A stretch of DNA of 64,000 bases, taken from contig CBFFRQ010000034.1 of NCBI GenBank assembly GCA_965644315.1, positions 175,492 through 239,491 on the forward strand. The letters are read 5' to 3'. This document shows, in pieces, positions 1 through 64,000 of this stretch (the stretch's first letter is position 1; every line of letters begins with the position of its first letter). The position numbers and the translations under genes are program-made. The stretch is from Caecitellus pseudoparvulus (Eukaryota > Protista > Bigyra: Bicosoecida). A model generated the notes under the pieces. That model saw only the letters and a program-made list of their open reading frames with translations. It was not told the origin of the DNA and did not search any database.

Positions 1-2765
1 CCCCCCCACAAACGTGACGTCTGAGCCCAGCTCCGTGCGCAGCTGTCCGAACGAGGCAGCCGAGGTGCTTGCCAGGTCCACTTGCCCAGCCACCGTGCCA
101 TCCATGCCTGGCAGCCCATGGCACACGTCACGTGCCTCCTCTGCCGTCATGGAGCCTGCGACACTCTGCGTCTGTACGCACGAGTGCCCAGTGTCCACCG
201 TTCCCACGGGGCACTGCCACGCAGATGGACCCAGGATATTTGCCGTACTTGAGGACGGGGCCTTGCACAGGGCCCCGACCTCACTGAGTGCGCAGCGCTT
301 GGGGCTGGCCGCATACGCGGCAGCGTCACAGTCGCATTCGATGTCATTCACGCGGATGTCTCTGGGAGCAAGAGGGGGGGGGGGGGGGGCTGTGAAGGGG
401 AGAAGAGCCCCCCTGGCGTAGGCAGCAAGACGCACGGAAAGTCTTTGCCAGTGGTGGTGAGGCAGTGCTGGCCTGTTGAACCTGCCCGGACTGTGTTGGT
501 GGGGTTCGGGCCTTCCCACCAATTGGCCGGGTATGACCCACTCGTGCCCAGTTCAGACGTCACCCCTGGGAAGCGGTCATCGCCCCACACCCACGTGCCT
601 TCTTCAGCTTCGTCAGTGGCGCCCAGCCAGCAGTACCCCCGTTCAGGAAGAGCGTTCCTGTGCAAGGAGAATGGGCAAAGTGCGAAGCGGTCAAGTAGAG
701 TCAATCGGTGGGCGACCGTGACACGCCCAAAGCCGCGCAACTCACATGGAACACATGCCAAACAGGAACTCCAGCTCATCTGTGCTGCCCACTGTGGCTA
801 GCTTTGCGGTGGCGTCAGCCGCGGCACACTCCACGTCACTGGACGGCTGATCCAGCCCCGCGGCGAGGAACTTGTAGCAGGCGGCAGGCTGGTTGCCAAT
901 GCTGGCGCGCACGAAGCCAGGAGGGCAGTCAGACGGCTGCAGCCTGCATGTGAACTGCTTCGGCGTGCCGCAGTCCGCGTCGGAGAGCTGGCCGTTGCTC
1001 TGCAGTGCAGCACAGTCTTCAGAGCCAGGGGCGCCGGACTCTGTGCGAGGGGGGGAGGGGTAAGTGCATGTGTGCAGGTGCCAGAGCAAAATGCGGCATT
1101 CAGGGTGACGACGCACCCCAGCAACCCGAGTTGATCTGTGGTTCGCAAAAAGTCGTGCTGTGGCCGTCATGCCACGTCCAGAGGGGGGCAGATGTGGCCC
1201 GGCTCATGCCCACCCAGCACTGCGACAAGGGGAGAGGGGTAGCAGACACACGGTGCAAATCAGTAACGCGGGCATGGGTTGCACATCGCGCGTGCAGTGC
1301 CTCACATCTTGTCCAGTGCTGGCGCCCTGGCACAGTCCTGAGAGGAAGGTCTGCGTTGGGGACGTGAAGAAAGATACCATGTATCCGCCCTCGCCCTCAC
1401 AGTGTGTCTGCGCGTCGGCAAAGGTCTTCGCCTCCGGCACGTGCTTGAAGCAGCCGACATCTCCCACGCCGTCGTCGTTGAAGGTCCAGCCCGCGGGGCA
1501 GACGATTCCCGCCCCGTCGCTGCCTGAGCAACCAGCCGTGGAAAGGCCTGTCGTGTCCCCAAAGCGCCCCTGGGGACACGCTGAGCACGCAGTCTGCCCA
1601 GGCGCATCCTGGTACTTGCCCACTTCGCTGTGTGGGGCAGTTTGGTGTGCGAGGCGTGACGAGGCTGCGATCGCAGCAGAGCATGTGTCGAACTCACCAG
1701 GCTGTGCACACCTCAGTGCCGGGTGTGTCCGAGTAGTACCCGGGGGGACACTCAGTGCAGGCGTCATTCAAACCAATGTACCACCCCGCGAAGCACGCTT
1801 CACAGGCTGTGGCTCCTGGGTTGGACGTTGTGGCAGCGGGACACCTGCGCGAGAGAGCAGCAGACCCCATGGCTGATGCTCGGTCAGCTGTGCGTAGAAG
1901 CACGACAAGCTCAGACGCACGATTCACAGGCTGTGGCACCTCCAATTTCCATGTACGTATCGGCGGGGCAATCGGTACACGAAGTTGCGCCGGTGGACGC
2001 TTGGAAGCGGCCTGCGGGAGTGCGGAAATTGACGCTCAAGCACACCCTCAACGCCTACGCGCGCGGGGTAACGCACCCGCAGCACACTGTCCACATGCTG
2101 ACATCCCTGATGAAGCTTGAAATGACCCTGTGGAGTAGGGGCAGTGAGGTGTCGCAGCGTATCCAAGGGGGAGCGTCGGTCAGGGAGCAATCGCAGCGTT
2201 TCGCACACACCAGCATCGCAGTCTGTGCACTCTGTGGACTTCTCGACGGCGGAGAACTTGCCTGCAGGACGGGACGAAACATGTGAACGCTAGACGCCAT
2301 ATTCGCAGTACATCCCTGACGACTCACCGCTGGCACAGTCGTGGCAGTGGTCACCGTCGCCGTATGTGCCGCGAGGGCAGTCCAGGCATGTGGTCGAGGG
2401 CAGATCGAACTGCTGCCCGGCATCACACAGCTGCAACTTGCGTGCACTGAGAGGATGCCCTGTATTCGCATCACTGCGGAGGAGAAGGAGGCTTCGTTTG
2501 CCCTTGGCAGGGCGGAAGCCTGAGGCTTGGCAGGGGGAACGCACTTTTCCAGCCGCCTGTCCAAGGCGCCGCTGGCTACGGCAGTGCGAAGAAGAAGGGC
2601 AATGACAAGCACAATGGGGAGCATGCCGGCTCGCCCATAGAGCCGTGGAGCCTCCTGGGCTTCCCTGTGGGAAGGCATTGCAGGGACCCCGCTACGCCGC
2701 TGTTGCAGGCGACGCGGCGTCTCAACTTTGGCAGGGTCTGCTGTCCCCTGTGCTGCTGCATTCAT
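1..2765 (-). CDS. Multi-exon secreted/surface protein with Cys-rich (TNFR/ephrin-receptor-like) repeats and at least 3 C-type lectin-like domains; 3' end runs off the window
   Basis: Pieces lie in different minus-strand frames, implying introns. Hydrophobic MLPIVLVIALLLRTAVASG (ATG 2624; alternative ATG 2765). Cys repeats CLDCPRGTY, CTECPPGYYSDTPGTEVC, GKYQDAPGQTACSACPQGRFG. CTLD motifs CPAGWTF..CFKHVPEAKTFADAQTHCEGEGGYMVSF, CWVGMSR..LWTWHDG, EDCAALQSNGQLSDADCGTPKQFTC, CYKF..LATVGSTDELEFL, CWLGATDEAEEGTWVWGD. Exact exon boundaries not resolved. Confidence 0.8.
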
Positions 2766-3352
2766 CTTGCTGACGACACAACCGGAGGAAAACACCAACA
2801 GCGCACTTTAAGCGCGGCAGTTATTGCCGTGGGTGGCCGAGTCACAGGAGCTGGCTGGCCCGTGTGCGAGGGTGGTGCAGTGCGGCACGCGCTGATGGAA
2901 GCGTTCACCTGCCCGACCAACAGACACCCTGCTGGAGGAACTAGCCTGCCCACGGCTCGCTCAAGCAAGTCGTGTAGCAGCTGCCGTGTTGTGGGCGATG
3001 CGGTGCGCACGTTTGGCCAGCGTCTGCTGACAAGCGTGGGTTGGTGAAGTTAGGCCGCCGGCGGCAATTGCGCTGCTCCGTGATGCGTCAGGGGTGCTCC
3101 AGGTCAGGCCGCGGGAGTGACTGACACTGCGACGCAGGACCCATTACACACCACACTCAGTGCAAGCTGAGTTCTACCCTCACTCTCACGCAAAGACGCG
3201 CTCGCGCTGACGTTAGCGTGCGTTCAGTGCGCCGGTGCCGTGTTCGAGTGTGGGAGGACAGCGGAAAGGCGCTGGGCGCGTTTGCTGCCAGCTGCCTCAG
3301 GCGCGCTCGCCATACCCAGGCCGCGTGCACGCGCTGTAGCCAACCAACTGCA

Positions 3353-6300
3353 ATGAACATACTGAATCGCCTTCCACTGGCGCTCCTGGCGTGCTGCTGC
3401 CTTCTGTGGGCAGCGCAGGGCGTGGAAGTGTACGAGTGGAACTTGAGACACGCAGGCAGGCACGGCGGCAGCGGGGCAGGAGGTTCCGCCTTTGGCTTGT
3501 CGTGCCTGTGGGGCAGGAGCTCCAGCGTCGTGGACGGACACGATTCCCCTACATCCCCTCCCGGCCTGGAGCTGTTCATGGCCCGGGAGTGTGTGCCGTT
3601 GAAGCGTCAGAGTGCTTCGCAGTGGGCTCGTGTGTCGGATCCAGACGGCTCCTTCGAGGGGCGCCCTGATGAAGAGCTGCCCCTGGTCGCGTGGCGTGCA
3701 GGGAACGGCCACGTGACGCTCATGGGGCACGAAGATGAGCGAGTACAGAGCTTGAACATGTGCGTGCTGCGAGAGGGGGCGGCGCAGGGAAGGGGCGATG
3801 CCACACCATCTCCCTGCCTGCACGCGCCGTCATGCACTGCACCACGTTTCGTTCGCACTTGCGCAGGAAGCGAGGGCTGCTGGCCTCCATGCAGGTGTCC
3901 CTGCCCGAGACCTTTGTGGCTGGCCAGACGTGGTCCGCGGAGGAGATGTGCGACGTGGGGCTCGGCGTGTGGCAGTACCGTGTCGTGGCAGGCGAGGCGC
4001 AGGGTTCCTCTGCCACGGTGGTGAAGGCGCTGGACCAGAGTGCCTTGCGCCCAGGCAAGAACGTACACGATGGCATGTTGTTGGCCAAGGAGTTTACGTA
4101 CGAGTTGGTCCGGTCGGCGGCGGGGCAGTGGCGCATCGTGTCGGGGCGTGCCACGGTCAGCGCTTCTGCTGAGATGCCGCACTCGGCTCGAGACAGTCAC
4201 GGAGGCGATCGACCCCACCACGTCTTTGACAACCACGGCGTGGACGAGGCAGCGACGGGGGACATCATGCAGCCGTGGACGATGACCATTGACTTCACCC
4301 TGCTGCACTCGGACGACGTGGAGCTGGCAGGGCGGGTTCCCGAGGAACGGGCGTTTCACGCCGTGCCTGCGGATTTCGTGCACCAGCTTGCTGGCGCCGT
4401 GACGCTGCTGCCGCACGAGCTGGCGGCAGGGGCACGCCGCCTGCATGCGCCTCACCTGGATGATGCACATGGCTCGGGCATGCACCCCGCTGAGCTGGCA
4501 GTGGACAACTCTGACATGGAGGAGGCAGTGCCTGAGAGCTTGCGCCCTCACATCGCCGGCGTGATGGCTGGCTTGATCGACGCGGGGTACTACGTCGAGT
4601 GCTTCAGCCGCGGCGGGCAGAAGGGCGCGCCCTCTCGCCCACCACGGCATGCTGCTGAAGCCTCGGCCAGCAACCCAGACGCCCTCGCCTCGCCTGCCGA
4701 GTGTGCGACACAGCTGCCGCTGGCCATGCGGCTGTCTTCGGACCTGAAGGCGCAGGTGCTGGGCCTGGTGGCGTCCCACAAGGACTTCCTGCCCCTGCCC
4801 GCCACCGTGCAACACTCCCTGCTGGGGGGTGTTGCAGCGCTGGGTGACGCGCCGTGCCAGGATGTCCTGGTGGGGCTGCTGGAGGATCGGTGGGTCATGG
4901 ACGGCGCCAGCGAGGAGCTGGTGAACCACATCGCCCTCGCCCTCATGCACCTGGACAAGCCCTCCGACAGCACCCTGCACCGCCTGCTGGCAGTGCTGGA
5001 TGCCGAGGAGGTGGACTGGTACCACCGCTCTCGCTTGCTGCTGGCACTGGGCGCCATGGGCTCCACGCTGCCGCCTGGTTCCCCCATGCACACTGAAGTG
5101 TTGCGAGCTCTGGACGACGAGTGGACCATCCTGCACACTCTGCATGGGCACGCCGAGGCGTCTTGGGCAGTGTATGAGCAAGGGGCGCAGGACATCATGG
5201 ATCGCATGTCCGTGTCTGAGCTTGGGCGGTGGGTGGTGGGGCTGCGGCACTGGGCTGATCCCCGTGCTGCGGCAGAAGCCTGGGAGCACGCCACCCCTGC
5301 CCAGCGGTCCAGCTGGACAGAGGACTTGAAACAGACCCTGGCTTCCGAGCTGAAACTAGCAGATGAAGCGGCTGCACGAGATGCACAGCTGCAGGATGCA
5401 GCAGCTGCCGCCTGCTCCGATGCCGCCGTGCTGGGCGCTGCCGAGGCGTCCTTCATGGCTGGGCGGCGTCTGGGCGAACACGCGTCCAACGCCAGTCGCG
5501 CGCTGTTGTCTCGCAGCATCCAGTCCCTGTGCCAGGACACTGTGCGGCGGGAGATGCAGGCTTCTGGCGTGCGCCACGCAGCGGCAGGGGGCGGGGCGCT
5601 GGGCCCTGACCCCGTCGCCGCTGCCCGGGCAGCACGGGGCGTGGAGGACCCCCTGCAGCGGGCCGCTGAGGGGCTGCCTGACGCGGCCCATGCTGCGTCT
5701 GGGCTCGTCACGCTCATGCACGCGTACGGCAACATGCGCGTGGAGGGGCGGCAGGAGCGGGTGCTGCCTTTCCTCACACACTCCAAGCGCACCCTGCGCC
5801 GGCACGCTTTCAGCGTCCTGGAGCACTGGACTGCTCTGGCCATCAACGTGGAAGAGGTGCTGGTGGAGACGCTGGTGGCTGAGGACTCTGACGAGGCCAT
5901 GCGTGCTCACGCCGTGGCAGCGCTGGAGGCCATCCCCGCTGGGCGCCTGACGCCTGCCACGACAGCCACTCTGGCAGGCATGCTGGAAGCTGGCTCCCTG
6001 CGCAACTGGGAGGACTGCGTGGACCTGTGCACAGCGCCTTGTGTGCATCGCTCCCTGGACCGCTGCGACCGCCAGTGCCGCACGCAGTGCACCCACGACC
6101 AGGCCATGGCGCAGAGCGTCGCACGTGTCCTGGCCAAGCACCTCCCTGCGCCCGATGCCAACGCGCCACTGCACGCTGACGAGCTGGTGCAGGCTGCCTC
6201 TGTGCCTGCTCGGCGTGCAGAGGCCATGCAGGGTCGGGTGGCGGCCTGGACTGGCTCGCCAGCACTGGGCTCCCGGGTCTTGGCTGCTCGACGCAGTCTG

Positions 6301-9300
6301 ACCTCCATCTGGGAGCGCATCTTGGAGGTGCTGAGTCCCAGCAACACGAAGGTGTACGTTAAGTTGGGGTCAGATGAAAGTTGGGGTTCGCTCCTGGGGA
6401 GCAAGTACATCGGAGCGTACATTGGCTTCAAACTGCGAAACTCAGTTGAGCTGGACCTGAGCTTGTTTGGCGCGCTGTTTGAGGTAGACGTCTTTAACAC
6501 AGCTCGTATGTCCGCGTACATCATGCGGTATGAGCTTGTGTTCATCGATGCTAAAGCCGCCCTCAACTTTGGCTTCTCCTCTCTTGGCCTTGTGCCGCGA
6601 GACCTGCTGTCCAACTTCAACGATTTCGCCGACAACATCATCACCAGCGTCAAGTCCATCGCAGAGAAGCTGCTGGGAATTGCAGAACAGGTGGAAAGCT
6701 TGCTCCGAATCGGCGTGTCCTACTTTGATGCAGTTCAGGACCAGCTCGCGGAGTACATCGAAGCTGTGCAAGGCTTCGTCGATGCACTGCTGGACACCCA
6801 AGGCGTGCTGGACATTGTCAATGCCTATCTGGACCAAGCACTTGAGTTCCTCCGGGTTCAAGAGTTCATTGATGCCGTGGATGGCCAGCTGGCAGCGGTG
6901 CAGGAGAAGCTGGAGTACATCGCCGATCCCCCCGTGATCGAGATGATCCAGGGCCACCTGGACAACGTGAACAACTGGTATGAACGCATCGCTGGCTATG
7001 GAGATCACGTGCTAGATGTTCTGGATAGGGTTGATGCTGTCCTTGCAAAGGGAAGCTCATTCGTTGACGGGATTGTGGCTGACGCGCAGAAAGTGCGTGA
7101 TACAATCTTCCTCATCGACAGCGTCGTGTCCGGATCTGGTGGCGCTCTTGCCCCGTTTGCAGCGCTTCTGCAGGGCGGTCTCGGCCCTGAAACATCAGCT
7201 GCTGTGGATGTCATTCAAGACAACCTTGACGTGTCGTTCATGACGTCTCGTTTTGAGCGGGTCCGGCCTGAAATTGAGGCTGCTGTGGCTAAACTGGAGT
7301 CTTTCTCAGAGTCCCTACAGCTGGGGTCTGCAGATGACGTTGCATCAAATCCTTTCGAAGCACTAGTTATCGATGCTGCGCGCAAGCATAGTGCGACGCT
7401 GGCTGACCTTGCGGTCGGCCTGAACTCAACCGTTTCTGCGGCTCTGACTGAGCTGGAGGCTGCAGGCCTGGCGCTGAGGTCTTCATTGCACCGCAGCGCA
7501 AGCTCAGACCCTGCTTCTGTGTCTGACTTCAACACAGCCAGGCACCAACTCGGTGAGGCTGTGGCAAACTTGACTTCGTTCATTGAGACGACGAGTTTGC
7601 TGGTCGTGTGGGCTGCTTCAGAGCTTGATGTGGAGTCTGACGTGCTCGTCGCTGAAGCTGCAGCTGAGTCTGCCCAGCAGCAGTACTCAGGGTCGGCATA
7701 TTTCGGAGGTTTGCCACACGAGTCACTCTTGGACCCGGCATCGGCTATCTCAGGTTCGCTGCAGGCGTTGCTTGGCGCGCTTGCGTCGAGTCGCTTGGAG
7801 CTTGGCCAAGACGTGGCCTCCCTCGCAGAAGAAGCATGGCGAGCACGGGTCGCAAGCTGGCCCGCTATGCTTGATGCTAGCATTCTTGCGAGTGCTGAAG
7901 CTTTGCAATCTGCTTGCCAGCAAGTGTTGGAGTCGCCTCCTGCTCTTTCGTTACCTGGTCATTGGCACAGCATTGCCGCAGCTTCTGTGGGCGGCGCTGC
8001 CTTTGAAGATTTTGCACAGGGTACTAGCGCGCAGAACGAAACAAGGGCTGTGTTGTTCCTTGCCTTTCAAACTGCTCTTTTGAACGCCTTGCCTGTATCG
8101 AGCTCTTCCACAGCACTTGCGGCAGCCATGGAGTCTGCCGAAGTGGCCGTGGCTTCTGGAGAAGCTGTCTTGCGTGCCGTGCCTGGTGCTGTGTCGCGCC
8201 TCATTGAAGGAGCTGCTCAAGCGGCTTCCCGAGTCGGCCCTCGCGCTCAGGATCTGATGAGCGCTGCAAGGGTTGTCTGCACGCAAGCGCTTGAGCTGCT
8301 GCCTGAGAGCTGGACTAGTGCCGAACAGGAAGCTATGGCAAAGGCTGTAACTACCGAGAGTCGGTTCCAAAAGTTTGCCAGAGCGCCAGGTGATGCCTGG
8401 CAACTGGCCCAAGCCTTGGAATCTACCTGCGTGGTGCCGGCCTGCGGCTCCGCAGCACGTCTGCTGTTCACAGCCCATGCTTCCCTGGTTGGGCTTCGCC
8501 TTGTTCTGGACGGGAATGACGAAGCGGATGCTCTGAATGACCCAGATCTCACAGTTGAGCAAACAATTGCCACTTTTGCCAGCGCCGGCCAGTTTGCCCC
8601 CCACGCTTTGCTGCGCTGGGTGAACGACAGCAGCCCCTTGCCAGATGACATCCTTGACTTGGCTTGGGAAGTTGGTTTCTCGGGTGCACTGAACACGACA
8701 ATACCTGGAACCTCCGATGCTGCCGCCCAGTGCGGGCTTGCTCTGGCGGGGAGCGGTTCAGGCGGTACCTTGCTTGCGCCATGCTTGGCGCTGAACTCGG
8801 CCGCCAACGAAACTGTAATTGCGAGCGCACTTTCGTGCGAGGCTGCACTGGCTACGGTAGCTGGTGTACCTGGGTGCTCCCTAGTGGCCAGTACGCTGCA
8901 ATCTGCACTTGAGGTGGCTCTCCCTTTTGTTTCTGCTGACGTCTCGCAAGGAAGCCTACTTTCCTTCGTGTCGCATCTGGCTTCTTGGATGACAGCTACG
9001 GAATCCGCTCCAACTTTGGCAGGTGCAGCACTCGCAGCAAGTCACATCCCACCCTCCTTGCTGTCATCCTTTGCCCCACTGAAACAGGCCCATTCTGCGT
9101 CCTTGAAGTCTTTGTCTGTGTCAGGCTCAAGCTGGATAGATCGCTCGACGGCTATGCTCGCCCACAGCTCTGGAAACTGGTCGGGCTCACCGATCAGCAT
9201 GGAAGATACTCTCCTACTATGTGCTGGTGCCTCCTCTCCAATCCTTGAAGACGCACACTCCCATGTCATTGCTGCCGCTGAGCACTATACCGCTGTCAAA

Positions 9301-12300
9301 ACTGCTCACGAGTCATGGAGCACGGGCAACGTCACTCTCTTGCGCCCAGCTGCTGCAAGCCTTTCGCCCTGGGCTGGCCATTGCAGCAAGGAGAGCTTTC
9401 CGAGCAATGGTTTTTGTTCCATTCTGGCTTGTCTCTACGCAGGAGGACTTGGTGCTTTGTCCGTCCAGGTTGACGGCTCGGTTGACCACACCGCGCCCTC
9501 CGATTGGGGTCAGAATTCCGTGAATGATGCCGCACTTTTCCAGGCGGGATTTTCTCCGTCCGATGAAGAATTGCCTGCACTTGCTTCAGTCCTTTCGCCA
9601 ACCATTACGCTGACCCAGTTCGGGTCCGAAGCACTGCTGCGCGCTAAAGAAGTGTCGGATGCGAACGCAACCGACGCATGGACAGCCTTTGAGACTGCAG
9701 TGGGGACAGCATTTTTGGATAGTGCGCTGTTCGGGCTCTCAACGGTTATTTCGCTGCCCAGTGTGGGAGGAAGCATGTCAGCGTTCCAGGCGTCCTGGAG
9801 CGCGTTGGCCGCTGAGTCAGTGGCAGCTGATGAAGCAATAGATGTGGCTGTGGCTATTGATAGTGCTCTGAGCAGCGCCCAGGCACAGCTTCGAGCACAG
9901 CTAAATGTGACCGAGGCAAACTTCACCCGTCTTTCGGAGTTGGCGCAGTCAGTGTGCTCGGTGGCGGAGACAAGTGAGGCAGACATCATGACGTTGGCGG
10001 CCTGCTCCTCCGAACCTGTCAGCCCTTTTGACCTTGCCGTAGCTGCTTGTGCTTTCAGGACTCAACTGGCGAACTTGCTGCACTACTGCTCTATGGCCAC
10101 AGAGCAGCAACACCTTGTTCTGGCCATGTCCGCGGTGTTTAATGCCGATGATGGCCAGCGGGGTTCCCTGCAGGACTTGCTTGCAGAGGGGCACCTGCAT
10201 GTTGTGGAAAGTGCCCTCGAAAGCTGGCTGTCAGACTGGAAGCTTGACGCTCTTCCATCCGGAGCGTTGTCTCAGATTGCAGCTTGGTCACAGAGCGCCC
10301 CCCCTCTTGGAGGCGTGTTGGCCCCTCTTTCTCCCTGTACAGCTGAGGATGCTTGCTTCGGCATGGACTACTGGCACGTGCATGATGCCTACAAGGCACT
10401 GTCAACCCTCCACACAGCAAGCAGTTCACCACTGCTTGCGTCATCCTCAGCACTCACAGAAGTACCCGTGGCATCTTTGGATGCATTGCAGGTAGCGGTG
10501 GAGTCCGCGGCAGGCATCGTGAACCAAACGTCTCTGGGGGCGCTCCATGCGGTTCGTGAGAACGTTTGGCTCCTCTCCGTTCTGGAAGTACATGGCAGTG
10601 CTGTCGTGCAAGATCTGGCTGCACATGGCACCGACGTGTCCATCCCTGGCTCTGGGGAAAGACTTGCTTTGCTCCTGCACACAGCTCAGACAGATGACAG
10701 AGTCGCAAGCTTGCCTGAGCGTGTGCAGTCCTCACTGGCCTCTGTGTGGGCAGAGGTCGACAGAGTTTGGCCAGGAGCAGCATCCTGTGACTCGTTACTG
10801 TCCTGCATCGCGACCAATGCGTCGGCTGTTGCAATAGATGCCCTCGCTTCTGCTGCATCAGATGGTATGGACGCCTTCCGCGTTGAAGCGTGGTGGAACG
10901 AAGCTGCTTCACTTTCGACAGAGGGGCTGGTGTCCGCACGGGCACTGCACACAGTCGCAGATTTGGTCGCAGCCCGGTCCGCCCTTAACCTGGATCGTTC
11001 CACGCAAACATTGGCGGCAGCGGAGGCTGCTCAGAAGCGCCTGCTGAGCTTGTCAAGCCTTGATGTAGACGTGACACGTGCCGGCCTCACGTCGCACAGC
11101 GTGCCTGCGGGCGACTTGGTGCTGAAGGCCCTTCGTGGTGGGACAGTCGGGGGCAACATGTCCCTGACAGCCCTTTCAGACACATGGCTGACACAATCAA
11201 GTTTAGCAGTGGCAGAGGGCCTTGTCGAGTTGGGCGCAGCTGTTGGGGCTGATAGCGTGGCACACTCGCTCGCTGGTGCCGTCACCCGTGGTCCAGTTGG
11301 GCCAGTGGAGTTTTCAACAGCTGCCCAAAGTTTTGGCGACCTATTGATATCAGCCGCTCGCCAGCCATTTGTCAAGGAATCTGCTCAAGCACTGTCATCC
11401 GCTGACATCAATCAGCGCATGTCCAGCCTGCATGGGTCGCTTACTGCGGCAGTCCGAGGACTCGTTGGCCTGTCCCAAAGCGCGGCAGCAGAAACAATGC
11501 CTGAAGGAGTTCCAAGCTTAATTCCTCTGTTTGATACCTCTGTGAGTTTGCTTTCAGCTGCCCAACTAGAGATTGGCGTGGTTGTTCAGTGCGAGGGGCC
11601 TTGCTCCGCTGGCGTGAGCGAGAGTGTCCTGCAACAGGCGGCTTACCTTCCCCTCCAAAAGGCAGGAAAAGCTGCTGTTAATGCTGCAGCAGCCTTAACT
11701 GATCTTGCTACTGTGTTCGGAGGGGCCTCCCTACCGAGTGACATAATTGCTTGGGCGGCAGGCCTGTCACCCCAGACTTCACGGGCTGTGAAGGCGGTGG
11801 CGGAGGACCTGTTGTCCACGGATGGCAGTATTAATGTGCTGTTTGGCGTTGGCATTCGCCTGCATGCATTGTCCTCTACTGCAGCAGATGCTAGCTTGCA
11901 CTTGCCCCAGGGAGGCACATGCATGGCTGCCATGTCTGCAGTTACGCGCGGTCACAACCCAGCTGTCCCCGAACTGTTGCGTCTTCAGAGCGAGGTGTCT
12001 TTTTGTGATGGGTCGCCGTGTCCTAGGTCAGCCCAGCAGGCGAGCTTGGCAGCCTTCCTGGCTCACTTGGCGGCGTCCGGCTGCTCGGGGCCATCAGACG
12101 ATGTTCTTTCTTTGTACGCCTTGCCAGCAATGACGATGCAGGGAGCGGCTGTGACTCGTCCCCTTGTGGGCGCCTCGCCGTTCGCCGAGGAGGCAGCTCT
12201 GCAGCTAGCTGGGGCCACAGCCTTCCATGCACTGGTGCACGGCACACAACCGACAACAAGCCTTCAATCAGCTGCGCTTGCATTTCTTGGGGACTTGATA

Positions 12301-15300
12301 CGTAACGAAGCGGAGTGTCTGCCATCAGCGAGCCGTGAGAGCCTCACGAATTCGTTGCGAAAACTGCAGCTGGGTGATGCTTGCAGCATTGTTAACTCGA
12401 CAGAACTCCTGTGGTCTGCTCAAGAATTTCCCACTGATTCCATGCAGTGTGAGGTTGTCTCGGGGGCGGCCATGAACGTGTCTCGAAGCTTCGACACGGT
12501 GCCCCCTTTTTCCGTACAGGCAGAAGTGTCAAAGGGCGCGGCGGAGTGTGGCGCTGTCAATGGCCATGGCGCATCTTGTGATGTTCAGAAAGTAGGGAAA
12601 CTATTAAGACTTGTGAACGGCCTCACATGTGCTTCTGCCTTCCCGGCAACTTTCCTGACAACGGCTGCCCTGTCCAAGGCTGCTGGCGCATCTTTGCACA
12701 TTTCTGCGGCACTTGCATCCCTTTTAGATTCACCACTTTCAGCATCCGCGTGCGTAGACGGCAGCTGCAAGAGCACCTTAGTTCGGGCTGCATTGCTGCT
12801 CTCTCGAGCTGAGGGTCACCTGCAGAGCGGGCAGGTGCACGCTGTAGCAGGTGTTTCGTGCGAGGCCGCATCGTTGGGGCAGAAGGTTGCCCGGCTTTCC
12901 ACATCAGAACAGCAAGCTAAAGTCCTGGTTGCCTTGCAGGCCCTCTCAGCACTCTCCCCCTGCTCTACTTCGCGGGTGTTGCCAGATGGGAAGGGACTGC
13001 CAGGTGGTGCAGCCTCAGTGGCCGCCGGCCTTCCCTCTTTGGAGAGCCTGAGCACGGCGCTATTTGCGACGCTAGCAGATCCGACGGCACCAACAAGTGC
13101 CATAAGCGCTCCTGATGTTGATGCCCAACTCAAGTCTTGGCTCACAGCGGCCCCGCCCCTTGTCAAGGCAAGCGCATGCTTGCTGCCTCTCGCAGCCTGG
13201 GCGGCCGATGCCATGGATGACCTGCCAGTGTCTCCGGGGCATCAGTCTCTATTGCGTCGGCAGGTGTCACAAGCTGTGGAGTCCGGCTCGGGACTGCCCG
13301 TGGCAGCCGAAGCCATTCAGTTGCTCATAACCTCCTGCTCCACGTGTGACCGCCCCACCCTTGAGATGGCATTGGATTTCTTGGTGCTCAGATGGTTTGC
13401 AGGGGTATCAGAGACTTTTCAAGCTGTGTCTGTAGCAATGGTGGATCACGTTGCTGTGTTGCCACTGGCATCTCGTGTTCGACAAGCTGCGCGAGCAACC
13501 ACCACCGTTGACCCCGCTGGCATCAGAGTTCGACCCGTCACAGCCTCGAGTCTCGCGGCTACATTGGACGATGCTTTGGGCATGGCACAGAGTTTGAATT
13601 CTTTCGCGAGAGGCACATTGCAGCTGCATGGTGGTGCGACATCACCCATGCTTGGAATCGCTGCAGCCGACGTTCACTTACTGCAGACCGTTGCAAGTAG
13701 CATAGCGCAAGTGAGCATGGCAAGTGAATCTGACTTGTTCGTCCCTTGGGCACACCTGCAGGCGCAACTAAGCGGGGTACAGTATGCAGTTGGGGTCAAT
13801 GTTTCCCAGCTTCTGCATATGTCGCTTGGAACTGCTCAGGCTGCAGGGCTGCTGACTGCCAGTCCATCCGCGTCCACCCCATCTCGAACTGTTGTTCTGC
13901 CTAAGCACTCCCATGGTCATTTACAGGGCAGCCTTGGCCCAGTCTTTGGTTTGCACGCGCCTTGCAACGGCTTTGTGTGCCCTTCAACCACTACGTTGCA
14001 TGTGATGTGCGTAGAGTGCGTCACACTTGGGGAGGTGTTCCGCTCTGTCCGTGGCGGTTCCCGTGAAATGCTGGCCACGGGCTCTGGTGCAGTTCTTGAG
14101 ACGGTGGAAATTTGTGTATCAGATTCGTGCCAAGTGTTTGATGTGTCAGTTGACCTGCGAAAGGGGCTGCTGCAGCAGGTGGCCCCTTTGCTGGGACTGG
14201 AAGTGTCCGTGGAACCCACAGGCCCCGGCTTCGGCCAGGCTCAGCCGTCATGGGCAGTGTCCCCCTCACTCCCGCAAGTGCCGTCCAACACGACAGCTGG
14301 GTTGCAGGCGATCCACGCTGCGGTTGCTAGCTACTCTTTGGGTCAAAAGGCACGCATCTTTCCTGCTATGCTCGCAGCTGCAAGGAGTGTGGACGCGTTC
14401 GCACTTGCCCCTGCCCGCGCGGTCGCTAGTGACTCTCTTTCATTCAGCACGTGTACCAGGCTGGCAAGCTTATGCACCGGAACCACAGCATGCCCAACAA
14501 CTTCAAATGTAGCTGCCTGGGTGCTGCAAGCCGGTGAGCTGGTAGCAGCAACGAAAGTCTCTGGAGCGGTCGCTGCAACTTGGGCAGGAGACCCTGTTGC
14601 CCTCCCAAATGCGGTGTACGAAGCCCTCACCTCAGAATTGGATGAACAGTCTTGGTCTGTCCACGGCATGTTGGTCCTGGCTGAGTCCATTCTGAATGCG
14701 CTACAGGGAGTGGCGTTCAACTCTGAAGCTGAGCAGGTGCAACAGCCGTTGGTGACCCTTGTGACTGCGTTGGAAACCCTGCAGTCCCACTCCAAGTCGC
14801 TTCTTGCATTACCCGTGTCCTATGTCCAGACCTTGGGAGCTGCACACACACAGTTGTGCAGCCGAGTTTTCGAACCTACCGCCAATCCGGCCCACGCTGA
14901 TTTGCCTTCCATGTGTCGCGACACAGCCTTCCTTGTCGCTGCCTTGCAACAACTTCCCTTGTCTATGTCTGTGGCAGTTGCCACCGCCGCCCGTTCGGCG
15001 TTGCACCAAACCCCTTTCTCCAGAACTGCTTTCCAAGCTGCAGTGCGATCTACATGGTCTGCCTTGCCGGTCAAGGGTGCGGTTTCCATTGAGGCTATTC
15101 TTCCCCCGGCAGAGCCCCTGCACAGACTTGCTGGGCTGCAAGCCTTTGCTGCGCCATCGAGCGAGCTGTGTGGCCTGGCGACCGTAGCATCACAACACAT
15201 GGTCATTGACTCGGACGAGATGGCTGCAGTGTCAGCCCTCCAAGGGTCTGTCTGGAAGCAAGCCAGGTGTGTTGACCAGTGGGGCACTGCCGCGCCAGTG

Positions 15301-18300
15301 CTGGCTGCACAGGTACACCAGGGCATCCGCATCATGTCAGCATTCCTTGCCGACCAGCAGGCATCGGCGTCGATCGTCCTGGCTAGCCACGGCATCCCAT
15401 GCCCGCAGTGCCTGCCTGCACCTGTACTTCGGCAACAATTAGTTTCCGCTCTGTCTTCGGCTGGTACGCCGTCTTCCAGTGCATCCGCCGGCGCGTGGGT
15501 CCTTGTCACTGCGTTGGCCCAAGCGCATGAACGAGCGGCAGGTGGGCACGCAGCTTCTATGGATATCTTGCGCCAGTCCTTTGCGAGCCTGCAGGGGGGC
15601 GGTTCCATGCAGCCTGCTGGAGACAGTCCTGTGCTGGATCAGGTGCAGCAACTACTGGAAGAGCTTTCTGGCGCTGCTGCTCAGACTGAAACAGCACTGG
15701 TGTCATCAGTGTCTGAGGCTACGTCACTGCTTCACGCGCGCCTCGGTATTTCTTTGGTATCCTCTGTGAGATCTGCTTGTGATGGGCTGCTGTCGGCCAG
15801 CGACAACACAACGGAGTTGCCCCAGCCTGTCATTGATGCGGCAGCTCGGTGTACTCGGGCGTTGACTAAAAACACAAGCCTTAGCCTTGTGTCAGCCTTG
15901 GCTGCATTTGCTCCTACTGTGCTGAACCTGCCCGCGCAAGGCTTTGCCAGTGGCACAAATGCCGAACAGGAAGCAGCTGCCTTGCTACTCATGGGCGCAT
16001 CGACGGCAGTGGTTCCAAACGCCGACCTTGCCATGGCAGCCATCCAAACTGCAGCCAGCACGTTCAGCTCGCTGCAGACGGCACAGCAGGACCTGCTCCT
16101 AGCGCACACATTGAAGGATGCCTTGTCTGATCACCAGGAAACCCAGGAACTCTCTCTGCTGCTGGCCCAAACGCTCGCGTCGTTGGCACAGCAGCATGCA
16201 GAGCAGGCGGTTTCCCTTGAAGCTAATGCTGCGTCTTTCTTGAATGCCACAGCAGAGCAGGCAGCTGCTTTGAACTCCCTGTGTGTGTCTGGCCCACTTG
16301 AGTGCAGCATTTGTGAGACTACTCATGCTCTCGCGGAATCGCTGCAGACAGCAATTGAGCGGGGTGCAGCAGGCTTCAGCCTGGTGCGCGAAGCAGAATC
16401 CGTCATGAATGCCTCCCGCCGTTGCAGGATGCAGCTGGAGGCCTCGTCTGTTCACACTGCTGCGGCTTCACTCCACTTCAGAAGCTCTCAGGCGGCAGCG
16501 TTGTTGGCACGGCAGCTACACTCTCAAAACCTAGGCTCAGTATCGCGTGAGGCAGTTTGGAAAAGGTCTGCTCTCAACTTTAACAGGGACGTCGGGTCGT
16601 GCAGTGCACTTGCAGAACTGGGCAACCTCGTGGCTCATGGCACTACTTCAGCATACCCTGCGTTGTTGGATGCACTCGCAAGACTGCCTTCCTCTACTGA
16701 GATCTGCTCCCAACCTTGCACGTGGACTCTCTCCAGTGCCCAACTTGCGGGAGCCAGTGCCACGGCGGGCACCCTTGCAAGCCAGATCTTCTCGCTATGG
16801 GCAAAGGGCACACTTCACGGTCGTCAAGGCATGGGGTCCAGCGCCAGCCTCGCGATGTCAGAAGTTGATTTAGACCTTGTGCATGGCTTGTCCGGATGCG
16901 ACGACTTGACAGCTGATGCTGGACTCATCAGCCTTGTGGCAAGCTCAGGTGCATACCCTGACCGTGACGGCATTCGCGATGCTCTTGCAGCGGTGGGCGC
17001 GGGCATTGTGCTGCACCATGCTGGAGAATCGCTCCGCGTCACCCAGGCGTTGGCCGGAGCTGTGGCGCGACATGCACATCAGGCCTCGTCTGTTGACCTT
17101 CTTGAGACATCCGCGACCACCTCCCCAGCCAGCAGAATCACGGTCCTGACAACGTTGCTTGCGGCAAGCGTCCCAGCCCCTGTCGACGCCGTGGCCGCAC
17201 CCCAAGCCAAGGCTCTCCTGTTATTCGGGGGTGCGCTGCACTCTGCTGCACAGCAAGCGCCGGAAAGCACGCCGGCTCGCAGCAGACTCACAAGTGCGAG
17301 TGAAAGTCTTCGTTTGGTGGCAGAAACGGTCGGTCGCACTGTAGTTCCACTGGCTTGGATGCCTGAGAGCCGACTGCGCCGTCTTGCTGGGGCAACTGAT
17401 GCTGCCCAGCGCTCCATTCAAAGCGTGAGACCGCTTGCAAGGGGGCTTGGCATAGGTGCAGAGCAGTTTGACCAGGTTGAACTTGAACTGCAGGCTTTAC
17501 GTATCGGAGCACTTACAAGCCAAATACTAGGCAGGGCTGGGACCATCACGTCCAACGTACTCCCAGCGTCACTTGCGTTGAGCTCCGTTGCCTCTGGCCT
17601 CCAAAGTCTAAAACGTCGACAAGACAGCACTTCTGAGCGCCTTGCAGCTTGGAATGCTGCATTGGACGGTGCAGCGGGTACCCTTGTGGGTACCATTGAG
17701 TCTGCTTCCGCTGACAGCATGGCCTCTTCGCCAGGGTTAGACCTTGAGGCACTGGAGCTCGCAGCTCGAGCAGCAGCTGGCACACCCGGGGTGAGTGCTG
17801 GAGACCAACGACAGCTGCGAGGCTTCGCAGACCGCATCGTGGACTTGCAGAGCCTCCTGGACAGCGATGGCTCGTTGGCTTTGTCACCTGAAGAATCGAA
17901 AGTGCTTCTAGCTGCCGCTCATGAAGACTTGGCGGCACTGATGGATAGCGTGTTGGAGCTGTCGGCTGGCCACACCGCGCTCCTGCCAGTTCTCCTTGGT
18001 CAACTTGCCTCGCTCAAGGCATCACCTGCATTCCAGCCAAGCTCCCGTACCGCTGCTGTGCTGCGCGTCGTACTGTCTATGAAGGAAGCCTCGGAGGACA
18101 TGGTGCAAGTTGGCAGGCTAGGGTCTATTGGCGCTCCTGTGAGCACGCAGCTGGCAGCAGGCAAGTCTGCCGTGAAGCGCGTTCTCTCGGACAACGCCAA
18201 CGCAACCCGTGTACTGAAAACTGACCTGGTCAAAGTGCTGGATGCTCTCATTCAGAGCATTGATGAGCGGCTTCCTCCTCCTGGGCCCCTTCTGCGAGTG

Positions 18301-21300
18301 GCCGATGCTGTCCTGGTCACTGAACCCACACTTACGTTGCTTGGTCAGGCTCTGGGTGGCTCTCTCCCATCCCTGCAAACCAGTGTTGCGACGTGGACTG
18401 GCTCCCTGAACGGAATTGGGGCAGCTGCCGACGCTGCCATTGCCCGGGTGGTCGACGAAGCCCAGGGCTATCTGGACATGGCAGGCCAGGTTCTAGACGT
18501 GTTGGATAGTTCCCAGGAAATTGAAGACTTCCTTACCCAAAAGGTCATGCTGCAGATCAACCGCATGGTGGACAATGTTGGAGACCTGCTTGCAAACGCC
18601 GCAGAGGACCTGAGGGTTGTGCTGCAAGAGCTGGCGGCGAGGTTGGTGGAAGAAGTGGACGGTGTAGTGGACCAGGGCATGCAGCAGCTCCGCAGTTTAT
18701 CGGGCCAGTTGCTGCAGCGCTTGGATGTGCTTGTGAGCGGCAGCCCCACCATGCAGAAAGTGGAACATGTTGTTGGCGTAGTGGCAAATGTGACAGACAA
18801 GATCGCCAGCAAGGCGTCACCAATCATCAAGACTGTGACCAAAGTCGGCCGCACTGTGCTCAGCATGGGACAGACCACCCCTGGCCCCATCGGAAGCATC
18901 ATGAGGGGCGGAGGCGGCGCGCTGTTCAAAGTCGGCACCGCGGCCCAGAACGTGGTGTCCTTTGCCCTGAAGATTCAGACTGTGGCCCAAAAGATCGTGA
19001 GCTCTGGGGGGCTTGTCGGTGCTCTTGGGGACATTGTGACCCTGCTGTTGGAGAAACTTGATGGCCTATTGAGCAGTTGGACGTCCATCCTTCGCAGTAG
19101 AGCTGATGAGTTTGCTAACTTCGTCCCAGATACGCTGCTTCGCCTGGTGGATGGCGGCAAGGCCTTGGCTAGTCAACTGGCAGAGAAAGTCATTCGCTCC
19201 ATTTTGTCTGGGTTCAGCAGCGTATTCAGTCTTGTTGCCAACGCTGCGCAAACGCTACAGCGCATCCGTGCTGGGGCTGACAGTGCGATAGAGTTTATCG
19301 CTTCCAGGGCTGTCGTGAAGTCCACCTTGGTCGACGTGGGTGACGCTGTCGTTGCCTTGGCTGGACTTCCCACTGAGCTCGCGGACGAAGCTGCGTCTGC
19401 AGCGCCACTCTTTGCGACAACGAAGGCTCTCAAGGCTGGTTTGGCCTCGTCAAGCGACAGCGTGGCTGCGCTCCGTGCACTGCGCCAGCGTTTGCCTGCG
19501 CTCGTGGCTTCCTTCGACTTGCAGGAGTGTGTCCCCGGCTCTCCGTGCATCCGCGACCTTCTGAAAGACACCTTGCAAACTGTCTTGGTCGAATCTCGAG
19601 CACTGCAAGAAGGCGTCCGAGCAGTGGGCACATTCAAGGCGCACATGGATTCTTCAGGATCTGGCCTTTTGTCCAGCCTCAACCGGGCGACGTCGTTGAT
19701 TTCAGCGGCCAAGGAGCCAGTGCAATCAGCACTTGCTCTGTTCACACTCCAAGGCCCGGGTAGCGGTGCTCGGGCACTGGCAAGCGGAAACTTCCTGGCC
19801 GTCGTCTCAGGTGCTGCTCTTGACTTCGCTGATACTATTGTTGGTGGGATTCGCCGAGCAGCTGACTTCGTGCAAGGAGTGGCCGGATTCCTTGGCACAA
19901 TCTCAAGAGGCGTTCGCTCTGCTGTGGCCGCCATCCAAGCGTTTAACCCTGGTCAGTGGGTGGCGGACAGGATTCAAGAAGTCGCAGCCTTTGTTCTGTC
20001 CCCATTGCGAATGGCGTTGGAATTCTTCGTTACATTCCGCACAACTGTCGTTGACTCGCTCAACAGTGTCGTCTCCTACATCCGCGGCACAGCTGAGAAG
20101 CTCGTGCTCCTGGCCAGGGATCAGTTCGTGAAAGTACCACAGCTGGCCTTGGATGTACTGCATGGCGTTCAAGATGTAGTGAACGACATTTCCCCTGCCC
20201 GTGACACTGTGGAGGACATCGCTGACGGCATAGCAGACTTTGCAGAGCAATCCCGGCGGGTGCTGGGGCGTGGGACGCCGAACGGTGTTATTGATCCTGC
20301 TGATCTGAAGCCGCCCTGTGATGCAGGGGACCCGTGTGTCCACGTAGTTCCTCGTCGCTCAGCTGTGTTCACGTCACTCATGGCCCTCAAGTACACCCAT
20401 TTTTGGTACCAAACTTTCCCACCCGCATTCGGATCATGCCAGATCAGAGGGTACCCTTGCCGGGGTGACAACTGGCACGTGACTCTCCCTGGGCTGGTTG
20501 AGGATTGGATGCCGCAGGGGGTTGAGGCCCTCGACTACCGCCGACTGGCAGTCAGTATGCACGGGACAGGCAAGAACGCTGCCACGCCAAGCATTATCGT
20601 CGTCATGAACGACGACGAAGTGATCTTGAAGACATTCTCCCTGCAGCTGCCTGACGGCACGCCGTACTTCGGCTCTGTGGCAGACCTGGCCCTGGACCGC
20701 GATCACGGCCTGCTGTGGGTGTGCTCTGATGCTGTCAACGAGACAGCAATCGATCACGTGCAAGACAGCATCCCAGCAAGTGCCCGGCAAAACCACATCA
20801 TGGCCTTCGATTGGAAAGTTGCGGAGCAGCTCTTGTCAAACTCCGACCCTGTGGTCGAACTCATGGCAGCGCATGGCCCGTTCGAAGTTGATGTACAGGC
20901 GAATGCTCTTTTCTATGATCGCACAGCCTTCGGCTTCCACGGAACGCTGTGGGTGGGCGAGTATTATGAACCAGGCGATCCCGCATCCCCAGCGGAAGAA
21001 CCAGGGGAGAGTCAGACAAGCCCACAGGTCGGTGGCTTTTTGAACAAACTTTCAGGATGGCTGCCTCCTGCTGGGGCAGGTGGGCCTGCCTCTACTGACG
21101 AGCCTCTGGCAAGGTCCACGCCCTCGACTCCCCTGATGTACTCCTACTCTCGCCGTGTGGCGGAGCACCACACTGTGGACGGCGAGTACAGTGCGGATTT
21201 CTGTGCACAGGGTCCCTACGGGCCATTTTCCGTCGGCGCAGAAGACGCTGATGAAGCTGAAGGAGATCGGCACAACGCCTGGCTGCAGTGCAACATGGGG

Positions 21301-24300
21301 TGGACTGTGGGCTTTGCGCTGGGTTTCGATGGATTGCCAAGAGCTGCCACACTTGGACTCACCTACGAGGTGGACGGCCAAGTCGTCTTGGCCCCGAACC
21401 TTATCGTTCAATCTGGAGCTCGGGCGAAGGGTGTGATGCTGTTCAAGCAGCTTGGCTTCGTGAACATGGCGCTGACTCGCTGCACATACACCCGTGCGGG
21501 CTCACACTGCACCCTGGATTTCCACCAGCTCTTGCCATCAGACATGAGTTCAGATCTATCTCTTCCAGACCCCAGTGTTCTCAGCCGTATGAAGACGAAG
21601 GCTGAGCTTGAGGATTTCCCGGTGGGGCAGTGGGTGCTCCGCAGCGGCAAAGCGCCTGCTTCCCTGCGAAAGCGGCGCGGGCAGGACTCCAGTGCGGGCC
21701 AGAACCAAGAAGACGACGGCGCGTCTTTGGGCACAGCTACGCTGAAAATGCGTGTCCCAGCAGGTGTCGAGTCTCTTGCCCTGTACGATGGTACTGATGT
21801 GACGTTCGCCGCAATGGTCACGTCTACGGGTGCGAACGCCAACTTTGACCAGGTGCAACGCATTGGAGCATTGACTGATGACACGGTGTACAAGTTCCTC
21901 TTGCCCACTGTACGCAACGTAAACCCTCAGTTTACCGAAAATGTGCTGTATCTGAAGGTGCGCCAGCCTACTCCGCCGTTCTCCCTGCATTCGTACGTTG
22001 GCCCTCGATGCCTACTGCCGATCGAAGGTGATCCGCTCTGTGAAACGCGCCGGAGCTTGGGCAGTGTGGGAGCAGAGGTGGAAGATGCAGCAGAGCCCAT
22101 AACGTTGGATGAGCTTGCACGTGATGCAGCTCATGGCCGGTCTCTGACGCAAGCGGCTGGGCTTGCCGCGCACCAGCTGCCCCGAGCTGCAGTGACGATT
22201 CGCACAGTAGATGGTCGCAAGCTACGTGTGCGAAATGCGCATTTGTCCACGCCAAGCCTTGTCGTTCACCACTCTTCCCGGCGATCTGGAGTTCGCGTTG
22301 CAGACACGCACCAGGTCGTTCGTCGCGGCTCCTCGCGTGTCCTGCAAGCTGTCGGCGCGCGTGATCCGAAGTTTGATTCTGCCATCAGTGCAAAGAACAC
22401 TCTAATGTCCCAGAGTTTTGTGTTCTTTAAACTAAGGTTCCCTCTTGGCCCTCCAATTGTGCCGTTGTTCCTGTCCATCTCAGCAGGAGTGGATGTCCAG
22501 GTGGATCTGGATGTGTCACTGTTGCTTAAGGAGAAGCTCCTCGCTGTATCACTCATCCCGTCTGCGACTCCATACTTTGCGGCTGGCATTGAGATTGACT
22601 TTGGTATTGGGGTGGCAGGAGTGCAGGCGCGGGTGAGGCTGTTTTCCCTCGCAGTGGTGCCAACAGCTTCGCTGCAGATCAACCCAGCAGGGAAGGTCGA
22701 CCTTTGTCTGCAGATGGATCTGGCCCTGCAGTATCCCAGCATTGCGGTCGAGTTTTACTATGCGTTCAGATTGTGCATTCGTTGCTACTGCTGCCGCAAG
22801 ATCAAGTTGGGCCGGTGGTTCTCCATCCGGGTACCATACTGCCGCATCGTAAAGTGCAAGGAGCACCGGTTCACAATTGCAAAGTACAAGCCCTTCGGTG
22901 ATGATTGGCACGTCATTCCTCTCTTCAAAGTGTGTCGCCTTCCTCCAGACTCAACAGCCGCTCTAACGAGCACGGCTGTCGTGGACGTCGAGCAGCAAGA
23001 CGCAGTGACAGTGAAGACAGAGTGGGGAGGCTTCGTGGACCAGGAGAGCTATGTTCGAGAGTTTTCAGTGGCCCTTGGCACTGCTCCCATGCGCGAGGAT
23101 ATTGGCGAGTACTACACGGGTATGGACTTTTCTTCCTTCACGTTTAGTTCCGTCGACTGCCCAGGCGAGTCACGCCCGGCATTCGCGTCCGTGTTTGCAA
23201 CCAACACTGCAGGTTTGCGTTCCGGCACTACGACGCGATTCTCCTGCGATCGAACTGGACCTGAGGTGCGAGATTTGGAAGTGTGGGACACGGGCGCACA
23301 AGCTTACATCCGGTATGGCGACTTCCAGGTCACGAATGCCACGGAGGTTCTTCTCGTGCGGTTCAAGGTGCAAGAGCTTGCAGAAGGAAGCCGCATAGCT
23401 TTGGTCGAGTTCGCAGTCGGTTCGGGCCCAGGGAAGGATGATGTGCTCCCGTGGTCTGATGTTGGATATGCTGACTTCATGGAGGAGAAATCACCTGCCT
23501 GGTACTACGCTGAAGCGGGCGGCTTGGACTTGCAACATGGCAAGTATTACTGGGTAAACATCCGCACAGCCAACCACATTGGCTTGCGGGGGTGGTACAC
23601 CAGCCACCCCATCTTTATTGACACGACTGGCTCCTGGGCGGGCTTCATCAGTGAGAGTGGGGGTAAGTTTGGATGGGGTGTGGAGGAAGATGTTTCGCAC
23701 TGGCCGTCGGCTGAGCGCCTCAGCATCTCGTTTGGCCCTTTTGATGATGCGGAGGGAACGCCAACAGAGCACTTCTGGGTGAATGTGCAGGAGGTGCAAA
23801 CAGGCCGGATGATGCTCCCAGGCTCTGGTGAGGGAAACAGCGAGCATGCCTACATTGGCAGTGCACGGGCTTGGGAAACTGCCCTGCCTCCCAGCCTGCA
23901 CCTTCGAGATGGACTGTCGTATAGGTGGAGCATCATCTCTCAGAACGCTGCTGGGGCGGTTCGTGAGAGCTTCTCAAACGGCTTTGTTGTAGACTCATCG
24001 CCCCCGGAGGTGAAGTCGCTGCGCCTTTCGTCACGCCAAGTGAATGTGGATTACAACCGTGTTGAGCGCCAGCCCTCCACGTCACCTGGAGACCTTCCCC
24101 AGCCTGCCTTGCTTGCAACGCAAGTGGCACGGACGACGACCGCATTCATCTCAGACATTGACTTGCTGCACATTATGTGGCAGTCATGGGATGCCGAGAG
24201 CGGCGTGGACAGCATCGTGATAGGCTTCGGCACGTCCCCAGGTGGCACCGATTTGGTGGACTGGACGCCACTGCCTCAAGCGTTGCAGCAGGAGTCCGTC

Positions 24301-27300
24301 CTGCGCAACGTCGACTGGCCGGCCCACACCACTGGATTTGTCACTCTTAGAGTTGCCAATAAAGCACGTGGTGAACGCTGGCAAGTGCATGACGGTACCA
24401 TGTACGACCCCTCCGGGCCCCAGGCTGACGGGCAGCACCGATTCTTCTCTTGTGGAGTGCAGGCATCTGGGTGCTCCCTGGCCACTGCGATTCGAGCGCA
24501 GCAGTCGACAACTTCCCTGCGATCTAGCTGGGAAAGTGGTTTCTTTGAACCACACTCGGAGGTCGCGCACGTGGATGTGTTCCTCGGGTCCAAGCCCTTT
24601 GATGAGTCGCTGCAAGCTTGCGCAGATGTCGTGGCATTCGAGCGTGGAGACCTGCCCTCCGCCCTGCTGGCGCGGGATCCTCACCGCTTGAACCTTATCA
24701 CGCAGCTCTCCGACAGCGGTGCCTGTGCTGGGGTGGAGAATATTGCGTCGTTCTTCGACGTTGCGGGCCCTGTGAGGCTGCACGCAACAGTGCAGCAGCG
24801 AACGTGGGGAGACCTTCCACATGCGCTTGCCCATGGATCCACATACTTCACCACGATCAAAGCCACGAATGTGGCTGGTGTGTCAACATGGAGGTCAACG
24901 ACGGGGGTTGTTATCGATACCACCGCCCCAGACATGGGAGCAGTCGTCGATGGCGCTCCTGCGTCTCCGGGTCTGGCTGCACTGACTGGAAACGCGACAC
25001 TCGCGAATGAAAGGGTGCAGGGGCAGTCCACACTGTATGCTGGCTCGTGGGAACCCGCGGCCGATGCCGAATCGGATGTCGTGTCATACTCAGTGTGGGT
25101 TTCTGATGTGGCGTCGGGTCAAGCTGTTTCTGAGGTTTTCACCATCCCAGCCGTCCGACGGCAAGCCCTGTACTCTGCCTTGATTCCAGCTACGCTGGAG
25201 CATGGCAAGCGCTATTCGTTCCATGTTGAAGCGAGGAACGGTGCAGGCGCGCTGAGTAGCAGCGTGTCCGATGGTGTGTTGGTCGATGTGACACCGCCGC
25301 AGGTGTCCGATCTCATCATGGCGACGAACAGCAGCCTTGGTGCTGGTGTCATCGGAAGCTCATCAGACGTGGCTGTGTTTTCTTGGCACGTGGCAGAGCC
25401 CGAATCTGGCAACTTGCTTTGCCAGCTGTCACTTGGATCTTACGCCGGTGGCACAGACATTGTCAACCGTGCTCTCATCCCCGCCGGGCAGTTCACCACT
25501 TCATCAGGGGCGACTTCATGGCTACATGAACCATCCCCTGGTCCAGTCGTGGTCACAGATGTGAAGAACACAGGGCTTGACTTGGAATCTGGTGCGAGCG
25601 TGGCAGCTTCCCAACGTTCAGGCCCGAAGCACGAAGCCAGGCACTGGGTGTCTCTTGCTGGTCACAATCTACCTGGTGCAGGGCGCGTGCATGCGCAAGT
25701 GGTGTGCTACAATGAGGCATTGCAGAGGACTGCAACGCACTTGTCCACAACGCTCCTCATTGACACCCGCCCCCCCCTGCCAGGCATTGTGACGGACGGC
25801 ATGCCTGGCACCGCAGACGCTGTCGCACAGAGCATGACGGAGGTGCTGGTCATCAGCTGGGCCAACTTCCTGGACTTGGAGAGTTCCATCGTGGACTTCC
25901 GTGTCTGCGCTGCCACCGCCGCGGACGGCCCCTGTGACGTCGTGCCCGACCACAGTGTCGGGCTGCTAGAGTGGACGGTGCTGGACCTGCAAGACGACCC
26001 GCTCACTCCACAGCAGACATACTTCACGCGTGTCACTGCCGTGGACGAGGCAGGCCAGGCCACCAGTGTCTGGAGCAACGGTATTTTCATCGACGACACG
26101 GGGCCTGTGGATGGCGCTGCCTGGGCCCGTCTGGGTCTGGCAGGTGCCGCACCAGCCTCAGGCACCTTCATCTCCAGCACGTCCACCTTCACCCTGCACT
26201 GGGCGGGCTTCGCGGACAACCAGACTGGCATTGTGCGGTACGATGTGGGGCTGGGCTCCACGCCAGAAGCAGCTGACATCGTGTTCTTCACACGCGGCAC
26301 GCTTTCCACCCAGGCCGCCATGGTGGGGCTGGATCTGGCGCATGGGCAGACAGTGTACGGACTGGTGCGAGCCGTTAACGGCATCGGCATGTCCCACGCA
26401 GTATCCACCGTGCCGGTGAGTGTGGACACCACGCCCCCCTCGTGTTTCGCATGGGACGGCCCTGTGAAGGGCGTTGACGAGGACTTCACCTCTTCCTTCC
26501 TGCCCTGGTTGCAGTGGTCGGCTACCGACCCCGAGTCCGGCGTCGCGCGTGTGCAGTACGGCATCGGGCGACTGCAAGGGGCAGATGACTTCCTGCCTCT
26601 GCAAGACGCTCCCGCCAGTGCTCGGGAAGCTGCCCACTTCATGGAGCAGGGGGTGCTGCTGCCCTCTGGTGAGAAGCTGTACACGGTGATCGTTGTCACG
26701 AATGGTGCGGGCAGCGTCGGCGTCTGCACCTCAGACGGCGTCATCGTGGACTCGACGCCCCCCCTGTCGCTGTTCGAGCCACAGGATGGAGCAGGGGCTG
26801 AGGATGTGCAGTTCACCTCCAACGCCACCCATCTGACTGCCACGGCGTCCTTTGTGGACGGTGAAACAAGCATCGATGAAGTGCTCATGCGGCCCGTGCT
26901 CGTCCCAGCTTCAGGAGCACCTGAACCAGTCGGGCAATGGCTTCCTGCAGTGCTCCTGGGGAACTATGTGCTGGCCACATTGGTGCCTGGAGGCCTCACC
27001 GACGCCACCAAGTACGCGATGCAGGTGAAGGCCATCAACTCCGCGGGGCTTGCCACTCAAGTCATGTCTGATGGTGTGACTGTGGATTCCACGCCACCAA
27101 TCTGCACCTCAGTGCAGCTAACTGACTCGTCCAATGCCGCATGGGTGACTCAGCAGGGATTCCAACAGTTCTGTTGGTCGTGCACAGAGGACGTGTCGGA
27201 GATTGAGTCGCAGCGTTTTTGGCTCGAGCGCCGGACTGGAGACGCTTGGGAGGTCGAGTCCCGGACTTTCCCAGCCGGACAGGTCTCCTGTGCCGCCTTA

Positions 27301-30300
27301 GAAGTCTCGTCGGCTGGCACGTTTAGGATCGCAGTGAGCGCAACCAACTCTGCCGGGCTGGTATCGCAAGGTTTCAGCTCGGCATTTGGCCTGGATGACT
27401 CTCCGCCCGTGGCAGAAGCGGTGGTGGATGGAGCCGATGCCGCAGAAGACTTGCGAAGCGTTGTGAGCCTTCAGGAGATGTCAGCTGTCCTCGTCTCGGT
27501 CATGGACACAGTATCTGGCGTTGGCAACGCGTCGTGCTACTTTGGCTCTCTGCCAGGCCTGGCCGACGTGGCCTCTGAAAGTTTCACGGCAGTTGAGCGC
27601 GAAGCTGGCAACCTGGTGTGCCGCGGAAGTCTCCAGGCAGCTTTGACCGAAGGAACTGTGTATGCAACGTTCCGTGTGCAGGACCTCGCAGGCAATGCTG
27701 CGACGTTCAGCAGTGACGGAGTCACAGTTGACACCACACCCCCTGTTGTAGTTCCATCTGCCGTCTCTGCCCTGCAAGCCTCAGTGCGCTTGCCACAGAA
27801 CGCCGCGAGCCAGACAACGTACCCAGCTCAAGTTGACGGCGCGGTTCTTTCTGTACGCTTCTCTGGGTGCTCCGACCCCGAGTCCGGCATCACGAGTGCC
27901 ACGTTCCATGCTGCTTGGGTGGGCGATGGCTCAGCTGCCGATGAAGCTCTGCCAGACCTGCCACCCATGAGCAGCGGTGTCACCTCTTTTGGAACCATGG
28001 AAGCCTCTTGGTCGGGTGTGTCAACCTGGGACGTCAAACTGTTGGCTGTGAGCGTAGTGTGCACCAACTCTCTGGGGCAGCAGTCCCAGCTCGCCACTGG
28101 GCCAGCCATTCCAGTTCGCAACCGAGCCATTCAGATTGGAACTGTATTTGATGGGGCGAACATGCACGACAACGAGGCCTTGCCTGTTTCAGATGCATTC
28201 CATGCCAGCTGGGAGCCCTTCTCTCTCGCTGAGATTCCGCAAGCGCGGATCTCCTACAAGTGGTGCCTGTGCAGCAGCACCGCGCTTGGCCCAGACTGCG
28301 CATGTGACGTGCTCCCCTTGCAAGATGCCAGGTTCAACGCTTATGGGGTTGCAGCAACACCGTTGAGCCTTCAAGGAGGAGGGCGGGTGTTCACCAAAGT
28401 AGTCGCAGAGTACGGAGACCTTACCCCAGCAGTGTCCGTCAGCGATGGCGTTCTTCTGGACGTCACCCCTCCGCTAGTGCAAGTGAATGTCACAGGACTG
28501 CTCTCGACAACAGATTCTGGTATGTTCTTTCACAACGCCAGCATGCCCGCACTCCAGCTTGCAGTCTCGGATGAGACGTCAGTCACTTGCGCGGTATTGG
28601 CGGGGCGGAGTCCTGCCTCGTTGGAGCCAGCGGCTGAGTGGGGCGCCATGCTCTCCAACTTACCGTATGCTGTCTCTTTGAAGCACCAAGGTATGCTTGT
28701 GCCAGACGGTTCTGTGTTGATGTGGGAAGCACATTGCTCGAATTCCGCTGGACTGGAGTCAGTCGCAACAGGCGCGCTCACGAAGGAGTCGACCCCACCT
28801 GTGGCAGGTACAGTGACTCTGGCTGTCCCTACTTCTGGCGCGACCAGCACGGATGTTGCGTGGGATAGCATCTCTTGGGTCTCAACTGCTGAAGTCTTCG
28901 CGATCTTGGATGGCTTCCGAGACCCCGAAAGCGGTCTCGCATCCGTCTCTTTCCAAGTCGGAAGCTCCCCAGGATTGGGTGATGTGGCGACTGGGCTCGG
29001 TAACGACGTTGCCCAAGCTGTCAACCTCGGAAGCCTTGCAGCTGCCAACGACGGCCAAGAAGTGTTTGTGACTGCCACTGCCGAAAACCACGCGGGTCTG
29101 CAGACTCGTAGCTTTCATGGGCCATTCACTGTTGACAGGTCCCCTCCTGTCTTGAACGCCAGCCTCATCTTTGCAGGCACAATTCCCGGCATTTCAGAGG
29201 AAGTCACCTCAGACACAGCCCTTTCCATGTCCTGGTTGACTGGGGCTTTCATTGAGGAACACTCCGCGTTGAATTCCATCGAGATTGAATGGCTGACATC
29301 AGATGGCGAGGCCTGGGCGAGCGTGCCGAGTGCTTACGCCCTCATCCAGGGATCTAGTGGTTCGCTTTCCAGCACTCCTGTCGACGAAGATGGCCTGTAC
29401 TGCCCACATTTCAACGTTTCAAACTCTGCCGGACTGTTTGTGGCTGGAACGGCTGCATGTGTTCGCGTGGACACATCCTTTCCTGAGCAGGCAAGTGCAA
29501 GTGTGTCCTTGACACATGAAGCACCGCAAGGCGTGCTGAACGTCACGCTGGTTGGCCACTTTGATGACGCCTCTGGCATTGCTGCGTTGGAAGCTGTCGT
29601 TTGTCGAACTCTGCCACTCGCTCCAGGGGCAGTTGCATCTGAAGGCTCGACCATCTTGAACATCGCCGCGGGTGTTTACGCCGACTTTGGCGCAGACTTA
29701 AGCTGCATCTCATCATGGGGCGCCATTGCAACCCGAATATTGGTCCCTAGTGTGAACTTGTCTCCGGGGGTGTCCTACACAGCGTACGTGAGGGCGACAG
29801 ATGCCGTGGGGCACAGCAGCACCATTGCTTCCGCCCCGCTGCACGTGGACACGACGCCGCCTGCACCAGGGACAGTGTCCGACGGCCTGCCTGGGCACTT
29901 AACCGGGTCCTCCTCTGGCGTCAGCACGGACATCAGCGTGCAGGGCTCGTGGCGCAGCATCGCAGCTCACTGGACGCCGTGGCAAGACGCTGAGAGCCCT
30001 GTGGTGGAGTACGTCGCATGTGTAGGCAGCGCGCCTGGGCTGGATGACATTGTCCCTTGCACTAGCACAGGCTTGCGCACAGTCGTGCAGCTGGCTGTGG
30101 CAGAGGGCGTCGCCAGCGCGCTGGAGGCTGATGATGCCGCGCGTGCAGCCTCCGGCTCCCGCTCCTTGTCCGCATTCTACGTGACTGTGACGGGCGAGAA
30201 CTCTGCAGGCCTGAGCAGCACCGCTTACTCTGACGGCTGCTTTGTGGACTCCTTGGCGCCAACTGCCGGGGTCGTCGTGGATCTGCCAGGCCATTTGGCT

Positions 30301-33300
30301 GTGGGTGACGCGCTGACGCTGACTCCAGCGCAGCTGCAGGATGTTGACTGGACAACGCAGGGTGACCGCATCGCGGCGGCTTGGAGTGGCTTTGACGACC
30401 TGGCTGGGGCCATGGCCGAGTACACCTGGTGCATCGGCACAGCCCAGGGCGTGTGCGATGTGATGCCCATGACTTCCGTGGGCCTTGCCACGTCAGCAGC
30501 AGCTGCTGGCCTGGGCATTGCAGATGGCCAAGTGGTGTTTGTGTCTGTCACAGGCACAGACGGGGCGGGGCTGCAAGCCACGGCGACGTCGGACGGCATC
30601 CGTGTGGATGCTCAAGCGCCCGCTGTGTCGGACATCTCCACCTCCACGAGCTCTGAGACGTCGGCCAGCATCCACACAGCGCTGGGGGTGCGCACTGCTG
30701 CAGTGTCCTCAGCTGAGACGCTCAGCATTGCCTTCAGCACGGATGATGGCCCAGGTGTCGGTGTTGTGGGGCATGAAGTGGCCGTGTGCAGTGACGTCGA
30801 CTTCAGCGCAGAGGCGGAGGACTGCCCCCTGCCGTGGCTGGATGTTGGCATGGAGACGGCCATTTCTGTTCAGCTCCTTGAGTTTGAAGCTGGCAGCGCG
30901 TACAGCGCCCGTGTTCGGGCTCGGGATGGCCTGGGGCATGTCTCGGCTGTGCACGCCTCCCCCTCCTTCGTCGTGGACAACACACCCCCTAGCGGGGGCA
31001 CAGTGGCGGTGGTCCCTCACGCACTGCGATTTGCGTGCAACCACATGGTCAGTGCCAGTGCTGGCAACTGGAGTGAGCTGTTGGTGGACCCTGCTTCTTG
31101 TACACTGCATGCAAACGCGTCACTGGAGACACCGGGTGCAGGAGAGTACCTGCGCTCCATGGGTGTTGAGCGCGCGACCCTCACCACGTGGGCACCGCTG
31201 ACTGTGCTGTGGGATGGCTTCTCTGATGACGAGAGCAGCGTTGCTGGGTACGATGTCTGCGTCGGCTCCGTGCCTGGCGCCTGTGACGTGTATCCCCGGG
31301 TGAACCTCGGCCCCAGCGTGAACTCGCACACCTTTTCGCACGCACAGCTGAACGTGTCAGCCTTGCCTCGTGGGCTGTCCACTGCAGCCTTTGCCTTTGT
31401 CACAGTGCGCGGCGAGAACGGTGCTGGGCTGCAGACGCCCAGCACTGCCTCTGAAGTGCTGGTGCGGCCAGCTGGCCCGGTGCCTGCAGCTGCCGTCGTG
31501 CAGGACGGAGTGGCCTTCGAGGATGCCCAGTACTACACCAGCGCGACGACCCTGTCAGCCCGCTGGGGCGGCTTCACTGCCGCAGACACAGCCGCGAAGC
31601 ATGTGGATGGCGACGCTGACCTGGACACTGCGTACACTGTGCAGTGGGGCACGGCGCCAGGGCTGGGCGACGTCCAGGCCCCTGTTGCTGCGGGGGCTGT
31701 CGAAAGCCTGACTGTAACTGGACTGGACCTGCAGCCGTGGTCTGGGCAGATCCTGTTTGCGACAGTGACTGCGCTGTCTCCTCAGGGAGCCAAGTCTACA
31801 GCGTGGTCGAACGGCGCCACAGTTGCGCTGACGCCCCCTGAAGTGGCATCCGACGTGTTGCCGTTCCCAGTGCCGGAGCTGGGCAGCAATGCCACCCAGC
31901 TCCGCCTGCAGAGCCCCTTTGCCCAGCTGCAGCCAGCTGCGGCCCACAGTCAGAGCAACCGAGTTGTGTGCATGTGGCCAGCACTGCACTCCACTGTCGG
32001 GGCGGAGCCAGTGACGTACTCGGTGGCCATCTGCCCAGGCGATGCGCTGCAGGCCTGCACTGTCAGTAGCAACACGACATGGTACAGCGCTGGTGCCGCA
32101 CGGTACGCTCAGGTGGCTGGGCTGGACCTGGCCAATGGCATGCGGTATGCGTGTGTGCTGCGGGCCACAGACGGCGCAGGACTGACGTCCACCTCCATGG
32201 GGCGCTCCTGGCTCATGGACGACTCGGCTCCGTCCCTGGACTCGCCGACTGTGCGCCTGGAGCCGACGACAGACGCCCAGACCATGCAAGGCTGGCCTTC
32301 GGATGCCATGAACATGGTGTCGGACCACTGGGTGCAGACGCTGGCCGACGGCGGGAGTGTGCGAGTGGCAAGTCTGAGAGGAGTGCGAGTGCGCTTCGCA
32401 GGTGTGAGCGACCCCCACAGTGGCGTGGTGGGCGTGTCCTGGTGCGCTGGGAGTGAGCCAGGCCAGTGCGATGTGCTGGAGTGGGTGCACCTGCCGTCCC
32501 ACACCGCTCGCGACGCCATTGAGCGCGGGTCTTTCCTGGCCACTGAGCTGGGCGACCAGCACGACACTGCGCTGCGCAGGGCATTGACCGTTGTGCACCG
32601 CCGACGGCGTCTGGTGCAGGAAGGCCATGCAGAGGCTGTGCCTGCCTCGCTCCGGCGCTTCTTGCAGGACAATGCCGAACCCACCTTCGTGGACGTGTAC
32701 GTGACTCTCCGAGTGGAGAACAGTGCAGGTCTCACCGCAGATCTGTCCAGTGGCGCCTTGCGGGTGGACCTGTCGGCGCCTGTGCCAGGGGAAGTCGCTG
32801 CTCAATCTGACGTGCCAGCTCCGCTCCTGTCGCCGAACGCCTCGGAAAGCGCCAACTTCACTGCTCTGCAGCACTCGCTGCATTCCTCCTCGCTGCATGT
32901 GCTGGGCGCCCGGTGGACGCCGTGGGCTGACCCTGACGCAGACATGCTGGGGTACTTCTGGGGCGTTGTCTCCACTGCAAGCCCGGATTCCCTCACAGCG
33001 CTGGCATCCTTTGACGCATCCTGCACTGCTGCCAGCTCCATCATGGACTGTGCTGCGCAGCCATGGCCGGAGCTTGACGTGCTGCCGCTCACCCGCGTGC
33101 AGGCAGGCGAAGAACTGGCCGCTGTTGCATCAGGACTGCCCCTGCACCAAGGCAGCTCCTACCACGTCGTCGTGGCAGGCATCACATCATCAGGTAAGTT
33201 GTCGGTCGCTGCATCTCCACGCACGCTGGTGGACGCCACGCCACCTGCCGAGGGCGAGGTGCTGGAGCTGCCCAACAGCAACTCCTCCAGCGTGGACGTG

Positions 33301-36300
33301 GATTACATTGTCGCGGCAACCAGCTCTGTCACGGTGCGGTGGAGCCCCTTCCTGGACTCTGACAGTGGCATTGAGTTCTACGAGTGGACTTTGTTCGCTG
33401 AATCCCGCACTGACCCAGTGGTGTCGGTGCAGCAGCCTGGAGAGGACTCGGCGCAGTGGCTGAACAGGGACCAAGTGACGCTGTGGGCTGACGTGGGCAG
33501 CGCCTTGGAGGGCTTCGTGGACGGCCTCGCCTTTGACGTGTCCAAGCGCTACCGAGCTGCAGTGCGCGCCTGCAACCCTGCCAAGCTGTGCACGGAGGTG
33601 CTGTCGGACGGTTTCACCATTGACGACGGCCAGCCCTGCGTCGGCAACGTGTCCATGGGCGCTGACCCGCTGCAGGATGTGGAGTACATGCCGTTCGAGG
33701 ACTCCCTCGCTGCCACCTGGACTGCCGTGGTGGACCCCGCCTTTGCGCTGCCCAATGCGTCGGACTGCGTCGGGGCCCAGCGCGAAGACGGCACACAGGT
33801 GCAGGCGGGCAACGGAACAGATGTGGACTGGGCAGTGCCTGCAGCGCCCATCAGCCACTTTGAGTGGCAACTGCGTGTCTTTGTCCCCACAAACGTATCT
33901 CTATCGTCCATCACCCCTGTGAACGCGACAATTGTAAACGAAACTGTCCAGGCCACATCTTCTGACAAGGAAGTGCAACTGGATTTTGACGCCGAAGAAG
34001 ACGAAACCGTGCTTCTCAATGCGACCTCCGCAGAACCGATCTCCTTTGCTAACGCGTCAAACTCGCTGACTTCAGTGGTGACTCCGTGGGAAGTCACCGG
34101 CCCAGCGTACGCTTCTGCCTGGTCTGCATGCTGCAGCTCCTACAACGAGCTGCTCTCGCTGCACCTGCCCTTTGACTGGGCCTGGAAGCCGACGACGCAG
34201 ACGGAGTCGCTGGGGAGTGGCTTGGTGGGACTGTCGCATGGAGTGCTGGCAGCTTCAGCGCGTGGAGCGATTGTTCTGCTGCAAGGCGCTGATGCTGCGC
34301 GCGTTCCCTTGAGCGAGCAGAGCGTGCCGAGTCTGGCCGCGCTCACAGGACAGGCCGGTGACCTCGGCCTTGTTGCTGTACAGGCAGGCCAGGTGACCCT
34401 GTTCGAGTTGCAGCAGGGGCGCCTCGCTGCTGAAGTCGTGTGCACAGTGGCTGCAGCTGACGCAGCCAACGCCACAGGCGCCGCTTTCACTGCATTCAGT
34501 CCGCAATCGAGCCACCTGTCTGTGGCGGGATCAACGGCGAGTGTCATGGCAGTTGGCCCCAACGGAACGGTTGCCATCGTCACGCTGAGCCTGGACGGCG
34601 AGTGTGGCGCTCTGGGTGCTCAGCAAGTGGAGCATGCCGGTGTGCTTGTGCGCGGTGACAGCCAAGTGCTTCATGTGCTCGAGCTTGGGCAGGCAGAGGG
34701 CTCTGCCCCTGGTGTGTCGGTGCCCGACGTTTCCGTTTCGGCCCTGACCCCCGCCGACCTCGCCAGCAATGTGACGGCCACCGCATCGTCAGCAGGCCTT
34801 GTGGTGCTTGGCGCAGCTGGTGCTGGATCTGGAAACGGTGCAGTGCGCATGGTAGAAGCGTCCAGTGGCGTGGAAGTGTGCAGCTTCGCCGGCCCTGCCG
34901 CTGGCCAGCTGGGTGCTTCCGTCGCAGTGCGGGAAGACCCGTCAGGTGAACTGCTGGTGGCTGTGGGTGCGCCTGGCGTGTCCGCGGCTGTGCTGTTCAA
35001 GGTGGACCTGCAGCGAGCAGGCACACCGCAGGCTCCTGCTCCCGCCGTCGGCAGCGCCGATGCTACCCACGCCATGCCTTGGTGCCGCGTGGTGGCTGTC
35101 TTGCGGCCCCATGCCATCAAGACTGCAACGTTGGAAGGCGTGCCGTCTGGGCCCGCCTCGGGTGTTGGGCATGCTGTGGCATTCATGGACAGTGACTCAG
35201 GGCCGCTGCTGGTGGCTGGTGCTCCACATGCCAGCACTTGGGCAGAGAGCGCCACGGGCACTGGTGCGGTGTACGCTGCGACCTGGTGCACGCCAGGCAC
35301 CTCCAAGGCCCACGACCGAAGCGGCGCCCTGCCCTTCAAGTGCAAGGCGTGCCCTGCAGCTGCGACTGCGTCCCACGGAGGCGCTGACCCCACCTGCATG
35401 GACTGCACCGACCGCGTGTGCACTGATGCAGGCACGACGGTGTTTAGCGGGCAGTGGGGCGACTTGCCCCTTGAGCTGGGAGCAGACTACCAGGTGGACA
35501 TCAAGGCCATCAGTTTGACTGGCGCCAGCACGATGTCGGTGAGCCACATCTTCCGTGTGGACTGGACGCCTCCTGCAGCTGGACAGGTGGCAGATGGCCT
35601 GAGTCTGGACTCCACAGAGGACTCTGAATCCTGCGGTGATCTGTGCGATGACGAGATTGCCTTCACCATGGACAACTCCTCTGCCGTCGTGTCGTGGGTG
35701 GGCTTCCAGGATGACGAGTCCTCCATCGCTGACTACCTCGTGTCTGTGCTCGTCAACGGCGTGGAGCGCGTGCCCTGGCGTTCAGTGGGCACGCGGCGCA
35801 ACACCACCATCAGCGGCCTGGACCTGCAGCAGGGCGACCACATCGTGTCTTGTGTCCTGGCAGTGAACGGTGCAGGCCTGCCCAGCAACAGCTCGTGTTC
35901 AGACGGCTTCTTTGTGGACCGCACTGCGCCTGTCATGCTGTGGGTGAAGGACGGCCTGTCTGGTCCAGACTTGGGGCAGCAGTCTTTGACAGATATTTTT
36001 ACGAACAACTGGGAGGCAGCTGTGGATGTTGAGGGGGAAGTGACTGACTTCGAGTGGGCCATCGCGACCCACGACGTGGCCGACACTGCCTTTGCGCTGG
36101 AGGCCACGCTGCTCGAAGGGCAGTGGCTGCACCCCAACTCGTCCATGTTGCCTGTGCCTGATCTGCTGCAGTGGGAGCTCATCGGCCCGCAGACATTCGG
36201 CTCGGTCGTGCGCCGCCCACTGCTGCAGAATGTGTCGGCTGGCACGCCAGTGTTCACGTGGGTTCGAGCCCACAACCAAGTGGGCCTCGTGTCGGGGGTG

Positions 36301-39258
36301 GCGTCGTCCGATGGACTCATCGTGGGGAAGTCTGATGCCAAGGCACAGCCCGACGAGGAAACGGTCATGGGCTTCGACACTGCGCCCAGTACTGACTACG
36401 AAGGGCAAGAGGAGGCACCTGTTCCTTCCACAACTATGGGCTCAGTGCAGCTGCCACCTGGTGCAGCCGGAGAAGGGCAGCGGTTCACGGCCGGCTCGAC
36501 GAAAGGCGACGACGACCCATCCCTGGTGGATGGCGACGCGACGCCGCCGCCGGCTGACAACTTCAAGTTCGGGGAGTACTCCTTCTCCCTGCGTGCGCTG
36601 GATGACGATGGGGAGCCAGTGGAGGGCTACCGCTTTGCCAAGCCCATCCTGGTGTCCATGTTCTACAAGGTTGGCGAGGACCTGGAGGCCCAGCAAGCCA
36701 GCGTGCCGAAGCTGTTCTTCTGGTCGGCTGCGACGGAGCAGTGGATGAATGCTGTGGACACCTGCACAGGGGAGGACCGGTATGAGGAGGTGTTCCCTGC
36801 GCTGAACCAGTACAGCGTGCACGTGTGCCACTTGACGCAGTTCGGCGTGTTCCAGCAGCTGCGCCCCCAGGCAGCAGTGACCGTGACAGCAGCCTCCAAT
36901 GCGACAGTTGTGTCGGCCATGGACCCTGCGGGAGCTGGCGCTGTGGTGGTGGACGCCGCTCTGGCAGCGGGGCACACGGCCTTCACCACCAATGCCAAGG
37001 ACTTCAACAGCTCCTTCCTCGTGTACACGTGGAACGAAGGGCAAGCTGGCACGATCACCCTGGACGGTTCGTCGTCTGTGGACCCCGATGGCACCATCAC
37101 GCAGCGCTCGTGGACTGTGCAGGGTATCGGACTGGATGGTGACTTGACCCTGGGCGACGCAGTGCCGCTGCAGGTGGTTGGCGATGGTCAGACGGCAGTG
37201 GTGGGGCCTGTGATCACTCCCGGCGTGTACTACGTCACCCACCGCGTGGTGGACGACTTTGACGCCTGGTCCACGCGCTCCGTCATCCTGCGCGTGAACG
37301 CCAAGCCCTCGCTCTCTGTTGTGACGACTCCGTCCATTGTGCAGTGGCCGTCAAGCACGGCTGCGTTGCTTTCAGCAGGTGGGTCACAGGATCCAGAGCA
37401 AGAGTCGCTCTCCTTCCTTTGGAGTGTTCGCAGCACTCCTGCAGCGCCGGCTGGGCTTTCCTGCCAGGGAGTGCTATCTTTCCCAACCAGCTCCGAGACT
37501 GGACTGGAGGCGACATGCCCTGGAAACTATTCAGTGAATTTGCGTGTTCGGGACTCCCTCGGGGCTCACCGCTCCATGGAGGTGCAGGTTGAGGTGAATG
37601 ACGCCCCTACAGTGGTCGTGCACGTTGACGAGTTGGTCAGTGGGCAAACCACCGCCCAAGCGTCGGCAGAGGAGTCTCATGACAGCGACGGCATCGTGCA
37701 CTTTGCGTGGAGCTTGATGTACGACGTGCGCCGTGAAACCTTTGAGGGCCTTGTCGCAAGCGCCCTGGCTGTGGATGGTCTTCTGCAGCACAGCATCATC
37801 AGTGAGCAAAGCTCTGCTGGCATCTTGGTCCACTCATGGTCATCGCCAGTGTGGGATACGCTGGGGAGCGAAGACCAAGCGCAAGTCGCACCGCTCCGAC
37901 GCCAGCTCGAGGAGTCAGGCTTCACTGCGCTGCTGGAATCCGGCTCTGGGCCCCAAGCAACCCTGCTGCACTTGAACCGTTCCGCCCGACTCGTTGTCGG
38001 CGTTACTGCGACTGACGCAAAGGGTGGCGTGGCAGCTTCGAACCACCGAGTTTTCTTCAACCAGCCCCCCGTTGCAGCGGTCGAGGAATCAGCCATCCAG
38101 GTCGTCCTGCATGCCGGCACATCTCAGCTCGTATCGGGCGCGCCTTCGTTTGATCGCGACGGCAGCATTGTGGCGGCTTCTTGGTCAGCCGTCCGAGCGC
38201 CTGGCGGAGTTTCCTTGGACACGGCAAACGCGATGCTGTCTCACACTGTCGGGTTCACGACATGGCTGCAGCACCCTGCCAAGGTGCTGGACGGAGCAAG
38301 CCTGCCCCAGCCTGGACAGTACGCGTTCGCACTCACCGTTACTGACGACAGAGGCCTCTCTGCCAGCACAACCGTGGAAGTGAGTGTTCTAGCCAGCCTT
38401 GCCCTGACTCTGCAGGCTGACACCGTCGGCTGGGTCAAGGGCGTAACAACCGGGCAGCTGCTGCCACAGGGGGCCATCGGCTTGGTGTCTGTTGGGGCAC
38501 TGGAGCCTGTTGACGCACAGTGGTCTTGCAGTGGCAACAGTGTGCAGGGCGGCGCGCCCTGTGATGGCTTGCTCATTGAGCAGCCGAACGTGCCAGTGAC
38601 CACCACGCCAGCTGGGCAGCTGATCCTTGGAGGCGGGTATGCAGCCAAGGCTTCCAGGCCTGGAGCGTTCACCCTCCTGCTTCGCGTGGTGCTGCAGGCA
38701 CCCAGCTCAAGCAGTGGCGCGGCACCCGCCCAGCCAGCGTTCAACGGCCTTCCCGTGGTGCTGCAGACGTCTGCGACTCTGGGCTTCAATGCCCCGCCCG
38801 TCGCCAGCTTGCAGTTGGTTGGCAGGGCAGCCCCCAGCAATGCCTCTGAGCGAATCAGCGTCCCGGCAGGGCAAGTGCTCATTTTCAGCGCAACCGGCAG
38901 CTCCGACGCTGAGAGCAGTGCCACCTCCTTGCGAGCCGAGTGGACGGCCGAGGGAGCCTCGCTGTCGCTCGAGAGCACCTCAGCTGACGGGCTGGTGGCC
39001 AGTATTCGAGCCACTGCCGCAGGTCAGGGACGCGTCATCGTCACGTTGTACGACGAGGCTGGCTCGCGGTCGTCCGCGCTGGCTGGCGTGCAGGTCACGC
39101 AAGCCGAGACCACTTCAAGCTCCTCGGCTCCGGCCTCCACCACCTCGGTGGACTCCCCCAGCACGGCCTTGCTTGCGACAGCAGGCGTGCTCCTGGCGAG
39201 CCTGCTGGCTCTAGTTGCCCTGTGGGTTGTGAGGCAACGCAAGCAGAGCGCAACGTAG
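3353..39258 (+). CDS. Giant (~11,930 aa) type I membrane/secreted protein, join(3353..3759,3867..39258): signal peptide, lipoprotein/vitellogenin-N-like region, long helical Ala/Leu/Ser region, many FN3/Ig-like repeats, FG-GAP-like propeller, PKD-like domains, C-terminal TM helix
   Basis: Stop-free frame 3760-39258. The upstream exon starts MNILNRLPLALLACCCLLWAAQG and joins through a GTGCGT...GCGCAG intron (3760-3866, phase 2) that keeps the frame. Recurrent D-x-ESG..Y..G(T/S)xPG..D(V/I)..V.A.N.AGL..S.G..VDxTPP units from ~22950 to ~36330. LGASVAV..LLVAVGAPG and GHAVAF..LLVAGAP. TITLDGSSSVDPDG, LSAGGSQDPE, FSATGSSDAE. Ends in LLATAGVLLASLLALVALWVV-RQRKQSAT*. In-frame introns cannot be excluded. 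Confidence 0.85.
3760..3866 (+). other. Predicted spliceosomal intron (107 nt) of the giant gene
   Basis: GTGCGT donor at 3760 and a pyrimidine-rich ...TTCGTTCGCACTTGCGCAG acceptor at 3866. Splicing yields AT|G AAG CGA and puts the signal-peptide exon in frame with the 35-kb ORF. Confidence 0.75.
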
Positions 39259-39932
39259 ATTGGTCGGCTGCTCGTCCAAGGCATGAAATGCAAACTTCTC
39301 TTTCGCAAGCTGAGTATCTTGGTGCGCATAGATGTATCTGGCCCGTGCATCAATGCGCCAAGACTCAGGATTTGTCCGTTGAGTTTTTTCAATGACAGCC
39401 AGATGCTCTGCTGGGTAGCGTTTCGCCTTCAGTGCTTCCTGCTCTCTGTCGAGCTTGTTCGGCACGGTCACTGGTTGCAACTCTAGGTATTGGACAAAAA
39501 AGCACCATGACCGTGATACCTGGCCCCCCTCGCTCACACAAACCTTTAAGGGTCAATGCATAAGGCGCCGAGTCCCATGTTGGCAAACTTGCGGAGTTTC
39601 GTCGATGAAACGCCGGCCCAAACCAAAGCAAGACGTTTGGGTATAGAAGCCTGTCAAGGAACCAGCAAGTTGTCCCTAAAAAGTTGAAGTTTGTTTTGTA
39701 GTTTCGTTTTGGTTGGTTACAGAGCAATTTGATGTGCCACTGAACTGTAGCCTTTAAGTGTAGGTTTGGACAAAGCGAGGTGTTTTTCGGATTCACTTAC
39801 CGATGTAGAACAATCTTGCCCGTTTCATTTCTCAAGACGCTTTTTCTTGGGTGGATGAAAATCACACGCGCCTCACGTCACATGCAATCATGAATTTGAA
39901 CCCATCGGCCCTCCACCCGGAGCCCACCTTCA

Positions 39933-40766
<834 letters not shown>

Positions 40767-41189
40767 TCAAATCCCGCAAGCAGGAAAGGCGTGCGCAGGA
40801 CGTGGACGACAGGTTGGCGTTGAAGAGGCACAACTGTGTGAATGGAGTGTGTGACAGAAAATGGATCGGACCTTGGTGCTGGCAGCAACGGCTCCATGCG
40901 TGTGTGTGGGGCCAGACGGCAGGAGATAGTCTGGCGCCGAGACTTCTTCGCTCGACTTGTTGCGCTTACACAGTCAAAGGCGGCGAGGCACACTCCCGTC
41001 CTCGTGTCATTTCAACTCCCCCCCCAACATCCCATGACCCCTTTGTTTCTGTGCTCAGTCCAAGGCTCTAAATGGGGAGCATTGGCCGAGGTTTCACGCG
41101 TTTCAGTGACTCAGTTACCCGGCGGTGCAGCTACCGCAACCAGTTGAGCGAGTGTCTTGCGAGACCAGAGTTGGCAGCAGGTCAGCGCG

Positions 41190-44100
41190 ATGGCCAGTCC
41201 TTTGCGCGAAGACGTTGCCTCTGATGATTCTTTTGGTGAGGTTGGCCCGGGGCAAGCTGATGGCAGATCCACCATGGACGTTGACCACGAGGCGGTTTGC
41301 TTCCAGCGTGGTTGCACGTGTTTCCGCGAGCACCAGGAACGCTGCCCGCCTGACTTCCATGGTTACTGCTTCAGGTTTGCGCGGGGGAAGTGTGAGCGTG
41401 GGGCTGCTTGCGAGTACGCACATTTTACGTGCCCGCGCACGGGCTGCCCCTGCTTGCGGCGCCACACGACGAGCGGCCAGCCATCTGCCTTCCCGCCTGC
41501 TCCTCCACGCGAAGCACGTTCGGCAGTGGAGCTGCCCACGCAGAAGGCAAACTACGAAGAGCTGCTGCGGGCCGTGACGGCCGAGAGGAACCGGAAGTTT
41601 GCAGATAAGCTCCCCCAGCGTGAGATGGCTGCCTTGCTGCGCGACTTGAAACAGGATCTTGGCACGCTTTCAGCGCTGGTGAGCGGAGCGGAGGCGCATG
41701 GAGTTCGGCTTAGCAGGAGGGATGCCACGTTGCTAAAGGCCTTCATGCGGTGCGCCAAGGACCGGTTCAGCCCTCGCCTGCCTGAGAGGTACGAGCTTTT
41801 GCCTGCTGTGCTACAAATCTTGGCGCGGCCTGTGAGCCTCGTCACGAGCGCGAACGGCAGTGAAGCTTCGTCGCAAATCCCACTGGCCTTGTTAAAAGCG
41901 CTGGGTGCCCCAGAGACTGAGGGGGATTCCACTGTAACCTTGCCTCCAGAGCGCGTGCGTCGCGGACTTGTGATTGTGTGCCAGCCGACCGAGCTTGCTG
42001 CGAAAATGTCACAGGAGCTCACGCTGGCTGAGTGGAAGCGCGGCAGTGATGCTGCGACTGAAACGGTGGACGAACATCCTTCCATTGTCTACATAGATTC
42101 CGGTTCCACTGTTCCGCCCCCTGGAGCTCGGGTCGTCTTCTGCTCCGCACGCACGCTGCTCTTGTGGGTTCTGCGTGTGAACCAGGCAGGGGTGGGCGGC
42201 TCTGGGACGTCCCGAATCCCACCAGAAGTCGGCGTGCTCATCATTGACAAAGTGCACGAGCGCACGGTCGAGATCGACTTGGTATTGGCAGTCGCTCGCC
42301 GGCATGTTGCTGGTGGAGGCACCAGCGGCTGCTCTCGGGTTGTGCTCATGAGCGCCACACTGGACGCTGATGAGCTCTCTGCCTACTTTCAGGAGGGCAT
42401 ACCAGGGCAAGCTGCTGTAAGTGCTGGCGACACGATGGAAGTGTCATTCATGGAAGTGATGCTGCGGCACCACCACATCCAGGACATGTATGTGGAAGAC
42501 AAACATGCCCCGACCACGCATGGCTTGGAGCCTCGCACAGTGCGGCGAGTGCAGGAGCTCCTGCAGAATGCCCAGCTTCACAGCTCACTCCGTTTCAAGA
42601 ACAAGCCAGGGGACGTCATAGTCTTCGTACCCAACGACGCCTACGTTGAGAGGGTGGGGGCTGCTCTCCGCCGGGCATCGCTTGATGCAGCCCAAGATCC
42701 CGGTGCGACGGGCACTGTACTCGTGGAAGTGCTGGAGCTCACGTCAGATGTTGCAGCTGGAACACGCGGGCACGTCCTGGACCAGCTGATGGGGCAGCGT
42801 GGAACTGAGCAGCACATCTGCCGCGTCATCGTCACGACCTCGGCTTTTGAGAAGTCCTTCACCTTCCCTCACGCCATGGCAGTCATCGACACGGGCCTGA
42901 CGGAAGCAGTCACCGTTGACCCGCTCTCCGGCCTGCACATACGACGCACGCAGCCGGTCAGTCAAGCTGCGGCGATCCAGCGAGCTGGTCGAGTGGGCCG
43001 CACGAACAAGGGCGTCGTGATGCGCATGTACTCCGAGGCTGCCTTCCATGCGTTGCCCCCCTACATTACTCCTGGTGTCCTGACGGCAAGTTTGGACAAG
43101 CTTGTGCTGAGTATGATCTCCCTCGGCATCCAAGAGGCAGAGCTGCCGTGTGCCCCGTCCGCCCTGGGACTGGACAAGGCACGTGAGACTCTGCTGAGGC
43201 TTGGGATGGTGGAGCACTACCGTGGCAACCTGGCGATTTCGACAGTGGGCTTCCAAGTGCTCAAGTGGGGCATATCGTCTCCCGCAGCCGCCATTGTGGT
43301 CAAGGCGCTGGGGGTCACCCCGGAGCAGCCTAGCCGCACGTCCATGCCACACTTCATCGCGCAAGCTGCCGTGGTGGCGGCGATCGTGGCAACTGGGGCA
43401 AAGCTCGTTGCAGACCCAGACAAGCTGCTGCAGCATGGCGGCTTCACGAGCGCGGCTGGGCCGAGTGTGCTGGACGGGGGCGACCTCCACTGGCAACGCG
43501 CAGCGTTCTTGTTCGCCTTGGCCCGACTTGGACGAGGGGAGGCAGAACTCCTGCATGCAATCGGAGTGCGTGAAGCCGTGCTGTACACTGTGTTGGCGAA
43601 GGTGCAGGCCATCGCTCGCGGGCTGCGTGAGTGGGGCTCCGAGCAGAGCATTGCAGCTGCGGGGATCTTGGAAGCCACGGCGGCAGCAGCGCCAGGCCCG
43701 CCAGGCGCGGCGACTGGAGGCTCGCTTTCCATCCGCTTGGGCGACCGTGAAGCCACTTGTTTGCAGCGGTGCATTGTTGGAGCGTTCGAGCAGAACATGG
43801 CGTTGGCCAGCAGCGTCCCACAAGCTGGGTACCACTGCTGCAGTCTGAACATGCGCCTGCTGCCTGCCGAGAGCGTGAGCACAGTGCACTTTGGTGCCGA
43901 GCCACGGCAGCATGTGGTCTACTCTCACATCGTCTCAGATGCTGCTGGGCGTGTGGCTCTGCGCGGTATCACCCCAGTGCCACGCAGCATGCAGCCTCGA
44001 GGGGCTCACCAAGCGGCGTGCATGGAGACCACCATCGACAGGGCAGTCCTCAACGCGCCACCCCACTTTCAGGATTGCCAAGTTCCACTGTCAGAGGCCC

Positions 44101-47100
44101 TGGTCGAGGCTGTCTCGCAGTCGCACGAGCTTCTTGCTCTGGAAGCCGTCACTGGTGCCGCAGTGATTCCCTCTCCACACCTCGTGCGTTGGGGTGACGC
44201 GACAGAAGCGGAGGCCCAAGTTTCGCGGCCCCTGACAGTGGTCAGTCGAGCAGAATGCCACGAGGACGTTGTGCAGCGCCTGAACACGCTGTTGTCGAAC
44301 AAGCTGCGTGACATGGCCCTAGCCTCTGCTCCTCTCCAAGTGCCCAAGCGCGGAATTGACCTGCAGCTGGGCCCCGGCATCACCCCCAGCTCTGTGCTGT
44401 GCCCAGGCGAGTTCGACTCCGTCATCGTGCACAACGTGCCCAGCGTGTTGCTCGCAGGTGGCGCAGATGCACCTGCAGCCGTGCTGCACTTCGACTGGTA
44501 CAATGCCGAGCACGTTTGCGGCCTACTGGACATTGCGGGGATCGCTGCGACGCCAGTCCTGCACGGCCCGAGTGAGCGCTCCGCCGATGGCATGCTGTGC
44601 AGCGGCTGGATCCGATTCGCATCGCCTGCCATTGCTCGGCAAGTGCGCCAGCACCTGCAAGGTTGCAGGCCAGACTTGGCCCGCCTTCGGGAAGCCATGG
44701 CCAGGTCTGCGGAAGCTGAACAGGTGTCCGAGGCGGAAGAAGCCATCTTGCGGACTCAGCAGGCCCTGCCTGGTGGCGCGGATGCAGTGGAGTTGCAAGT
44801 TGCTGCCTTCCCAGGGCTAGCTGCAGGTGCAAGTGGCCAAGGTCTCAATGCCATTGAGCCGCAGAAGAATGTCTTGCGGGTGCATTGGCTGCAGCGCAGC
44901 AAGGAAGGGTCTCGGCACGCAGCAATGGTTGTCATGTTCGACGAAGCCGCCGCAGCATCGCTGAAAGCATTCATTGACAGGAAGCCAGCTGATGGTCCGT
45001 TCGCGGGAGTAACAGCGGAGGTTGACGTCGAGAAGAACAACACATTGAATCTGAGGGGGCTTCAAGACACTTGGGAAGCAAGCATCCTGACTCAACGCAT
45101 GCAAGAAACCATCATTGAACACTTCCGGGATGCGGAAGCAGGCGGAGACATCCCTCTCATCAAGTATGTAGTCGTCCACCAGAATCGTAGGCGCCTGCTC
45201 CTGGAGCCCAACCTGCTGGACTGCTACCAGCAGGCTGGTCAGGAGTTGGCCGACTTGCTGAGCGAGCAGCTGTACGGAGAGCCACACCGCGTGCAGGTGC
45301 ACGCAGAAGCCGTGTCTGGGCACAAGCAGAAGGCCATTACAACAGAGCTTCTTTTGCCAAGCGTGCACACCGATCAGGACCCCCACGAAGCGCTGCAGGC
45401 GCTGTTGGACGGTCTTGGTGGCGCCGCTGCCTGTCCTGCAAACCTGGCAACGTTCCATGGAACTCGCAAGCCCTTCCTGCAACCACATGACCCACACCTT
45501 CTGCAGCTGCCCATGGCGGCATGGCACGCCTTGAGATATAGTGCGTGGCCGATTGTGGGCAGAGTCCTCCAGGCGGAAGCTAGGGCCGGGCACGCCGCCA
45601 GCATCTCCATCGGGCCTGCGCTGCACGCTGCAACCGCCGCCGCGGCGACTCAGAGCACCATCACCATCACCATCCAGCACCCAGATGTACACGAGCAAGA
45701 CGTGATTGCCAAGAATCTAGCCGCCAGCTTCGAGCCTGTGCAAGTGCGCCCCAAGCACCGCACTCACGCAGCAGGTGGGGAAGCCGTCGCTGCTGCGGGT
45801 GCGGGCGACGCAGCAGACGCAAGGGACGCAGCAAGCACAGTGTGGCAGCCGGAGTGGCAGCATGGCCCGGCTCTCTTCCGGGCAGTGCTGGAGCACAGTT
45901 CGACGCTTCGCGTGCTTGGCAGAAACCAAGCAGCCCTGCTCCCTGTGGATGGCGGGCGAAGCCACCTGCTGTACGTCATGAGGCCACAACGCCAGCGCTG
46001 CTTGGCAAGCCTGGACGCTCACCTCCGGACCTTCCACGACGAAGCAAACGCCGGCAGAAAACTGGTCGCGTTCCTGCCTGGGATCTCTGCGAGTGGGCAG
46101 GAAGTGAGAACAGCATTGGCTGCCTTGCCTGGCGTGATTTACCGAGCTGTCGGTCGTGGCATCAAGCTACGAGGCCCTCTTGGCAGCCTGGCAGCTGCCA
46201 TTAAAGTGCTGGCGAAAGCGACGTGCGCTGATGATGATGACGATTGGGAGTGCCCTGCATGCATGGAGGAGAAGGCTAAACTTGTGGCCCAAGGAGTGGA
46301 CATCGTGCAGATGACTGGCTGCGGGCACCGCATGTGCGCCCTTTGCCTGGCTGAGCAACTTCTGCATGGATGTGAGAAGCATTCTAGGCAGCCCTTGCAA
46401 TGCTGCGTGTGGGGCTGCAGCTCGGCCGTGTGCGCCGTCGACCTCGTCGCGGCTGGGGCGGCTCTGGACTCCACAGAACTGCAGAAGCGCGCCGAAGTAC
46501 AAGCGGGCATGCATGTGGCGATGCATGTCGTTCCGCCCGACTTCAAAGGCTGGGACGATGTCGATGCAGCTGTCGCTGCCGACGTGCCAGCCGATCACGG
46601 CGGCCAGTCGTGGATGGAGCGGCACTGGACCACGTGTCCGCACTGCTCCCACAGCATTCGCATGGAGAGCGTGCCACGGTCCTGCCAGGTGCCGTGCCCG
46701 AATTGCACGAAGTGCTTCTGCCCCATCTGCGTCGACCCGCAAGTCGAGGGCCACGAGGTCTTGACCTGCCCTGCGAGGGCAAAGCTGTCCCTTGCTGAGC
46801 TGGAGGAAATCGCAGCTAGAGACGGATCCGGAGAAACGGGCACGACGACCTGCCCAAGCTGTGGGCAGCATGCTCTGTGCCACTCTCGTCAAAGTGCCAA
46901 AATCATATGCAGTTGCGGGGTCAAGTACTGCAATCGCTGCAGAGCGTACTGGCACACGCGTTCACTTCCTGTCTACAACCACCTAGCTCGCAACTGTGGA
47001 CCAGACGGTGACTGGTGGCGCCATACCAACCCTGAGGGCTGGGTGCAACCAGACCCTGATGTGCCCATGGAGCTCCCCAAGAACATTCCGCCTGAATGGG

Positions 47101-47108
47101 ACCAGTAG
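41190..47108 (+). CDS. CCCH zinc finger + DEAH/RHA-helicase-like + RBR (RING1-IBR-RING2) fusion protein, ~1,970 aa, with degenerate catalytic motifs
   Basis: CFRFARGKCERGAACEYAH (CCCH). Helicase motifs VIVCQP (Ia), LIIDKVHERT (II, E->K), VVLMSATL (III), DVIVFVP (IV), VIDTG, QRAGRVGRT (VI). C-terminal CPACM..GCGHRMCALC..C..WGC, CPHC..CPNCTKCFCPIC..HEVLTC, CPSC..CSCGVKYCNRC..VYNHL. The architecture resembles plant DEAH11/DEAH12. Confidence 0.85.
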   Translation: MASPLREDVASDDSFGEVGPGQADGRSTMDVDHEAVCFQRGCTCFREHQERCPPDFHGYCFRFARGKCERGAACEYAHFTCPRTGCPCLRRHTTSGQPSAFPPAPPREARSAVELPTQKANYEELLRAVTAERNRKFADKLPQREMAALLRDLKQDLGTLSALVSGAEAHGVRLSRRDATLLKAFMRCAKDRFSPRLPERYELLPAVLQILARPVSLVTSANGSEASSQIPLALLKALGAPETEGDSTVTLPPERVRRGLVIVCQPTELAAKMSQELTLAEWKRGSDAATETVDEHPSIVYIDSGSTVPPPGARVVFCSARTLLLWVLRVNQAGVGGSGTSRIPPEVGVLIIDKVHERTVEIDLVLAVARRHVAGGGTSGCSRVVLMSATLDADELSAYFQEGIPGQAAVSAGDTMEVSFMEVMLRHHHIQDMYVEDKHAPTTHGLEPRTVRRVQELLQNAQLHSSLRFKNKPGDVIVFVPNDAYVERVGAALRRASLDAAQDPGATGTVLVEVLELTSDVAAGTRGHVLDQLMGQRGTEQHICRVIVTTSAFEKSFTFPHAMAVIDTGLTEAVTVDPLSGLHIRRTQPVSQAAAIQRAGRVGRTNKGVVMRMYSEAAFHALPPYITPGVLTASLDKLVLSMISLGIQEAELPCAPSALGLDKARETLLRLGMVEHYRGNLAISTVGFQVLKWGISSPAAAIVVKALGVTPEQPSRTSMPHFIAQAAVVAAIVATGAKLVADPDKLLQHGGFTSAAGPSVLDGGDLHWQRAAFLFALARLGRGEAELLHAIGVREAVLYTVLAKVQAIARGLREWGSEQSIAAAGILEATAAAAPGPPGAATGGSLSIRLGDREATCLQRCIVGAFEQNMALASSVPQAGYHCCSLNMRLLPAESVSTVHFGAEPRQHVVYSHIVSDAAGRVALRGITPVPRSMQPRGAHQAACMETTIDRAVLNAPPHFQDCQVPLSEALVEAVSQSHELLALEAVTGAAVIPSPHLVRWGDATEAEAQVSRPLTVVSRAECHEDVVQRLNTLLSNKLRDMALASAPLQVPKRGIDLQLGPGITPSSVLCPGEFDSVIVHNVPSVLLAGGADAPAAVLHFDWYNAEHVCGLLDIAGIAATPVLHGPSERSADGMLCSGWIRFASPAIARQVRQHLQGCRPDLARLREAMARSAEAEQVSEAEEAILRTQQALPGGADAVELQVAAFPGLAAGASGQGLNAIEPQKNVLRVHWLQRSKEGSRHAAMVVMFDEAAAASLKAFIDRKPADGPFAGVTAEVDVEKNNTLNLRGLQDTWEASILTQRMQETIIEHFRDAEAGGDIPLIKYVVVHQNRRRLLLEPNLLDCYQQAGQELADLLSEQLYGEPHRVQVHAEAVSGHKQKAITTELLLPSVHTDQDPHEALQALLDGLGGAAACPANLATFHGTRKPFLQPHDPHLLQLPMAAWHALRYSAWPIVGRVLQAEARAGHAASISIGPALHAATAAAATQSTITITIQHPDVHEQDVIAKNLAASFEPVQVRPKHRTHAAGGEAVAAAGAGDAADARDAASTVWQPEWQHGPALFRAVLEHSSTLRVLGRNQAALLPVDGGRSHLLYVMRPQRQRCLASLDAHLRTFHDEANAGRKLVAFLPGISASGQEVRTALAALPGVIYRAVGRGIKLRGPLGSLAAAIKVLAKATCADDDDDWECPACMEEKAKLVAQGVDIVQMTGCGHRMCALCLAEQLLHGCEKHSRQPLQCCVWGCSSAVCAVDLVAAGAALDSTELQKRAEVQAGMHVAMHVVPPDFKGWDDVDAAVAADVPADHGGQSWMERHWTTCPHCSHSIRMESVPRSCQVPCPNCTKCFCPICVDPQVEGHEVLTCPARAKLSLAELEEIAARDGSGETGTTTCPSCGQHALCHSRQSAKIICSCGVKYCNRCRAYWHTRSLPVYNHLARNCGPDGDWWRHTNPEGWVQPDPDVPMELPKNIPPEWDQ

Positions 47109-47505
47109 ATTAGCCGGTGGTGCGGCATGGATGCCAATCAGCTGCTGCTGCGACTCAATTGACTGGCGTGGCAATGCAGGGGGTTTCACATTGCCCGCCC
47201 CATGGAGCGCTCCTTGCTGCATGTTGGTTTACTCGTCAAGGTCCAGGCTTTTGGGCTGCCGCAGGGTCAGTTGTAGTGGAAAGTCGGCAGCCTTTTGCGT
47301 GCGATTCTTCGTCCGGCAGAGCCAAGCAACCCCCAAAACGTCCACGAGCGGCAGCAACTTCGGATCCGAACGCTGCACAGAAAACCAAACCCCGGTATAT
47401 GAAAAACGTGACACAACACGTTCAAGTCTTTGCAGCTCGGCGGCACAGGCCTGCTTTTTGCACAGGCGTGGCGGTTGGAGCTGCGGAAATCGGTTCCCAC
47501 CTACA

Positions 47506-48549
47506 ATGGCCGACGGCGCGGGGAGCATGCAGCAGGCGGCAAGGTGGAGGGCCGCGTGCAAGTCAAGGGATACAGGGACACTGCTTGAATTGGTGGATGC
47601 TCAGGAAACACACAGACCTTCCGTCGCTGCGGCACTCACGCAGAATGACGTGCAGCGTGCGTTTGTGACGGCTTGCAGCGTTGGGCATGAGGGGCTGTTT
47701 CGGAAGCTCTTGGCGTTTGGCGGCAGTCTGGCAGTGGATGTGAACGGCTGGGCTGACGCGGGGGGGGATTTCCCCCTCTTGGCTGCCTGTGACATGGGTC
47801 ATAGCGGCATAGTGCGAGAATTGCTCGCGCTGAGCGGGGACAGGGAGGTGAATGTGCACGCCAGTAACCTGAGCGGGCCAGAAGCCGCGTTTCGTCGCGC
47901 CTGCGCGAGAGGACATGATGACGTTGTGCGACTCCTCCTCGCGTTGGAGGGTCCCCGGGCTGTGAATGTGCATGCCCGCGACGTGGACGGGCCCAGTGCG
48001 GCGTTTCGCGCTGCGTGTCGGTTTGGGCATGTTGGTGTCGTGCACACTCTGCTGGCGCTGAGCGGAGATCGAGCGGTGGATGTGCATGCTAGTGACAGGC
48101 TGGGTCCTGAGGCTGGGTTCCGTTGGGCGGCCAGGGGGGGCCACGTGGATGTGCTGCGGCTGCTGCTTGGCCTGACTGGCGAGCGAGCCGTGGATGTGCA
48201 CGTGAAGGAAGGGCGGTGCAGCGAGGCGAGCTTTGTGTTTGCCTGCTTGTTTGGGCAGGTGGGTGTGGTGCAGCTGCTGCTCAGTCTCACGGGTGCCCGG
48301 GCGGTGGATGTGCACGCGGGTGACGGGACCGGCCCCGACTTGGCCTTCCGCGAGGCCTGCCGCCTACAGCAATTGGGCGTGCTGCGTGAGCTGCTGGGTC
48401 TGACTGGCCATCGTGCCATTCCCCTCGAGCAACGGCTGGCAGCGGCAGACATCGCGATCCAGCCAGCGAAGGATGCCATGTGGGGCGGCACCAGTACCCG
48501 GCAGGCGAGGGGTGCCATGGTGCTGCTGCGGGCACAGATGTCTGCCTGA
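47506..48549 (+). CDS. Variant ankyrin-repeat protein 1 (~7 repeats)
   Basis: ~38-aa repeats GPEAAFRxACxxGHxxVVRxLLALxGxRAVDVHA. ATG 47506 chosen by analogy with the paralogues. C-terminus AKDAMWGGTSTRQARGAMVLLRA. Confidence 0.85.
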   Translation: MADGAGSMQQAARWRAACKSRDTGTLLELVDAQETHRPSVAAALTQNDVQRAFVTACSVGHEGLFRKLLAFGGSLAVDVNGWADAGGDFPLLAACDMGHSGIVRELLALSGDREVNVHASNLSGPEAAFRRACARGHDDVVRLLLALEGPRAVNVHARDVDGPSAAFRAACRFGHVGVVHTLLALSGDRAVDVHASDRLGPEAGFRWAARGGHVDVLRLLLGLTGERAVDVHVKEGRCSEASFVFACLFGQVGVVQLLLSLTGARAVDVHAGDGTGPDLAFREACRLQQLGVLRELLGLTGHRAIPLEQRLAAADIAIQPAKDAMWGGTSTRQARGAMVLLRAQMSA

Positions 48550-48845
48550 AGGTTTTCTGCGTGCATTGAGGGAGCAGGGTACAGTCGTGGGCCTCTGGAT
48601 CCGCTCGTGTGCGGGGTTGTAGGCGTGGTGGGTGCGGCTCACGAGGTCCAAAGTGTCAAACAGCGGCTGTGCGGCACCTGGCCGTGGGGCCCCTTATCGC
48701 AAATTGCACCGTTCGAAAACCCCCACACAAGTACCTAGTACTGAAAATTCAAATCCTGTCTCGGTGCCCTGTGGCGGTGAGGTTGCAGCTGCTGCATGCG
48801 TTGTGTGTGTCCACGTTTGTGCGCGGAAATTGGAGGCAACACGCC

Positions 48846-50189
48846 ATGGCTGCACCTTCCACGAAGCTGGGCGCAGTTGAGCAGTGGGCCCGGGCTTGCG
48901 AAGCACATGATGTAGAACAGCTACTGGCTATGCTTCAGAGTGGTTTCCCTGACACCGAGGGGGATTTGGAGTCCCTTGGGTGTAGTGACACCACGGCCGC
49001 CTTCCTCGTCGCATGTCGGGCAGGCCATGTCGAACTGCTACGTGAGCTGTTGAGTCTGGCGGGCGACCAGGCAGTGGACGTGCACCAAAGTGAATGCGAA
49101 GAGTTGGAGGGTGACTTTGTCGGCTTCGACGCAGGTTGGCTGGGCGCCTTCGGGGGCGGCGAGGATCCGGTGACGAGCAGGGTGACGAGGGTGGACTCTG
49201 CAGAGGCTGGCTTCCGAAGCGCCTGCAACCTGGGCCACATTGGCGTCGTGCGTGAGCTGCTGGGCCTGTCTGGAGAGAGGGCAGTGGACGTGCATGCGGC
49301 GGACAAGGTGGGGCCTGAGGCCGCTTTCCGTGTAGCCTGTGCGAATGGGCACCTGGGCGTTGTGCGCGAGTTGCTTGCGTTGGAGGGCGCGCGAGCGGTG
49401 GATGTGCACGCGGCGGATGGGGATGGGCAGGAAGCTGCCTTCCGACTGGCCTGTGGGCATGGGCATGTCTCCGTCGTCCGTGAGCTGCTTCGTCTGGGTG
49501 GAGACCGCGCAGTGGATGTGCATGTCGGTACGGAGGATGGTTTCCAAGCTGCCGCCCGCGGTGGGCATGTGGGTGTGGTGCGGGAGCTCCTGGCGCTGAC
49601 GGGTGCGCGGGAAGTGGATGTGCACGCGCACTGGGCAGGGTCGCCAGAGGGCGCTTTCCGGCGTGCCTGTGCCAATGGACACGTTGACGTGGTGCGCACT
49701 CTGCTGGCGCTGAGCGGTGAGCGGGCTGTGGATGTGCACGCTGGTGGCGCGGCAGGGCCCGAGGCTGGTTTCAGGGCTGCATGCTCGCATGGGCATGTGG
49801 ACGTCGTTCGCATGCTGTTGGGTCTCACAGGCTCCCGCACCGTGGACGTACACGCCGAGCAGGAGTCAGCGTTTCGCACAGCGTGCCGGAATGGCCACCT
49901 GGCGGTGGTGCAGGTACTGCTAGGGCTACCTGGCCACCGCGCCGTTGATGTGCATGTGGGAGATGGCAGCAAGCCTGATTCCTGCTTTGCGTGGGCTGTG
50001 CGGAAAGGCGACACGCTCGTCATGCGCGAGCTGCTGGCACTCACGGGCGAGCGAGCCGTCACCTTGGCAGCCCGACGCGAAGCAGGGGGAGCCGTAGGCC
50101 AGGTGGCGCGGGATGCTGTGTGGTGTGGGACCAGCACCCGGCCTGCCAGGGGCATGCCAGCCCTGCTGCGAGCGGCGCTCCATCAGTGA
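48846..50189 (+). CDS. Variant ankyrin-repeat protein 2 (~9 repeats)
   Basis: Same repeat consensus as gene 1. C-terminus ARDAVWCGTSTRPARGMPALLRA is paralogous to that of gene 1. Confidence 0.85.
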   Translation: MAAPSTKLGAVEQWARACEAHDVEQLLAMLQSGFPDTEGDLESLGCSDTTAAFLVACRAGHVELLRELLSLAGDQAVDVHQSECEELEGDFVGFDAGWLGAFGGGEDPVTSRVTRVDSAEAGFRSACNLGHIGVVRELLGLSGERAVDVHAADKVGPEAAFRVACANGHLGVVRELLALEGARAVDVHAADGDGQEAAFRLACGHGHVSVVRELLRLGGDRAVDVHVGTEDGFQAAARGGHVGVVRELLALTGAREVDVHAHWAGSPEGAFRRACANGHVDVVRTLLALSGERAVDVHAGGAAGPEAGFRAACSHGHVDVVRMLLGLTGSRTVDVHAEQESAFRTACRNGHLAVVQVLLGLPGHRAVDVHVGDGSKPDSCFAWAVRKGDTLVMRELLALTGERAVTLAARREAGGAVGQVARDAVWCGTSTRPARGMPALLRAALHQ

Positions 50190-50366
50190 ACTTTGAGGGG
50201 GGCAAGGGGAATGCAGAGCGACGTGGAGTTTTACATTTCATACACGCCGCAGTTGAGTGCTCTTTTGTTGAACTTTGTCGCAGAACTAAGCGGCCTCGTA
50301 TGACCTTTGAGGGGGAAGGTTTCGTGGAGCAGCTGCACGCATTTGCGGAATTTGACCCTGCGCTCC

Positions 50367-52067
50367 ATGGACGGGTGGGGGTGGGCAGTGGACGAGCCAG
50401 GAGAGTGGACAGCGGCACGGGAACCCGGCGGCGTCCCACAGTGGGCCGAATTGTCGCAGCCAGCTGAAGATGGCGGGCAAAAGAGCGCCGAGGGCGTTTC
50501 AACCCAGGACGAGTTTGTTTCTGCATGCAAAGACGGCTGCGTGGACCGAGTGCGCCAGTTGCTCGCCTTGACGGGCGAGCAGGCAGTGTGTCCACACAGC
50601 AATAGCAGCGAGGGGTTCAGACTGGCGTGCGAACATGGGCACTTGCCCGTGCTGCGGGAGCTGCTCGCGTTGGAGTCGGGCCGCGCCGTGGACGTGCACG
50701 CGAGAGGGCGACAAGGGCCCGAGGCTGCCTTCCGCAAAGCGTGCCAGCACGGCCACGTCGCTGTCGTGCGTGAACTGCTGGAACTGGGCGGCCCCCGTGC
50801 CGTTAACGTGCACGCTGGGGACTGGGATGGCGCAGATGCCGGGTTTCGCTTGGCATGTGCACACGGGCACGTTGAAGTGGTGCGCTTGCTGCTTCAGCTG
50901 CAGGGGGAGCGTGCAATCGACCCACGGGTGGCGGACGAGGGGGGGCCTGACGCGGCGCTGCGGACCGCCTGCGCGAGCGGCCATGTGGCAGTGGTCCGTG
51001 AGCTCTTGGGTCTGGGGCCCGACCGCACCGTGAACGTGCACGTTCGGGGAGAGACGTGCTTTCGCGCAGCCTGTGCCAACGGCCACACGGAGGTTGTCCA
51101 GGAGCTCCTAGCACTGTCTGGGCCTCGTGCAGTGGATGTGCATGCTGCAGATGAAGACGGCCCGGAGGCCGGCTTCAGACGAGCTTGCCGAGGTGGGCAC
51201 CGCGGTGTGGTGCGCCTGCTCCTGTCACTGGTTGGGTCGCGGGAAGTGGATGTCCACGCCGTGGAGGAAGCAGGCTTTCGCCAGGCATGCTACAACGGCC
51301 ATGTTGACGTCGTTCGTGATCTGCTGCACTTGTCTGGACACAGGGCCGTGGACGTGCATGTCAAGGCAGAGAGTGCTTTTCGCTGGGCTTGCTCGTACGG
51401 CCACGTGGAAGTCGTGCGGGAGTTACTGGCCCTCACGGACCATCGGAGAGTTGATGTCCATGCCAACGGCAGCGTCTGTCTTGAGTGGGCGTGCCAGGCA
51501 AACGTGGAGGTCGTGCGCCTCCTGCTCGCCTTGGAGGGGGATCGGGCCGTTGACGTGCATGCGCGAGACAGCGCAGGTCCCGAGGTCGCCTTTCGAACAG
51601 CCTGCATGTACGGCCATGCTGACATTGTGCGCGAGCTGCTCGAACTGTCTGGCTCACGCGAAGTGGACGTCCACGCACGGGATGAGCGCGGTGCAGAGGC
51701 CGGCTTCCGCAGAGCCTGTGCGAACGGCCACGTGGGCGTTGTGCGCGAACTGCTTGCGTTGGGGGGCGGTCGGGCCGTTGATGTGCACGCTGCCGATAGG
51801 CACGGGCTCGATGCGGCCTTCAGAGGCGCGTGCAGGGACGGCCATGTTGAGGTCCTCACCGAGCTGCTTGCGCTGACAGGCGCCAGAAGAGTGCCTGCGA
51901 AGGCCAGGCGGGAAGCTGGGCAAGTGGCTGTGTTTGCTGCCAAGCAGGCAGTCTGGTGTGGGAGGGGGATGGCACACGCACGGCGGTGCAATCCAGCAAT
52001 AATGCCTACAAGTAGGCATTATTGCCTTAGATATATCAACAAATATATTATATCAAATTTCTTTTAA
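50367..52067 (+). CDS. Variant ankyrin-repeat protein 3 (~13 repeats); last ~10 native codons replaced by read-through into the AT-rich island
   Basis: Same repeats. After AKQAVWCGRGMAHARR the paralogous ..LLRA ending is missing and the frame runs into AT-rich DNA (NPAIMPTSRHYCLRYINKYIISNFF*). Confidence 0.8.
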   Translation: MDGWGWAVDEPGEWTAAREPGGVPQWAELSQPAEDGGQKSAEGVSTQDEFVSACKDGCVDRVRQLLALTGEQAVCPHSNSSEGFRLACEHGHLPVLRELLALESGRAVDVHARGRQGPEAAFRKACQHGHVAVVRELLELGGPRAVNVHAGDWDGADAGFRLACAHGHVEVVRLLLQLQGERAIDPRVADEGGPDAALRTACASGHVAVVRELLGLGPDRTVNVHVRGETCFRAACANGHTEVVQELLALSGPRAVDVHAADEDGPEAGFRRACRGGHRGVVRLLLSLVGSREVDVHAVEEAGFRQACYNGHVDVVRDLLHLSGHRAVDVHVKAESAFRWACSYGHVEVVRELLALTDHRRVDVHANGSVCLEWACQANVEVVRLLLALEGDRAVDVHARDSAGPEVAFRTACMYGHADIVRELLELSGSREVDVHARDERGAEAGFRRACANGHVGVVRELLALGGGRAVDVHAADRHGLDAAFRGACRDGHVEVLTELLALTGARRVPAKARREAGQVAVFAAKQAVWCGRGMAHARRCNPAIMPTSRHYCLRYINKYIISNFF

Positions 52068-52560
52068 TATGTGCTTATCTATATCATTAAATATATATAA
52101 TTAAATATCAACGAAGTTAAAATATTATTAAAACTATCTAATAAACAATTAAGAAAAAGAAAAATATAAAATATATAATACTATCTTAATAATATCTGCG
52201 AAGCTATGATTTATACGCTTTAGCGTGTAAATCTCTAATATGATAATTTTAATTATCCTATCATTCATATCTCTAATATATCTATACTAAATCAAAACTA
52301 AATCTAAAATACAGCATTAATGTTATTTATAACAGATATCATAAAAATAAATTCTAACCGTCTCAAAAGATACAGAACAACAGAAAAAACATATATATTT
52401 TAAAAAAAAATACAAAGCTTTTATATATATAGATTTCAAAGATGTATTTTAGGTTGTAGTGTATGAATAACTTTGCGAGAATATAAATAAAAGGTGTCTT
52501 TGCGAAAATATAAAATGAACGAGCCATAAATTATATATACACAAACATTTATAAAAAAAT
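51990..52560. other. Sharply bounded AT-rich island of apparently foreign origin, containing two palindromes
   Basis: Abrupt switch from GC-rich coding DNA to very AT-rich DNA (roughly 20% GC by eye). Palindrome 51996-52025 (14-bp arms). Palindrome 52208-52233 (12-bp arms, one T/G pair). Near-direct repeat CTTTGCGA(G/A)AATATAAA at 52471 and 52498. Confidence 0.75.
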
Positions 52561-52603
52561 AGGTTTAGGTTAGGGTTAGGGTTAGGGTTAGGGTTAGGGT
52601 TAG
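52560..52603 (+). repeat. Internal telomeric tract: TAGGTTTAGG(TTAGGG)5TTAG
   Basis: Read directly. Degenerate repeats at the proximal edge become perfect repeats from 52570. Confidence 0.95.
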
Positions 52604-55517
52604 CTACTCAATGCATTGCAGATTGCCTCCATGCAGGCTACATCATGGTACAGCTTGGGCTTGGACATGTGGTGCCACCTGCGCCACAACAGAATGCAGT
52701 GACACAGACACCACGACGGCACCGCTTGCACGGCTTTGCGACTAGCACAGACTCGTGTCCGTTGTATAAGTCGCCGTCTGTCTTGGCGCTTCAGCGCCCG
52801 CCCCGGTGGGATGGTCTTGAGGTGTAGGTCCAGGTCTCGGTCCACTCTTGTCTTGTCCGTCCAGTCCAGTCTCGTCCGTCTCGGTCCGATGTCCAGGGGT
52901 GGAGACCCGACTTGCTTGGCTTGGGTGGCGGTGTGGGCTGGAGGATATGGACTCGACACGGACTGGGTGTTGCTGAGATGCAAGCACACGACCCAGCCCG
53001 GCTGTCCCTTCGGCTCAGGTTTGGGGGCGGCCTCACAGATCTTGCTGCAAGTGCCTTCCCCTTCCACTGAGCCGAGTCCTGATGTGTTGGTATCGATGTT
53101 GGGTTGGTGATGGTGAGGTTGGGTTGGACTTTCCAATGTCCGATGTCAGCTATGTGCGTCGGTCGCGACACAAAGCTTCAGTCATGTGTGGCACAGGGAG
53201 TATGCCCCCACAGGTGACTTACATCAGGCGTCCACCCATCTGCCCGATCGAGATGTGGGGCACATCCTTGACCTTGGGCAGGCGACCCTCGCCGTCTTCA
53301 GGCACCAGCCGCTTGAGGGGGTCCTTGACCTCAGCCTCCAGGGTGGCGGCCTGCTGTCGGGTCATCCGCCCATGAGGCATGGCCACCCTTGTGCCCTTGC
53401 CAGCGATGAGGGTCTGGGGGTGCACGGTGCCGTCGGTGGCCTTGTGAGGCAGGGGGGGGAAGTCATCTCGGAGAGACTGGAGTGCCCCTCGAAGCCTGTC
53501 CCGGAAGGGTGCTGGACTGCCCGCCTCGGGTGTGGTCCAGATCCGGTACAAGACGTTGATGCCTTCGGCTGCCAGCCGGGTCATGCACTTGTGCAGGGGC
53601 AGCTCGTCATGGAGGTCAGGGATGTCGGGGTTCCACAGCACCAGCTTGCCTCGATCATGGTCGACGAGGATGAGCTGCAGATGGGCCGTGTTGTCGGTCC
53701 ACACCTCTCGAAGTGCGAAGGCATACAGCACTCCGTCGAGGTGCCCCTCTTGGTCACCCTCTTCATCAACCTGGCTGGGGTCGACGCCGGCCTGGCCAAG
53801 GTCATCATGCCCGGCTGGGGCACGGTACCCTTGGTTGATGCGGTCGATGAGCAGGTGCAGGCCGGGAAGCAGGACTGGTGGTGTACCTGGGGCCAGGAAG
53901 GTGTCATCCGGCGAGTGCTGGTGCAGCATGTTGCGGAAGACGGCCACCCGTTGCCCGTCTGAGCGGAAGGGGGAGGGTGGCTTCTGGCCGACGTCCATGA
54001 TGTCCGAGCTGGACGAGTCACTGACCACCCCCTCCAGCTGCCTGACCATGTGCTTGAAGGCAAGCTGGGCAGCGTTGATGGTGGCTGCATGCTGGAGTAG
54101 GAGGAGGTCCCCAGCCTCGAAGACCCTCTCCCCTGCTGCCGTCTCGAGACAGGCCTGGACACAGGCCCGCCCCCCACGTTAGAGTACACGTGGGTCGATG
54201 ACAGCAGGTCGGCCAGAGGGCCAGGCTTGATGGGGTACTCGGCCAGGTGCTCGGGTGTCCGCACACTGTCATGAAGAGGCACCACCCTTGTGATCACCTC
54301 CCATGCTGCTGCTGCAGACGGCCGATACCGGTGCACCTCGGGGCTTGCCTCGCCCGACGGGGTGGGGGACGGCCACTTGCGGTCGACGCCCCGCTGCACC
54401 CTTGATGAAGGCAACATGGCATGCACCACAGGGGTGGTGACGGTATCTTTGGGTGAGCCTTGGGTGGCAGGTGGTGAGGTTGGTCGAGGTGCAGGTGGCC
54501 GGACGTTCTTGATGAAGACGTCCTCGAAGGTGAGGGATCGTCCGGCTGACTTGCCCTTTCCTCGCTTGCCTCGACGGGTCTTCTTCTTCTTCGGTGCCTT
54601 GTCGAGCTGAGTGTCAGTCCAGGTCGATGGTGTCTTGGTGTCGACAGGTGCATCACCCTCGGAGGGGACGGATTGTCTGACACTGGGACGGACGGCTTGG
54701 GCTGGCACGGGGCCATGGTCGAAGTGGGACCTAACGAGGCACATGACCTTGGCAACATCACCTGACTGGCAGGCGATTTCGGTTGCTTCCTTGGTCACTT
54801 GGTGGGCCACTTGGATGGCGGTGGGGTGGGCCTTCACCTTCACTTTCGCCTTCGCCGATGCGAACTGCTTGGTGTTGGTGTAGGCCACGGCGACGAACCC
54901 ACCTTGGCCGACTCGAATGGCGAAGTCGTCCTCTTGAGCAGCAAGAATGCGAAGTTGACGTGCCACTGTTGGTGAATCACCCTCACTTCCGAGCGTGACG
55001 AGGATGGTTGGCGATCCGGTGGGTCCCTGGCGCAGGGCCGCATTGGCGTTGCCGAATTCCGCACTCAGCCCTGGGATCAGCCGTTCGGCGGCTTCCCCAT
55101 AGACCTCGAGCCACATGTCCCGTGCCGAAGATGAACTATCATGATCAGTCTTGGGCAGGGGTCCTCCAAGCTCGAAGGTGCGTGCGGCACCCCGACGTGG
55201 CATGTCAGTGAAGACACCTGTTCTGGGGCCGAGCACTTGCTTGCGCTTCAGGCACCCCTCCACGAAGAGGACCCCCAGGACTTGATCCACTTGGGCGTTC
55301 ATGATGCTTGTCAATGATGCTTTTGATGTCGATCCCAGGTGCATGCCCCGACCGAGGGCGCAAACTGGGAGCCACGGTGCGATGGTGTGCGGAATTCGCA
55401 CTACCCCGCCCCGGTGCGCACCACCCAACCAGCAAGCACTGTGCAACACCACACTTGGGTGCACGAGCGCCTGGATTAGGCAATGTTAGCACTTCACAAC
55501 TTGTGATTAGCTTGACA
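52604..55517 (-). mobile_element. Element B: non-autonomous telomeric retroelement (~2.9 kb) related to element A, encoding only the ORF1-like region
   Basis: Flanked by telomeric repeats. The 5' block 55437-55491 is identical to 63216-63270. The 3' terminal ~280 nt has blocks shared with A's 3' end (CAATGCATTGCA, TACAGCTTGGGC, GTCCGTTGTAT, GCGCCCGCCC, CCACTCTTG). No APE or RT sequence. The 5' end may extend to 55528. Confidence 0.85.
53219..55302 (-). CDS. ORF1-like protein of element B (~694 aa after correcting one frameshift in the C6 run at 54170-54175)
   Basis: Colinear with the N-terminal ~740 aa of A: MNAQVDQVLGVLFV/MEAKTSQVLGALFV, GPRTGxFTDMPRRGAARTFELGG, AAxEDDF, basic KKKKTRRGKRGK, CVQACLETAAG, PPVLLPGLH, HLxLILxDHDRGxLVLWNPD. 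Adding one G to the run restores NVGGRACVQACLE. TAA at 53219-53221. Confidence 0.8.
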
Positions 55518-55528
55518 TTTGGAAAGTT

Positions 55529-55544
55529 TTAGGGTTAGGGTTAG
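55529..55544 (+). repeat. Telomeric spacer (TTAGGG)2TTAG between elements B and A
   Basis: Read directly. Confidence 0.95.
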
Positions 55545-58500
55545 TTCATTCAATGCATTGCATGTCGCCTTCACGCTTGCACGCGATACAGCTTGGGCAT
55601 CACATGTAGCGTTCGCTGCTGTGCACAAGGCACACCAGGAGCGCTACAGCGGCTCCCACTCTCGTGGGTCTGCAGCCATCACGGACATACGTCCGTTGTA
55701 TGAGCCGCCGCTTGCTAGGGCGCGCCCGCGCCCGCCCATACGTGTCGAACTGCCCCGCCCGCGCCCTCTCGGCTCAGTCGGCTGAGCCAGAGGGGGCCGG
55801 GCCCACTCTTGCTTCGTTCCAGTCCACACTTCGCTTCATAATTCAGAAACCCCCCGCTTCTCCTGGCCCTTGCCAGGCACTGCACGTGTGCCTGGGGCCA
55901 CTGCGCGCTGTCCTGAGCCGCAGTGGCCGCCTTCGGGTGGCGTTTCACGACGGTGTTGCACTGCACCACGCCGGTGGTAGCAGCGCGCACCGCCGGAACA
56001 ACGCCACCCGCGCACCAAGAACACCAAGAACACCTCCTTTTCTTCACAGATAATCCAGCTGACTCATCACTCAAGGCCCTGAGGACCTGTGCGCCCCGCC
56101 TGCGACGTTGCCCCGCGCGCCCGCGTGTTCACCCTGCCAAATTCCGCGCGCCCCGTCACAGGAATCTATCTCGGGCTGCACGTGGACCCCGAGCCATCAT
56201 GTAAGTATACTGGACATATTCACTTCATCATCTTCCAACTTTCCGCAGGTTCCGTCATTCATCAAGGACATCACATCACCCTGCTCTCGCACTTCGCTCA
56301 GCCACGACCGTGGTTGTCACCACGCCACGCCGTAAGCTTGCACCGCCTCGCGCCGCGCTCTACACACATCGCCCGCTACTCAGAGTCAGATGGACACTTC
56401 AAGGACGACCCAGAGGACGACGCCGAGGATGAAATCGACGGTGCCGGAGGTTCCTCGTGGACTTCCGGCCGTGCCAGCCCGAAGTCGAGCAAGGTGGCCT
56501 GCCTCGTGAAGGAGCGAGGCGGCCGACGAGGGGACTTGACAGGGAAGTAAGTGCGCTCGAAGCGCCGCGTCTTCACGTCCCGCACATGCTTCCTCACAGT
56601 ACTCGGATCAGGAGCCGAGTAACCTGGGAGAGGACACGTTCGTCCATGCGCCGCCCACCAGAGGTACCGGGCGTGCCTCTGGATGTGACGGTCGGCACGA
56701 GAGGTAAGGCTGAGCATGCACGTCACCACCGCGTCCCACGCAGATACCGCGAGGCCCGTGGCAGCTACCAGGGCCTCGCGCCAGTACTTGGGGGGGCGGA
56801 GTGGACCCGAGGAGCCGCGGAGAGTGACATGGGGGTTACTCAGGACCGCGGCTGCCTCGGGACTCCAGGGCTGTTGTGCCGGAGGCTGGCCCCACCGATG
56901 GGGCCACTGGCCGCACAGCAGCAGTCGCAGCAGCAGCAGGCGACACGGGCGGCCCAACAAGCGGCCTTCGTCGGCGTGGACAACAGCATCCAGCAGTGGG
57001 GGGGGTACTTCGAGGTACTGGCAGTTGGCGACCCCCTCACTGCATCATTGGATCTGGACAGGAGGTTCCGCACCTCTGACAGGGCGGACCTTCTCGCAGG
57101 GACCAGGGCGTGGTGGGGGCAGTCAAGAAGGACGTGCTCCTGCAGGCTGCACCAGGAGACGCTGTGGCACAGGGGGCAGGCGCTGAACAGTGTCGGGGTG
57201 TCATCCCCGTTGAACACTTGAAGCGTCTGCCACAGGTGCACCTTCACACGTCTCTCCTGATCGCCTTCGTGGACCCAGAAGACTGGGTTCACAGAGGAAG
57301 GGATCGGGTGCAGCCAGGCGAAGAAGCGAGCACCCACACCGATGTGGTACTCCTTCGGACGCCTGGTGGCCTTCATCTCCCCCGTGGGAGTGTAGCCAAC
57401 TGCACCGCACTTGACCGTCTGGGCCACATGAAGGAAGGAGGCGACGACGCGTTGCCGAGTGGCCCAGGGGGTGGTGTCCGGGAACTGGGGGGCAGCCGAC
57501 AGATCTGAGGACTCCGCTGCCGCGAGTCCAAGCAGCTGGATCTTGGGGGGGGCGGGGTCCATCCCAGCGGTGATGTCGACCCCGTGTGTGTCTGGGGCAG
57601 AGTCAGGCGGCGGCTCCAGGCACACAGCCTCCAGGCGTGCGCGGTCAGGGAGGCATCCAAGGAGCCAGAGGTCGAGTAGACCGTGTAAGGCCCATGGATC
57701 TGGGATGCCTCCAGCGCCTGGCCTGTCGAGGCGGACATTGGCCAGGAAGATGCTGGCCATGTCCAGGGGGGAGGGCAGCAGGTCCAGGGCTTGGCGCAGG
57801 CTGATGGACAGCGCCTTGGCCATGGGGGTGGGCACTTGGACATTCTTCAGCAGCTTCATGAAGATAATGCTGCGGAGTTTCGTCGCCCGGATGTGTGTTG
57901 GCAAGACGCCGCACACAGCAAGCTTTGCATAGTTGTGCATACGTGCTAGCGAGCTTTGCATCCCCAGCTGGGCCTTGCTGAAGGCGATGGCAAGTCCACG
58001 ATCGACGTCCCGCAAAGGTAGCACCGAGTTGCTGACCTGGGACGCCAAGATGTAGTCGGCGGCACTGTTGATGGAGGCAGTGCCGATCCGCTGCTTCAGG
58101 ATCGGACTCAGCCACGCACTACTGAGGAGGGCACCGCAGCCGAACCCAGCCCGAGTGCAGGACAGAGTGGCCTGCCTCGTGGCAAGCAGTCGGGTTCGGC
58201 TGACAGTTTCAGACAGGGGGACACCCAAGTACGAGTAGGTGCTCGTGCGTTGGATGGGTGTCCCCTTGACCTTCATGGACTGCCCTGACCTCAGCCAGCG
58301 GGACCGCCAGATGAGCTTCCGCCGCTCCGTGGCTGACACCCCATTGACCTGTTGCGCCCCGGTGAGGACCATGACCCCGGACTTGCGCGGGTTGATGGCC
58401 AAGCCCACCCGGCTGCCCAGGGCCTTGACTTCAAGGAACATCCGATGGAGGGCAGCAGGGGTGGTGGCGAGGCAAGCAAGATCGTCCGCATAGAGCGTAT

Positions 58501-61500
58501 GCGTGACGTGGCCGCGGGGTGTCGGCACTCCTGCCCCTGACACTCCCTGACTTGGCAGCTCTCTCAGGCGTTGAGAGAGCACATCAATAGCCACCTTGAA
58601 CAACAGAGGCGACAGTGCGCCACCCTGGGGGACCCCGTTGGTGACTGGGAGGGGGTCGCAAAGACCATGGCCAGTGTGAATGGCCACTGTGGCGCGCTGC
58701 ATGTAGTCCTTCACGCAGCTGAGCAGGGGCTGTGGGAGGCTTGCTGACTCGAGGATCTCGAGTATCGCTTCGTGGCTGACAGTGTCAAAGGCACTCTTGA
58801 AGTCCACGAAAAGGACAAGGACACTGGCAGTGGGCTTGGCGCGCAGGTGGGCAGTGGACACCTCCTGCAAGGCCAGGATCTGCTCGTGGGTGTTGCGGGC
58901 ATGGGTGAAGCCTGCCTGCTCATGTGAGATCCAGTGCTGCACCCAGTCTTCGACACATGAGGCCACGACCGAGAAGAAGAGCTTGGCTTGGGGGGGACGG
59001 CAGACAATGAGCCTGTATGTCTGCACCCTCCCGGCCTGGCTGGCGGTCTTGGGGATGAGTGTCCCCACCCCACTGTGGTACTGACTTGGACATGAACCGG
59101 TGCTGATGGCCTGTTGAAGAGCGGCAGCGTACCTCTTCCGGAAGTCCTCGCTGGCATACTTGACATGCTCAGCCTGGTAGTGCCCTGTGCCAGGGTTGCG
59201 GTGGAGGCTCAGGGACTGGATCTTCTTCAGGATATGGTCCACGCTCGGGGTCCAGGCGGCTTCAGTCGACATGTGGGTCGGGGCCGATGGGAGCAGCCGG
59301 CCCAGTCCGAACTTCAGGGACACGACTTGCCGTGGAGGGGGGCTGATGATCTGGGCCATCTGGTCCCTGACCACAGCCCGCACTTGTGATGGGTCTGTGA
59401 TGAGGGTGCCGCTGTCGTCCATGACTGACTGGATGGACGACGAAGTGCCCTTCCTCCTTCTGCCGGACAGCTTCCGCACATGCAGGTGAGCAGTGAAGGG
59501 GTCAAGCCGGGCAAGGTCCCGGATGCGCTGCTGGACTTGGAACATGGCGGCCTTGTGTTTCTTGGCAACCAGCCGAGTACACTTGCGCATCGCCTTCTTC
59601 CTTTCAACATGGGTGGCAGCAAGGTCCTCCATGAGCATGTGCTTTCGTTCATCCGCACAACGTAGGTCAGCTGGGGCATGGGGTGACTGGCTATGCTGAA
59701 GAAGGTGCCGGCGTCGATGAAGCTTGCGGAGTTGCTTCTTGATCCGCCCTGTCCTCACTGTCATCCGCTTCTTGACAGAGCTGAGGGTGCGAATGTCGGC
59801 AAGGGCCTGAAGCAGCGGGGGTGCCACAACTTTGCACTTGGCATGGGCTTGTCGGGCAGCGTCGGCAACCAAATCATCCAGGCCTGACAGCAGGGTGTCT
59901 GCAGCTTGGCCGGGTGGGGGGGATGCGGCACCAGTGATGGATGAGTCAAGCAGCCGCCTGTGCAAGGTCTGTGCCCTGCGCCCTTCACGTGTAGATGATG
60001 CCCACCATGGCGGCACAGAGAAGGAAGAGTGGGCATGCCGGGCACCCTTTGGCCGTGGAGGGATCACAACTTGGACTGTTGCTGACAGGAGGTAGTGGTC
60101 ACTCAGGATCGACTTCTCCGGATTCTGCTTGCCTGCACTGGAGAAGGTTGTCGTCACTGTGTGTGGCACCTTGACCTGGGCCTTGAGCAGTGGGCAGACA
60201 AGGATGTGGTCCAGGGCTCTGCCGTTCGTGGCATGGGTGGAGCACCCGGCGAGCCCGGCTGGCTCGAGGTTACCATGCTCGCACACGATTGCGAGCTCCT
60301 TGACATCTGGGATGGGGTCAGCGACATCGGTCCGGTTCTGCCAGCATGTTGCGTCCCAAGCAGGAAGTCCGCCATCACCAGGATGGCAGTTGAGGTCCCC
60401 CATGAGGGAGATCATATGCGTGGTTCGCAGACTTTTTACAGCGTTGGCCAGCTGCTCCCAGACCTCTTGGCGGTGGGGCAGCTTAGTGTCTGGGTCTGCA
60501 AGTGGCTTCTTCCGCTGGGCCGTGTGCCAGTTGGGCACGTAGGCCGCGATAACAGCAAGGGGCCTTGGCTTCATGGGGATGGAGCAGGCGACCACACAGC
60601 GCCCATCGAGTCCAAGGTTGACTATCTGCGTGGCGCGTAGACGACGGTCGACCAGAAGCGCAACTTCACTGCGACCGGGTGGACGATCTGGGGGGGAGGG
60701 CCTGAAACATTGGAGCCCCATGACTTCCGAGTCAAGTGTGCCGTGGCCACCAGGTTCCGTGAGGCAGAGGACCAGTCTGGATGAACGGAGGCACACAGAC
60801 TGGGCGCAGATGAGAACCTTGTGCAGGTTGCGGCCACACGACCCAGCAACATTCCATGACACGAGCGACACTGGGATGCTGCTGGACTTTCCCACTGGTG
60901 TGTACGGACTCTGCTCCCACCTCGGGGGCATGGCATCCTCGTCTGATGGAATGAGTTGGAACAGAGGGTCGCGCTCCTTTGCCTCACTTGCTGCAGAGGC
61001 CTGTGCTCGAGTGAGCCGGCCTGCTTGAATGGTGACCCTGGTAGACTTCCCCGCGATGAACGTCTTGAGGTGGACAGCCCCCTCGTGGTCCACAAAGGGA
61101 AGGGGAGGGAAGGACTGGCGCAGACTGTGGAATATGTCTCGGATCCTGTCACAAAGAGGGACTGGGTTCCCGGTGTGGGGGGTTGCCGACACTCTGTACA
61201 CCATGTCCACTGCGTCATCGTAGAGTCTCTGCATACACTTGTGCATGGGCAGCTCAGTGCATGCATCAGGTGTGTCTGGGTTCCATAGGACAAGGACTCC
61301 ACGGTCATGGTCAGCCAGTATGAGAGTCAGGTGGGCAGCGTGGACTTGTTGGGGCCGGTGGAGAGCAAAGGCGAAGTGGACGCCATGGAAGTACCGCTCT
61401 TGCTCGTCCTCGTCCACAACCGCTTGTGGACTCACACCGCCATGGTGCTTGTTCCCGCCATGCAGGTCTTCATGCCCAACATTGATACGGTTCAGCAGCA

Positions 61501-63296
61501 TGTGGAGACCTGGCAGAAGCACTGGGGGAGACGTGGGCTGCAGCAGCGAGTCATCCGGAGTGAACCGGTACAGCAGTCGGGCCAATGCTGCTAGCTGGTC
61601 CTCGGGATCCGAAGAGGCCACGCCTCTAGTCGGCGCCAGGCACTGGACATCCGAGCTGGACGAGTCAGACAGGGCTGCAGCCTCTCGCTTGCGCAGGGTT
61701 TTGAATGCGCGTTGCGCTGCTTCCACTGTGGCTGCGTGTTGGAGGAGGAGAAGATCCTCGGGCTCCAGCACCTGAGCACCCGCTGCAGTTTCCAGACATG
61801 CTTGCACACAGTGGCGCTCGGAAAGGTTGCCAGCTACTGTGCTTGATGCAAGGAGGCGTTCCAGCGGGGACCCAGTTGGGATTCTGTGTCTTGGGAGATC
61901 CGCTGGGAGCCTGCTGCAGTCTTCCATCCGAACGACTTCAACGATTCCTGGGGAGGGTGGTGATGAGTCTGGCATGTCCAACGTGTCGCATGCCTGCGGT
62001 TCAGACTTGACACTTGGCTTGTCTGCACCAACAAACAAAGTCCTGGCCGTTTCAGTGCTGGGTGCCTGAGCGGGTTGGGCTGCTGACTGGGCATGGTGTT
62101 GTTGCTTTGAGTCTTGCTCAGCAGTTGGCGGTTGGTCCCATCGCGTGCTAGCCCCAGTGCGCACCCGAGAGGATGGAAGGACAACCTCCGTCGTGGGTCG
62201 CGGTGAAGTGGTGGGGGCAGGCATCACTGTACGGAAGGGGCGTCGGCTTGCTGAGGGCTCGGACGGGGGAGTCTTGAAGAGGTCAGCGAACGTTCGTCCT
62301 GGCACGACATTGGATGGCTTCGAAGACTTCGAGCGCTGTCCTCGGCGTACCTTCTTGCGCTTGCCTGGCACATGATGAGCAGTGTGGGCAGGCTTGGGTG
62401 GAGCAGGCCGGTTCACTTTGTCGACAGCGGCGTCGCCCTTGACGGGGACGGAATGTCGGACGAAGTGGCGGTCTTGACGAGCAGGCGGCGAGTGGCCATG
62501 AAGATGGGACTTGACGAGCTTCACGACTGAGCTTACGTCACCTGTCTCAACAGCAATCTTCGTGGCTTGGGGCATCAGGAGGTGGGCCGCCTTGAGCACT
62601 GGGGCCGAGGCAGTCACCTGCACCTTGGCCTTGGCGTTGGCGAACTGGCGTGTGTCTGGAAACACCACAGCCATGAAGCCACCTCGTCCAAGGCGCACAG
62701 TGAAGTCGTCCTCACGTGCTGCTGCTTCGCGTATGCTCCGTGCCAGCTCTGCGCTGGCACTTCCTCCGCCAAGCGAGACTAGCAGGGCAGCTGGGGTTCC
62801 TTGTGGGCGGCGCAACGCCGCTGCACCACGCCCAACTTCCGCACAGATGCCAGGGAACTGGGCCTCCGCCGCCTCACCAAAGACTTGAAGCCAGGAATCT
62901 CGGATTGTTGATGAAGATGTTGAAGGGTCTTCGTCGATGGGCACTCCGCCAAGCTCAAACGTTCGTGCAGCGCCTCGGCGCGGCATGTCAGTAAATCCGC
63001 CCGTTCTTGGTCCACGCATTGCTCGCGCAGCAATGCACTTATCCACGAAGAGCGCACCCAGTACTTGACTTGTCTTGGCTTCCATGGTGATGATGGAACG
63101 TGATGCAGGTATCCACAGGTGCAGACTCCCGCGGGGAGTGCACACTGCTTGCGCTGGTGTGATGGCGTGCGGAATTCGCACAGCTGCCACCCGCGCGCTG
63201 CACTGCCAACCCAAACACTGTGCAACACCACACTTGGGTGCACGAGCGCCTGGATTAGGCAATGTTAGCAATGCACAACCTATGATTAGGTTGACA
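55545..63296 (-). mobile_element. Element A: full-length telomere-inserted non-LTR retrotransposon (APE-type LINE, ~7.75 kb, no poly(A) tail)
   Basis: Bounded by TTAGGG repeats on both sides. Contains APE, RT and CCHC domains. Both termini are homologous to those of element B. Confidence 0.92.
56376..63085 (-). CDS. Single polyprotein of element A: ORF1-like region + APE endonuclease + reverse transcriptase + CCHC knuckle + C-terminal domain (~2,240 aa with one frameshift near 57000-57040; as assembled it stops at 56840)
   Basis: APE (~60080-60875): SWNVAG, LCLTEP, AYVPN, MGDLNCH, LDHILV, SDHYLL. RT (~58220-59200): YRLI, EQAGF, FVDFKSAFDTVSH, GVPQGGALSPLLF, LYADDL (58481-58492), GLAINPRKS, YSYLGV. 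CPLCHSVSWCSLQEHVLLDC (~57119-57178). ATG 63085 aligns with the start of B. Confidence 0.9.
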
Positions 63297-64000
63297 TTAG
63301 GGTTAGGGTTAGGGTTAGGGTTAGGGTTAGGGTTAGGGTTAGGGTTAGGGTTAGGGTTAGGGTTAGGGTTAGGGTTAGGGTTAGGGTTAGGGTTAGGGTT
63401 AGGGTTAGGGTTAGGGTTAGGGTTAGGGTTAGGGTTAGGGTTAGGGTTAGGGTTAGGGTTAGGGTTAGGGTTAGGGTTAGGGTTAGGGTTAGGGTTAGGG
63501 TTAGGGTTAGGGTTAGGGTTAGGGTTAGGGTTAGGGTTAGGGTTAGGGTTAGGGTTAGGGTTAGGGTTAGGGTTAGGGTTAGGGTTAGGGTTAGGGTTAG
63601 GGTTAGGGTTAGGGTTAGGGTTAGGGTTAGGGTTAGGGTTAGGGTTAGGGTTAGGGTTAGGGTTAGGGTTAGGGTTAGGGTTAGGGTTAGGGTTAGGGTT
63701 AGGGTTAGGGTTAGGGTTAGGGTTAGGGTTAGGGTTAGGGTTAGGGTTAGGGTTAGGGTTAGGGTTAGGGTTAGGGTTAGGGTTAGGGTTAGGGTTAGGG
63801 TTAGGGTTAGGGTTAGGGTTAGGGTTAGGGTTAGGGTTAGGGTTAGGGTTAGGGTTAGGGTTAGGGTTAGGGTTAGGGTTAGGGTTAGGGTTAGGGTTAG
63901 GGTTAGGGTTAGGGTTAGGGTTAGGGTTAGGGTTAGGGTTAGGGTTAGGGTTAGGGTTAGGGTTAGGGTTAGGGTTAGGGTTAGGGTTAGGGTTAGGGTT
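63297..64000 (+). repeat. Terminal telomere (TTAGGG)n, ~117 perfect units to the window end
   Basis: Read directly. The G-rich strand runs 5'->3' towards the end, as expected for a right-hand chromosome terminus. Confidence 0.99.

Follow-up and report, generated by a model that had tools for sequence, protein, structure and literature searches.

Only a handful of lineages are known to harbour telomere-specific retrotransposons, namely insects, one lizard, Giardia, Chlorella, two fungi and rotifers. In Drosophila, HeT-A, TART and TAHRE (HTT; Jockey clade) form head-to-tail terminal arrays with the 3' ends facing the centromere. The commonest of these elements encodes only an ORF1-type protein and needs a foreign reverse transcriptase (RT), several lineages coexist, and attachment to the chromosome end has little or no sequence requirement (PMC4700185). 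MoTeR1 and MoTeR2 of Magnaporthe/Pyricularia oryzae and the FoTeRs of Fusarium reside inside TTAGGG repeats of telomerase-positive hosts, in one orientation and in homogeneous or mixed head-to-tail arrays with half to more than 20 repeats between the elements; the RT-less MoTeR partner has both termini, 5' and 3', in common with the autonomous element, and 5'-truncated copies occur (PMC7367193, PMC12857005). TRAS/SART from Bombyx and other insects (R1 clade) and Tx1-1_ACar from Anolis are telomere-repeat-specific LINEs with an APE-type endonuclease, found in a fixed orientation and junction register in genomes that possess telomerase and several such lineages each (PMC10088271, PMC7265360). 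Terminal addition, finally, has been described both for the endonuclease-deficient Penelope-like elements Athena/Coprina, where the 3' end of the RNA is paired with or primed by the G-strand end (PMC8557442), and for endonuclease-independent L1 at dysfunctional telomeres (Morrish et al. 2007, as summarized in PMC4700185).

Leaving the clades aside, the features listed for Drosophila, the fungi, the insects and Anolis recur at the chromosome ends of Caecitellus pseudoparvulus described here, where the need for a foreign RT is presumed, the likeness to Athena/Coprina and L1 concerning the mode of addition that we propose. The window (the whole stretch of DNA analyzed, 64,000 nt) contains two elements, A and B. 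We consider it probable, at roughly 80%, that they belong to a diversified group of LINEs which is confined to chromosome ends and adds new copies there by priming from a G-strand 3'-OH, with B borrowing its RT and the host retaining telomerase. The analysis thus supports the telomeric retrotransposon system proposed in a preliminary description of the locus.

Layout of the contig end and anatomy of element A

The window forms the right-hand end of contig C34, where the observed arrangement of A, B and telomere tracts was confirmed:

52560-52603, plus strand: interstitial telomere tract, slightly imperfect, 44 nt (Tandem Repeats Finder, period 6, 7.5 copies, 92% matches)
52604-55526, minus strand: element B, full-length copy of an RT-less, ORF1-only telomeric family, 2923 nt
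55527-55544, plus strand: spacer TTTTAGGGTTAGGGTTAG, 18 nt, joining the B 5' end and the A 3' end
55545-63296, minus strand: element A, autonomous telomeric APE-type LINE, 7752 nt
63297-64000, plus strand: terminal telomere tract, TTAGGG x117.3 (Tandem Repeats Finder, 100% matches)

The terminal tract, (TTAGGG)117, runs with its G-strand 5' to 3' towards the contig end, and the short tract at 52560-52603 sits between an AT-rich island and the 3' end of B. Both elements lie on the minus strand under this right-end TTAGGG and have their 3' ends facing the centromere, as the preliminary description had noted; its order of telomere, B, telomere, A and 704 nt of telomere also held, but the spacer measures 18 nt and not 16. 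Element A is composed as follows, all parts being on the minus strand:

63086-63296, minus strand: 5' UTR, 211 nt, starting 9 nt inside the canonical 5' end of the group
60887-63085, minus strand: ORF1-like region, continuous in frame with the APE domain; the entire B protein is its homologue
60887-61942, minus strand: domain with a probable papain-like fold, the C-terminal half of the ORF1-like region
60095-60859, minus strand: APE-type endonuclease domain (Pfam Exo_endo_phos, 29.4 bits against a cut-off of 24.5)
58217-59056, minus strand: reverse transcriptase domain (Pfam RVT_1, E 2.6e-31)
57119-57178, minus strand: CCHC motif CPLCHSVSWCSLQEHVLLDC downstream of the RT, kept in all aligned lineages
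56376-57036, minus strand: conserved C-terminal region of ~215 aa, in another frame in the window copy
55545-56375, minus strand: 3' UTR, 831 nt, including the shared terminal module

The window copy contains a 2143-aa open frame (56840-63271) with an ATG at 63085, and the usual 5' end of the group that it misses by 9 nt is CTTTCCAAA. The endonuclease match covers aa 805-1059 of the frame, N-terminal to the RT (aa 1406-1685), which among solved structures is closest to human LINE-1 ORF2p (E about 2e-21), followed by R2; a sequence search of the APE domain against solved structures gave no significant match. The catalytic-type endonuclease motifs SWN, (T/S)EPGG, Y(V/I)P, GD(L/F)N.H, LD(H/Y)IL and SDH are invariant in all eight lineages, which argues that nicking is used and hence that end-priming may not be the sole route of addition. 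The ~215-aa tail, into which the frame continues in other natural copies, is conserved in L011, L005, L021, L007 and L015 and ends at 56376-56378. Within the C-run at 57032-57036, the short-read contigs of three runs (X1, X5 and X6) have one C more, inserted behind 57031. Of the single frame originally assigned to A, all four parts (ORF1-like, APE, RT and CCHC) were recovered, but the final ~64 aa are out of frame in the window copy.

A block of ~170 nt in the 3' UTR (about 55650-55830) is almost identical to the A2 lineage. The plus strand of the 3' part of A contains five GT..AG intron-like intervals that are conserved across lineages, three of the five falling in the 3' UTR. An antisense spliced gene at 56548-56600 and 56705-56744 was rejected, as both intervals lie inside the conserved sense-strand coding tail, and no antisense frame of the A 3' part displayed coding-type substitution.

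Element B and its orphan protein

Element B begins with CTTTCCAAATGTC, ends with GCAATGCATTGAGTAGCTAA and comprises:

55303-55526, minus strand: 5' UTR, 224 nt, common to A and the best-conserved part of B between strains
53219-55302, minus strand: coding region, a single 694-aa ORF in copies with seven G, split here
52604-53218, minus strand: 3' UTR, 615 nt, the last ~150 nt being the shared 3' module

In the window copy the ORF is broken at a run of six G (54170-54175). At least 30 other B copies, about half of those assembled, have seven G and a single 694-aa ORF, and in X1, X5 and X6 the one short-read contig of each run likewise contains the extra base. A homopolymer error is therefore the simpler reading, and a programmed -1 frameshift at the G_GGG_GGC heptamer was rejected on the same evidence; the frameshifts in the window copies of both A and B are probably homopolymer errors.

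All 694 aa of the B protein align colinearly with aa 63-795 of A (43% identity), and the protein ends 10 aa short of the APE domain in this alignment. B has neither APE nor RT and thus encodes the ORF1-like portion only, as first described. Lacking an RT, B would have to borrow one from an autonomous lineage. Its protein is ~41-43% identical to each autonomous lineage sampled, which rules out that B arose by recent deletion from a sampled master; as B is equally far from every lineage, an element other than A could be the RT donor.

The B family includes at least 52 full-length copies of ~100% identity in addition to 5'-truncated ones. It occupies at least 43 contig ends and is the most abundant component of chromosome ends. 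Compared to a metagenome copy (L054), which has telomere repeats on its flanks and then an A-type 5' end, B showed a dN/dS of 0.165, with divergences of 0.45% in the 5' UTR and 2.9-3.3% in the ORF and 3' UTR; compared to X5/X6, 19 synonymous and 3 non-synonymous differences were found. B accordingly evolves under purifying selection, and the expectation that it forms a family of its own and is not a single neutral copy proved correct.

The ORF1-like region that A and B have in common was compared to sequence and structure databases. Pfam yielded no match, whether to gag, to zinc-knuckle families or to any other, and a profile searched against 1.84 billion representatives retrieved no homologue, just a 48-aa fragment. 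Foldseek retrieved no PDB match with an E of 0.001 or lower. For a model of the C-terminal domain (pLDDT 78.5, pTM 0.80), almost every one of the top 50 chains among the structural matches was papain-like (C39, Josephin, staphopain, calpain, UfSP and PLpro), the best Z of 7.0 falling inside the stated background of 7-8, and the language-model neighbours were Peptidase_C58/C39 at a low score of 0.76. Across 10 sequences, C381, H541 and N558 (B numbering) are invariant and N375 nearly so. The model places C381 at the start of a helix (44-53), H541 in a strand (202-211) and N558 just after a strand (216-220), in line with the papain-type pattern of a Cys at a helix start, His and Asn on successive strands, and an Asn six residues before the Cys. 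Taken together, the C-terminal half of the region probably adopts a papain-like peptidase fold. Being an orphan with this probable fold, the ORF1-like part is not gag-like, contrary to what its original label implied. The model suggests a putative protease that could process the polyprotein itself or act on host telomere proteins, and a fused orphan region of this kind would represent an unreported type of LINE accessory protein.

Distribution, junctions and shared ends

The system turned out to be larger than the two components first described, comprising at least eight autonomous lineages (30-76% amino acid identity), A being one of them, as well as B. None of the ~100 RT matches or the 57 B matches is further than about 21 kb from a contig end, a zone which amounts to roughly 30% of the assembly as many contigs are short; the pattern hence draws its strength from polarity and telomere flanks and not from distance alone. 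About 99 of the 100 RT matches have the 5' end distal, as do all 57 B matches, every one at a contig end and in one polarity, a pattern far beyond chance. Copies of A type are thus telomere-flanked at ends in one polarity, as predicted, and not dispersed at internal sites. The LINE-type RT, the N-terminal APE endonuclease and the variable 5' truncation with a common 3' end place the group among the LINEs, and its confinement to ends in a fixed orientation among the telomere-specific ones, the exceptions being a short internal relic in the wrong orientation (C23) and an internal 3' fragment (C208). The nearest database proteins outside the group are 31% (P0002) and then about 25% identical.

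Element A has two more full-length copies of ~100% identity (C135 and C148) and one of 94% (C105), and its 5'-truncated copies at contig ends are many. Truncation points in B were found at nt 243, 525, 1025, 1182, 2422, 2479, 2755, 2795, 2822, 2887 and 2899, with intact 3' ends, and fragments of 25-37 nt from the 3' end were found inside telomere repeats. In the 20 ends sampled, the terminal tract measures 0.6-1.9 kb, and beneath it B, A and other lineages are stacked with telomere tracts of 4 to ~900 nt between the elements. Joints of the B-telomere-B type are present in two independent runs, and a 54%-identical autonomous relative in another metagenome has CCCTAA repeats on both flanks; with B-telomere-A joints likewise found in independent metagenome data, the B-spacer-A junction, for which the preliminary description had considered misassembly, appears real. 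The RNA-library evidence is limited to seven short metatranscriptome contigs, none more than 99% alike (three at 95-99% and four at 90-95%), which could be DNA carry-over or derive from a relative. The search for TERT that had been proposed was positive, with a Telomerase_RBD match of 79 bits in a 1389-aa open frame (C77).

At the DNA level, A and B are 74% identical over the first ~350 nt (A nt 1-352) and also share the last ~50 nt, so that B does keep the terminal signals of A at both ends. The shared 3' module consists of stem-loops, the palindrome CAATGCATTG and a terminal CTAA, and in a consensus fold of nine lineages including B, 94.8% of cells are paired and 7 pairs show compensatory change. 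Every copy terminates in ...CAATGCATTG(N5-9)CTAA without an A-run, and thus has no poly(A) or simple-repeat tail. Tail-less 3' ends are known in some site-specific LINEs, and the missing tail therefore does not bar LINE membership. The 3' junction is invariably ...CTAA followed by C(CCTAA)n, even next to non-telomeric DNA.

Proposed end addition, alternatives and known systems

The autonomous elements encode one long protein with, in this order, an orphan N-terminal region, a putative papain-like-fold domain, APE, RT, CCHC and the conserved C-terminal tail. We propose that the element RNA, which would carry no poly(A), pairs with the G-strand through its end (N5-9)CTAA behind the palindrome, in register with the C-strand repeat. 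Priming would then occur from a G-strand 3'-OH, offered either by an adjoining APE nick or, where an end is short or denuded, by its natural overhang, and the new copy would land distal to older ones with its 3' end centromere-ward. Telomerase would re-cap the new 5' end, and repeats of this cycle would give rise to head-to-tail arrays with short TTAGGG tracts in between. B, which has lost APE, RT, CCHC and tail but still possesses the 5' UTR, the structured 3' end and the ORF1-like protein, would be mobilized in trans. Such additions may contribute to end maintenance and could benefit the host.

A purely parasitic insertion of TRAS/SART type, where APE nicks TTAGGG at a fixed position, copies insert within existing telomere tracts and end maintenance is left to telomerase with no contribution from the elements, would also agree with the invariant APE motifs of eight lineages, the fixed 3' junction register, the presence of TERT and the long terminal TTAGGG tract capping each array, and has a precedent in SART1, which depends on a defined repeat number and is nicked in at a fixed site (PMC7265360). 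We nevertheless regard it as rather unlikely, since random insertion sites in tracts of 0.6-1.9 kb predict long proximal tracts, whereas the telomere-like DNA proximal to the elements has a median of 16.5 nt over 42 3' junctions and is at most 60 nt in 35 of the 42. Many elements moreover border on non-telomeric DNA or on the preceding element with nothing but CTAA in between. Interstitial tracts could have shrunk secondarily, and the short-tract argument is for this reason not decisive.

According to a second alternative, A and B are now essentially subtelomeric repeats that recombination between ends, through gene conversion or break-induced replication, has spread and homogenized, as for yeast Y' or MoTeR, with retrotransposition rare or extinct. 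More than 50 B copies are ~100% identical, the same B-CTAA-B junction is found on several contigs, and three A copies have a common 9-nt 5' shortening; identical junctions and copies would also be expected from break-induced replication between ends, which is documented for the growth of MoTeR arrays (PMC7367193), and 5'-truncated copies can also come from terminal erosion followed by telomerase healing (PMC7367193). However, the many distinct truncation points and spacer lengths, the three A copies in three contexts with differing spacers, the intact ORFs under purifying selection in B and several autonomous lineages, and the very short 3'-end fragments within telomere repeats make recombination improbable as the whole explanation. 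It very probably acts as well, and is compatible with retrotransposition. An assembly artefact, with repeats collapsed or mis-joined at contig ends, is highly improbable: the assembly does consist of 215 contigs, many of them short and telomeric, it contains homopolymer errors, and the whole 6-kb stretch is spanned by no contig of the runs examined, but dozens of contigs repeat the same order, polarity and junction types while differing in their spacers, and independent metagenome contigs show telomere-B-telomere-A, telomere-element-telomere and B-telomere-B.

Addition of copies at chromosome ends by a telomere-confined LINE group thus remains the preferred reading. Its boldest form, that an RT-less element with a protease-fold ORF1 is the main DNA of essentially every end and is added directly onto short or denuded ends via several autonomous LINE lineages, is doubtful. 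If true, it would amount to a working backup end-healing system convergent with Drosophila HeT-A/TART, and would show the telomerase-plus-retrotransposon intermediate that is usually only postulated.

The preliminary description knew of no APE-LINE/ORF1-only pair described in a TTAGGG protist. A literature search found no prior description of these elements, but fungal MoTeR1 and MoTeR2 already share both termini within TTAGGG (PMC7367193). MoTeR1 is CRE/SLACS-like with a restriction-enzyme-like endonuclease, whereas the endonuclease here is of APE type and N-terminal to the RT; the unique part of MoTeR2 has no obvious function, whereas B encodes a selected 694-aa protein, and lineage diversity is far greater here. 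TRAS/SART and Tx1-1_ACar carry two ORFs, the first of them gag-like, and accurate initiation in SART1 depends on a poly(A) tail; an ORF1-only partner is not mentioned in PMC10088271 or PMC7265360, and compared to TRAS/SART the proximal telomere tracts are mostly very short here. In Athena/Coprina and the L1 case the endonuclease is absent or unused, whereas APE is conserved in the present group and its RT is LINE-type and not Penelope-type. Relative to Drosophila HTT, telomerase is present and TTAGGG tracts separate and cap the elements, the autonomous members have one fused ORF instead of two, there is no poly(A) tail, and a gag-like ORF1 with zinc knuckles and major homology region was not found. 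In the literature found, an ORF1-only, helper-dependent partner under selection is known only from telomerase-less Drosophila. A HeT-A/TART-like division of labour is now seen in a marine protist that keeps telomerase and has many lineages, and its small genome allows testing whether the elements help to heal or lengthen ends or exploit a safe niche, and how an RT-less element outcompetes its helpers.

Layout of the chromosome end and element A

The right edge of the window is the right end of contig C34. The following features were found from that end inward, with the 5' ends of both A and B pointing to the chromosome end:

63297-64000: terminal tract of 117 perfect TTAGGG units; the G-strand reads 5'->3' out to the contig end, the arrangement of a genuine chromosome terminus
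55545-63296, minus: element A, an autonomous LINE
aa 805-1059 of A, minus: APE-type endonuclease
aa 1406-1685 of A, minus: reverse transcriptase (RT)
57119-57178: CCHC motif of A
18 nt between A and B: spacer, TTTTAGGGTTAGGGTTAG
52604-55526, minus: element B, the RT-less partner
52560-52603: imperfect telomere tract of 44 nt, inward of B
51985-52559: island of 575 bp with ~15-20% GC, inward of the 44-nt tract
Inward of the AT-rich island: ankyrin-repeat-like coding region in normal 62% GC DNA

The minus strand of A holds an open frame of 2143 aa with its ATG at 63085. Among solved structures the best relatives of the RT were human LINE-1 ORF2p (E ~2e-21) and R2 proteins, and the first 733 residues after the ATG had no match in Pfam. 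Relative to contigs of three sequencing runs, the window is one C short in the run at 57032-57036, and the final ~64 residues of its frame are artefactual. A conserved tail of ~215 aa is read through in other natural copies (contigs C105 and C148) and in other lineages; in the window this tail lies in a different frame, which stays open until the stop at 56376-56378 and leaves a 3' UTR of 831 nt. Further copies of A in the genome comprise two full-length ones of ~100% identity, one of 94% and about a dozen that are 5'-truncated.

Both untranslated regions of A have additional features. No stop interrupts the frame across the 5' UTR (63086-63296) between the telomere repeats and the ORF. A ~170-nt block of the 3' UTR (55650-55830) is nearly identical in the A2 lineage, whereas the coding regions are only ~75% identical; part of the block is recognisable in B (52762-52810), and it may act in cis as an RNA signal or serve as an antisense promoter. 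The plus strand of the 3' UTR contains three GT..AG intron-like intervals antisense to the LINE (56089-56161, 56204-56249 and 56332-56384), whose boundaries are kept across A, A2 and L021, a metagenome relative, while their interiors diverge. Exactly 56089-56161 is skipped in one RNA-library contig. The intervals may belong to a spliced antisense transcript, for which no coding signal was found.

The AT-rich island, flanked by the ankyrin-like gene on one side and the inner telomere tract on the other, starts with a 30-nt hairpin-forming palindrome. A 99% copy adjoins the terminal telomere on C143 (1367-1939), and related places in genome assembly G000 are C96:26612-27262 and 48743-49393, C68:1-2000, C88:242600-243833 and C208:~39000-42000, those on C68, C88 and C208 neighbouring truncated LINE copies. 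The island may be another end-associated element, the remnant of a virus or DNA of a centromere-like kind. One uninterrupted frame of 11,832 aa (3760-39258, plus strand) takes up over half of the window, with a 1983-aa frame downstream (41157-47108).

The partner B and the ORF1-like protein

In DNA sequence, the 2923-nt element B resembles A in its opening ~350 nt (74%) and again in its final ~50 nt. Its coding region in the window is split by a run of six G residues (G6; 54170-54175). G6 versus G7 is the sole common length difference among 24 aligned B copies (11 G6, 12 G7), and G7 copies encode one ORF of 694 aa; a genome-wide protein search found at least 30 intact copies and at least 22 G6 copies. 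As contigs of all three DNA runs compared with the window have the extra G, the G6 run is most simply read as a homopolymer error of the assembly. Otherwise identical copies lose ORFs through one-base homopolymer differences at 54170-54175, at 57032-57036 and in L005/L006 near 'QMAQIISP', and short-read contigs have the longer run at both window sites; apparent frameshifts elsewhere in the genome thus need caution.

Over its full length the 694-aa protein can be aligned with residues 63-795 of A (43% identity, E 8e-163); it stops ten residues short of the endonuclease domain, so that the preliminary description of B as the ORF1-like portion of A with both untranslated ends was borne out. Identity to the ORF1-like part of each autonomous lineage is ~41-43%, and B is an old lineage with no close master among the lineages sampled. 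A complete B on the metagenome contig L054 has a 694-aa ORF 97% identical to that of the genome (dN 0.013, dS 0.079, dN/dS 0.165), and 19 of the 22 listed coding differences in two other runs are synonymous. With these values and 57 genomic matches, B is neither single-copy nor evolving neutrally. The 5' UTRs of B in L054 and the genome differ at 1 of 224 positions, against ~3% elsewhere. This common 5' UTR (63086-63296 in A, 55303-55526 in B, L054:38-262) is the slowest-evolving part of B between strains and may function as a promoter inside the element or as some other signal under constraint.

The ORF1-like protein is composed of an N-terminal domain of ~200 aa, a basic, proline-rich linker containing KKKKTRRGKRGKGK, and a C-terminal domain of ~320 aa. 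A profile of ten sequences retrieved no relative among 1.84 billion representatives except a 48-aa fragment. The whole protein was modelled poorly (pLDDT 55), but the C-terminal domain alone reached pLDDT 78.5 and pTM 0.80. Compared with 48,161 solved chains, the top 50 matches of this model consisted nearly entirely of papain-like cysteine peptidases (C39 peptidases, Josephins, staphopain, calpain, UfSP, ZUFSP and coronavirus PLpro), the best Z of 7.0 lying within the tool's stated background; language-model neighbours were Peptidase_C58/C39 at low score. Cys381, His541 and Asn558 (B numbering) are invariant and Asn375, six residues before the cysteine, nearly so. In the model Cys381 starts a helix, His541 and Asn558 lie on or just after successive strands, and the four residues are positioned where a papain-like active site would be. 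The domain probably has a papain-like fold, and its protease activity is putative. Speculatively, a protease that sits after the N-terminal part and before APE-RT could free an ORF1-type product from the A polyprotein, and B would provide such a product in excess.

Distribution, junctions and mode of spread

At least 45 of the B matches are full length with ~100% identity, and the remainder are 5'-truncated at many points (nt 243, 525, 1025, 1182, 2422, 2755, 2822 and 2899). The RT domain of A gave ~100 matches of 34-100% identity. Every plus-strand RT or B match lies within ~21 kb of a contig start and all but one minus-strand match within ~21 kb of a contig end; as many contigs are short, this distance is weak evidence alone, and the weight is carried by telomere flanks and by polarity relative to the end, constant in ~99 of 100 RT and all 57 B matches. 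Two internal copies are exceptions: C23 holds a relic of 164 aa and C208 a 3' fragment of 267 nt. Twenty sampled ends have terminal tracts of 0.6-1.9 kb, then stacks of B, A and other elements spaced by telomere tracts of 4 to ~900 nt. Translated searches of these ends revealed at least eight autonomous lineages with 30-76% aa identity to A, several of which keep frames of 2000-2250 aa intact.

A second, distant LINE group (RT 34-37% identity, open frames up to 3394 aa) shares this polarity and likewise lies no more than ~20 kb from contig ends (C147:54626-55678, C42:707725-708780, C134:16359-17411, C136, C171, C151:19795-20847, C138:3422-4441; Logan contig L022), and had no match to the ORF1-like region. 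Its relative P0002 (3724 aa), a database protein, is encoded on a contig beginning with CCCTAA repeats.

Misassembly of the B-spacer-A junctions was not borne out. The metagenome scaffold L021 consists of one complete autonomous relative (54% aa identity) that has the same termini and is flanked on either side by CCCTAA repeats; on L054, telomere repeats precede B, which is followed by 14 nt of repeat and an A-type 5' end; and contigs of two other runs join B 5' and 3' ends via 8 or 26 nt of repeat. The layout thus does not stem from an error of a single assembly. In the source-organism run, word depth is ~6x higher over B than over the 3' half of A, in agreement with the copy counts.

Full-length elements begin at CTTTCCAAATGTCAA, preceded by CCCTAA, often with 1-4 extra A residues; three ~100%-identical A copies begin 9 nt further in. 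In all lineages the 3' end reads ...(G)CAATGCATTG, then 5-9 variable bases, then CTAA, with no poly(A). The bases that follow are C(CCTAA)n, a junction kept even with few bases before unique DNA or the next 5' end, and CTAA alone separates several B-B tandems. The 3' tail closest to that of B belongs to an A2-type lineage, not to A. The last 150 nt of nine lineages, including B, share a set of stem-loops (94.8% of cells paired, 7 pairs with compensatory change); none of 500 shuffles matched the observed pairing or covariation, and slid controls were 21-57% paired. These stem-loops, retained by B, are a plausible recognition signal for the RT.

The polarity implies that the first cDNA strand extends the G-strand. 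The RNA 3' end would pair with the G-strand, which fits the fixed register and the terminal CTAA continuing the C-strand repeat, and reverse transcription would start either at a nick close to the boundary or by priming on an overhang. Telomere-like DNA proximal to the element has a median of 16.5 nt at 42 3' junctions and is at most 60 nt at 35 of them, versus terminal tracts of 0.6-1.9 kb. These short tracts and the junctions directly on unique DNA speak for healing, in which copies are added to short or denuded ends, more than for insertion at random sites within long tracts. The very short 3'-end fragments located inside telomere repeats are consistent with reverse transcription that was aborted. 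The genome encodes telomerase, which presumably adds the repeats capping each new 5' end. Recombination between ends, as demonstrated for MoTeR arrays, very probably also spreads and homogenises copies, and 5' truncation can arise from erosion and healing (PMC7367193). Pure end-priming without nicking is opposed by the APE catalytic-type motifs, invariant in eight lineages, so that nicking is probably used. As B has no RT of its own and a LINE-type copy spectrum, the only economical explanation is that it uses the RT of another element. Genome and metagenome data bear out the preliminary observation, apart from minor corrections, and support its interpretation as to structure, distribution, selection on B and coexistence with telomerase; trans-mobilisation and the function of the system we infer.

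Comparison with known telomeric elements

Telomeric LINEs surveyed in 2023 comprise SART/TRAS (R1 clade), GilM/GilT and MoTeR1 (CRE), Zepp (L1-like), Tx1-1_ACar, the Drosophila HTT elements (Jockey) and Athena (Penelope-like) (PMC10088271); in 2025 the FoTeRs joined them (PMC12857005). The literature covered, which took in few subscription-journal papers, yielded no account of elements of this kind from a protist. The A/B system resembles HTT in polarity, arrays and an ORF1-only majority element (PMC4700185), but telomerase and repeats are present and the ORF1-like region is not gag-like in the HeT-A sense. With MoTeR1/MoTeR2 it shares an RT-less partner, common termini, TTAGGG telomeres and a telomerase-positive cell (PMC7367193), whereas its endonuclease is APE rather than REL and its partner is coding and under selection. 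Like TRAS/SART it is APE-type and repeat-register-specific (PMC7265360), yet it has a single fused ORF and lacks poly(A). From each of HTT, MoTeR and TRAS/SART the system departs in some defining features. While the kind itself is already known, what is new is a group of telomere-only APE-LINEs that is diversified, has an ORF1-only partner under selection and carries an accessory protein of an unreported type.
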